A stretch of DNA of 64,000 bases from Takakia lepidozioides. Its lineage: Eukaryota; Plantae; Bryophyta. The stretch covers positions 67,704,001 through 67,768,000 of the forward strand of contig CM060731.1 in NCBI GenBank assembly GCA_030704615.1, given 5' to 3'. This document shows positions 1 through 64,000 of this stretch, piece after piece. The notes below the pieces were generated by a model. The model was not told the DNA's origin. It saw only the letters and a list, made by a program, of their open reading frames with translations, and searched no databases. Numbering within the stretch: position 1 is the first letter of the stretch; each line of letters starts with the position of its first letter. The translations under genes and the position numbers were made by a program.

Positions 1-99
1 GAAAGCAATGTAGTCAATATACATATTACTGGATTGTAGTGTTAAACGTTTGTAAGCGGACTGTGAAAAATGAATTGATTGCATCAGTGCGTGTCGTTG

Positions 100-1680
100 T
101 GTGCAATGCCCAATGTGCATCCAGTGGATTTGTTCGAGCATTTGTGGATGGTAGATCGCCTTGAGCGCCTTGGAATTTCCCACTATTAAGGACTCCCTTG
201 AATATGTGTACAAGTAAGATCCTGGGCCGCAGTAGAATGTATTCCTGGATCGTTCAATATGTCAAGGTCGATTTTACAGGCCATCAAACAACGAGTTACA
301 AGCGTTCGCCATACATTGCATGTACTATATTGTGGGTACTACAGTATCCATACTTTATCGACTTAATGTCAAACTGATAGATTAAGATCGACGATATGAG
401 CTTAGGACTCTGAAAGCTCATCTGGGTTGATCTAGGCGAGTGCATGGGTCCAAAACACTGAAGTGACACTAGCTGCATCTGTTCATTTGTGGGAAACAGA
501 TTTTGGACAGACGATAGCATCGGGTTTACCATTCACACAGATTTGAAGGACTTGGATGACACTAGCATGGGATTCCGTCTGCTCCGCCTTCATGGCTTTG
601 ATGTGTCCACCGGTAAGTAAGCATCCTTCGGTCTCCTTTTGTCGTCCTTAGTGCTAACTATCTCTAGGCGTGCAATCTTGCCACTGTATCAAAGGTTACT
701 AGCGGAGTGATAAAATTTTGAGTCAAGACTCTGTCACCTATGCGTACAACTTCTATCGAGCCTCACAAACACTGTTCCCCGGAGAAACTATCCTAGGGGA
801 TTGCACTTGGACTTAGATGACACTCGAGTCTTGGGCCAACGGCACGCGCTAGGGTAGAACACCCTATCACCTGGAAGAGCAGTCGCAAGAACACATCTGC
901 AGGACAAGTCGCTCGACTCAAGTGGTTGTTTGTGTCACTTTCGCTTGAGTAATACTCTTACATATTGACATAGACTGATTAAGCTCATCATTTTTTCATG
1001 CAGTGGACGAGGTGGATCATATCACGGCTTACTGAGGCCGAGTGGGTTGAGTCAAGTTATACGCCGACTCTTGACGAGTACATGGAGATAAAAAATTCAC
1101 CCTCTACTGCATTGGAGCTAGGTCTGGGGTGCTCATTTTTTTTGCAGGCGAGACGCTAACTGATAAATTGATGGCGACTACCATAATTTGATGCGGTGCG
1201 TCAACCAAATCGGTGGCCTTCTCGAGGATCTCGAAGAACTCAAGGTTTGTAGTGCTATCATAATATGGAATCTGACCTAGTTGATTGATATTTCAATTTA
1301 ATCTATTCCCGAGTTGGATCCGTTAAATCCAATTGGAAAGGAATGTAGAACTGAGGATCGATGGACATGTTTGAACTTTATGCAGAGGGGATCAAGTCAA
1401 GCAAATAGGAAGAAGTCATTTGTGAGGCTCGGCTACATGAAGGAGCATCCTGAATCCACCGAGGACGAGGTTACCGCCTACATACTTAAGGTGGTTGACA
1501 GCAACATGCAAAAGTTAGTGTGGGAGTTCCTCCACCCATCCGTGGTCCCTAGAGTCTGCAAGAATATGCATTTCAACGTTGTGCGCATGATGCACGTAGT
1601 CTTTAAAAAAAATAGACGGTTTCGCAACACTCACAGAGCTCTCGCCTTACTTGAAAAAAATTCTACATGAGCCAGCGTCA
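100..1680 (+). pseudogene. Diterpene synthase (CPS/KS-like) pseudogene, copy 1
   Basis: Exon remnants translate to PVDLFEHLWMVDRLERLGISH (~121-183), KDLDDTSMGFRLLRLHGFDVS (class II DxDD motif, ~546-612), YNFYRASQTLFPGE (~745-786), WTRWIISRLTEAEWVESSYTPTLDEYME (~1004-1087) and GYMKEHPESTEDEV...CKNMHFNVVRMMH. Frameshifts, missing central exons and a repeat insertion are visible. Confidence 0.85.
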
Positions 1681-1913
1681 TAGAAAGGACCTGTGGTGCA
1701 CCCCCTTAACTTATAATCAGCAGGGGGCACCGGCATAATAACCAGATCCCAAGCTGAATTATGGTTTATCATAACCATATAATAACTTATAATATGGCTA
1801 TCTACATCTGGGCTGCACCTGTGATTCATAATAACTAGGGTAGCCTGTGCCGTTGGCCCAAGTGTCCAATGCTATCTAAGCCCAAGTGCAATTTCCTATG
1901 TATCCAAACAACC

Positions 1914-2066
1914 AGCATGTAGCCCAGTGGTAATGGGCACATACCACGTTGGATGTGGTTGTGGGTTCAAACCTGGTGTGTCATGAAGGTGACCACCTTT
2001 CAGCTGGAAGCTAGTAGCCCTTGTGGTGAAGTGACACCATAACTTACGCTCCCTTCGGACGCGTCA
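1914..2066 (+). mobile_element. tRNA-derived SINE-like element
   Basis: Pol III A-box-like TAGCCCAGTGG and B-box GGTTCAAACC. The 3' body (gtagcccttg...acaccataacttacgctcccttc...gcgtc) recurs inverted at ~29607-29670 next to an (AT)n tract. Confidence 0.55.
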
Positions 2067-2639
2067 AACTTTTTCCTATGTATCCAGGTGCGTCTCCTAT
2101 GTAAAGGCCCAAGTGCGACCTCTAGGGTAGCATGTGCCGTTGGCCTATGCCCAGTGTCATCTAAGCCCAAGTGTAAGATCTCCTATGTATCTATGTATCC
2201 CAATGTGTCTCCTATGTCGAGGCCCAACTGTGACCTCTAGGCCGGGTGGCATGTGTCGTTGGGCCATGTGTGAAGAATTGTGAGGGATGCTAAGGAAAAC
2301 TTCATCACTCACTCTCATCGTTCTCTGACTCACTACTACTAGTATCAGGCTGTCGCGCCGCATGAGCTTGCTTATCCCCGAAGTCGGAAATGGAATCACC
2401 GTCTGACTCCTCCGATGAGGAGCCCGAGGTACGGGCCTGCTGATCAACTACCGTAGTGTCAACCTGTGACTCCCCATCGTCCATCGTACCCTCCTTGGTC
2501 AACAACTCGTCAAATGTCATGGCAACCAGGAGCCTACCCCAACCATGGTCCTTGGTGTACCCCAATTCTATCTTCGAGGGCTTCCTCCCAAAGCGTTTTA
2601 CCTACACATGACATACAAATTGCCATGAGTGAGTATCTC

Positions 2640-2706
2640 AAAGAGAATGAGAGAAAGAGAAAAAGAGAGAGAGAGAGAGAGAGAGAGAAAGAAAGACGCT
2701 AGAGAA
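2640..2706. repeat. (GA)n microsatellite
   Basis: Directly visible GA repeat tract. Confidence 0.9.
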
Positions 2707-4311
2707 AGATGAACTTTGAAATCTTAGATAAGTACATATGACCTACAAAACGAGTGACGAAAGACTTGGCTCCCCCGAGGCCACATCTATGCTGGAGTTG
2801 ATTTCTCTAGCCATGCTGTTGCAGACTCACGGTTGAGACTTGCACCGAAGAAACGGTTCGACGACATATCGATGGTGTTCGTCAATACAGTTTGTGATGA
2901 TGACTCTGTTGTCTTCGAGGCAAAGGACTACTCCAATATCCTGGATGCTTTTGTGGCTCGGAAGCTCATGTCCAGTGCTTTTGTGTTTTTCTTCACACAA
3001 AAGGCCCATCTAAGCCCAAGCACAATCTTCTATGTATCCGAGTGCATCTCCCATGTAGAGGCCCAAGTATCCAGTATAATCTAAGCCCAAGTGCAATCTC
3101 CTATGTATCCAAAGGCGTCTCCTATGTGCGTCTCCTATCTCCTATCTCCTATCTCAAGGCCCAATTTTTGTTTTTCATGAATTTATTGAATAGTAATATC
3201 CAATCATTATTGATATATCTCCCGTCTCTAGGGTAGCCTATGTCATTGACCCCAAGTGTCCAATGTCATCTAAGTCCAAATGCATTTTTTTTCCACATAG
3301 CCTACAACCAGATTTGAACCGGAGACCTTTCCCTTGATATCTCTCCTGTCGAGGCTCCAACCATTGTCCAGGAATGCCCACTTTGCAATTTTTCCTGAAT
3401 TTCCAACGACCCAAAGTACTTGAAATTCCACATCTCCCACACCGCAGGTCCAAAAATTATGAGACCAAGCCCGTGCACCCCTCCTCATCCCTCCTCGTCG
3501 AGGGCTTTCCAACGGGACCAAGCACCAGTGCTGGGGCCTCGCGGTTTGGGACATCTCAATGCTACAAAACAAAATAAAACAAAACAAACAAACAAATTGG
3601 CTTTCTTCATATGTTGACTATGGTAACCTCTGCCGGTTGCCCAAGTGTCCAGTGTTGTCTAAGTCCAAGTGCATCAACGCTCTGCCACAAAATTTGTTGG
3701 ACATTCTAAATCCACTTCACCAGTGAGGCTTGAGCATGGCAACTTGCAAGTAATAGAGGCCCCGGAGTGAAATGCGCCCGGGCTCGGCACGCCTACATGA
3801 CCCGCCGCCCACCCGCAGCCGCGCCCCCCTATTAGCAGTAAGTAGTTACGTTGATTCGTAACTAGTTGCTACCTACCCGTCGCCCGACGATGACGCCTCT
3901 GAGTTTTGGGGCATGGTCGTAATGAGAGTGCATGGGGCGGAGGCGACGGTGACCTAGCACTACATTTAGACCCTCCGTATTGCTGTGTTTGTTTTATTTA
4001 TTTTGATATATAATCAATAAACCATTAAATGGTGATAAGCCTTGATGATGTAGCTTGGTGATGGTGCTACCCTGGAGATTGTGCGACCAATCCTACATAG
4101 GATGGGGTTGGTGTTGAGCACGGCTATCATTACCTTCATGGAGGTAGCACTCCGCTTTTCTTCCGGCCTTACCATTCGGATCGCCTTCCCATCCTGCTTA
4201 TGGGCTCTATTAGAAGAGTCATGTAGAAGATTATACTAACTAATTATTAAAACATTGACTAATGATTGCCCAATTAGCTATGTTACGTTATAACCATATG
4301 TATTTTTCTAT

Positions 4312-4440
4312 AGGTTATGGGCCCTCCGTACGTTGGTGCTACGTAGAGTGGATGGATAAGGATTTTGGAAAAGTTGAGCGGTTCTCCCGAGAGAATTTTC
4401 ACCTTTGGAAGTTTCAGATGAGAGCAGTCTTAGAGCACCT
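4312..4440 (+). mobile_element. Ty1/copia 5' remnant (PBS-like motif and gag start)
   Basis: GGTTATGGGCCC followed by MDKDFGKVERFSRENFHLWKFQMRAVLE, a typical copia gag N-terminus (F..ENFHLWKF.M). Confidence 0.65.
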
Positions 4441-7017
4441 CTCCTTACTTCCTTATCACTCACTTCAACAGTCTATAGTTCCTTGACCTTCAAAATTTCC
4501 CCCAATTCCTCCTAAATTACCCAAGTAATTGGACACTTGGGCCACCGGCACAAGCTATCCTATAGGTCACATTTGGGCCTCGACATAGGAGACACACTTT
4601 GATATATAGGGGAGTGCACTTGGAGATATCAAAGAAAAGGTCTCCGGTTCAAATCTGGAGGTAGACTCTACGGAAAAAAAAATGATTAGATATGGATTTG
4701 CAAATCACGCTGTCGGTCCACTTTTAAACTTGAAAGTGTTGGCCCCACCTTAATTTTATGTTATACCACGCAAGTAGTTATGACAGTGTTCATTGAAGCC
4801 CTAAAATTACAAGCTGGGGACATTCTGATTTCGTCCTTTCAATGCAGCCAGGGACGTCGCAAAGTCGAAACGCGCTGATTTGCGGTTCCGGCAACGATGG
4901 CCCAAAGGCCGGGAGGTGCATCCGCGGCGGTGGCAAAGTCATGCTCACCACCCCAGTCGGAAAAACTAAAAACCTGCTCGATATTTTGCTTTGTATTTTT
5001 TAGGGCGTATTGAGGCACAACTTCCCGGGAGCATGGGGATTCGTGGAACACATTCACGTCCCTTCGATGAGATGACATCTAGGGTTGATGTGGAGGTAGC
5101 TAGTCAGAGGGTGGCACCACATGGGTAGATTTTACGAATTGGAAAGTTTCTGGCCGAGGGCGGGGACATTTAGTTGAATTGAAGATACTAGATGCTAAGT
5201 ACTCGCAGGTACGATTCCAAGACACTATGGACGTAATTCAGGCACCATTTTGGATTCAACAATCCATGCGCTGAGGAGGTGTTCACCGATGAATCACAAC
5301 CTGCATTGATGATTCTGACGAGAATGTTATGGGACGGACTTCCAGAGCACCGTTTAAATGCCGTGATCCGCTTGCATTGATAGTGTCTCGCATAACCGAA
5401 GGAATGGTTGGAGAGGATGGCAGTGCCTTGCTTGTGGGTTGCTAGGTAGGTCTACTGTAGTTCGATCATGAGTAAGTAGGACCTGGTGCTGCTGTGGATT
5501 TTGTTTCTCAAACGCGTACAACAAGTCCTTCAAGAGTATGTGCGCGATTACTGCCGTGCAAGATCGGCCTCTACTACGGCTCGGTGTTGCTCATCCGCTG
5601 GTGAGTTTTGTGAGGGAGAGAGAAAAGAGGGGTGCAGGTGTGTAAAAGTTGGATCTTATAAACGAGTTTTCAGTCTCCTAATCCTGGAGGGGCATGGGGC
5701 AATACTGACGAGCTGTACATGCCTTGTCATGATTAGTGGCTCTAGAGAAAAGTACTGAAGGATCATCTACCTATGAACTCCTGCTTCCGAAGATGCTTCT
5801 CATGATTCTCTTCTGTATACCCCGACGATAAAAAAAAACTTATCTTGAAGTTATCGGCTAGTTCCAGATGTAGGATGGACCATTTTAGACCTGGATGCTA
5901 GATCACAAGAGGAGGGGTATTAATGAAACCTCGGACAAAAGGAAGCTTATGATGCATAGCCGATTATCTTCTATCATACACATAGTTGTGGTGTAACCTG
6001 GATATCGGCACGCACTGTAGAATGGACCATTTTGATTTCCGTCCCTTTGTTCGAAATGCACTCATTGCAGTCGTGTGATCCAGCATCCAGGAAAGTGAGT
6101 CCCGTTGAGACATTCATGATCTCTAGCGAATTGTATAATGTTCACCTGGTAAATTGCAGGTGCGATAGTCCTCGTCACTTCGTCTTGAGCTTGAGCTTGC
6201 AAGGTTATAGAGTGTTTTGCGGTCAAGAAACCTGTCTATCAAGATATTGGGTTCTGGGCTAACAGTCAACTTCTTCCACAATATCTTCCGTATCAGCACT
6301 AGGGAGGGCGGGTCGATACCATTGTAAAAGCGTGGATCTGTCTATACAATTCACAGCGATGGCTGGTTTACGTTTGAGTGGCTTCATTGGCCAATCTTTG
6401 AGGCCGACCAATAGACCATTTCACGCATTTCAAGATAGAATGCACACCCCCATTTTACAGATCAGAATGGAGGCAGCTCGTGATCAGCAGCTCATGGGCT
6501 CTAATGCAAGTACGTGCAGATCCTCTCTATTTTCTTACTCTTGTTCCGGTGTAGGACCCCCGAATTTTATGACTGTCATACAAGCATTGCAAGCCTAATA
6601 TTTTTTGTCGAAGTAGCGTAGGGTTTGATATCGGTGGTGAGGATTTCCATATCGGTCAGCCAATATGTAGAATTACTCTCCAAAGCTTGCATCAGTATCG
6701 GAAAAACGTTCTGCCAACACAAAGATTCACTAGTATAAGCAGTTTTCTGAACAAATCTAGCAGAGGTCCAGCTCCACTATTAGACTCGCCTAAGTGAACA
6801 TATGCGGATGAGCTATGAGGCCAGAGTAGTGTTCCATGGCTGAATATGTTAGGTGCAACTGCAATGACTTGCTTCAATTTGATCCAAGGTCACAGCTATA
6901 CAGGTCATGCGCTAGTATTCATCACCTGGTTGGAAGTCATTGGGATCAGGGTACATGTTCACTTGGTTTTTATTGCTTCATGATTTAGAGTACAGCTGAA
7001 ATAGGCTACAGATCTGG

Positions 7018-8028
7018 ATGGTTGATGACCAATGGACTGCACATGGGCCTATTTTGTTGGCACCCATATCTACAGCTTTGACAGTTTGCGCCAACGGGGT
7101 AGTACATGAGTTGAAACAAGTATCTACTCTCGTGGACCCATCGAAGGATTATTATAGCGAGAAACCCTTAAGTCATACTATAATCGAGGTAAGTCCTGGG
7201 GACTGCCCAGAGAGATTTTAGGGGTCTTGTTACATGTACAGTGGAGGTATCTTTAGAATGTTGTAACCTTCATTCAGTACATCTCAGCCGTAAGAACGGA
7301 GTAGAAATGTCACATTAAATAATGTTAAATTATTGCTCGTTCAAGTTAGAAGCTCTAGGACATGTGAAGTTATCAATTGGATAGAGCCTAGTCTATCGCA
7401 TTTATCTCACGATGTCTTTAATGTTTATGTGCAGACTCCTGGAAAGGCAAAAAGGATGACTGAATGGATTGAGATAGTGAGGGGTATGTTCCACTCCATG
7501 ACCGTAGCTCTTACGATAAGCGAAATGCAAACAACAACCTTCAATGCATGTATGCATCAAATATGTAATTCAATAATTACATGTACGTGCAACCCATGCT
7601 GTATCATAAGGGGAATTGGATGGCTCTGGAGGACCAGAGTTCCCCCGGTCTCTGCAATGGATTATTGATAACCAACTCCCGAACGGTGACTGGGGAGACC
7701 CCGACCACTTCTTGGGGTTTGATCGTGCCAGCAACACTCTTGCGTGTGTGATTGCCTTGAGAACCTGGGGAAGTACGGGTGCGAGTGTGGAGAGAGGTGA
7801 TAAGAACTCTTACAACCCTAAGATATTGTTTTCCAAGGTGCGTGTTTGGTCATGGCTGTTCGAGCGAGCGTTATTGAACATTAGGAGCATGGAACGCTTG
7901 CTCGACTTGATTGTTTGTATCACTTTTCAATCAACGCTTGAGTAGTACGAGTTCTTACATATTGATATAGAACTGATTATGCTCATCACTTTTTCTTGCA
8001 GTGGACTAGGTGGATCGCATCACTCACA
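7018..8028 (+). pseudogene. Diterpene synthase pseudogene, copy 2 (internally deleted, 3' truncated)
   Basis: N-terminal exons include DGSGGPEFPRSLQWIIDNQLPNGDWGD...DRASNTLACVIALRTW (QxxxGxWG motif). The sequence then jumps to an intron/exon (WTRWIASLT) paralogous to 940-1030 and is fused to transposon DNA at ~8029. Confidence 0.85.
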
Positions 8029-9164
8029 GGGTTGTTCCGACCTTATCATAGTGGGGAGTCGAAGGACCACAAGTTTTGGTTCTGCCCAGACGATATGGCA
8101 CGATGCATCAAGGGAACAGTTCGTCCTTCGGTGATAATGAAACCCCCTCCCCCTGCAATTTGGCCTGTGAAACTTGGGGACGTCGCTGTCAACAACCGAG
8201 ATAAGCATGCTGGAGGAAGGAGGGTTTTGTCTTGCACGATCCCGAGTGGTGCCCTTGTGCACTGTCGGCACAGATGTGCCACAAGCTCCGGCAATGCCTC
8301 CACCCGGTGCCGACTCCCACCCAACAAAAAGAGATGGAAAAACAGTGCGCCGTGTCGCTTCGGGTGCAGATCACGAATGCAAGATGGAATCGGCTAGAAT
8401 TTTGCAGGCTCGGGTGGCTCGTATCACCGAAGTCCCTGCCTCGGGGTATGGACGGATTTACACAGTGCTGTCTATTGGCTCAGTTCTTCATGGCAAAGAA
8501 TATCAGGTTACCGTGGGGAATTCCCTACTTGCACTTGTCCGGATTTTGTAACGATGCGTGAGGGCGCTCTCGGCATGAGAGGGAAGTGGGTCCCCTGCAA
8601 GCATCAATATTACATATACCTTGTAATTATGTGTTGCGACGGTAAGAGAGACCAATTCATTCACCAAGCCACACTAGGCTACGGAGAAGTCATCACCCTT
8701 CTGCAGCGGGACACCTCACGTAGGGCTCCGCCAAATTCTCTTTGAACACATACGAGCCATGCCCGCTTCCCACACTGGTTTCTAGGTTACCGTGTGAAGA
8801 CTTTGCATTTAGGACAAACACATACATTTCGTTCACGGAACCAGGGCAAATGCACATGCCATTCATTGTAAGCGTCTATCTATGAATTGAAATAAAGTGT
8901 GTCAATCATTCTGAGCTCAATTCTGCCATATTTTCATATTCCTCTTTTTGTGCAGGCATTGCAGACATGGTGCATGGTGGCCCCCTTTGTTTTGTCCACG
9001 GTAATAGGCCCTCTTCTTGCAATCCTCGCCTATAGGACCTGCTTCTCCAGCAGATTTGTGCCGCTCACGCTTCTTTGAAGCGTGAGCTCATCTCACGCTT
9101 TGCAGCTACAACGTGAACTCAGCTCCCAGGCTCACGGGGCTGGGCTCACGCCGTAGCTACGGTG
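8029..9164 (+). mobile_element. Right-end fragment of the ParB-MTase/SWIM transposon (second copy)
   Basis: Near-identical to 21580-22713, including the SWIM-finger coding part and the terminal ...GCTCACGCCGTAGCTACG(G/C)TG. Confidence 0.95.
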
Positions 9165-10969
9165 CACTGGATCCAGCAGGACTTGAGGGTGCGACCCCAT
9201 GAAAGCAGAGCAAATACGGTGTTAATGCCAGCAGCCCCTTACGTCTTGAGTGCAGAGGAGCATAAATCATTCTTGAAGACTCTGTCATCGTTGAAGGTGC
9301 CCACCGGGTATGCATCTACTTACAAAAAACACGTGGAGGATGGAAAGTTGACGTATTTGAAGAGTGATGATTATCACACACTAATGCAACAAATCCTTCC
9401 GTTGTGTCTACGTGGTTTGATGGAACCTGGTCCACGACGTGCCATAATGCGAGTGTCAAGAGTTTTCAGGAAACTTTGTTGCAAGGTTGTAGATCCTGCA
9501 GATATGCACTCTCTACGTGAAGAGGTTGTCATCACGTTGTGTCTCCTAGAAAAAGAGTTTCCACCTTTGTTCTTTGATGTCATGACTCACCTGCTGGTAC
9601 ACTTGGTTGACGAGTTGGCTATCCGTGGACCTGTAAACACGAGGTGGATGTATCCGGTGGAGAGGGCAATGAAATACCTCAAGGGATATGTTCGTAATAA
9701 GGCAAAACCTTAAGGCTCCATGGCAGAAGGGTATGTGTTGGATGAGGCACTAGGCAGATTTCCCCGCAACCAGGAGGCGAATTTGGGATGCCGATGAGGA
9801 CGAGGGAGTGGAGGGAGTGGTTGGGGAGGTCCTCAAAGGCGCTGGCAGAATTCGCAAATTGGATGTGGATTTGCGCAGTCTAATTCACTATTATGTCATT
9901 AACAACCACACGAGCATAGCTCCTTGGATTGAGTGAGTACTGTTCCTTAGCACTTTCTGGCAAGTTTGCATGTGTATGAATTTCATTTCATGGTGGACAG
10001 TGACAGTCAATTTACAATTCCTGTGCTCTCGATTGCAGGAAGTATGAAAAAGCCCAAGCAGATGTGGAATCAGGTCGGTCTGCTTTTTGGGGAGAGGTAC
10101 TTGGCAACGTGGAGCCTGGTCACAACATTGAGAACACAGAATATCCTGCGCATTTGCAATTACTGCCTCATTTTCAATCTTGGTTGGCTCAGGCTGTAGA
10201 AGATGATGTGACTGCAGGAATGAGGGATGATGAGGCGCTCTTGGAGGAAGTGATTGATCTGTCAAGACCCCCGTCTGTGAATGCAGTGTCATTCAAGGGA
10301 CTGAGTGCGTATGGGAACCACTACATGGCCAGCACAGTCCGATCTAACCAGTTGGTCACATATGACAGTGGGGTGAGTTCTATGTTTGAACATGAGGACT
10401 GTCAAGTGCGCTATGTGGGCATTGTGAAGGAAATATTACAAGTGGAGTATGACAAAACTAAAGTTGTCATGTTCATTTGTGGGTGGGTTTGTGCAAAAAC
10501 TGTGGGGAGGAATGCCTCCATGAAGAAGGATGAGTTTGGGTTTACCCTAGTTAATTTCAAACACATGTTACCGGCTAATGATCAACCCTGCTTGTTTCCA
10601 TCACAAGCTGAACAGGTTTTTTTTTCAGATTGTGTGCAAGAAAAAGGATGGAAGGTTGTGTTGGAGAAGAATCCACGATCGCTGAGAGTGGTGCATGATG
10701 TGTCAACATCACTATCGGACAATACAGATAGCAGTGGCATGTCAGCTCCCATTCGGCTCATTGATGATGTTCGAATTGGTGGGCAACCATGTACTCGCCC
10801 TCGCCCTGTCCTTGCAGTAGAGGTCACTGAAAAAGCCATGGAAGCTCTGTTCAAGACCCCCATTGGGAATACAAAGGTGCCTGCACAAGAAAATGATGAA
10901 GCAAACTGTGAGGAACATTCAACTTCAAGCAGTGAGGATGAAGACAATCTACCTGATATAGACTTGTAG
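9165..10969 (+). pseudogene. CACTA transposase C-terminal part (DUF4218/DUF4216-like regions)
   Basis: KVPTGYAS...LKSDDYHTLMQQILP...FFDVMTHLLVHLVDE...GPVNTRWMYPVER...KGYVRNKAKP*GSMAEGY, then DSGV...YVGIVKEI...DQPCLFPSQAEQVFF. An in-frame stop occurs at 9711-9713. Confidence 0.9.
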
Positions 10970-12472
10970 TTAGTTGGCGCCCTTGATGGTTGTGGTCTCC
11001 AAGCTCTCTCAGCTTTGCTTCATAGATGTTTCTCTGCATGCAAGTGAATCCTTATGTGAAGGTAAGTCCCTGTTGGCATAAGCTCGTGTTTAATTGTCGT
11101 CTTGGTATTTGGAGCCGCCAATTCGATTGGGGATATTTTACCTTCTGGCAGATAGTGGCCTGTCATACTGGGGGGGAAATTGAGCAGCAGCTGCTGGACT
11201 GTACAACACTTGAAACTGTACTTTTGACTCGGACCTATCTGGTTGGCCATTCAGTGACTTGCAGATATTATCCTTCTGTGCAATCTCGTTTCCCCATTTG
11301 CTATTGCTTTGTGGTTTTGCGATTAAAAATTCAATTAGGAGAATGGTTGCCAATTATTCCTCACACATGGTTATTCTCAGTGTTCAATGCTCCGTGATCT
11401 GGTCGGACTACTGACAATCATATTCTATCAGCAGTGTTTGTGCCATCTATATTTCGAGTTCATTTATTTTGTTCAATATACATGTACACAGTCCTGATAC
11501 ACTAGCAACAATAGAATTTGTTTTTCCTCCTTGACTTGGAGTGGCGTAGCTCGCTACACTCCCGCTTTTCAGCGTTTTGAGCGTGCGTAGAGAATGAATA
11601 CATATGCAATGGAATTCAACCGACATTAATTAATACCCTGTGAGAGAAATCAGAATGAAGATGGTAGACTTGCACTATGCTTGAATGGAGGGGAAAAACT
11701 CCACCAAGGAGAAAAATAAAGACTTTGGACTATGCGTCGAGTGATTGGCCAGCCAAAAAAGCCTTACCATGAGACTCAGATCGAAGAAGCAAAGTGGTCA
11801 GCCTCCCTCTATAAGTGGCATTTCCTCAGTAGCATAGACTCTGACGATTGGGCTTCCCAATAGGACAGGCGGCATCAAACAACGATAAATAGACGAGCTC
11901 TGCTGAGCCGTGAAATTTCCACGATTGATCTAACGTTTCATAGTGCAGATCAATTGGGGCAGTCGATGACATTGATCATCGACGGCTTAAAAAACCATTG
12001 TAATCTGATTATGTAAGCTAACGCTCTGTGGTATGCATACAAGAATATTCTTCCGCCTGCTCTAAATTCCACATTCCTTGGCAGCAGATTATGCCACATC
12101 GCTTCAATTATCCAATGTGTTTTTGTTTTTCTGCATTTATACTAAATAATATCTATCATTAATTGGGACACCAAATAAGAGTCACCGCGACATTATCCAT
12201 AGTCAACAACGTTTGACCACGCTCCAAAATCTCTAGAGTCAGCTTCGTTACCCTTTAAAGGCATACGTGTGACTTATAATCACTACTCTTCTTTGGTCAA
12301 ACCACGTTGACTTGAATTCCAAACTTTATGGAGTCGTTTAGTCATATACCCGACCTTTTTTAGGCATATCCATGACTTCTTTGTGCCTGTCCCACTTTGA
12401 GTCATGGTTTGAGTCATGAAAACCATGACTCTCCAAAAAAGAGAGTAAAAAAAACCATGATTTGGCGTAGTG
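9165..12472 (+). mobile_element. CACTA element B, right half
   Basis: TnpD-like transposase remnant, subterminal GAGTCATG/CATGACTC motifs, and a terminus ...TTTGGCGTAGTG followed by TSD TAG (12473-12475). Confidence 0.85.
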
Positions 12473-14526
12473 TAGTGGGGGAACAAAAGACAAGGGGGAG
12501 CTAGTTCAGATGAGCGTGCAGCTGGTGGAGGGCATTAGCGGGGCAACAAAAGACAAGGGAGAGGTAGTTCAGAAGAGCGTGGACGAGGTAAAGACCTCGG
12601 GTCCCCGCAACCTTGATTTGCCAAAGATGAAGGTGCCCCCCTTAGAGACCAATAAGGTCGGTGACCCCATTGGTGAGTATTGGGAGGCCATGAAAAAAGT
12701 AGCCTTTGACTTGGCGGCGAGGTGGTTCCCTTGGCATATTGATTGGCCACGCCAATCACATCGCCATAGGCGAGCATTCGTGCAAGCACTTGAGGGCACA
12801 TTTCCGGGTGAGTGGAATGAGGGGAAGCTCTTGGAGCTGGTGGGAAAGAACCTCAAGGACAAGAGGTACCGTGCGCGACAAACCATTCGCAAGGCACTCA
12901 AGGCGGGGGTCGAACCAACGACCATGCCACATGGAATAACCAAGGTAAGACGCACTTTCACTTGTCATTGGTGTCTTTGAATGCATGTTCATTGCGGTAT
13001 GGAGTTCATTAACATTTATAGCGTTTTTGTTGGGGCTGGACAGGAATCTTGGGAGGCTCTCATCGCAGGGGAGAGGGCAGAGCTGAAGGTGGAGATCTTC
13101 GCAAGGGGACATGCGGCAACTGCAGCCCGCCTCGAGAAGTGTGCGGAATCAACACACAAGTGGGGCCCCGGCGGAAGCAAGAGTTTTGTCACCCGATTCG
13201 TAAGTGTTCTTTCTCTTGTCATACCCATTCTTATTTTTTAGCTTCTCCCTTCCATTATGAATTCTGACCTGTCATTGCATTTGTATGTCATGTGCAGAAA
13301 AAGAAGTTTGAGAGGCCTCCCTCCACCATTGAGCACATCTTTTGCAAGACTCAGGGGTGGAAGGCCCTTGTAGCCTCAATGGCCAAGACGCCACAATTGA
13401 CGGAGGATAATGCATTTGTAGGGGTGGGGATGGGTAGTTCAGTGTCTCGGCCGGATGGGGGAGAGCCAGTAGTAGGGGGTGGTTCGAATGATGTAATCTC
13501 GGACTCGGCCTCATCATCCTCCAAATTGGAGGCCCAGCGTAGCTTGCATTCCTCGGACAAGTACACCTATGACTCAGGTGATGAGGAGTGAGGGATGGTT
13601 CCAAGTTAGAGACATGTAAAGGTAGTACTCGCTTTATGTATATATTTCTTCAGTTACCATTTCGATCCTCATTCTAACCTTAATGGACATGTGGATTCTA
13701 ATCTAACCTATAGATTAGAATGCATGCATTTCATGCAAGCACGAGGCACACCCCAACCCCCAAGAACCCCCCCCCCCCCCCCCCCCCCCCCCAAATGAAA
13801 AAAAACCCCAAAACCCCACCCAAATACCAGCTGGCTACCCTCCCACCCAGCGACGCCGGCGCGACGGCCGGGTGCGACCAGCGACTCTGCTGCGATCCCC
13901 GCCGTCGCAACATAACCACGCCAACGTGGAGCTAGCGACGCCACGAAGGGGCTGCGACTCCAGGGAGTCGCACACGAACGTGCCCTCCCATGGAGCTAGC
14001 GACGGCCCCCGGGGGCTGCGACGTCCCTACGATTCCCGGGCGTCGCTACCAAACCTCCTTACCCATGGGGGTCTAGCGACGCCCCCAAATGGCGACGACG
14101 TCATGGCGATTCCCGGGCGTTGCCCGGCTGCGACGTTTGGGCGACGCCAGCGTGTGGCTAATTCTGGGAAGGGGCGACGTCCTTGCGACTGCCCCATGAT
14201 GCAGGGGAAGGGATGGACCCCCCCTCCCTGCCCTTTGTTGCAACTCCTGAGAGTCGCCATATTGTGTCGCCCCGGAGGGGCAGCGTCTTTTCGCCGTCGC
14301 TGGTCGTGGCTAGGTGGACCCAAGGGATTAGCGATTCCCTTAGGTCGCTAATCTGCGACGTTCCGGGAGCGACGTGGTGGCGACTTCCCGACGTTGCAAT
14401 TTGTCCCCGGCGCGCCCCGGGCGCTGTAGTATATTTTCGTCGCTAGGCGCGACGTTTTGGAGGGCATCGCTAAACCCCCCCCCCACCCCCCCCCACCCCC
14501 CCCCCCCCCCCCCCAACGTAGTAGTG
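12473..14526 (+). mobile_element. CACTA element A, right half (spliced accessory ORF and right terminus)
   Basis: Coding exons at ~12476-12943, 13040-13199 and 13298-13591, GCGAC/GTCGC subterminal repeats at 13850-14470, and a terminus ...AACGTAGTAGTG followed by TSD TGC (14527-14529). Confidence 0.85.
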
Positions 14527-16138
14527 TGCCTATGAGGAGGCAAGCAGGCTGTAAGGCACAGCTCAGTTCCTCGGTCAGGAAACAAACTAAGGCAGGCGCA
14601 AGAGAAGATGGGCAGCGCTAAGGTAAGGGAGAGTACCAGACCAAGCTGCAGGATCCCAGACCAAAATGCATGCCAATACCAGGGGAATTTCAACCAACAT
14701 CAAACTGTAGAAGATCCCAAGTGTCAAGTAAAATCTAGAGGAACATAAGGATAATCCAACAAATGACACAAGGCATAGGGGTCTGAAACAAGTACAGTAG
14801 GTGAGGGAGATCGTTCAGCAGGGGAGACAAGATCACTTAAGGTAGTGTAGGGTGCATGGATTTTGGATTCGCCTCTAGTCAAAGCATCTGCATTAACATT
14901 GTTCTTCCCACGCTTGTATGAGATGGTGAAGTCATAGCCTTGCAGAATTAGAGCCCATCTAGCTAACCTGCCAGTGAGTTCATGAGGAGTTAGCAAGGCT
15001 TTTAAAGGGAGATGGTCAGTTTCAATGGTAAAATGACAGCCATGTAAATGGGGGGTGCTATTCCGTGAGCCTGGAGGCGTGAGCCTGTGAGCCCAGGAAA
15101 CCGTGAGCCCAGCACAGGCTCACGCCACGTCAGCATACATACAGGGCCTATTTCCGTGGGTGTCACCTATTTCCGCGGGTTGATCAACCATTTCCCGGGA
15201 ATGCAGAGTGGATATGTTACATCCATTGTATCCATTGCATCCATGCAGACGTTATCAACATACCAAGCCCTCACAAGTTTATGTGGGTACGTCGTGAGGA
15301 GGTGCACACTGACATGATCTAAAGCGGAACCCTGCGAAATCTTTTCTTACTCACCACCCTTGCGAACATGCCAGGTATGTGCGGGAGCATCATGGATGCT
15401 CATTAGATTTGAGAATGCGTCACAGCTCTTTGATGAGGTGGACTTCACCGTGATGGATTCACCAACCATTCTTCTAGCAAGAATGGTTTGGAGACCAACG
15501 ACCAAATGATGCGAGAATGCTGTACACGAACCAAAGTCGTTTGTTTGTTTTTGCAATGCACTCAAGTCTGTGAGGTCCAGAAAACACTAAATAGATTTAA
15601 GGAACAATCCGGGCAGTCCATGCAACCCCCATCTCCAACAATAGTTTGTTCCCATTAATGTGCATTCCACGCACACATTGCAAACTGGACAACAAGGACA
15701 CACAACCATCCCATTTCAAATTTGGCCCCGAATAAAACCAAAAGAAAACTTCATATCAAGTGTCACAGTCATCAGAATCAGTCTCGACCTCATGTGCTAT
15801 GTCATCCACAAAGATTCTGGCCCCAACACCACGTCTTCTACCATGGCCGTCGATGGGTGGACTCTGAGTGCCATGAACGGTCATGCTTGTTGCGAGTGTC
15901 TCCGCATAGACAGGTAGCACGCAAGACCGAGGAGGACTGGAAAGAAGTCCAAATAGGTGTGATAGCCCTGGAGGGCAAGTGGAAGCACGCGGACTCCTGC
16001 ACATGTCGACAAAAACCCATTCAGAACACAATATGCAATACACAAGTCCAACGAAGAGGATGTTTGCCGTGTGAACTTTGCCTCAAGAACAGTGATTCTC
16101 GATATTGAAACAACAATGCAAGCATCCACAGGTTGAAC

Positions 16139-19100
16139 TTACTCACAGGCAAAGTCGGAGTCCAGCTCTTTGTCGGAAGTCTCTTCTGTATCAATATCAG
16201 CGGGACGGGGCTTCGGAAGGACTTGAGAAGTGTGTCCACCCAAACCCATCAGGAGGTTCTTGTAAATCTCAGCATCCCCTTCAATCCCAAAGAGATGTCG
16301 GGCACTGGCCTTGCAAGCGTGGTACGAAGCACCTGCAGTGGAATAGAATGAAGGAAGCAGACATTGAAGACACATATGGAACGGTGGGAAGTCCTGAAAG
16401 TGCAAGCTCAATCAAACCTCATGAAATCCGAATGTTGAAGAGATGAACCTGTACCCATTGACAAATCCAGAACTCTGGCGTCTATGTAGGTGCAGCACTC
16501 CACAATCGTTTGAATGAAAGCCGAGCTCCTCTCCCTCGCCCCTCTCCAAGGAACCCCATTCCCCCTTCGCAAGCAGACGTTGCTGTCGACGTAGTTGTGG
16601 TGCATGTCATCCGTGGGAGGATCTGTCCTGTCGTCTATGAACTTGCCCCCATGAGTGATGGCAAACTCCGAAATGCCGGCCAGAGTCGTTGGTGGATGCA
16701 CTCGGACGAGACAAACAGCTTCAAACAAACGAGTCTGCGAACAACACATCCAGAAGGAACTAAGAAGCTTCAAAAATCAGGCCCCTACATATGAGTTTGA
16801 GCGACCTACACAACTCCATCCGAGAACCACCAAGAAGAGGAAGAAGAAGGCAAATTTACCATCTCTCCCGGACGATCCCCCTTCGTAAGGTACATGCTGT
16901 TCACACAATTCCATGTCTTCAGGACTCTCATGCCCGAGGCTTTCAAATAGCTGGCAAGTGCACGGCGACAGCGAACGTCGGCGGACTCTATGAGCACCAA
17001 AACACCTGCATCGGACAGGAAAAAATTGCAAAAGGAGAAAACCCACCGCCAGTAGCGCTCATCAAAAGCATTCCAACCCGGACAAGCACCCAATGGAGGG
17101 ACATCCGGGACTGCCAACCCATCAGGGATGTCCAAGATTATGAGTTCGGCTGCATATTGCTTCTCCTTCCCGTTCACCCAGGATTTGGTCATTTTAGCCT
17201 ACAAACAAAATTACAATGGAATACTCAAGAGGATTGAAACGATCCATGCCCACTGTAGAGAAGAAGCAAAAGAGAACACGCACCGTGCCGATGAACTCTA
17301 CAATCCTCTCCCACACTGGTGATGGCTCGCCCTTGTAATCAGATTTCTTGGACTCCATCATGGCAAGGAATCCGACGTTGGCCATCTCCAACCTGGTAGG
17401 GCAAATGACCCTCGTGGGATGTTCCACTGCATGGTACGGGTCCTTGGGATCAACCACCCCCTTGTTCTTTCTCACGGATCCCCTACCATGCGGTGGAGTC
17501 TGCTGGACATGCACCACTGGGGCAATATCTGCAACACTTCCCTGCCCTTGTGCCACCTTCCCTCTACCCCTTCCTTTCCCCACAACACCAGCAACATCTT
17601 TTCCCTTTGCCTTTCTACCTCTACCCGGGGTATCCTGAGCGGGAGGCTCATTCTCTGCAAGAGTCCTCAAATTTTGTTCATGAATGTCGAGGTCGGCTGC
17701 TGCGGCAATGGCTGCAATTCGTTCATTCTCTCTCCTCAAAGACACCTCCGGAGCTGGGGTCTCAGAAGGAGGGCAATCCAAATACCAACCACAAGAAGAA
17801 AGATAGTCTGGGCCCCAGTCATGCAAGATCCCAGTAGTAAACATGGTCGGATTGCCAGCAGGGACAAGCCAGAGGTCCACGAAATCTGGATGTTTGTCCA
17901 AGCAATTCTCTTCCATGAGAACAAACTTTATGTACCTGCAGGAACAGAGACAGCCTCATTATGCAATGCAATTATTGTCTCTCAGCTTTTCCATCACACC
18001 ATGAAGACCCCCTTAAACTGTATGCGTCACAGTACATTGCAACCACAGCACACTAAGTAGCCTGAACGGCCCAGGGTGTGCACCTGTAAAGGCATCGTTT
18101 CCAAGCTTCCTCTCCTTTTTCTTGCTGGTCAAGGTCATGTGTTCGACTGATGCCACCCTCCTTGCTGAACTCTCTAAAGAAACAAGAGTGCCACACTGTG
18201 GCTCTCCATTTCCTCATGTATGCTTCGAAGGAGACTTTCGGTGCTGTCATAGTGATGCCATAGTCAGCCAGCTGAGTATGCAGAATCGACCGTGCCCTTT
18301 CTTCCAACTGCAAAACAATTCAAATGCAAGAATGAACCCAAAAAAAATCATAGCGAATGTGAGAGGCAATGGAAAGAGAAGGACAGGAAAAGAGAAAAGA
18401 AAGTGACACAGGAAAGGACATCACACCTGGCTCCAGTAAGTGGCCTTGTGAAGCCATGTGTCCAGCACATTGTCACTGACAGGAATGACACGCTGGGTCT
18501 TCTTCTCTTTCTCCGGCCTGGGGAACATGTGGGTATCCCTAACTATGGGATCGGAGTTCCATATCTGTAGCCACTTCACCTTCTGTTCTGAAGACACAAC
18601 GGCGGTAGACAACCTGTGTAACTTCTCCCGGACCATCTCTGGCTTGCCTGGCTTGTTATAATGGTTTTTTTATCTCCAGGAGAAACTGCGATCCGAATGA
18701 TGGGTCGGCAATTCTCAACTGCTTCACAAAAGCACTCATTATAGTCCTTCTTGTAGCGGTCATCTCTTTTTGGATGTGTCTCTCAACCCCCTTTGCTGTC
18801 CTTCTCTCCTCAGGGGTTGACCTGTAGTATTCCAGTTTGCCACGCTCCCCTGCATCTGCAATTGGTTGCTGCAAGGGAATGCACGAGAGTTGCATCAACC
18901 CAAGGGCAAGGGAAACAAACAGAAACAAACATGTGGAAGCAGGAATATGGAAAGGGCAGATGAAGGAAGATGTATCTCACCGTGTACATGTACTCCATGA
19001 AAGCCTCACGTGTCAACGAGTACCACGTTTCCGATGTCTTGGAGCTTTCGCACTTCTTGTACGTCTCTGCTGAAAGGATGGTCTTGAAGTTGGTCAAGGG

Positions 19101-19838
19101 CATCTGCCCGATCCTTTGTATCCTATACAGTGTGTGAACCAGACTCGTTTTCACATGCGATGTCTCCGTTCCTCTGCAGAATGATATCTGAAAGTCAGAA
19201 TGAAATTCAAGGACTTTAATCAAAGAACCACGGAACTACAAGTGGAACATGTAGAATGAGAAACCAACCTGTTCACATCATTCATTGCCGTCAGAAGACC
19301 CATCATGTTCCCCTCACAATCCAGCACCATCGATCGAACAGAGTAATGCCACTCTTCCTCTTGTGAGTGCAAGCAACCGGTGGTTCCCATCCCAAACGTG
19401 AAACATCTTCCCCGAGAATGCCTGGGTGGAAGGTTTCCTGGAGAGAAGAAGTTTGAAGGATTCGTTCACCTGTCTCCAAATAGGATCCCAGGAGTCCACG
19501 ATTGACTCATCCACAAGGAGCTCATTGCCTGTGGAATCCTTTGTACAAACGTAAAACACTGCGGATCCATCCAAATACCCATGAACAAACTCGGCCTCTA
19601 GCTTGAGAATGTCCTTGATGAGGGGTGGTCGAACGACGGGCATGGAAACCATCCTACACAAGGGAATCTTCAACCTCCCACCCGGGGCAAGCATACTTTG
19701 CACCACAAGCTGAGAGTTTACCTTCTGACCCCCCAGCATCTCCGCGGCTTTGCTTTCATAGAACTCATTGTCAACATCAACAATGATCTCCCTCCCCAGC
19801 CCCGAAGGGATCTCCTCCGCCACACTTTGCATCTTCTC
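16139..19838 (-). pseudogene. ParB/Srx-like domain fused to a beta-class N4/N6 DNA methyltransferase fold (8 exons, two frame disruptions)
   Basis: Phase-compatible GT-AG exons: 19838-19269, 19173-18981, 18868-18427, 18307-18084, 17935-17284, 17198-16860, 16734-16449 and 16332-16139. Motifs are FHVWDGNHRL (ParB/Srx), ELIILDIPDG (motif IV-like) and RERSSAFIQTIVECCT..DARVLDLSMGTG|ASYHACKASARHLFGIEGDAEIY (motifs X-I-II). Frameshifts lie at ~19365 and ~18665. Confidence 0.8.
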
Positions 19839-19927
19839 CTGCAGGGTTGTCCATTCAAATTGATATAAGAGTGAGGCATGGGACGATGGTGTTTGAGCAT
19901 GGCAGACAGGCCATGTGTGGAAAAAAA

Positions 19928-20857
19928 GGTGAGCTCAAACAGTGTGCATTGACGCACACTGTTTGAGCTGCAAGGTAAGTGTTCATTGAACCTCAAAGAC
20001 ATGCCACGTAAGTGTTCATTGAACCTCAAAGAGAAGCCCTTAGTGGCCGATTTTCAGATGAAAAAAAATAAAAAATTGAGCTCAAACAGTGTGCGTTGAC
20101 GCACACTGTTTGAGCTGCAAGGTAAGTGTTCAGTGAACCTCAGAGACATGCCACGTAAGTGTTCATTGAAACTCAGAGACATGCCAGGTAAGTGTCATTG
20201 AACCTCAAAGAGAAGCCCTTAGTGGCCGATTTTCAGATGACAAAGGCAATGACAAGGTGAGCTCAAACAGTGTGCGTTGACGCACATTGTTTGAGCTACC
20301 AGGTAAGTGTTCATTGAACCTTAGAGACATGCCCTGTATTGCCGAATTTCACACGGGAAAACAGTGACAAGGTGTGCTCAAACAGTGTGCGCCAACGCAC
20401 ACTGTTTGAGCTGCCAGGTAAGTGATGATTGATCCTCAAATACAAACCCTATGTGGCCGATTTTCAGATGACAAAGGCAATGACAAGGTGAGCTCAAACA
20501 GTGTGCGTTGACGCACATTGTTTGAGCTGCCAGGTAAGTGTTCATTGAACCTCAGAGACATGCCCTGTATTGCCGAATTTCACAGGGAAAAAACAGTGAC
20601 AAGGTGTGCTCAAACAGTGTGCGCCAACGCACACTGTTTGAGCTGCCAGATAAGTGTTCATCGATCCTCAGAGACATGCCCTGTATTGCCGAATTTCACA
20701 GGGAAAAAACAGTGACAAGGTGTGCTCAAACAGTGTGCGCCAATGCACACTGTTTGAGCTGCCAGGTAAGTGATGATTGATCCTCAAATACAAACCCTAT
20801 GTTGCCAATTTTCAGATGACAAAGGCAATAACAAGGTGAGCTCAAACAGTGAGCTCT
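19928..20857. repeat. Tandem array of long palindromes (period ~116 bp in the regular part)
   Basis: (A)GCTCAAACAGTGTGCG-ttga/ccaa-CGCACACTGTTTGAGC(T) at ~19932, 20079, 20260, 20376, 20491, 20608 and 20725, with a collapsed copy at ~20840. Confidence 0.95.
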
Positions 20858-20882
20858 ATTTCCTTTCCTTCCTCACATTTCC

Positions 20883-22294
20883 ATGCAATGCCTCATGCAA
20901 GACATGTCCTTGGAGGACTTGGCCGACATGCCATCCTGTAATTTGGCGGAGACTGTTCATAACGCCTGGATGCAACAATCTACCAAAGCAGGTCGTGACT
21001 TGTATGTGGCTACTGCTGATGACATGGTGCGGGCACTTACACAACAAACCAGGTACCGCAATTTTATGATGGGACGGGGTGGAGGCAAGGGCCCCGGTAC
21101 GACTTTGTTGATGCTAAGGGCTGTGAGTAGGTCCGGAGACCCATCGAAGATGGCCAGAGCTCTGAACAGGTGCACTGAAGGCTCCCCTTTGCAATCCAGG
21201 CTCCCTCATTTGGAAGGCGAGGAAAGATTTGAATCATGCAACAGGAAATTGAACACTCTTTCAGGGTCAGATGGAGATTCCCATCGCCCAGACAAGGTCG
21301 ATTCTCTGCGCCAAAGGTGTCTCCAGTGCAGACTAAGTCGTGTGCCGGCCCCTTCCCAGGTGGGTCCTCCTCCTGTGGAGCAGGTGCAGAACATGCAAGC
21401 ACAGCAAGGAGGTGGTGGCCATGGTGCAGGAATCTGATTGCATTGATAGTGAGTGGCATATAGAACGCACCCCACCAGGATCTAGAGTTGCTTGCATGGC
21501 AATTCGGACCCCCTCTTTCAAGAAATGCAAATAAAAAATATGCAAAGGCTCCAGGGGGACTCCAGCTCCAACATTCATAGGGTTGTTCCGACCTTATCAT
21601 AGTGGGGAGTCAAAGGACCACAAGTTCTGGTTCTGCCCAGACGATATGGCATGATGCGTCAAGGGAACAGTTCGTCCTTCGGTGATAATGAAACCCCCTC
21701 CCCCTGCAATTTGGCCTGTGAAACTTGGGACGTCGCTGTCAACAACCGAGATAAGCATGCTCGAGAAGGGAGGGTTTTGTCTTGCACGATCCCGAGTGGT
21801 GCCCTTGTGCACTGTCGGCACAGATGTGCCACAAGCTCCGCAATGCCTCCACCCGGTGCCGACTCCCACCCAACAAAAAGAGATGGAAAAACAGTGCGCC
21901 GTGTCGCTTCGGGTGCAGATCACGAATGCAAGATGGAATCGGCTAGAATTTTGCAGGCACGGGTGGCTCGTATCACCGAAGTCCCTGCCCCGGGGTATGG
22001 ACGGATTTACACAGTGCTGTCTATTGGCTCAGTTCTTCATGGCAAAGAATATCAGGTTACCGTGGGGAATTCCCTACTTGCACTTGTCCGGATTTTGTAA
22101 CGATGCGTGAGGGCGCTCTCGGCATGAGAGGGAAGTGGGTCCCCTGCAAGCATCAATATTACATATACCTTGTAATTATGTGTTGCGACGGTAAGAGAGA
22201 CCAATTCATTCACCAAGCCACACTAGGCTACGGAGAAGTCATCACCCTTCTGCAGCGGGACACCTCACGTAGGGCTCCCCCAAATTCTCTTTGA
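20883..22294 (+). pseudogene. Putative transposase C-terminal half with SWIM zinc finger
   Basis: PSCNLAETVHNAW resembles the motif around the terminal Glu of Mutator-type DDE transposases. C-terminal YQVTV..FPTCTCPDF...WVPCKHQYY is a SWIM CxC-xn-CxH finger. Stops and frameshifts are present and the N-terminal half is missing. Confidence 0.7.
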
Positions 22295-23716
22295 ACACAT
22301 ACGAGCCATGCCCGCTTCCCACGCTAGTTTCCAGGTTACCGTGTGAAGACTTTGCATTTAGGACAAACACATACATTTCGTTCACGGAACCAGGGCAAAT
22401 GCACATGCCATTCATTGTAAGCGTCTATCTGTGAATTGAAATAAAGTGTGTCAATCATTCTGAGCTCAATTCTGCCATATTTTCATATTCCTCTTTTTGT
22501 GCAGGCATTGCAGACATGGTGCATGGTGGCCCCCTTTGTTTTGTCCACGGTAATAGGCCCTCTTCTTGCAATCCTCGCCTATAGGACCTGCTTCTCCAAC
22601 AGATTTGTGCCGCTCACGCTTCTTTGAAGCGTGAGCTCAGCTCACGCTTTGCAGCTACAACGTGAGCTCAGCTCCCAGGCTCACGGGGCTGGGCTCACGC
22701 CGTAGCTACGCTGCATGTAAATACTGCCTAAAATATTTGACGCCAAAGATAACGGCAAGGCATTCCTTGTCGGTGATGGAGTAATTGCGTTCATGTTTAT
22801 CAAGGCGGCGAGAGGCGTAGGCGATGCTCTTGACCATCTTGAATCTGGCTTAACACAGCAGAGATAGCGAGATCACTGGCATCAGTTTGCAAGAGAAATG
22901 GCAAGGTAAAATCAAGATAGGCAAGCACAGGAGCAGAGGTTAGTGAAATTTTGCGCTTCTGAAATGCTGACGTTTCTGCAGTACCCTAGACAAAACGAGC
23001 ATCCTTGGATAACAAGCGAGTGAGGGGAGCAGCTAACTTGGCAAACTGAAAAATGAAGCGAAGATAGTAAGAACCCAAGCCTAAGAAGGCTTTAACGCAT
23101 ATTTTATCCCCGAGGGGCTGGATAGTTCCACACAGCTTGGATCTTTGCAGGGTCATGACTGATGTCAGCAGCATAAAGTAGATGGCCCAAGAAATGGAGT
23201 TGTTCCATACAGAAATCACACTTCTTGGCTTTAACCTTAAGCCCAGCTGCACGAAGTCTGCACACAACCCGCTGTAAGTTCAGATGGGCATCAAACGTTG
23301 TAGAGTAAATGTTGATGTCATCGATGTAAACCAAGGCACATTCCCAACGAAGGTTTCCTAAAACGATATCCATTAGGCGCTGAAATGTGGCAGTGGCGTT
23401 GCAAAGGCCAAAAGGCATGGTTTCAAATTGAAAGAGGCCCATCCTGCAGGTGAAGGCAGTTTTCTCTTTAGCAGCAACAGTTAAAGGAACTTGCCAAAAG
23501 CTAGAGGCTAAATCTAAGGAAGAGAAGATAGTGGCCCCATTAAGTTGATCGAGCGTTTCATTGATGCGTGGCAAGGGTAAACATCCCTTGATGGCATTTA
23601 AATGCCGAAAATCAACGCAAAAACGGGTGGAGCCATCATTCTTACCCACCAAGACAATGGGACTGGCCCAAGGGGATATGGAGGGGGTGATTACACCAGC
23701 ATCAAGCATCTTGGTA

Positions 23717-24660
23717 GGGTGAAAGCATGCTAATGTGTACCACTGACACTCCTGAAAAAGACTAAATTTTGACTGCTGGCGCGTTACACCACGGCGCGTG
23801 GACATGACATGTTGCGATGAAAATGTGATGAAATTTACAGATGATAGTGGGCACCTCGACCCCATCCATCGGATGCTTGTACACCCTCTTGTACACCTCC
23901 AATTTTGCTCGTACACCGCTAATTTTGAGTATACGATACTAACTCGACTTCCGTTTACCACCATTTGTTTTCCCCTCATCGCATCCAAGCCGGGTTTGGT
24001 GTGTTTGATGCCTACTTCAGTGCTACAGATGCTCGTATAATTTTTAGGAGTTTATTTGATATATTTTTAATATTAAAACAATTTGCAATGAATGATACAC
24101 TATTTGTAAGAACTCATTTTGGCCTCAAATTCAAAAATTGGAGGACCTTGTAGCCATTTCAAGGACATGGCCTTCTTCCTTTTTAGTAGCTAAACACTTT
24201 TGGTGAAAGAACTATATTCAAATTTTGAGGTTTAGTAGTACCAAAGTTTGGTGCCCCTAAGTTATGCATACCGCGTAGTAGAAAATTCCTATGATAATGG
24301 GTTTTTTTTATTTTGCAGGTCTACTATCTTTTTTGCATTCTTCCATACCTTACATAAACACATGAGAATCCCTGATAGGACCTTCACATGTTATGGGTGT
24401 GAAAATGAGTCCTAAGGGACTACAACATTTTGAGACATTTGAACCTTGTGCTATTCAAGACTCATTTAGGACCCCTTAAACTTGTCAAATCACAAAACAA
24501 TTTATATGGGCACGACAAAAACTTCAAGGGCTTTCTAATGATATAATGTGTCTATGGTTTCATACTGAACTCAATATCCTAAATTTGGATCGATTGCGCC
24601 ATATGTGCTGGAAAACAGTTTGTGACATCCTTTTTGGATCCTATTAGTGTGCTTTGACCC
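23717..24660. mobile_element. Non-autonomous TIR element with 4-bp TSD, inserted in gypsy pol
   Basis: TIRs GGGTGAAAGCATGCTAAT and ATTAGTGTGCTTTGACCC (15/18 match), with GGTA duplicated at 23713-23716 and 24661-24664. Excision restores IQDELTKMLDAG. Confidence 0.85.
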
Positions 24661-25051
24661 GGTAAGCTCATCCTGAATGACCTTGCGTTCACGGACACTC
24701 TCCCTATAGGCATGTTGTTTGATAGGCTTACCATCCGTGATGATGTCATGATCCAGAAGGGTGGTGCGGCCCAAGTCATGAAGCCCTTGACTAAAGATGT
24801 CGAGATTGTCACGGAGAAACTGGTGCAGGCGATTAATCTACTGGGGAGCAAGGTGATCACCCACCTTGATATTCTTTAATACCTGTTGGAAATGTTGCTC
24901 TGCCTCAGGAGTAAGCGGGCCTTTGTCAGTGGAACCAGAGTGAGAGGCAAAGGACTGGAGTTGGTCCACAAGGGAGTCCACCAGCCCAATATCATGAAGA
25001 CTGAGACCTTTCTGAACAGAGGTCAGCTCAGACAAAGGAGTAGCAGTGAGT

Positions 25052-25357
25052 CTAGTAAGGTATACTGATGCTGATGCGTTCAGGATTAGCAAGAAGTAAA
25101 CTGACCTCACCTTTGAAACCTCGGTCTAAAACCCCAGAAGCAATCAGACAGTGCTTTTGGAGGGTAAGTTTCTTCCAGTCCTCAATCTCAAAGAAATGAC
25201 TTGAAGGGCAAGGAAAAGCTAGACCTGTAGGTACTATGCGCTGAGAAAAAGCAGGGATGATGAAGTCAACAGGAGAACGTAGCAAAAGAGAGTTATTTGC
25301 CACGGGCAGTGGAGGTCCAGACTTCTTACCTGGTGGAGGGAAATGCCATTGATACAA
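25052..25357 (-). pseudogene. dUTPase-like domain in gypsy pol, between protease and RT
   Basis: LRSPVDFIIPAFSQRIVPTGLAF...ASGVLDRGFKGEVSLLLAN resembles trimeric dUTPase (..LV.TGL...GVID.DYRGEI.V.L.N). Confidence 0.7.
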
Positions 25358-26137
25358 GGTATCACCAAGTGGGTGGAACTAGCTGAACCTGGCCCAATTA
25401 TAATACAAACCCACCTGCTCCTTCATAGCTTGAAGCTTGAGACGAGAATAGTTGGCCATAGAGGTCCCAGCAGCAATGGTAACATGGTTTAGATTCACCT
25501 TGTAGGGTTGCCCTTCACCATTGTGAAGACACATAATGTTATTCATGATGTCTATGTTGGCCTCTGCACCCTTCATCCAATCCAGACCCAGCAAAACTTG
25601 CTCACCCATGGTGACAATGCAGGTTAGCAAGACAGTTTTCCCACTAATGCGGATAGGTAAGGTGACTAACCCAATAGGTTCATAAGCCGTGCCATCAGCT
25701 ATGGTAACCACAAGACCATGAGCAGAGCCAATCTTTAATCCAAGAATGCGAACTGTACTAAGTGGAATGGTAGACATGGTACAACCCGTATCAATAACAC
25801 ATGGAAAGGAAAGGTGGCCTACATGGCATTATGTCATCAACGGGTGGATACGGTCCCGACTGACACGTTTATAGGCTTCACAATGCATGAGTTTGAAATC
25901 ACGAGAAAGAACAGCACTTACCAGCGTGTTGGGGTTCTTACCATCGTCATCTGGCACCCTCATAGACGACCTGGTTCGTTTAAAGTACCCTGCTATTTCT
26001 TATCCCTTTATAACTATTCAATCAGGGCAGGCAAGTCAGATTGGTAAGGGCACCACCTGGTGTAATGCTTGATGGACTTGCAAATCATGCAAGCCACCAC
26101 TGAGGTCCGGGTGTCATGACGCATGCCAGCATAGGCT

Positions 26138-27177
26138 TTACTTTGAGTCCCGGATCTGGCAGGGACTGCAGCCTACCTCAGCCTCGAAGGCTTGCAGTTC
26201 TCCCTGGATTTCATTACGAAAGGATGTTAATTCATGCACAATGGAAGGGACCAGATCTGCTGCAATATCTTTCACCCCAGGGTCCCCATCAGTAGGCTCT
26301 ACACAGTGACTCTCACTAGCGAGATGAGTGTGTTTCGTGGTGGCAAATTTAGACAGGCCTGCCTTAGTAGCTTTGAGATGTAATTGTTCTTCAATCAATT
26401 CCACCATCTCATCTTCAGTGGTATAAGACTGTGTTTGCAAAAACACTTTCTCAGCAGGTGGCAAGCCTTTAACAAAACAATGTTTCAAAAATAGCAGGTC
26501 TTTCTGATGTAATCAAAACTGACTTACAAATTGCAGTTCGTAAATCAGTGTAGTATTTCCACACACTGTTGCCATAATGAAATTTTAAGTCTGGTGTGGT
26601 GTAAGCTATGGGCTTTTCTTCACGAAAGAGCTTGCGAGCCAACTCTCTAGCCTTGATCCACGTAAGATCAGTTTTGTCCTTAATGTTGGACTCAAACAGT
26701 TGCCTGGCCTCTCCCTTGAGACAGATCCGAAAGGACTTGACTTGGAATCGTGGACGAACTCCATTCATTTCAATGCTGATTTCAAAAAATTCCAAGAAGG
26801 ACTCAAAATCCTCCCCTAAGTTGTACTCAGGGTATTGCTGCTTATGCATTTGCTCTCCATGATCAGATTTTCGTGGAGTAGTGTCCGGAGCCTCAGATTG
26901 TTTCAACAACATCTTCAAAAGGGGGGGCAAAATTTGAAATCACCCCCATGGCTTCACACAGCTCGTCCAAGTCAAATGTGGGCTGAGGCACAGTCGCCGG
27001 ATTTTTGTGATCTCCGGACGACTCTCCCCTTTCCATATTATTCTTTTCATTAGTTGTTGTCTCTTCCCTCTCCTCCGCTACACGTTTTTCCAACTCACTC
27101 AGTCCCATTGTTTCTTCTGTTCTTCTGCTTCCTCTAGCATAGATCTTGTAAATACAGGCATGAGAAGAGAAGGACAC
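26138..27177 (-). pseudogene. gypsy gag (frameshifted)
   Basis: Lies upstream of the protease; contains DFESFLEFFE...CLKGEARQLF...W...LF and CFVKGLP, a retrotransposon capsid-like pattern. Confidence 0.7.
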
Positions 27178-27349
27178 GGCTACCTGTCCGAAGGAGCACT
27201 AAGCTGCGAGTCCCACCCAGACACACAGTGGGAGGTGATGAAGCGGTGCTTGTGCAGCAGGTACACTCCTTCTCCCAAGAATGCCCACAGTTTCTTCTCT
27301 CCCTTGAGCCAAAAAGCCACGCGCACAATGTTGCGCACCACTTTCTCTT

Positions 27350-28018
27350 TCACCAACTCAACACATCACTGGGACAAAAAGGAAATTCAGAGTCAGGGAT
27401 ACCCATGATGAGCTCTTCCCAAGTGGGATCCCAGGTAGGGGCTGGCGAAACTCGAGGTCTTAAATTAGCAAGCAAGATAGATGTGCCTCCTTTAACCAGT
27501 TCCCACAAGCATAGAGGGCTTGGCTTGTCAGGAGGCAGGAAGCTCTCAAGCTCCACACCCAATTCTCGACTCACAGAGAATTGTGGGATGCCCAAGACAG
27601 CCCAGCTAAGCTTCTCACCACTCTCCAATTGTTCCTTGGCACTAGCAAGGGGGATTTGTAGAGTGACTTCCCTGGAGTGAAGTTTGAGGAGCAGACGCGC
27701 AACATAGGCCCCCTGAAGAGATTCGCGAATGCGCCTGCTCTGCTCCCTCTGCTCCGCTTTGGTGTGTATGGGTTTGCAGGCTTCCTTGCGCGCGGTTTCC
27801 TCAAAGGTTTTGGCCCAGAACTCCGAAGTCGTGTCGAGCGGGAGCTCAGGGCGCGGAATCGATTCTCCCTCCGGGTAACCAACAAAAACCAACTGCTTAG
27901 GCAATAGGTTGCGCGCAAGCTCGCAAATATAGCGAGATTCCAACGCCAGAGTTTGCTTCAAGCGCGGGACTTCGAATTGATCAAGTTCAAACCAACCACG
28001 CTCAGAACTTGAAGCCAT
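27350..28018 (-). CDS. Extra 222-aa ORF of unknown function between PBS and gag
   Basis: ATG-started open frame in sense orientation inside the retrotransposon 5' region; no motif recognised. Confidence 0.4.
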   Translation of the reverse strand: MASSSERGWFELDQFEVPRLKQTLALESRYICELARNLLPKQLVFVGYPEGESIPRPELPLDTTSEFWAKTFEETARKEACKPIHTKAEQREQSRRIRESLQGAYVARLLLKLHSREVTLQIPLASAKEQLESGEKLSWAVLGIPQFSVSRELGVELESFLPPDKPSPLCLWELVKGGTSILLANLRPRVSPAPTWDPTWEELIMGIPDSEFPFCPSDVLSW

Positions 28019-28210
28019 GGTGTTTGCATGCTAAACTCTCAAAACACAGAAGAACACGAGCGGGCAAACTTTCTCTCTCTCTCCTTGCGCGCAAGACACC
28101 AGCCGCCATTTTGCCACTTCCTCTCCCTGCAATCATGTAGGATCCCCCGTACCCAATCTACTGTTCTCAGGTGTTCCGTACCCACTAAATCCTCTGTCAA
28201 CGATTCTAGT

Positions 28211-28228
28211 TACCCCGCATCTCCACCA
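28211..28228 (-). promoter_or_regulatory. Primer-binding site complementary to tRNA-Ala 3' end
   Basis: Plus strand TACCCCGCATCTCCACCA matches the plant cytosolic tRNA-Ala 3' end as I recall it, and abuts the LTR terminus. Confidence 0.8.
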
Positions 28229-28769
28229 TGATTCCGGCGCTATGGGTTTGTTCCCCTTCCTCTACCGGACTTAACCTTATCTGGGGAATGTAGTCGGTAG
28301 AAGGGCAGGGTAGAGAAGACGGAATCTTGCTAAGAGGACGCCACAAACTCAGACCTCCAACACTTTCATCCAACCACTCAAGCACACCGTTACGCCCAAC
28401 GTATGCTCGTGTAAGACTCAAAAGGCACCACCCTCACTGCCACGGCAGTGAGGCCTAAATAGTATTAGCTCATAATCTAATCCTAGTGCCGTGTGGCACT
28501 TACACATAGGTCCACCAGATGTCCTTCCAGCCTAGACATAGAAAGAAGCCAGATCACCCAGTCCCATCCTAATCTGATCCTCAACTAGCTGTTAGAATAA
28601 GACAGCCCCTAATAAAGCCATCAGTTGTTGCCAGCTCATCCTCATGCGCAAGGTGTAAGTCCATCCAACCTTCATCCTGGCTTCGTCCATCCCTTAAATC
28701 ATCCGGAGCGCATCCCTCCTCCATCCATCCATGTCGAAAAGTAAGGTGAGAAGGAATCCCAGCTCCACA
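28229..28769 (-). repeat. 5' LTR of the gypsy element
   Basis: TG...CA ends, 541 bp, highly similar to 50235-50775, adjacent to the PBS. Confidence 0.92.
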
Positions 28770-29580
28770 GGCTCCTATAAACTATTAAATCTTTTATTGC
28801 TATATGCAACTTGTTCTTCCAGTTAAGTCTAGAAGTGGTATGGCATCTTTCTATCTTTCATCCTAAACAGACTGGCTTTCTCAAAACCTGGATGATTTTC
28901 GATAATATCCTTCCGGCTCACGAAACCCTCTTTCATACTCAGACCACGAACCAGCCTTTTGCTCTTTTCATGCTTGATTTCAAAAAACCCTTTTGATAAT
29001 GTGTTTCTCCTTCCCTCTTCACAAATCTATTAGACAAGGATGTCCGCTTGCCCTTTTCCTCTTCTCGATTGCTGCTGATACTTTGGGCCACCTTCTTGGT
29101 ATGAATGATGGCATCAAAGGCTTGAAAATCCCAAGATCCATGCATGATCCCTTCAGTATTAAAGCTTCCTTATACGCGGATCATTGATAACAACTCCCAT
29201 GCCAATGTTTCTTTGGTGCTGATGCTGGAAGCTTTTCAGTAATTTTGTGAAGCCTCTGGTCTTTGTGTGAACTGGCCTAAATTAGTCGTTATTATCTCTA
29301 AATTGAATCCTAGCTCGACTTAGGCCTGCTCCTTGGGGGGAAGACCTCGGTCTTCAAGCTAAGGAAAAAACTTGTTTACTAGAGTTCTCTCCATCTCTCC
29401 ATTTCTTGGAGAGCTTGGGCTATCGATCAAGTTTTGGTAGCCTCTATTTGGTTCATTGCCTGATCGGTGTGGTCCCATGGCTCTGAAATTATTAAGCAGG
29501 TCAAGGCTATGGTTTGGAACTTCCTCTGGGGTGCAACCCCGAGTTCACCCAATCGTCGAGCTATTGTCAGGGGCTGGACT
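28770..29580 (+). mobile_element. Highly decayed L1-type LINE ORF2 remnant
   Basis: HPKQTGFLK..IFDNI, MLDFKK, SIRQGCPLALFLF and SLYADH (YADD-like). Confidence 0.8.
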
Positions 29581-31695
29581 CAAATCACCCATATATATAT
29601 ATATATAGACGCCTCCTGAAGGGAGCGTAAATTATGGTGTCTCTTCCCCTCAAGGGCTACTGCCTTCCTGCCAAATCACCCAAACTAGGGTAGCCTGTGT
29701 CGTTGGCCCAAGTGTCCAATATCATCTAAGTCCAAGTGCAATCCCTTATGTATCCAAGTGTGTCTCCCATGTCGATGCATAAAGAATTGAAATCGATATA
29801 CTAAAATGAAGTTGGATGTTTGTTTAGTTACAAAGAATGTGTGGTACATGAATGAACTAATGTTTAAAGAATATTATAAACAACAACAATGTAATGTGAT
29901 TCAGATATTGGATTATAAACAACCTTGATTTCGTAGTCCACTTGTAAGTTGATGGATAAGCAAACCCCCTTGCTTCTGAAGCTTGAGCATTATGTTGAAC
30001 TCAAACTCTACGCTTTGGGGAGTCATCAACCCTAAACTTCATGAGCTCTTTTTGAAAGTTCGTTAGTTAGCGTCTTTTGACAGACTCATCAATATATGAA
30101 GCGAGGTAGTTTGTTTGTTTTGTTTTGTTTTGTAGCATCATTGAGATCTCCCAAACCGCGGGCCAGCCCTGGTGCTAGGTGCCGTTGGAAAGCGCTCGAT
30201 GAGGAGGATGCACCGGCTTGGTCTCATAATTTTGGACCTGCGGTGTGGGAGATGTCGAATTTCAAGTACTTTGGGTCGCTGGAAATTCGCGAAAAATCCA
30301 CTAGATGCATAGGGCATTGCACTTGGACTTAGATGACATTGGACACTCGAGTTCGCACTTGGGCCTGCACATGGGAGAAACATGTGGATACATAGGAGCC
30401 AATGGCACAAGCTACCCTAGATCTCCCAAACAGGAGGGTCTTTGGATACATATGGGAGCACACTTGGACATAGATGACACAACGACACAGGCTACTCTAG
30501 TGGTTTGTTAAGGAACTTGAGTTCCTATTTAGTTTGTGCAAACTTATAAAATTAAGAACTTCAGTTGACCACCACTAGTTTGGATGATTTCCATCCATAG
30601 GACGATTCTCACCCATCGAGACATTCTTTTCATTTATTGGATGATTCTCATCTACTGCTACATCACTTTCCCAGCAGCATAGTAGTGGGTGTGGGGTGCT
30701 TTGAATCTCATTCCTATTCTTTCCCAATTGAACGAAACTAGTTTGGGGTTTAGAGATTTATTTTCTACATCTAAGTTCTTGTCTCTTAGTTCTTGTCTCT
30801 TTGTACTTTGAAATTGTTGAGTTTTAGATAAATTGCTTTGATTTTGTTCTATAGTTAATTTGCTTTGTTTCTATGGTAGTGCATGTTGTTGATTGAGGGT
30901 TGCATGTTAGATATATCTACATCTAAGTTGTTCTTGAGTGGATCTATTCTCTTACTTAGAGATGAGATGGGTTACTATTTTCCTATATTTCCAGTGAAAT
31001 ATTCTGTCACAAATTTGTCTCGTGGACTTGCATTTCAACACCTCTTTGTCACTTCTACTCCAGTTTTTTTGTCTCTTAGGATCAATCTTCTTAGGTTTTG
31101 TATCAGAGGATGTAACTTTCTACTGGTTAAGTTCTAAAGGATCTGGATTTGCACAAAAATCTGGATGAGCATAATTACTATCACAATATTCCATGCCAGC
31201 ATCTTGAAAGTCAAGACTGAGCGGTACCAAGATGGAATTAACAACGTCATAAAACAAGTGTTCCATGGAGATTTGGGAAGCCAACAAAGCAGAAGTGCCA
31301 ATGCTTAGGATGGATACTCCCCAAGACTATAAGATAGTTCTGTTGACTGGTTAAGGTAAACAGTCATATGTTTGGACAGAGCAATGGTTTCTCCCTTTTG
31401 TGGACTCGGATTCCCACACACTGATTACTTGTTTGTGCTTCCTCTAGTTTCTTGGGTGGGGGGGACTTGAAATTGTAATATGTTCTCCTAAATCCCACCC
31501 AAGAGTGGATCTCACCAAGTTTTTCGCCCTCTAGAATTCACATATGAGCATGCTTTTAGAGAAGTAGGAACAACAATATGGATGTCAACCTTCGTTGAAG
31601 TCTTGAATTTACTCAATATGACAAATGGACTAACAAAATCTTTTTCTATCAATGAAGACAAAACCTTTCCGCTGATGCAACCTCCCAATACTGCT

Positions 31696-34600
31696 TTACT
31701 TGTAAAGGGAGATGATTTCATCTTTGTATTGGGAAGCCACCACATCTCGTCTGACTTTCATTGTAGGGGTCAATAATCCATTCTCAATCTGCAAGTGAAA
31801 CGTAATGAAAAAGTCAGATATAATGCATTGTCCAATAGAGAAGCTAACCATGCTACACAAAATCCCCTAGGATCTACACAGACTCCCTCATTTGGGTGTG
31901 TTATGCTCCATTCCACTGGTCTTCTTCAGGTCAGACGTTTGTCTGAAACTTCTGCTTCCTTCCTTCTTCCTTCCTAGTATTGGTCCATTTGGGCATTTTA
32001 AGGAGGGAGAGGGGTAAAGGGAGTATCTCCGGCCGTGCAGTGTAGAATGGCTAGCAAAAGTTCAACACAGTGCAAGACATCTGATCTGACATTGGCAAAA
32101 AGCTAAGTGCCTGTGATGTTAAAAAACCACAAAGGGCTGACAAACTTCTAGAAAAGAGCACGTGGACGTACCGTAAAGGGTTCAAAGAGGATTGCAAAAT
32201 TTGGTCCAATCTGGTGTGAGCAAGTTGAACCACTGCATCCACATACAGACATCGACCACTTTCTTCAGCAGATATGAACCTCACATAACTCTATGAAAAA
32301 CATCGATTTAACTGCTCCCACAAAAGCAGGCTTCCCACTGACATCAAGTCAATATTGTGGGGCTGTTAGACTTTGATTCTCATTGGCTTCTAGCCTAATT
32401 TTGGTGAAGAAACAGCAGCATTTAGAGAGGCTCAAGCTGACCACCTCAGCACATTATGTATACCTTTCTGAGGAGGGCAGGTGAACTTACTAGGTCTTAA
32501 GGTCCTTGTGAATGCAAGCCTTTAGCTCTTTGAGGGATGGTTCTGAATTACCGCCCTTTGCTTCTATCACCCTAGCAGCAGCTGCATATAGCTCGTCTTT
32601 GTTCACCACAATCAAGGCTCCAATACGCCGTTGATCCTGCAATTTTCCCAGGACATTCAACACCTCTGAACCTGTGTGTACAAAAATCAACTGTAGAAGA
32701 GGGGTGAACTTGGTAACTGTATTTTTCTCCAATTCCACCTTGATTGGTGCTGTTGTCCCGAACCTTCTCTTTTCCAGTTTCTTTCATTTAACATCCTCTT
32801 GAGATGTAATTTGTTTAGCCATCTTCTCTACTTAAGGCCTATCTCTATTTCCTGGCCCAGCTTGGCTTTTGCCTGCTTTGGTGTTCACAGAGGCACCAAG
32901 GTTATTGAGTGGTTTGAGGTTTTGATGCCACTGTAATCCTTCTCACACTGAAACTGCCTTTAACTTCAGCCCAGCACAGTTCTTCCTTCGACTATATTCG
33001 TCCTTCAATGCTGAGAGGACTGGAATCTAAGAGAAAAGCTGAAGAAATGAAATGAAATGAGATGAAATGGTACTTTATAATGTCCGCGGAAAGCTCAAAA
33101 GAAAAACTATATAACATCCATGGTCCTCTAAGGGCCCATGGGTCCAAGTAGAACAACAAGAAACAGCTCACCTGAGAAAGAAAGCAAGAGAACTAGAAAC
33201 ATTTTAAAGTCCACAGGGGCCTTAAGGGCCAATGGAATAAACTAGAACAACAAAAACCACTTCCTGAAACACCAAACATTGCCCAAAAACGAAGAGAAGT
33301 GAAATGGAAAGATAGAGACTGTATAACAAGAACTTAAACTGAAGAAAGAGAGAAACAAACAACAAACCTGACCGACGACAACAATTTGGTTAATCAGATT
33401 GCTTTCCATGACCGCTTCCTCAATCTCTGTTGGCTCTACGTTCTCACCTGCACAAAGCCTCTGACTCAATATCCCCAATCCCTCTTGAAGCAAAAAATGA
33501 GTGTCACTCTTGCCCAGAAAACTCCTACAGCGGATGTTGGGAAACATGTCCAGGTAGCTTATTATGCTCCATCACAGCCCAGCAACCAGAAGATAGATTG
33601 TACTCATAAGACGTTGTTTGCCGTAGCCTTGTGGCCATTGACCCCGCGCCCAGTTTGAGCGGGAACAAAAGGGACAGAACCTACCTCTGTCAGGGGCTGA
33701 CGTTGGTAGTAAGACTTACCTCCATATAAAGAATTCATCCGGGTTTTCCAGATATCCTCTAGAAATCCCGTCACACAAGCATCAATCTGCTGTGTGTGAT
33801 TTGCCCAAAAACTAGGCCTCAGGAGGGCCTGGGCTTTTGGCTCAGCCTCGAGACTTTCAAAGTTGGTAAACAGGGGTACAGGCACAATACCCTTAATAGA
33901 TTTGAAGAGAGCGTCTCTTTGGTGAGAGAACCCTGGACAGTGTATCAGAAAATGAATACTGTCTTCAGATTGCCCACACAACGGGCAATTGCACTCTCCC
34001 TTTCCTCTCTGCTTCTGTTTGCTGTTCAAAGGTAGGCTTCCTGCCCTGAGTTTAAATTTCAGTCTAGTGCCGAGAGTGGGTAGACCCTTGAGGTCATCCA
34101 AGATGTCCTCCCCCATGTCACAGACTGGAAACAAGTTCAGGGAAGTTTTCTGCCTAACTTCATTTTCATCAGACAATCTCATGGCAACAGACATGGCTGA
34201 GGACACTACAGCCTCTACGTCAGATTTATCCAGCAGGGTCAAGATTTGCGGATCCAGGTCCAGGTCCTTGAGGATCTCTTCTACTCTCTTCTGCCAGGAC
34301 TTAGCCTGTTTGACAGGGCGGTCCTGTTTCCAAGATATAGAGTCGATTAATTTAGGATATCTGGTGTTGGGCATATGTTGCAGCTGACCCCACCATCTGA
34401 CCTTGAATTCATCTCGTCGGGAGCTTAAGGACGGAATGCCAAACTCACCCCGAGCAGCCACATTGGCTGTTTTGGAGCATGCTGACATACACTCCTTAAG
34501 CACCCCACTTGAATGGATTCTAGAGACTTAGCCTGGTTGGAGTTATCAACCCATATAGCAGATCCGTACTCCAAGGCAGTCTAATAACGCGACAAAGCAT

Positions 34601-37600
34601 GGTTTTCTTAACCTCAGAGTTGACCCCTCTGCAGTGGAAAAATTTAGTGAGCCCCAGAGCTTTGCCCTTGCCAGTTTGAACAACTTTCCGGATATGTGCA
34701 TCCCAATTACAATTGGAGGAGAACTCAACGCCCAGGTAAGTGTAGGAAGGGAGGACCGGGATCTCTTGGCTACCCCACTGCCACTTAAGATCACTTCCTC
34801 CCTCTCCTCTGTCGTTGAATGCTACCACTGCACATTTGCTGACATTAGCCTCTAGCCCCCAAAGATCAAAGTATCTCTTCGCACAATCAATCAACTCCTG
34901 GAGATTGGTTGGAGTCTCCCCTATGCCTGCAAAGTCATCCGCAAACATAAGGGCTAGTATGGTGGTATCACCCACCCTTAACCCAAATCCCTCACTTTCC
35001 ACATCCTCGAGGAGTTGATTGATGAAAACATTGAAGAGCAGAGGGGAGAGAGTACATCCTTGAGCTACACCTTGGTCTATGTCAAAGAAGTTGGACTTCT
35101 GTCCGTTAACAGTGACACAGCTTTTGGTGCGAGCATACAAGTTGTGGACAACTCTCCACATCTTTCCCTTGATCCCACAAGACCAGAGGCGGAACCATAG
35201 GCCATCTCTCCACACTGTGTCATAAGCCTTTTTGACATCCAGGAAAAAGACACAAGTGGATTTCCCTTCTTTTTTCCTTCCCTGGATAATCTGGCTTAGA
35301 GTGAAGATATGATCCACACAGCCCCTGTTTCACCGAAAGCCAGCTTGGCCTTCGTGGAAACAACCTCTAGACTCCAGATCAACCTCGAGACGAGTACTTA
35401 TAACTCTGCAGAATGTCTTGCCAACAGCATTGAGGAGCGTGATGCCACGGTAGTTCCCTGGTTCTTCTCTGTCACCCTTCTTGTATAGATTGACAATGAC
35501 CCCCTGTCGCCAGCGAAAGGGGATCATTTCAGTCTACCAGATAAGGTTAAAGAGGAGAACTAGGGCCTCTATCATGGGATCGCCACCGTGCTTGATAAGC
35601 TCCAGAAGATAGACCAGAAGATAGAGAACACCTGTAGAAAGGACGATGGTATCTTTTGCTCGGCCATCCAAGACCAAGGTACCCCCACAAGAGCGAGCTG
35701 CCCCTATGGTCAATTCTGGCGCAACCCATCCAAGATCACCCGTATCAAGCCACCCATCTTCGTCTATGGTTTTCCTTGTGGCTGCATCATTCTGTATATG
35801 CATATACAACAGAGTGAGAAAGCATTTGTAAGTTCCCACTCTTCTTTCAAAAGCTAGCTCTCACACAGGCTTTGATTGCTGGCGGTGGCTGCTATAGTGT
35901 TTTTGGAGACCAACCATGTCCATGGTGGAACACCTGTGAAAATCTACCAACCTCAGGCATGGGTTGGGGATGGATCACAAGTGGTTTGACATTACCAAAC
36001 AAAATATCCATTTATTGGCCCATCATATAAGAAAGAGACTGTCCTTATGAGAGGTGCTCACATGTCATCATCATCCTGTCTTGTCACCATACAAAGCTTC
36101 TTTCACATTCTTTCATAAGGGAAAAGAGCCAGAGTTCTTGGGAGAAGGCCACAACAGAACTTGAACATTTGAAGGGTAGAGCAAGAGGAAGTGTGGTTTT
36201 GTCCAACCTTATAGTAGCCTTTCATCAATTGTGGCCCACGGGCTTTGACAAGACCCTTATTTCCTGGGGGAAGGGAACAGCCAGTCTCAGGGTCCACAAT
36301 TTTGATTTCTGTCCCTGGAATTGGCAATCCCACTGTTCCTAGAATCTGCACAATACACCAACCTCAGGTATTTCCCCTTCCCTTCCTACAATGTTCAAAA
36401 CTCCTTGAATATTATAATTTCCAGTATTTCATTTTCTCATGCAGTTGCAGATCATAATGCCTATGGCTTCCATCAGAATCATTCAAATCAATCAATCCCA
36501 AGTGACCTCTACGAGAAATCTAGGATTGATATATTGATAATCTCTAACTGGCATCAAAGAGAAACCTACAGTATCTGTTTATTGTTACAGGTGGCAGGTG
36601 AAATGGCCCCAACTTTGTTCTCAAACACTAGAATGAAAGGTGACACAAGTCTTCAAGCCATTACAAAGCTTAGTATGACCAGATATGCAAAACATTAGTT
36701 AACCAAAGTAACCATGTTGCACTTTCAAGCTGTCTTTCTAGTGTGTGCTCCCTACAGTCAACATTATGCAGAATAGATGACACAAGGGAGACATACATTT
36801 TTATGTGCCAAACGACATGCAAGAACTGGCGAAGTCTCTGTCAAGCCATAGCCATTCAGCACCGATATGCCAATTGCCTGTAAGCCAAAGACACGGAATT
36901 GAAAATCGAGTTGGACACGTAATCAACATTGTAAGTGACACCAAAGAAGAGCAGATTGAGCAAGGTGCAAGAGGGATAGACTGACCTCAAGGAACTTATC
37001 CACATGCGAAGGAAGGCTTCCCCCCCCACTAATAGCAATCTGTATTATGTCAAACCAACACACGTAGTCAATAATGCCACCATTCTGCAATACAACAACT
37101 CAAAAGAGCAGATAGTATATATACTTCAAATGCAACCTAGCATAGAACATAATGGATTTTTTTGTATGAAATTGGCATGCAAAAACTTGCACAAGTAGGA
37201 CAGGACGGGAAGGGCAATAGGAAAATTGCTCAAGTGGCAAAGTCCACACCTGTCGCATGCCAAGGGCTGCACGAATCTTACTATACACAAGTTTCTTGGC
37301 TAGCAGATGGAGTGGCAGCAACAGAGCTGCCACAGTACGGGCTACCAAGTATTGTAATGCAGCAGCCACCAGCAGTGGATTCCTCTTACTTGTGCTTGCC
37401 AAATCTCTGCCCTGTAACAGTGCACAACATTATATCACGCTTCTACGGTCACACCCCAAAACACTCAAAAAGTGAAGTTGGCACGCATGCAAGCAATTTC
37501 CAATGCAAAATACATCGGTGGATTGAGGTATTCCCACAAATATTGACCAGCAATTGGGGCCGTCTAGATCTTGCTGCCCATGTACAGCACTAATACCTCA

Positions 37601-40600
37601 TATATTCTTCTGGCATCCATGTACTTCAAACTCATGCTTATTAGCCCCAGTGCCAATGCCTTCCTCGCCCCCGTTGCAGCTGCCAGCTGCTTTTGTACTC
37701 CACTGCATCCACTCACACATTCCCCATAGGACTTATGTGACTGAACTTCACATATCCAGTAAATGAACTGAATCTGCTACTTTGGAACCAACAACTGCTC
37801 TGTACGCTAGCAGACCGTTCATCTTACCTGTAGAGAAGGTCCAAGACGAGCGGTACACTCACGAAGTAATCAGGTGGGTACAACACCAAGTCCACCTGCA
37901 TTGTCACAGACTTCCTCAGCTCAGGCTTTCAATGGCATGGCACTGGATTCATCAGCTCTCCCTTCTCACTTGAGGAGGAAAGACAAGAGGGCATCCAGAA
38001 GCTCACATATGTGGTGTACCTTCATTGTCTTCACATTGGTATACACATGATTGATGCCACGGGAGAGAGAAAAGTACTCCAATGAGCGTTCATACATGTG
38101 CCAAGGAGGTAGAAGGCTAAGAAACCTGTCGCCAGGAGCTGGCTGTATTACTGACCAGAGATTAATCACCTGCTTGATACACATAAATGAGACAGAAGAA
38201 CCAGTCAGCCACATTACCGGATAACACTGTGTACTTGCCTCAGTGCCAACCACACTCATGGCCACCCAAGCTAATTCTAGAATGTCATTAAGTTTCTCTT
38301 GGTGTGTATAACCGCTCTCTGTGGTCAGAAGAAGTGCTCTGCTGTGCATGCAATAGTCCTGGAAAAATTGGTTAATCCTGAAGCTTCAAATTCTCCAATC
38401 CAGATTTCATTTTACCGTGATGAAATAAGCAATGGGCAATTTTAGAGTATGTGAAAAAATTCCCACTTTGATCGAATGAATTAGTGAAAGGCACAATGAT
38501 CAGACAGGGGACCTGATGGAGGAGGTTGGAATGGGTGAGCATGACCCCTTTGGGATTGCCAGTGGTGCCGCTTGTATACACTAGTGTTGCCACGTCATCA
38601 GACTGTATCACATCATAGTGCATTGTCTCACCTGGCAACATCCATATGACATGACAAAATCCAACGGTTCTTCAAGACCCAGCACCAAAGCCTTTCTCAA
38701 TTTCACAAATAGAAAAGGACAAGTCCTGTGCTAATCTGGATACTACCCTTATTCCTCCCACATATTATACACACCAACTGGGATGAGGTGGAGAGGGAAA
38801 GAAAAAAGGAACAAAGAAGAGCGCAAAAAGAAGGAATTTTTTTTATGATATCCCCTAGAGTTCAAAAGACTACTACAACTTACGCCAATGGAAAAAGACA
38901 GACCTGAGCTGATGGCAGCAGACAGAGCCTGACGGCTTGTGTGCCCAATTGCTAACAATTCATCATAAGTATAGATGGGAATGTGTTTCATCAAGTCATT
39001 GCACAGAGAGGACTTGGCCCCCCACAGCAGCACCACAAATTTGATATTGAAATTAGTCTTCAGATGTGGGGCCAGCTTGTTAAAAAGCTCTGCATTATCA
39101 ATAACCAGTGCCGCGCTGCACAGTAATAGCCAACACTCTCACTTCTCAGGAGATCTTTTGTCCTAGCCTTATATTTCAAGTGGGGCTCGCCCAATATCAA
39201 ACATCATGGAGAAAAAAAATCGAAACATATCATGCACATACTGAAATGGACACCATATACTGCCTTCACATGTAAGAAAATCCCAAAACAAGAACCCAGA
39301 ACAACGAGAGAAGAACGAAAGATGAGCTACGTACAGCGTCAAGGAAAAAAATGAGAGAGGCAGAAGATAGTTGAAAGCAGGGAGCAGATATAAAAGGAGA
39401 ATGAGAGTCTGTGAAGAGGACAGAAAAAGCAACCTATCAGAGTGTGAGTAGATGTGAAGGAGCTCCTCCGCAGATGACCTTGACCCTCTCACAGCATCCA
39501 CTGCACCTGCCGCCATTATGCCTGTCATGCAACATGTATAGGCAGTCAGATGACCCTAAATGCAGATTGGTGACCAGATCCACAATCTCTCTGGCAGCTC
39601 ACTTGCATGAAGCACTTCATTTTTGGGCGCTGATAGTGCTTTTTGATGTGATCTTTCTTATTACTCTACTTTGTGCCATGGGCCCTCATGGCTCCCTATG
39701 GAGATTACTAGTTCCATTCTGTTGTTCTCTCGTGTTCCGCTCAGTTTGAGCAGGGTCAATGGCCACAAGGCTATGGCAAACAACGTCTTATGAGTACATT
39801 CTCTCTTTTTCTGTTCGTGTGGGAAAAGGGCCAAGAGTTGTCTGGGTACATGTGCAGAGCAGTCACAGGTAAAACCAAGTGCACAGAATAAGGGTAGAAA
39901 ATTGAAGGAAAAGGGTCGGTTGGCTCAGGCGAACTGCACACCTTGGTCCGAAATCAGCCACCGGTGCGAATTGTCAGCAAAGAGAGCAACAGTCTGCTCC
40001 GGTTGAATCCCAGAAACTCGAAGCCCCTCAGCAAAGTCTAGGATGGCTTGCTCCAGCTGCAACCCGAAACAAGCAGAAGGTCACCTCCAGGAATATACAC
40101 TTGACTACAACATCACATTTCATAGCTCGTTCGGCACTAGAGGCCCGAAACTGAGTGATCACACCTGCTATACCCCAACATTGAGCTCTTTCCACACCTA
40201 TGACACCAGTTCCAGAATCTGAACTGTGGCCCTTAGAGGGCTGGAATTATGGGACGGGCGCACATCGAATTGATTTATGGTGACCTCGGAGCTTCCTTGA
40301 GAAAATCCAAAAGATCAAGAAAAGTCATGCAAGCCCTTTCCAATGGTAGCAGTTGTACTCCTGCATCTTAGTACGTTCTCTGTAAGTGTGAAGAGTCACA
40401 TTAAACAGAAAGAAAAGAAAAATATCACGTCCACCTGCAAAGATACTCGTTTCAGGAAGGCACGGATGCAAGAGGAACGAGACGAGGGGAAACCAACCTG
40501 ATTGAAAGTCATTTGGGAGGGCGGGTGGTGGTGTGGATCAACCAATGCCACACGGTCCCCGTATTTAAGAGCTGATGTCCTCCAAATGTCAGGAACTACC

Positions 40601-41590
40601 CTCCATTGCGCGTCTCCTGCCTCACTACCAGCACCCTCTAGGAGCGAGGGTGCACACTTCCTCTTTCCTTCAACATACTGTTGAGTCTGCATGATTCAAG
40701 CCTTTCTTCAGCTGTAATTCATGACAGAAGATCTCTGCAGCCACTTCGAGGTTTTCTGTTGGGTGGAGTACACCCCTAAATGCAGTACATCATTGCACAT
40801 GTAACCAGGACAACCAGCACTCAGTAGCATGAATAGGATAACAAGCTCCAAAATAAGTCAGTTTCAAAGTTTGGATTTCCTGGTGCAGTCGCATTTTGTC
40901 TCTCCATAGGTAAAAATGCAAAGGTAGAGCGCCACAAATTGAGTGCTAACTAGTGCATGCAAATAACAACCTCCTTTAACATTCTCTACATTTAATGGTC
41001 TTCTTCTCTGGAAATGATGTCTACTGGTGAGAACAAGAAAACTTTGTGAAGCCATGGTTGAATGCTCACCAGATGTATCCCACAATCTACTAAGTATCAG
41101 ACCTTTGAACCATTCCCTTTCAAATTCAAACTCCAGATATCATACGAAAGTTGTCAATGAGTTGATCACCTACAACCAACCTCTACAAGGAATTCCAGTG
41201 TGCAGATGCTGCTGGTACCGACAAACAATAGACCCGAATTTCCAAGTTCAGTGACTAGACTCCTTTATCCAAATTATCAGATTCCACCTTCACTTGCATA
41301 CCAGGAAATTATCAGGAACTCAACTACCCAGTGCTTCCATTTGGTTCAAACCTTGCGAGAAAACCCAAACCGACGATTCAAAGGCTCCCAGCACATTTTA
41401 CCTCGAGCGCACACCGCATAGTGCCTAGCTGCAGAGGCCACCAGCACTGTCGAGACAATTTCTGTGACCCAAACTCCCACTCACTACTTCTACGACTACC
41501 CAATGAAACCCACGTACTCCCTCGCCCAGAAATCCCCGCACGCTGTACACATGCCTGCCATCGTACAGGATAGCAGAGCTCCATCGCCAT
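31696..41590 (-). CDS. Plastid acyl-activating enzyme / long-chain fatty acid-ACP ligase (AAE15/AAE16-like), multi-exon, apparently intact
   Basis: Transit-peptide-like first exon (41590-41402), then [94 protein letters not shown] and [15 protein letters not shown]...LYK*. All splice junctions I checked are GT-AG and in phase; the start codon is uncertain. Confidence 0.92.
33595..35530 (-). mobile_element. 5'-truncated RTE/RTEX-like LINE in an AAE intron
   Basis: [45 protein letters not shown] and a C-terminal CPLC..ED..HFL..C. It sits between AAE exons ...VLSTG and GENVEP. Confidence 0.9.
39754..39800 (+). mobile_element. Short 3'-end remnant of the same LINE family in another AAE intron, opposite orientation
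   Basis: GGTCAATGGCCACAAGGCTATGGCAAACAACGTCTTATGAGTACA matches the reverse complement of ~33599-33643. Confidence 0.8.
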
Positions 41591-43659
41591 CACCTGCTTG
41601 CTCAACTGACCAAATGCTGGCATACCCAAGTCTGAAATCACTGAAATCTCTCTCCTTCAATGCAAATGCAGACAATCCCCACTTACGCGCAGCCACCCTC
41701 GCCACCTTCTCACGCCTGTCTCTCTCACAAAGTTCCTTCCTTTATTATCTCTCGCTCATGAAACCTTCCAAGTGTGAATCCGAGTCATCGCCTCTCTCCC
41801 CCGTTTTGCCGCGTTACATCCTCCATGTCACCCATCTGTCACTCTGCCTCCCGAGATGTAACCTAGACGGAACCCCACTCATTTCTCTTGTTCCCTTCAT
41901 CCCCCTTATTACTAAAACACATCTGGGTTTGTTGAGATCCAAGTGGGAGATTAGGCAGTTTTACAAAGGAGGCCTCCTCCTTAATTGAGCCATTGACCTC
42001 GGATGTCTAATGATTGAGCTTGAGGAGGGCGGTCCTGAAGTGCATTGACCTTGTGGTTGGTAGGTGGGGGCGGTTGGAGTGAAGAGCATGACACTTAAGT
42101 TCCATGGTGGGGCGGTCGACAAGAATGACAACCCTTTTCACGTGTTGGTTTTTGTGTCGGGCTACCGCTTCGGGCCATGGCAGCACTTGGGAATATGGCG
42201 TCCGTTTGACTACGTTCATTGCGGGCAGGCAGCAGTTGACTTGATAATATTATAGTGGGTTGGTGGGACCACCGAGCGCCGAGCAGCCTTGTTTAGCCTC
42301 AATCTGCCACGTCCACCGTGTGCCAGTGGGTCTCAGTGGGCCCAACGTATTCCCCACTTGTTTGGAACCCTACTCACATGAAGTAAAGTAAAGTAAAGTA
42401 AAGTAACCAAGTGACCTTAACCGTATATCATGAAAGTTTTTAGTTCCCAAGTAGGCAGATGTTACACACATTTCTTTATTGACCCTGCCAGACAGGGTCA
42501 CTTTGAATTTGCAGGTAGACCTAATTTTTGCAGATCTAATCTGATGGGGCCAACTCCTGAAGCTTTAATGACAAGGGATTTGCCTCGAGTATGATGAAAA
42601 AAAAAAAAAAAAAAAAAGCTTCTACCTACAAAAAATATCTTAGATCTCTCATTTACGTTTTGGGGCCTGAAAAGGACTTGTTGACCGCTGACGTGGCAGG
42701 TAAACAAGCCCAAAACAGATTACACTCCAAAGGCCATTTTTGGCATAAAATTAGCAATTTTGGAAAAAGCACTTCACCTTGTGGTGTGTGAGCATTACAT
42801 ACACACATCCACCATTGGCTTTTAAAAAATTTGTAGAAAAAAAAGTACTTCATTTGGAGGCACATTTTCTCTTGTCAATTTTGAGATTTCAACCCCGATG
42901 TAATTGCATGAATAGCAACCATAGGTGAAAAAATCAGTTGGACCTGCAATTTAGTGGGGTCATAGCCAATTCCACTATTGATTTGGAAATGGTGGGTCTT
43001 GGGGCAAGCAAAATTGGATAGAGCTAGGTTTTGATTTGGTCAAACCAATTTCTTTCTCACTTTTTCTTGGGGACCTGATATTTGAGGTCCGGGCCAACGC
43101 TATAATCTCACAATTTCCACGGTGGACTTGGCTCCTTTTTTGGTATGTCATGCATAAATGAGTTGGGCCCATTGCTATAAGGCTGGAATATCTCGATGAT
43201 TTTCGGTAGGTTTCTAGGGGCAATTTACTGCAGCTGGGTACCCAAAAAAACAAAAAAGGGCTTGGGAACTTAAGGGTTAACCGTATATCATGCGTTGTTC
43301 CCATGAGACTTAATGGGAACATGAAAGATTTTAGTTCCCAGTTGGGCACATGTTACACTTCATATCAATAAAACAATGGCAGGGCCTCCGTGTATCTCAC
43401 ACCTTGTTTGACGTCCAGTGAATTTAGAGAGCCTACTCTGCAAGAGACAGCCCATTGAGGGGCCAATGGACGACATGTTCAAGGATTGAACCCAAGATCA
43501 CCCAGGTTATGCACAAGCAAGGCACAAGTACCCAACAGTCCTACCTTTCTAGGCGATATTCAGCCTAAAAGCACAAAAAATAATGGGCCCTATGCAGAAA
43601 ATGGGGCCCTCAAAACTAAAAATAGCCAGAAAGTGTGGGCAGTGGGTGCCAGAAAGCAC

Positions 43660-46620
43660 CATGCTACTTCAGGCGGAACCTTCTACTCTTACAACTGCTG
43701 AGAGCACTCTTAAGAAATTTTGTAGGGTCTCTGGCTTCTGGGTTAACTGGAGAAAGACCAAAGCCTTGCTTATAGGGGACCCTTCTATGTCTTCTATTTT
43801 TTTTCCCCCAACTGGAGAGTAGACCAAGGTATGGCCTGGCTTAAAGCAGGAGAACCAAGCACACTGTTGGGTCACATCTTCGGCCTGGACCTCACCGAGG
43901 AGCAAAGAATGGGGCCCATTCTAGTTAGGCTCAAGAAGGAGCTAGCGTTCTGGGGCTCTGTTCCTCTCCATCATCGGAAGAGCTCTGGCTGCCAACCAGG
44001 TTCTGTTGGCTGGGATCTGGTATTTTGCCTCTACTTGGAGTCCGGGCTCGAAGTTCATGAAGGAGGTGAAAAGATGTATCGGAAACTTTATCTGGAGAGC
44101 CCATTCAGACCTTCGAAACAAACGCCCACAAGTTTCGTGGTATCAGATATGCCTCCCTAAAAAATCAGGTGGGCTTGGACTGCTAGATCCAGAAATGCAG
44201 ATTCGGGCCCTCCTTGGCAAGCGGCTGCCAAGACTGCTGGGGCCCGAAGGAGGCTGGTGGAAATTGCTTGTAATAGGAACTATTGCCTCGTGCTCCCCTC
44301 TTCAAGGAGCGAATTGGGCCCCCTCTATCCGCTAGATCACTCAGGGATTTAATCACAAATCCCTGGGCTCTTTGCTCTGGAAATCAATTTGGTCTGCCTG
44401 GGATAAATTCAGACCCTTTCTCAGAAAGTAAGAACCTTCGTCCTTTCATGAGGTTCAGAAGCAACACTTCTTAAACTCAGCCATGCCCACCCCTCAAGAG
44501 AAGTGCCAGGCCAGAAGATGGGCCTCTTGTGAGACTAGAGGCATCTCCCAGATCTCCCACCTCTGGACTAGCACCCCGGAGTCTCTTACTACAGTTCTGG
44601 GTGCCAATAGGGCCTGCTCTGGCATACACCCCATCATGCAAACTGTTCCAAACCATTGGCGTGACATCCTCAGGCTTGGGGAAGGGTCCCCTTCACCACA
44701 CCAGTGGGTGACTACTCCCACCCTGGCCTCTAGTATTCTCTATATTACGGAGGTGCACTTGCCAGCAATTACAGGGTATGCGTTTGGGGCAGATTTGTTC
44801 TCGATCTTCCTTTCCCTGCTATCCTCAGATACTGTTACCATCCAGGCCAGATAGGTTGGCTCCTGCACAGATATGCCATTGGTCATCTAAATTCAGAGAC
44901 TTCAACCCCTCCCTCCCGATAGGGGAGACCATTCTCCCATGGTTGAGATGTAACTCTTTTGCTTGGATTGGTGGCCTGCCTCTCGGGCAGCTCCAGCAAG
45001 ACCCAGCTGAGTGGCAATGGGAATTTGAAGGCTCTCTACAGTCTTTCTTTACTTATTTTGCCAAGAAAGCTTACAGGGCTCTACTTCCACCCAAACCCTT
45101 GCTCAAGAAATGGAATGACAAGTGGGACCATTATTTTTTCAGGGACGAAAACTGGAAGTGCATTTGGGGCCTAATCTGGGAGAAAGCTAAACCATCCAAA
45201 ATTAGCGCTTTCTTATGGCAGATTGCGAACAAGGTCCTAAGGGTCAGGCTATTTTTGGACTGGCAAAGGAACACCTTATGTGGCTGTTGCACTACACCCA
45301 CTGTGGAAACTATGGAACATTGCCTCCTACAATGTATGGGCCCCTTGGCCATTTGGCCATTGGCCTTACACTTCTACTATGCATGGGAGTGTATTGCTTC
45401 AGACCCAATAGTTCTCCTTCTGAACAATAAGAAAACAGGGAAGACCAGGGCGATTGGATGTCCAGTCTTTGAGGGGGATTGCTAAACCGTGAGCAGAATT
45501 CTGCTCACGCTTCTGGATGTGCTCACCTATAACCGCGGACACCTATTCGGCTTAGAAGACCTATTACTGCGGGTAGTGTCCAGTATAACATGCATACAAT
45601 TCATCGTTATGGATGAATGACGGATGAATGATGAATGAATGGGCGATGAATGTATGTTGGACGAATGGCACATGGATGAATGTAATTTGTGGTTGAATGC
45701 AAAATTAAAAAGCATTTTTGAGTAGTGGTTGCCAAATCCCCCGAGCTCCAGAGTGAATATCTGCCAACTGCAGAGGGTCATGGTTGTTTTTTCACCAGGT
45801 ATCCTAATCGAGAGAGATGCTGACACCCAATTGCAAAGAAGGTGGAGAGGCTGTTTGGTGCTTTAATAGAAATTGTTTGAAAACAGCCGATTCATTCCGA
45901 CGAAGAATATCCACTGCTACTGGAGTCGGAATCCAAAACGAAGGTACACGTATTTAAACTCAACAAAACATGAATTCATGCGCACATGCTGATTGGTAAG
46001 GATACATGTTGTTGCAGTCATCCATGGTTCACTCATCTAGGCAATTTTTCATCCGATACTCTTCCAATGTTCATCCATTCTTTTTTACATTCATCCGTCA
46101 GTTTTTCATCGCACATTCGTGCCACATTGTCGTCATGGAGCCTGTCTGTCTTCGATCTGATGGAGAGAAGATTGCGTCGTTGCAGTGGAGTTTGTGTCCG
46201 CGGCAATAGGCCCACTTGTTCCCTCGCTTTTAGGGTCTGCATCAATAATCTGCTCACGGTTACAATCTGCTCACGCTTGGGGGAATCTGCTCATGGATAA
46301 GGGAATTTGCTCACGGGTTTTGCTCACGCCTTTGTTGCCCTGGTCTTTGAGGTCCTCCGCTCGGCCACTCTATGGCATATTTGAAAAGCCAGATGCAGTT
46401 GGGTGTTGGACAATCAAAATTCATCTCTGTCAAAGATCCTCACTCTGGTCTTCAATGACCTCACCATTGCTGCTAAACTTGCCTGGGCAAAATTGGGTGC
46501 AGAGTACAATAAGCGCCCAAAATGTGGTCCTGCACTCCTCACCTCTTTCAGGCGCACTTGGGGGAATCGGGGGCTCATCTACTCCTGCATTGACATCGAA
46601 AATAATGCAGTATAAACAAC
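43660..46620 (+). mobile_element. 5'-truncated L1-type LINE (decayed ORF2), interrupted by a MITE
   Basis: FCRVSGFWVNWRKT, VSWYQICLPKKSGGLGL, KISAFLW, ETMEHCLLQC and LWHI*KARC. Confidence 0.85.
45474..46342. mobile_element. Non-autonomous relative (869 bp) of the ParB-MTase transposon
   Basis: 9-bp TSD GTCTTTGAG at 45465-45473 and 46343-46351. Ends are GGGGATTGCTAAACCGTGAGC and GCTCACGCCTTTGTTGCCCTG, with multiple GCTCACG motifs. Confidence 0.88.
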
Positions 46621-47950
46621 AAATGACACACGATGATGGAGGACCCACCACTGAATGAAGGTAAATAAATTGGAGTTTTGGAATGTAATATGATAAACAA
46701 TTTGATTGAATGGATCTTGAATTTATTGAAATGATGAAATCTGAGGTTGAGAACATGATAGAATATAGTATTATACATTATATATTGATTTATATTTTAA
46801 GTATTTAATACATTATATTATTATAGATCTATTTTTAAATTTTTCTAATAAAATTGTTAATATAAATAGTATATTTGAAAGCTTTGAAGTTTTTAGATGT
46901 AATATGATAGATAACTTGATTGATTAGATTTAAGTTGGAATGATAATCTGACATTGAAAGCATGATATAAATTGATAATATATTTATTCCTATAATATAT
47001 AATATATCATTATGTTTATATATATATATAATAATTTTAGTTCTCTTAAATAAATATTTTAGTATGTTCATTTATAGAAATAATATAGATGTTTAATATT
47101 TTAAATTTGAAATATGAAAATGTAATGATAAGATATAAAGTGATATGAATAAATAATTATGTAGCAAGTAAAAACAACACATGATTGTAACTGATAATTT
47201 GATTTATGATAATGGATGGAATGATAATTGACTGGTTGATGGATAGAATGATAGCTGATTTATGTAGTGACGTCGTTAGGTTAACTAGATTTTAAAATAC
47301 ATCTATTTATTATTATTAATTTATTAAATTTAATATAAATATTTGGTTTTTATATACTTATTTATATTATATTTATAAATATATTATTCTGATATAGTTA
47401 AATATTTATAATCTCTAAGTTGTATATACTATATTGATATCATGCTTCAACTGGCATAATCCCAGTGTAATGAATTTTGATGATTTCTTGGAAATATAAG
47501 ATAATGTTTTTGGTAGTTATCTGATAGTGTGTCTAATATGTTAGAAGAAGAGAAAACAAAACGAAACGAAAGAGAAAGAACGAAGAGAAAAAATGAAGAG
47601 AAAGGAAGAAGGGAAAGTTTTATTCCGCTGAGCAACTCATACAGAAATACAAAGAACAAAGATAAGAAAGAAACATAAACAAAGACAGAAAGTGAAGAAT
47701 TAGGAGACATTTCTATTTTACAGAAAGAACAAAGCAACATAAAACACAAAAAAGAAAAGAAGAAAAACAAACAAAGAGGAAAGAAAACAAAACGAAAGAG
47801 AGAGAACGAATAGAAAGTTTTATTCCGCTGAACAACTCACACAGAAATACAAAGAACATAAATCAGAAAGAAACATAAACAAAGAACAGAAAATGAAAGA
47901 AAAAAACAAATGAAGGCTACTGAAGTCTGAGAATAACTAAGAGACAGTTC

Positions 47951-49470
47951 ATTAGGGGCGCCCTAAGGAGTCCTAAGGGCAATTACAAGTAATAATTTAC
48001 ATCTTTCAATTTTCCCCTTTTTAGGACTCCTTAGGGCGGCCCTAAGGAGTCCTAAAGGCAATTATAGATAATAATTTATATGTTTCTATTTTCCTCCTCT
48101 TATAACCCATTAGGTTGTCGAAACGGGTCTTAAGGGCAATTATTTATGTCTTTCTATTTTTCTCCTCTTAGGGCTCCTTAGGACTGTCCTAAGAAGTCAT
48201 AAGGGTAATTATAAATAATAATTTATATGTTTTTATTTTCCCCTCTCTTAGGACTCCTTAGGGCAGTCCTAAGGAGTCCTAAGAGTAATTATAAATAATA
48301 GTTTATATATTTCCGTTTTTCCCTCTTAGGACTCTTTAGGGCAGTCCTAAGGAGTCCTAAGGGCAATTATAGATAATAATTATATATTACTATTTTCTCT
48401 TCTTAGGACTCCTTAGGGCGGCCTAAAGTAGTCCTAAGGGTAATTATAAATAATAATTTATATATTTTTATTTTCTCTTAGGACTCATTAGGGCCACCCT
48501 AAGGAGTCCTAAGGGCAATTATAGATAATAATTTACATCTTTCAAGTTTTCCCTTCTTAAGACTCCTTAGGACGGCCCTAAGGAATCATAAGGGCAATTG
48601 TAGATAATAATTTATATGTTTCTATTTCCCCCCTCTTATAACCCTTTAGGTTACCTAAACGGGTCTTAAGGACAATTATTTATATCTTTCCATTTTTCTC
48701 ATTTTAGGAATCCTTAGGACTGTCCTATGAAGCCCTAAGGGTAATTATAAATATAAATTTATACGTTTTTATTTTCCCCTCTCTTAGGACTCCTTAGGGC
48801 AGTCCTAAGGAGTCCTAAGGGTAATTATAAATAATAGTTTATATATTTCCGTTTTTCCCTCTTAGGACTCCTTAGGGCAGTCCTAAGGAGTCATAAGGGT
48901 AATTATAGATAATAATTATATGTTTCCATTTTTCCCTTTTATAACTCCTTAGGTTGCCTAAATGGGTCTTAAGGGCAATTATTTATGTCTTTCCATTTTT
49001 CTCCTCTTAGGACTCCTTAGGACTATCCTAAGATATATGTATATGTTTTTATTTTCATATAATTTATAAATTTCCATTTTTCCCTCTTAGGACCCCTTTG
49101 GTTCGCCCTAAGGAGTCCTAAGGGCAATTATAAATAATATATTACATCTTTCAATTTTTCCCTTCTTACTAAGGGTAATTATAGATAATAATTTATATGT
49201 TTCCATTCTCCCCTTCTTAAAACCCCTTAGGCTGCCTAAACAGGTCTTAAGGGCAAATATTTATATCTTTCTATTTTTTTTTTTCTTAGGACACTGTCCT
49301 AAGAAGTCGTAAGGGTAATTATAAATAATCACATATATATTTGTATTTTCCTCCTCTTAGGTGTCTTGAAGGAAATTATAAATAATAATTTATATATTTC
49401 TATTTTCTCCCTCTTAGGACTCCTTAGGGCAGTCCTAAGGAGTCCTAAGGGCAGTTATAAATAATAATAT
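47951..49470. repeat. ~60-bp hairpin satellite within an AT-rich island (~46650-50190)
   Basis: Unit is TTAGGACTCCTTAGG-n5-CCTAAGGAGTCCTAA (15-bp inverted repeat) plus an AT-rich spacer; more than 20 variably degenerate copies. Confidence 0.92.
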
Positions 49471-50234
49471 ATATCTTACTATTTTTTCTATTTTTAACAT
49501 AGGTACTAACACGTACAGGTTTATTTCAAAAAAAGATGTTGGTGCATTACAAATGGATGTATGAACGTCCATCGAAAATAAAGTTTTGTTTTAATTATAA
49601 TAAATGATGCTAACCTACCAATTTTGTCAGTACATACCAATAAATAGTATATGTGATTCATAAATATAATAACCAAAGTTAATACATTTATTATAGTAGT
49701 TCATATTTTTTTCTATTTCCCTTAGGAAATATTCTTTGCTTTTAGAGTTTTCAAGTCTGTCATGATCTCGCTTAGTCTCTTCCAACATTTCTGTACATCT
49801 TTCATAGTTTTTGACAATGTTGCCTGTAGTCCAACTCTCTTAATTAATTACAGTAGAAAGGAAAAATAGATTGAAATACTTAGAATCAGATTGTTACACG
49901 TCCGATCTTTAGATGTTTAGAAAATGAAAGTGAGATTGAATGTTGTGTGATAGATTTTTGAGTATATATATATTATATATTATATACTTGATTGTTACAT
50001 GTTTAAGAGCATTGTGCAGTCATAAGGGAGTGGTTGTATAAAAGTTTAATTTTGAATATTATTTTTATTATTTTGAATAGTGAATATCTGTTGATTTAAT
50101 TCGTACAATAATATAACTTTTAATGATTCTAATTTAGATTATGACTAAAAAGATGAATACTAAAAATAACTAAAAAAATGATTAAAATATAAAGATCGGA
50201 CTCTGCACAATTCCCTCCAAAGGCTTGTGAAGCC

Positions 50235-50775
50235 TGATTCCGGCGCTATGGGTTTGTTCCCCTTCTTCTACCGGACTTGACCCTATCTGGGGAATGTAGT
50301 TGGTAGAAGGGCCTGGCAGATAAGACAGAATATTGCTAAGAGGACGCCACAAACTCAAACCTCCAACACTTTCATCCAACCACTCAAGCACACCGTTATG
50401 CCCAACGTACGCTCGCGTAAGACTCAAAAGGCACCACCCTCACTGCCACGGCAATGAGGCTTAAATAGTATTAGCTCATAATCTAATCCTAGTGCCATGT
50501 GGCACTTACACATAGGTCCACCAAATGTCCTTCCAGCATAGCCATAGAAAGAAGCCAGATCACCCAGTCTCATCCTAATCTGATCCTAAACTAGCTGTTA
50601 GAATAAGACAGCCCCTAATAAAGCCATCGGCTGTTGCCAGCTCATCCTCATGTGCAAGGTGTAAGTCCATCCAGCCTTCATCCTGGCTTCGTCCATCCCT
50701 TAAATCATCCGGAGCGCATCCCTCCTCCATCCATCCATGTCGAAAAGTAAGGTGAGAAGGAATCCCAGCTCCACA
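50235..50775 (-). repeat. 3' LTR of the gypsy family
   Basis: Colinear copy of 28229-28769, downstream of the integrase on the minus strand. Confidence 0.9.
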
Positions 50776-51102
50776 TATGTAAAGCCTGCTGGGGCCACAA
50801 GAAACTGCGAGCTCCTGCGAGTGATGAGCTCAGGGAGAACAAAAATGAAGCCTAGCCAAAACAAGCTACACACCCGGCACACAAGGGATGAAAAAACCTA
50901 GGGAAGAAAACCTCACCCTGCAAGCTGGGTGGAGGACAAAACATCCCATAGGAAAAACCCCGAGTGTTACAAACGGTGTAGAAAACTAGCATGAAATTCA
51001 AAACACTACTCTAAAGAAGAGGATGCCATGTTGTGAGTGCGAGTTGCCCGAGCTGTGGGAGTGAAGATCACCTGACGGTTCTCAACATTCAAACAGATGA
51101 GA

Positions 51103-52457
51103 TCAAAGGTATGGAACAAGTAGTGAAACATGAATAGATCTAGCTAAGTGAGGAGTAGAGGTATGTTGAGGGAGCAAGACATACTGCCTGCCAGGAAGAA
51201 TATCAGAGATAAGGTAAGGGCCATCAATGCGTCGTTTAGCCTTGGAAATCTGCTTACCAGGCTGGAGTCTCACACAAACAGACTGGCCCACCTTGAATGA
51301 CTCAGAATATACAACACGACGGTTGTAATTTTTTGCCTGAGCAGCTTGAGCAAACACAATGTTAGATTTGGCAGTTTCCCGCAAACGTCTTCTTCTAGCA
51401 TCCATGGAAAGCAAAAAGACCTCCCAATTTCAGGCTCAGTAGCCGAGACCTGCAGCCAGGAGATATGCAAAGGAGTTCTACATTTTCTACCATACAAAAG
51501 TTCAAAAGGTGAGATTTTGGTACTGGCATGGATAGAAGTCATGTAGGCAAAGAGCAGAATAGGCACAACAATATCTCATTCATCAATGAGTGTCCCATTC
51601 TTTTCGAGCATCTGGAATATAGTTTTGTTAAATCGTTCTGTCAGACCATTGCATTGGGAATTGTTGGGAGCAGTAACGACATACTTAGTGTTGAGATTAA
51701 ACAAGACAATCTTCATAAGTTGGTTGCAGAACTCTGTACCTTGATCCGTGAGGATTTCCAGAGGGCAACCATGACGAAGAATCACCTTATTAAAGAAGAA
51801 TTGCACCACTTCATCACTATCCTTAGCAACCAGAGGTCGGAGCTCAACCCATTTCGTCAGGTAGTCCGTTGCAACCGCAAAGTATGCATGGCCTTTAGAC
51901 GTGGATTTAAAGGGTCCGACTAGATCCAAGCCAACCCTGGCAAATGGTTCAGTCACCGGGATTGGCTGTAAAGGCAGAGGAACGTCGGTTCTAGGTATGA
52001 TGGTTTTAGCATGACAGGGCACACACCTTGCAATGAAAGCTGTGACATCTTTAACTAAGCCTTTCCAGTGAAACTGCTCCTGCAATCTCTTGATAGTTTT
52101 AGCAACCCCCAAATGGCTAGCATAAGTAGAAGCATGGTATAATTTGAGTAAAGCAGGGACAGCGGACCTAGAAGGGACTTCCACAGCAGAGGTACCTTCC
52201 AAAGCAGTGACTCTGAACAATCTCCCTTCACTTTCCCGGTGGCTGGGTAAGTGATAGTTGACTTGCCTCATGAGCAGCTTGGATATGCCACTAAGGTGGG
52301 TGCCGGTTTTGCACCTATGGAGAAGATCATCGTATAATGGATCATCCATGCCTACATCATTCATGGCCACACAACAACAGGTTAGTGTAGGCGAGAAGAA
52401 AGTGGCAGCCCCCGTTCTTTTCCTTTCGGAATCCTGACTTCATTTTCAGTTGGCTGC
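51103..52457 (-). pseudogene. gypsy integrase
   Basis: YH...ASHLG...C..C zinc finger, VGLDLVGP, TDYLTKW, LTDQG.EF, NGLTERFN, SPFELLYG and GPY motif; frameshifted. Confidence 0.92.
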
Positions 52458-53977
52458 CACTACTACGTTTAGGGGGGGTTAGCGACCCCGGGACCCCGAG
52501 CGCGCCAGACGCGACGACCCTCCTGTGACTGCTGCGCCGCGTAGGCGCCTAGCCCGGAAACTACGACGTCCGCGCGTCGCCGCAGCGCCGCTCCGGTGAC
52601 GCTTCGTCAGCTTGCGATTCAGCTACGTCGCTGCAGTTGGGGCATGACCCGCCAGCAAGCTGGGGTTTGCGACACCCGAGCATCGCACGTGCCCTCTGCG
52701 ACGCTCCCGCAAGGCTGCGACGCCCGGGAATCGCAACAACACCCCCTCACACTTAGGCGCGTGGGGAGGGCCGAGCCAGCTCGCGTTGGGGTTTGCGACG
52801 TCCCAACGTCGCAGAAATGCCACAATGGCGACGTTGCGATTCCCCGCAGTCGCAAGCCTGCTAGGGCATCGCAAGTGCCCTCTTGCCTGGGGGTCTAGGA
52901 TTGGGGATTGCTGCTACGTAATAAAAAAAAAAATTGCTGTGTTTTGTTCTGTGAATTCGACCCTTGTACCACTACATCCGTGCAAACTATTGGACCATAT
53001 GCTTAGCGTTTACAATGCGTGTGCAAATTTTGGGAGTGAACAAAAATCATTTGGACTGAAAACCATATTTTCTTCCCTCATTTGCACTCCGAAGTTGAGT
53101 TCTTTTCAACTTCATGCACTCTCCATAGAGAGTGTGAGTGAAGGAAACTCTTTGTTTTTTTTATTTTTGTTTGGTCCAATTTTTTCCATGGATGCAGTGG
53201 TCTGGGGTTTGCATTCACAGAACAAAATAGAGCTAAAACAAAAATCATTGCGTAGGAAAAATCCGCAATCATAGATATTGTAAATGCAGGGGGTTGCGAC
53301 CTTCAGGGGTCGCCTTGCGACGGCATTGCGATGCCCCAATAGGTTTGCGACAGCGGGGAATCGCAATATTGCATTTTCTATGTCTTTGCAAAGTTCATGG
53401 CAGAGGCCAAGCTGAATGGATCCATTGTTGCAAATCTTTTTAGTCCTCCTTCTGTGCTACAATATAATAGGTCTATCTTGCATGTGGGAGACCTTGATCA
53501 ACCCGGGCGGCCTTATTGTTAAAGACAAAGGGCAAGAAGAGGGGGTGGGAACACTAGGAAAGGAAAAGGGAAGGGCCATGGGATTAGAGGGTTGAGGGTA
53601 GATTGCTTTGGCAATGGCTTTGGCAACATTGTTGTCTTTCACACCAATTTCGAAGATTCTTTCTGTTGCATCGAGATCATGGTAACCAAATCGATTGAAG
53701 GGTTTCCAGGGGTAAGTCTTGGTCAGCACTTGTAGAACAAGAACCACGTCTTCCAACATTCTTGCCCTCGTACAAAAACTCAACAATCCTAGAGTCACTT
53801 TTTGAGTCACAACTTCACTAAAATCATTCCTAGATCGCCACAACTACAAAGGATTTTTTTTTATGGATTTTTCATTAATCAATCATAGAAATAAGCTACA
53901 TGCATGTACATGTACAATCAATCGAAGGGATGGGTACAGTTATGTGCGAGAATTATTATGTAGCTTTGATTATATGT

Positions 53978-56900
53978 CTAATCGACTTGAACATCATCAT
54001 CCGGGGCTTCTTCGTCCTCATCAAGCTGCAAGTCTTCTTGCTCATCAAAGTCATTGTCATAAATGGTCTGGTCACCAAAAGACACATCTGAATCATCTTC
54101 CACCTTGGTTTCAATGACCATGTCTTCATCTTCTTTTCCAACATCCGCATCTGATGGAGCCTCATCATATAGGGTCCGGGATGCATTGTCCGGGGCGTCA
54201 TCATTCTCTTGTACCCCCTCTATCCAACCTCGGCCAACATCAGCATCATCATGACCAGTCTCTTCCTCCTCCGCATTTTGCCCCATGTAGATCCCCAACC
54301 ATGATAGATACGTCTTCCTCTTGGCTGAGCATGCACAACCACCTTCTAATTTCCTGATCCGGAGAAGAAAACTTGCTCCATGTCTGAAGGCCATGAAAAA
54401 GGCTCATCAGAGGGACGATGAGTAGACTCGAGCCTATCTGTATTGACGCGCATGAAACCACACTCGTCTTCTACTATTGTTGCAGATGGCCCCACAAGAT
54501 GTGGCTGGAACCACCTTGCCTTGAAGATAAGAGGTTGGTGTCTTGTATACTGAAGTTGGAGTATGCTCTCAAGCTCTCCAAAGTAGTTGAGTGTGCTCAT
54601 GGTAGGTCGTGTATCTCCCCTGCCCCACACGGAGTCTTGCCAATATGAGGCACACAAGCCAGAATCAAACGTTGTTTTGCATTTCATGTCAAGAGCACGA
54701 ATGCGGAAATGACGACCATGAACCCAAACCGCCGTGTATGAGATCGCAAATTGAGAGGGGCCCCTTGCAATGTCTTGCACCAAATCTGAAACCACCTCAC
54801 ATTTCGCAATGTTATCCTCTACTTCAGTCCGAAGCCAATGGCGGAATGAACTTAGAGGCTGCAATTCCATGGGCAATTCTTGTGAAGGCTACGCCGGCCC
54901 CTTACTCGCGGAGCGCGTGTAGTCGCCCTTGTATGGTTCCGCCTCCACACAACCGTCTCCTCTTGTCGTTGCTGAACAAGGTTATTGTATCTTGTCTCCT
55001 ACTCATGTATGGATAGGGTGTTCTTCAGTATGAACTCATGCGCTTGGTTAATCACCATGATGGGTAATTTTACCCTCTTTGAATTTTTGGGCAAAACGAT
55101 GTCATTGGTTCGTACATCCTCATCTTCCTTCCACATCGGAGGGGCTTCCTTATCCACCCTTGCCAAGTACTTCATGCAGTAGAACATAGCCTCTTGCAAT
55201 GTATACCCCTCCGCCATGCTACCCTCCGGGTGTGCCATTTGTCTTACATGTGCTTTCAAAGTCTTCATGTATCGCTCAAGGTAGTACATCCACCGAGAAT
55301 GAACGGGGCCGGCAATCGAAGCCTCTTCCACTAAGTGCACTACAAAGTGCACTTGGATGTCAAAGAATGAGGGAGGAAGGTGCATTTCCAACATACACAT
55401 GACCACCGCCGCCTCCTTCTTCATGCGTGGAAAGTCCGCTTCCTCCAGCTCTTTGGAGCAAATCCACCGAAACAATGCTCCCAATCTATAGACTGTCTCG
55501 CGAACCTCGGGAGTCAATGTCCCACGTACTGCAATGGCAAGATGTCTTGCAATAGATTGTAGTAGTCATGAGACTTCAAACCATGGACCCCGTCTTCGTT
55601 GAACTTCATACGGAGGGATGACCCATAACCAGTTGGTGTTCGGACAGCTTCTATGGTGGCTATCACTTTCTTGTATTCCTCCTTGGTCCATTGCCAAGGT
55701 GCACGCCTATACTTCCACCGTATAACACCCTTTGGGTCCACACCATTTTCTTCGGCCCATAGATGGGGCATGCGACCCTGCTCCTCAAGTTCCTTTCTAA
55801 CACCGAGAGAATCTCCTTTCACAACCACTCCCTTCTTGCAGGCGTGCCATGAAGAACACGAAAAAAGGACGAGCAAACATTCTTCTCAATATGCATGGGA
55901 TCTAGAAGATGACGAATCTTCAGGTCCTACACATATCCCCACCCACAAATTCTTACACGTCTATTTTGTCGTGAAAGTGACAATGGAAATCATACAAAAC
56001 ATGCAATATCACATGCATGCATAGCAATATTGATGGTGTTTTGTGGAATATGTACCGCCCAATTTGGCAGCTCGTAGAAGATTGAAAGCCGCTTCATGCC
56101 GGACGCCTCCACTTCACCGGACCCCTCCGGATGGACCTCCTTCCATCGGTCTTCCCAAAAGTGCCCGGATGGTGTCACAGGTGGGGGACGTAACTCCACT
56201 TTGTCATCAAACAAGTGTTTGTCTCTTCTTCTCCAATGATGGCTCATAGGAAGAAACTTGCGGTAGTTTGGGATACACCATCTTGCGAAGATTGCTGGAG
56301 CTTTGTGCATCAAGTTCATCGCCACAATGCAAACATGCGTGGTACCCTTTAGTGCTTAACCCCGAGCAAATAGTAAGTCATGTAGACATTCCGCCACATT
56401 AGGAAAGACAAAAAATTTCCATGTGCATCTACCCCACTACGGTGCAGAAGACTGTCGTCGCTACTTCAATCAATCCCAATCCTCATCAATATCCCTTGAC
56501 AGGTAAATGTACGCGGGTTTCTCATGGGGAACATAATATACCTGGATAATCATGCATTGTCCAAAGCAAGATGCCTCTCATCTGAAAAGATTGTCCGGCC
56601 ATAGGGTCAAGTGAAGCATCCAATGCCGGGACCCCCCTCCATAACTCCTTCAGTTCATCAACTAGAGGTCGCAACGTGTCCATGTCTTTCACTTGTTTTT
56701 TCCCTATGAGACATTCACCCCATTAATTGTTTCAATGCTCCACCATGCTAATTATACTTCATAATGAATGACACATCTTACTACATGATTACGTCACTCA
56801 TCAATCTTCCATCGGAATTGCGCCAAAGAGAAGAAGATTAATGTAAAATCCAAAGTAATAATAAGCATGAAATGGGAACACTCACCCGGTACAATGGCAG

Positions 56901-57700
56901 CCAACATGATATGGCCTTTTTTTATTGAAAGATACGGAGGGATGTTGTAATTCACCATGGTCACCGGCCAAGTGGAATGATTACATGACTGGACAGAGAA
57001 TGGGTTGACCCCATCCAAGGAGAAGCCGAGGCGGACATGTCGTGGGTCCTCCAAGAGAAAAGACCACATCTCTTCAGTATGCCTCCATGCTTGTGAATCT
57101 TGTGGCCCGCACACCTTTCTCGGGGGGCTCCGATGCGAGGCGTGCCATCTCATCGGTTCTGTGTCATTCATATCTCTAAGTAAAACCTTACGTCTTGTAG
57201 CGGTTGCAAAAAGGTAGAATGCAATATACAAGTGTATTGTGGCGCGGGTATACCTTGCGCGGGGCTTTCTTCCCTTGAACATCATCCCGATATCGGTCTT
57301 TGTTGCATTTTGGACACTTGGTGAGTTTCGCATCCTCTTCGTAGTACAGGGTTTTATTACATGGACATGCATGAAAAATCTTATAGCCCATCCCCACAGC
57401 ATCCAAGGCTGTTCTTGCCTCTTTTCTTGATCGTGGCATTCTCGGCTTCAAATGTGGGGCAAGGATGTAGTCCGCAATAGTCCGCATTATGGCGGACATA
57501 CCCACATTGCTTATGCCAAACCGGATTTGCAAATTCAGCAACAACAAGATGGTTGAAAGTCTACTCACTTTGGCCCCTTCGTATAAGGGAGTTTTGGCTT
57601 CTTTTTTCCATGTCATTCAAAGAGTCTGTGTCCTCATCTACCATCTGATGCATTAAGAGGTCATCCATTGCTGCCACATCTCATGTAATTCCATTGTCAT
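53978..57700 (-). pseudogene. CACTA TnpD transposase (spliced, frameshifted)
   Basis: GYKIFHACP..CPKC, DSQAWRH...DPRHVRLGFSLDGVNPF...STWPV, LLWTMHDYPG, LKSHDY, FFDIQVH, GPVHSRWMYYLER, PEGSMAEGY and DEPFSWPSDMEQVFF. Confidence 0.92.
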
Positions 57701-58104
57701 TGTTGTCCTCATCATTGGAGACCGCCATTTCAGACGGGGTCGGGTCCCTTTGATACGCACCCCCCTCCGAAGGAACAAAATCCCGGTTCATAACAAGATC
57801 ATGACTTCATGAATTAACGTCGTGGGGTTGTGGCCGACATCCTAAGATGCCAAAAACAAACATGTCATTATCAGTTTCCATACATGGCGTTGTTCATTAT
57901 CATACAAGATAAAACCCAAAGTACACATTATACGCACGAGGGGAATAATACATTGCTTCCCACATGAAGGAGACACTATATAATTCAAAATACCCAAATT
58001 CACATATAACGTCCCGACCAAACTCCCTTGAATATAGCATGAAAAACTGCATCCATATACACATCAATGCCTATGTATATATATACACGGTGGAGGAAGC
58101 CACC

Positions 58105-59462
58105 TCAATGTAACTTTGCAAACAACTCCTCTCCAGCCCTAATAGTCCTCCTTGCACATGTCATCACAAAAGTGGTGATGTTAGGGTCCAATCTACTATC
58201 CCCGTCATGGCGTTCATCCCAAACACGTTGGCGGTGTGGCCCGGCGGTAAGGTAACTGAACTGTTGATGAGCCCAGCACGTGCCGTACACGTCGGGGTTT
58301 CCGTCACAATAAATATGGGCTTTGCGGCCCAAATTTCTCGCCCTTATATCATTGTCGTTCACAACAAGGATGTAAGGATGGATCAAGGACCCAAGGTCGT
58401 GTGTCTGCAATAATTGCCACTCCCGGTGGGTGTACCTCGGCCCAAAATAAGGGAACAAATCCACAGAATCCTCTCCTCCCCCCAAAACTACATCCTCCAT
58501 TAAAAAAAGTCCGCGACCCATACTAGGGTCCATTGCCTCCATCACGCAATACATGCGACCCCAAAAAAGAAATGGCTCACCCTCGGGAATCGGAACTGGA
58601 CAAGGCACAAGACATTGGTAGAAATGGGTTGGACTCCCATCGTGAATAGCTCCCTAGCACCACGATGACGTATGGTGCCGTCATCAGGCCGGCGAAGGCG
58701 CGGACCAACCGTGCGAAACAACTTCGGTCCACCTCTCCTAGGGGGCCGCGCCCGTCCATCACTTCGGGGGCCCTTCTCCCGAAATGGGAACCTAGTGATC
58801 CATCGGTCCCAGTCATACACAGTCCCCAAAGGTGGTGGGATCCATCCAGGTTCTGCCGAGGACCCGGATACGACTGGTCTCGACAATGGAGGGGAAGGGA
58901 CACGTAGGTTGGTATGAGGGATCTCGCGTGGAGGTAGTACTGGCCGAGATGGCCGGGATGGCGATGGTGATGAGGAAAGAACATGTACAATAGGAGGAAC
59001 GGATGATGCGGATGATGGTAATGATGGGGGTGTCGATGTCGAGGATGTCGAACTCGGACTCAGTGGCGGCTGTGGTCTCGGCAATGGAGGGGAAGGGACA
59101 CGTAGCCGGTCGGTATGAGGGACCTCGGACGGCAATGGTAATGAGGAAAGACCATCTACAATAGGAGGAACGGACGATGCGGATGATGGTGATGATGGGG
59201 ATGTCAATGTCGAGGATGGCGAATGTGTGTGCGTAGGTGACAAGCGCCTAGCCCGGTGCCCAAAAATAGAAAAACACTCATCGTACCCCGCTACCTCACA
59301 AACTGCATCTACGTCATGTGGCGAGAAAAAGATGTTCACATCCGGAACGAGGTGGGGCTCGTAAGAAGGAAGAAACCCGCATCGGTATGCCTCTTCAGCA
59401 AAAAAATTGCGAGCTTGGACATCAAGACGGGGCTGCAAGATGTATGATATGAAATGCATCAA
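58105..59462 (-). pseudogene. SET-domain protein with Pro/Ser-rich N-terminus inside CACTA element A
   Basis: MGRGLFL...FPYFGP...YIL...CDGNP, then INSS...TAN in a shifted frame, then FVMTCARRTIRAGEELFAK. The order and spacing fit SET motifs. Confidence 0.65.
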
Positions 59463-61049
59463 TACTCAATTCACAAACGCGAGGTTTCATTAGATATAGT
59501 ACTTTTAATTGAGGAGTACGTGAGAAGATATATGGACGACTTACCTTTGCTGCATCAGCAATCTCGTACTTGACGTAATGTTTTTGCACAACATGGGGTC
59601 GCCGCATCATCGGTGTGGTCCTCCCAACCGGTAGTCGTGCCCAACACCAACTGCACCAACATTCAATCTTGGGGAGGCGGTCCCGGCGGGGTCTCCCCGG
59701 GGCTCGTGCCTCTGGACTTGGCGGCCTACGACCTCGGGGTGGTGGCCGTGGGGCAAAGCTGTGCGGACATGGCGATGCCGCCTAACTCGTAGACGAGGCG
59801 AACGTGCTGTCTCGCCCTCAGCAGGTGGTTGTGGCACAGCCGGTAACGAATCCTCAAGCGTGACACGTCGATAAACACGCGGCATAACCTAGCACGAGAG
59901 AGAGGTAGAGTACCGTATTGTGACCCACTGTAACCTCCGGAGGAGCTACACTCCCAACCCTTGGTAAAAACTTGAAAAAAAAACCCTACAAACGTAAAGC
60001 CATATGTCCCCACCCACCAAAAAACAAAACCCTAAAACAAAACTATATTGCAGCTAATCCTAAACTAACTATATTATAACTAACCCTAAACTAAACTATG
60101 TAACCTTTAAAATTCTAAGAGCCAAAGACCCAAAAACCCAAATGATCCTTGCAAAACCCCATAACCCAAAAAACCAAAATAAAAAAAATAAAAATGAGAG
60201 GCCTCTTCAACACACCTCTGCGCCAGATCTGCGACTGCCGCGACTTTCGTGCGACGTCCCTGCGACTCCCGTGCGACGTCCCCCTGAGGCAGCGACGCTC
60301 GTGCGATTCCCCAACGTCGCAGCGGATCCTCCTCCTGCCAAGGTGGCCGCCCTTCTCTCCCCTTCTCTCTCCCCTTCGCGAAGACGCCTGATCGCCGCCG
60401 AGGTTTTCCGGTGGGTCGCCACACTGGCGCGCCGCGGCTGCACCGACCGCCTCTAACTCCCCCTCTCAATCTCTCCATCTGATCTCTCTCTCCCTCACCC
60501 TCCTCCTCTCACTCTTCCTCCCTCCCCTCCCTCCATCCCTACTTTGTTTTTTTTGGCTCTCGAGCTCTCCCGGGTGCAAGTACCCCCGCGCGCCGGAGCG
60601 TTTTCCAGCGGCGGTGACGCAACACTGATGCGCCACGGTGTTCAAACCCGCGCGCGCCCTCTCTCTCACTCTCCCTCTCGCCCTAATCCCTCTCCCTCAC
60701 TCTCTCTCTCTCCCTCTTCTATGTCGTTTTGTTTTTTGTTGTTGTTTGAGCGAGCTAGGAGCGCGCCCCCGTGACCTGCTGGTGGAGCGCCAGCCAAACG
60801 CCAGCGCCGCGGGAGGGACCGCCAGCGTGAAGGAGCTGCCGCATGAGAGAGCTGCCCTCCCTCTCCTTCTCTCTCTCTCATTCTCCCTCTTAGCCCTCAC
60901 TTTCCATCTCGCCCTTATCTCTCTCCCTCATTCTCTCCCTCGTTCTCTCTCTCCATCTTCTCCCTTTTTTGTTGTTTGAGCGAGGGAGTGTGCCCACGCG
61001 ACCTGGTGGCGGAACGCTAGCGTGAAGGAGCTGCTGCGTGAGATGCCCA

Positions 61050-61200
61050 ACTGCAAGTAAGCAGCCATGCATTTCTGATCTTCATAGTGAGAGATTTCAG
61101 TGAGAGTTTGGGTTCCACGGAGTAGACAGTGGAATCCCCACGGATCTCATAGTATATAGGACAATAGAAGAAGTGTTCTTCAGTTTCAATTTCATGGAGA
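61050..61200 (-). mobile_element. LINE 3' fragment
   Basis: EIETEEHFFYCPIYYEIR resembles the C-terminal zinc knuckle of RTE-like LINEs. Confidence 0.55.
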
Positions 61201-63310
61201 GAGAGAGGGAGAGATTTCCCTTTTTTTTTTCGCACAAAGGAGAAGGAGAGAGAGGGAGAACGAGGGAGACTCCTCACTCCCTCTTTCTCCCTCTCTCCCT
61301 CTCTCTCCACATCTTCATGGGACAGAGGGAGAGATGAGGGAAAAGAGGGAGAGAGGGAGAGAGGGAGAGATGAGGGAAAGGAAAAAAAAAAAAAAAAAAA
61401 ACCGGGGGGGGGGGGGGGGGTGACTGAGTAGCAGCAGCTGCTCAGTCACTCTCCCCCCCCCCCCACCTTTTTTTTTTCCCCCTAAACAGTCCTTCTCTCT
61501 CCACATCTTCATGGTCCCGACAGAGGGAGAGATGAGGGAAAAGAGGGAGAGAGAGGGACAGAGGCAGATTGGGACAGAGGGAGATGAAAAAAATCACTTC
61601 CCCACCCCCCCACCGTTTTTTGTTTTTGTTTTTCCCCCTCAACAGTCCCTCTCTCTCCTCATCCTGATGGGACAGAGGGAGAGAGAGGGAGAGATGAGGG
61701 AAAAGAGGGAGAGAGGGAGAGAGTGGGAGAGATGAGGGAAGAAAAATAAAAAAGAAGGTTGGGGGGGGGGTGACTCAGCAGCTGCTGCTGCTCAGTCACT
61801 TCCCCCCCAACCTTTACGTTTTTTGTTTGTGGAATGGTGGGGGGTGCTGAAAGCAGCTTGCTGCTGCTGGTCTTAGCCCCCCCCCGACCTTTCATTTTTT
61901 GGATTTGGCAATGGTGGGGGGTGTTGAGAGCTGCAGCAGCAAGTACTTGCTGCTGCTGCTCTCAATCCCCCCCCCCACCTTTTTTCTTTTCTTTTTGGAA
62001 TGGTGGGGGGCTGACAGCAGCAAGTGTTGGTGCTCTCAGCACCCACCCACCCACCACCCCCACCCCCCTTCCCCTTCTTTTCATTTTTTGCTTATCAGCA
62101 GAGAGAGAAAGGGGGAGACAAAGATAGAGAGACATAAAGATAGAGGGAGAGGAAGAGAGGGGAAGGGGGAGGGTCAGGCCTTGTTGGTTTTTGGCATGTG
62201 AAATCACACGGCAGTAGTGTTGTGGGCGCAGGGATAAGCTGGTAGTATGGCGAAGGACAAGGAGAAGGCGCCGCCGAAGGAGCAGAAATCGTCTGCCGCT
62301 AAGGTAGGGAAGCTTGACAACCCTCCCGTCATTGACGACCGTGTGACACGGTCCACTTGGTCCAAACTCACCAGCCCTATAGGCGGCTATGTGAGAGGAC
62401 CAAGCCGTAAGGCCGTCGAGGCCTCCACGGCCTCGAAGGTTGAGGCTGGGGTGAGCCTTCAGTTGAGGGTGGTGCACCCAATGTTCAGGCTGGGACGCCA
62501 CCCCACGGGCTGATGGAGGGCCCTGACTTTTACACGGGGCAGCGCATTCTCAGATCTGCCGCCAGGTATGGACAACTTGATCTTAGCCCCACCGCCAATG
62601 CTTTTTCCCCTTCTTCTGCAACCAAGAGGGCTTATAAGGGGGGGGGCTCAGAAGGGGGTGGGTTCCTCCTCACCTTGGGAGAAGAGGGAGGCTTCAAAGG
62701 AGGCCGCAATGAGGTGGAAGGAGGAGGAAATGAAGAGGGAAGAGGGAAATAAGGGGGCACGGGAAAGGGAGGGGGAAGAGGAGAGGGTGACATTGGCTAT
62801 GGAGGGCCCCTAGTCCGTCGCCTGAACGGTCAATGAAGAAGACCCTGGACTTTGGGGCGCCGCCTGCGAGCCTATTGGGTGCATGGGATAGGCTTCCACC
62901 CTTATTCCGAGAGGGCCTTTATGGGGGGTGCACCACAAGCGGGGACCGAGGGCAACATTGAGGTCATGGACACAAATGTGAGCCTCTTTCCTTCACCTTT
63001 TTTTCTTTCCTTTGCCTTTCATTCTGGTTTGTTTCTAATTTTGTGGGTTTTGTGTTCAGGAGCTTGGCGCATTCGTGGCTAAGCTTGTGGCAAGTAGTGG
63101 GACTGCCACCGACAAAGCAGGGACAGTGGTGGTGCCTACCCGTGGGGACGGTAAGAGGAAGAGGAAAAGACGTCGTGTCCTCGAGGTTCCCCTAATCATC
63201 AAGGAGGGTAGGGAAGTAGTGGAGGGGAAGGGGAAAGAACAGGCCCAGGAGAGGGAGCGTAAGAGAAAGAGGCGTAGAATGAGAGAGGTGCAGCCGGGGG
63301 AGGGCACTAG

Positions 63311-64000
63311 CACTAGTACAAAAAACGGGTTTCATGACACTTTTTTTTATTGTTTTCATGACTCTTTTGGTCATTTTGACTCATTTTTTATTCTTTTGCA
63401 AAGAGTCATGCAGACCGTGTCGTTACGATGACTCTAATATCCGTGTCGTGAATATGACTCTGGGTGATATCCCCTTGTGAGCAATATACATGACCCTGGA
63501 TTTCGTCACGTCCGTGACTGTTTTCTAGCAACACGCGGCTCTCCCCGGATTGCGACGTGTCAATTTCAGATGATGACAGGTGTAGGGACGACGTTATCTC
63601 GCACGCATGCCACAACGGGCCACGTGTTCATGTTGAGCGATACCACATGTTGAAATCTAGCAACTTTTAGAGAGTCATAAATCTGACTGTGGATGCGTTC
63701 GTGCCTGGACACGTGGCGCTCTTTGTATGGTATCAGGTAGGAGTGGGAAATTATCCTGGTCATAAGCATGACCATTTTATAACTTTAGGTGGTCGTGTAT
63801 TTGACTCAAGTCTCATTGAATGGCTACGTGGCGCATAATGTATGGTATGAATTTGAAATGTGAAAGGTATTTGAGTCATGAGTATGACCTCATTGGTTTG
63901 AGTTCATGAGTATGACTAGACACGTGTCACGCTTTGCATGGCTGTTGGTGCCTAGTTGAGTCATGGGCATGACCCATCTCTACTCCACATGTAGTATTCT
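63311..64000 (+). mobile_element. CACTA element B, left end
   Basis: CACTAGTACAAAAAAC follows TAG (63308-63310), with CATGAC/GTCATG subterminal motifs as at 12370-12460. Confidence 0.85.

Follow-up and report, generated by a model that had tools for sequence, protein, structure and literature searches.

What does a DNA amino-methyltransferase-like domain do in a moss genome when the tetrapeptide DIPD stands where known enzymes of this class carry DPPY or SPPY? The question arises in a 64,000-nucleotide stretch of the Takakia lepidozioides genome (contig CM060731.1, positions 67,704,001 to 67,768,000; hereafter the window, to which all coordinates refer). A preliminary description made from the letters alone had proposed a beta-class methyltransferase domain that becomes visible there once three exons are spliced. 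These exons and their GT-AG junctions are genuine in the window sequence (17198–16860, 16734–16449 and 16332–16139, minus strand). The peptides quoted for them (ELIILDIPDG, RERSSAFIQTIVECCT, DARVLDLSMGTG/AS and ARHLFGIEGDAEIY) all occur there unchanged, with the DIPD codons at 17132–17121 on the minus strand. The three exons, numbered 6 to 8 below, are bounded by AG acceptors and GT donors in phases 0, 0 and 1, and their predicted splicing yields a single open frame that ends with the stop codon TAA at 16141–16139.

Over its whole length the spliced product can be aligned with a protein of the moss Ceratodon purpureus (KAG0605740.1, here P0073; 307 aa, 27% identity, E 7e-29). Because this alignment crosses the junctions without gaps, the three-exon product stands above chance. 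In the genomic relatives L081 and L025, motif I is interrupted by a phase-1 intron at the same position as in the window, and the predicted intron 16735–16859 holds all four of the indels (4/4) listed among other copies of the element. Contigs from two sets of four sequencing runs, none of them recorded as RNA, contained no spliced joint, which speaks neither for nor against the predicted splicing.

While the three exons are real, five exons upstream of them, two frameshifts and an enclosing transposon had been missed. By its sequence, the methylase-like domain is the C-terminal part of a broken, predicted eight-exon gene of about 975 codons, with the following parts:

19269–19838, minus strand: coding exon 1, the first recognisable one; predicted ParB/Srx-fold domain with a DGNHR motif; homologues P0001–P0005
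18981–19173, minus strand: coding exon 2; a helical stretch that follows the ParB fold; homologues P0003 and P0004 have it directly joined to their ParB part, and related loci conserve it
18427–18868, minus strand: coding exon 3; matches the Ceratodon protein P0081 (E 1e-14); carries the second frameshift
18084–18307, minus strand: coding exon 4; domain of no known family, conserved in related loci, with splice sites
17284–17935, minus strand: coding exon 5; conserved start, low-complexity linker and first helix of the predicted methylase fold
16860–17198, minus strand: coding exon 6; motif IV (DIPD), the near-invariant PxWN and the strands after it; 75 homologues
16449–16734, minus strand: coding exon 7; PWRGARER, equivalent to motif X, and DLSMGTG as motif I
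16139–16332, minus strand: coding exon 8; motif II (GIEGD), acidic tail and stop

The first frameshift, in exon 1, results from the absence near 19367 of 26 bp that are present in a contig of another copy. The second, in exon 3, is one extra base in a run of A at 18665 and is absent from contigs of sequencing runs X6 and X7; neither break was found in the contigs of other copies. From the second break to the stop the frame is open for 644 codons. As it reads, the frameshifted window copy cannot make the full protein. An AG acceptor at 19840–19839, just ahead of the first Met, points to one more exon upstream, which has probably been lost from the window copy.

We next consider the fold. Both the beta-class amino-methyltransferase fold and its motif order are supported, by profile alignment and by the model of a homologue. 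In the spliced product motif IV lies N-terminal to motifs X, I and II, which is the beta-class order. A profile of 54 sequences matches M1.HpyAVI (E 5e-5) and CcrM (E 0.036), and in the CcrM alignment the family's D-I-P-E falls directly over DPPY. An AlphaFold2 model of the P0073 domain (pLDDT 80, pTM 0.79) shows the permuted Rossmann methylase fold. It matches CcrM with a Foldseek E of 1e-12 and a VIA Z of 17.9 (rmsd 3.6 Å over 213 residues), followed by M.BceJIV (Z 17.2), M.MboII (16.8), N4CMT (16.4) and M.PvuII (16.3). The MT-A70 group reaches Z 9–12 and unrelated folds 6 or less. The top 11 structural rows are all beta-class enzymes, the best of them 6mA writers; the viral fold matches include a phage ParB fusion (E 3e-9). 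Language-model neighbours are N6_N4_Mtase clusters (0.94). Pfam gives no match above threshold: the best PF01555 score, for P0073, is 15.7 bits, below the gathering threshold of 26.7, single window exons gave no Pfam match, and phmmer with P0073 gave 0 matches among PDB sequences. The methylase fold of the window gene is thus a predicted one, modelled on P0073.

DIPD is not a peculiarity of the window copy. In 75 representative homologues from a full HMMER search with exon 6 (E<=0.001), motif IV is altered across the family, with the consensus D-[IV]-P-[ED], and the canonical form (D/N/S)PP(Y/F/W) occurs in none of the 74 that align there, nor in the window. Position 1 is D in 60, E in 10 and Q in 3 of the 75; position 2 is mainly I, V, Y or L; position 3 is P in 63; position 4 is E in 42, D in 24, K in 3, S in 3 and N in 2, with an aromatic residue in 0 of the 74 aligned. 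DIPD itself is found in 7 homologues and DIPE in 12. On a quick tree of 101 columns, in which many forks are open, position 1 changes in 7 steps, and 8 of the 10 members of one clade (SH-aLRT 97) read EYPD. Decayed copies may be among the homologues, and they would make the motif look more relaxed than it is. One homologue has the string SPPF elsewhere, in the loop after motif IV.

The SAM-binding loop, which the preliminary description called recognisable, is so in part. Ten sequences span motif I; all ten keep the Asp and the last Gly, whereas the Phe of the FxGxG consensus is absent from all ten and the first Gly, present in the window, is kept in four. The motif II acid, the SAM ribose residue, is Glu in all five sequences that include exon 8, and where CcrM has its motif X His the family has another residue. 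Three Trp positions are conserved (in PxWN, W-x-x-x-N and PWRG), and PxWN is near-invariant (W in 73 and N in 74 of the 75), which argues that the fold has been kept despite deep divergence. The DIPD codons are untouched by the 40 variants listed among the copies of the element, besides which there are 122 further variants. Copy differences are synonymous in 11 of 26 cases, a weak excess (p 0.02 if the neutral expectation is set to 0.23, p 0.13 if it is set to 0.30).

In DNA amino-methylases the motif IV Tyr is reported to stack with the flipped base (PMC10406627, PMC3814359). The sequence of the family accordingly leans towards a pseudo-enzyme, although it is also compatible with catalysis. 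Of the two options originally offered, an active 4mC or 6mA writer or a pseudo-enzyme that reads DNA, the second is somewhat better supported, and nothing points specifically to 4mC.

What does the N-terminal part add? The model of homologue P0003 matches PadC (Z 7.6), KorB (7.2), and SerK and Srx (both 6.5). ParB/Srx members fill its top 8 VIA rows, with modest and consistent Z of 5.3–7.6, and an N-terminal ParB/Srx fold is therefore predicted. The part that follows the ParB fold has no assigned helix-turn-helix, in a model whose residues beyond about 245 are of low confidence. A ParB exon followed by methylase exons recurs in 27 of 80 related loci, many of which are too short or redundant, and in 23 at E<1e-3. 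L081 shows the same order with long open frames. Other searches for the fusion returned little. We found no single database protein with both domains (P0081 is without the ParB part), and word-index searches for longer proteins, one with exon 6 and one with the methylase alignment (the latter over 866–2,470 aa), gave nothing, which is weak evidence. The ParB profile gave one spurious match, to ribosomal eL24; two scans of viral contigs gave no relatives of the ParB exon, and an atlas search with that exon gave leads under 0.9 only. L081 comes from a cyanobacterial bin and is the sole contig from prokaryote genomes; we considered it as a bacterial donor and rejected it, since GT-AG introns interrupt it at matching positions, and we read it as co-assembled plant DNA.

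The gene lies inside a DNA transposon, whose parts are as follows:

15050–22714: whole element; 7,665 bp Mutator-like DNA transposon, an internal-deletion derivative with degenerate termini
20853–22320, plus strand: transposase 3′ remnant; C-terminal SWIM-like CxC...CxH; frameshifted at several points and without the 5′ half, to which the catalytic core belongs
19923–20851: tandem array; 116-bp unit with a 36–38-bp spaced palindrome of 15–16-bp arms
8018–9166: an incomplete second copy of the end that lies on the transposase side, with 98% identity across 1,149 bp

At the one insertion examined, the element is flanked by an 8-bp target duplication, ATTTACAT (22722–22715 and 15049–15042), and its flanks rejoin into a gypsy RNase H frame. 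The duplication would be 9 bp if the G at 22714 were counted as target; we favour 8 bp because this G is shared by the copy at 8018–9166 and by contigs of runs X10 and X11. Contigs of other copies end at 22712–22714 and at 15050. The motif GTGAGC/GCTCAC occurs 6 and 5 times in the terminal 165 and 151 bp, compared to 5 times in the inner 7,351 bp. Run X1 alone yielded 2,943 contigs on 1.4 kb of the gene, a number consistent with many diverged copies.

The transposase remnant stands head to head with the ParB-methylase gene, with the palindrome array between them. It is 31–58% identical to divergently oriented pieces in 6 of the 80 related loci. In these six the transposase is likewise head to head and lies 5.7–7.1 kb from the ParB exon, compared to about 1.2 kb in the window, and the upstream transposase pieces of the relatives have no match in the window. 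The shorter gap and the unmatched pieces together indicate that the window element is an internal-deletion copy. Its SWIM-like motif is seen by eye (Pfam SWIM, E 0.054 only; the catalytic core is deleted in the window), and 8 transposase fragments from relatives gave no Pfam MULE match. The likeliest superfamily by sequence is nonetheless Mutator, an assignment that Pfam does not confirm and beside which KDZ/Zisupton is possible. Mutator-like elements are reported to make target duplications of 8–11 bp (PMC6446971), a range that includes the 8 bp seen here. We rejected Sola, CACTA and host-gene readings because of the 8-bp duplication and the SWIM-like motif.

Could the protein bind its own element? 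The array between the two genes has 5 clear and 2 weaker copies of its palindrome; we regard it as a candidate self-binding site, and it likely lies in an upstream intron. We examined the 26 of the 80 related loci chosen for having enough upstream DNA. Seven of them contain at least 3 copies of one family-specific palindrome within 2.2 kb upstream, compared to none of the 26 gene bodies and at most 2 copies in shuffles; the other 19 lack a clear palindrome repeat. The palindromes differ between the window array and the seven relatives. The CpG observed/expected ratio is 0.55 in the element and 0.47 in the array, with neighbouring elements at 0.33–0.81, and two palindrome arms carry CG-to-TG/CA changes. 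CpG is thus no higher than in the neighbours, and the sequence bears no trace of an escape from 5mC.

Where does such a gene belong among described systems? The preliminary description had pointed to the 4mC writers N4CMT of bdelloid rotifers and MpDN4MT1 of Marchantia, which are not the nearest frame. Both are reported as SPPY/TSPPY enzymes with shown 4mC activity (PMC10406627, bioRxiv 10.1101/2021.02.12.428880). The window family does not carry this eukaryotic 4mC-writer motif, and its gene is transposon cargo fused to ParB. N4CMT shares a eukaryotic beta-class fold with the P0073 model (Z 16.4) and is structurally no closer to it than the bacterial 6mA enzymes. The likeness to the PF01555 enzymes CcrM, M.BceJIV, M.MboII, M.PvuII and M1.HpyAVI is one of fold and motif order. 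The family differs from them by an identity of 9–19%, the replacement of DPPY/SPPY, the loss of the motif I Phe and motif X His, its introns and its sub-threshold Pfam score.

A closer parallel in layout, as described in print, is the accessory gene of the Ectocarpus element Sola1-1_Ec32, which encodes a 1,104-aa protein with a ParB-like part and a predicted N4C/N6A methylase and is proposed to bind and modify its own element (PMC12477816). As in the window, ParB and methylase share one gene (1,104 aa compared to about 975 codons), which is carried by a DNA transposon and runs against the direction of the transposase. The host there is a brown alga and the element a Sola-1 with a 4-bp duplication and 282-bp TIRs, whereas ours is a land plant with a Mutator-like element and an 8-bp duplication. 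Green algal examples are attributed by the same paper to Iyer et al. 2011. In the Plavaka elements of Bostrychia (PAG2/PAG3), a ParB-homologous protein adjoins inverted-repeat tandem arrays, and a methylase-bearing accessory gene lies in one cassette with the ParB homologue; this cassette is described as moving between transposon superfamilies (bioRxiv 10.1101/2025.02.11.637652). By that account, and unlike the gene studied here, two separate genes are involved, one that joins ParB to a 2OG oxygenase and one that joins the methylase, a PF01555 match, to SET. ParB-N6/N4-methylase fusions are reported to be common in phages (bioRxiv 10.1101/2025.10.10.680097). Finally, VANDAL elements with their VANC genes are, according to published descriptions, also Mutator-like with degenerate ends, an accessory gene and family-specific internal tandem repeats (PMC5735166, PMC6446971). 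Pfam found no family in the window accessory gene and thus gives no sign of a relation to VANC. Hypomethylation is reported as established for VANC; for the window family it would be a prediction.

Taken together, the reading we prefer, at about an even chance, is that the gene encodes an accessory protein with a ParB/Srx and a beta-class methylase fold that binds the element's own palindromes and counters silencing without methylating. By such a mechanism, intact copies would make the protein, which would act in trans on all family members. It would dock as a dimer on the spaced palindrome, and the nucleotide-binding ParB fold could stabilise or spread the complex. The methylase fold would keep part of the SAM pocket and a DNA-binding or base-flipping surface, with methyl transfer lost, and occupancy may hold open the promoter region from which both genes diverge, in the manner of VANC on VANDAL elements. 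Binding to self is suggested by the recurrent ParB-methylase gene order together with the family-specific palindromes. It has a precedent in the palindrome arrays that adjoin ParB accessory genes in Bostrychia, and the reported targets of VANC are variable tandem repeats (PMC5735166); inactive methylase folds are known in METTL14 and in DIRS1 elements. The argument for a lost transfer is the absence, in all 74 aligned homologues, of the aromatic residue with which known enzymes stack the base, along with the repeated changes of D to E or Q, the loss of the motif I Phe and, in six of ten sequences, of the first Gly, and the replaced motif X His. Several observations weigh against the preferred reading. 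The first Asp and the Pro of motif IV, the motif II acid, and the Asp and last Gly of motif I are largely kept, as catalysis would need; the CpG excess is missing; 19 of the 26 loci are without a clear palindrome repeat; and the ParB fold has no assigned helix-turn-helix in the model.

The same residues feed the main alternative, less likely in our view, in which the protein is an active amino-methyltransferase with a rebuilt site by which the element marks itself with 6mA or 4mC. The first Asp and the carbonyl of residue 2 would activate the amine, a conserved Trp would replace the Tyr, and ParB would target the palindromes. D-x-P is indeed kept in most homologues, and in CcrM the amine is described as bonding to two groups, the side chain of the Asp and the backbone carbonyl of residue 2 (PMC10406627). 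Active KsgA and ErmC' are reported with L, I or V at position 2, and RlmJ stacks its base with a Trp located elsewhere instead of with Tyr (PMC3814359), an analogy by which the stacking Tyr may be replaceable. With three conserved Trp available, the acid of motif II in five of five sequences, 6mA writers as the best structural matches of the P0073 model and a modifying function already proposed for the Ectocarpus gene, such an enzyme is conceivable. However, an acidic residue takes the place of the aromatic one, position 1 has turned repeatedly into E or Q, and motifs I and X have lost their Phe and His; moreover, the PxWN Trp aligns to the WD that follows motif IV in CcrM, a region that likely contacts the cofactor and not the target base. 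A fuller version of this alternative seems to us doubtful: a phage-derived ParB-methylase, of a family widespread in seed-free plants, would write 6mA, 4mC or a SAM-derived group other than methyl on the palindromes of its element, a self-marking against silencing by a new catalytic variant (D-x-P-E/D plus Trp). Alternatively, the protein may aid transposition instead of countering silencing, as a scaffold or transcriptional regulator on palindromes and subterminal motifs, with the methylase fold a mere dimerisation or DNA-binding module. Such a protein would make up for the degenerate termini, which are poorly matched and have short repeated motifs; the two genes share a divergent upstream region in the window and in 6 of the 80 loci, and beta-class folds are reported to be dimers (PMC10406627). 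ParB fusions are described, nevertheless, on the unrelated superfamilies Sola, Plavaka, Zisupton and Mutator with varied chromatin-type effectors, and an epigenetic role therefore fits better than a transposase-specific one; we consider the aid to transposition unlikely. That the methylase gene is functionless captured cargo decaying within the element is very improbable. The two frameshifts of the window copy, the heavy decay of many related loci and the weakness of the synonymous excess would suit it, but near-invariant residues and conserved introns persist across homologues that are only 24–42% identical, L081 has long open frames and Ceratodon has annotated models.

ParB-methylase accessory genes in algal transposons are already in print. 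What is new is the land-plant Mutator-like family and the alteration of the active site throughout it; full-text searches of the openly readable literature gave no account of this family or of the D-x-P-E/D motif. Thereby a predicted class of genes hitherto described from algae is now extended to land plants, among them the model moss Ceratodon purpureus, and its proteins are paired with candidate target sites. This pairing opens direct tests of binding, catalysis and anti-silencing. If the methylase is dead, a transposon would have turned a bacterial writer into a reader or shield at the level of chromatin. If it is active, the chemistry of amino-methylases would be wider than assumed, and the family would be a source of plant 4mC or 6mA that Pfam searches have overlooked.

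The probable Mutator-like element (15050-22714) interrupts a copy of a Ty3/gypsy retrotransposon, with the break point inside RNase H; the interrupted retrotransposon carries frameshifts of its own. The surrounding features of the window are as follows.

9117-11400 (+): CACTA-type transposase region, first of two
13800-15041 and 22723-26000 (-): the two parts of the interrupted Ty3/gypsy retrotransposon, with protease, RT and RNase H
33600-35330 (-), 44700-45500 (+) and 51100-54400 (-): remnants of LINE-type RT and zf-RVT, plus a second gypsy integrase region
about 36000-43000 (-): exons, such as 39928-40080, from a host gene for an AMP-binding (acyl-activating) enzyme
47950-49490: AT-rich tandem array, units of about 79 bp, at least 17 copies
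54300-57500 (-): CACTA-type transposase region, second of two

Between them, the two CACTA-type regions show the domains DUF4218, DUF4216 and Transposase_21, and the first is adjoined by the partial second copy of the element at 15050-22714. Each unit of the tandem array is centred on a palindromic CTTAGG...CCTAAG motif, and a single related motif is found at position 24391.

Outside the window, the related locus L081 (CADCWO010000058.1, 552-4158) holds an apparently intact ParB-methylase gene with introns, whose motif IV reads DVPE. This contig is assigned to a cyanobacterial bin and is likely plant contamination. At two decayed relatives, the loci L020 and L021, the equivalent of exon 5 lies in inverted orientation (11842-12048).

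Among the homologous proteins, P0021, P0023, P0036, P0040, P0053, P0062, P0070 and P0071 form a subclade with EYPD as motif IV, in which Tyr occupies position 2 of the motif and not position 4. The subclade may have solved catalysis in a way of its own, or its lineage may be dead.
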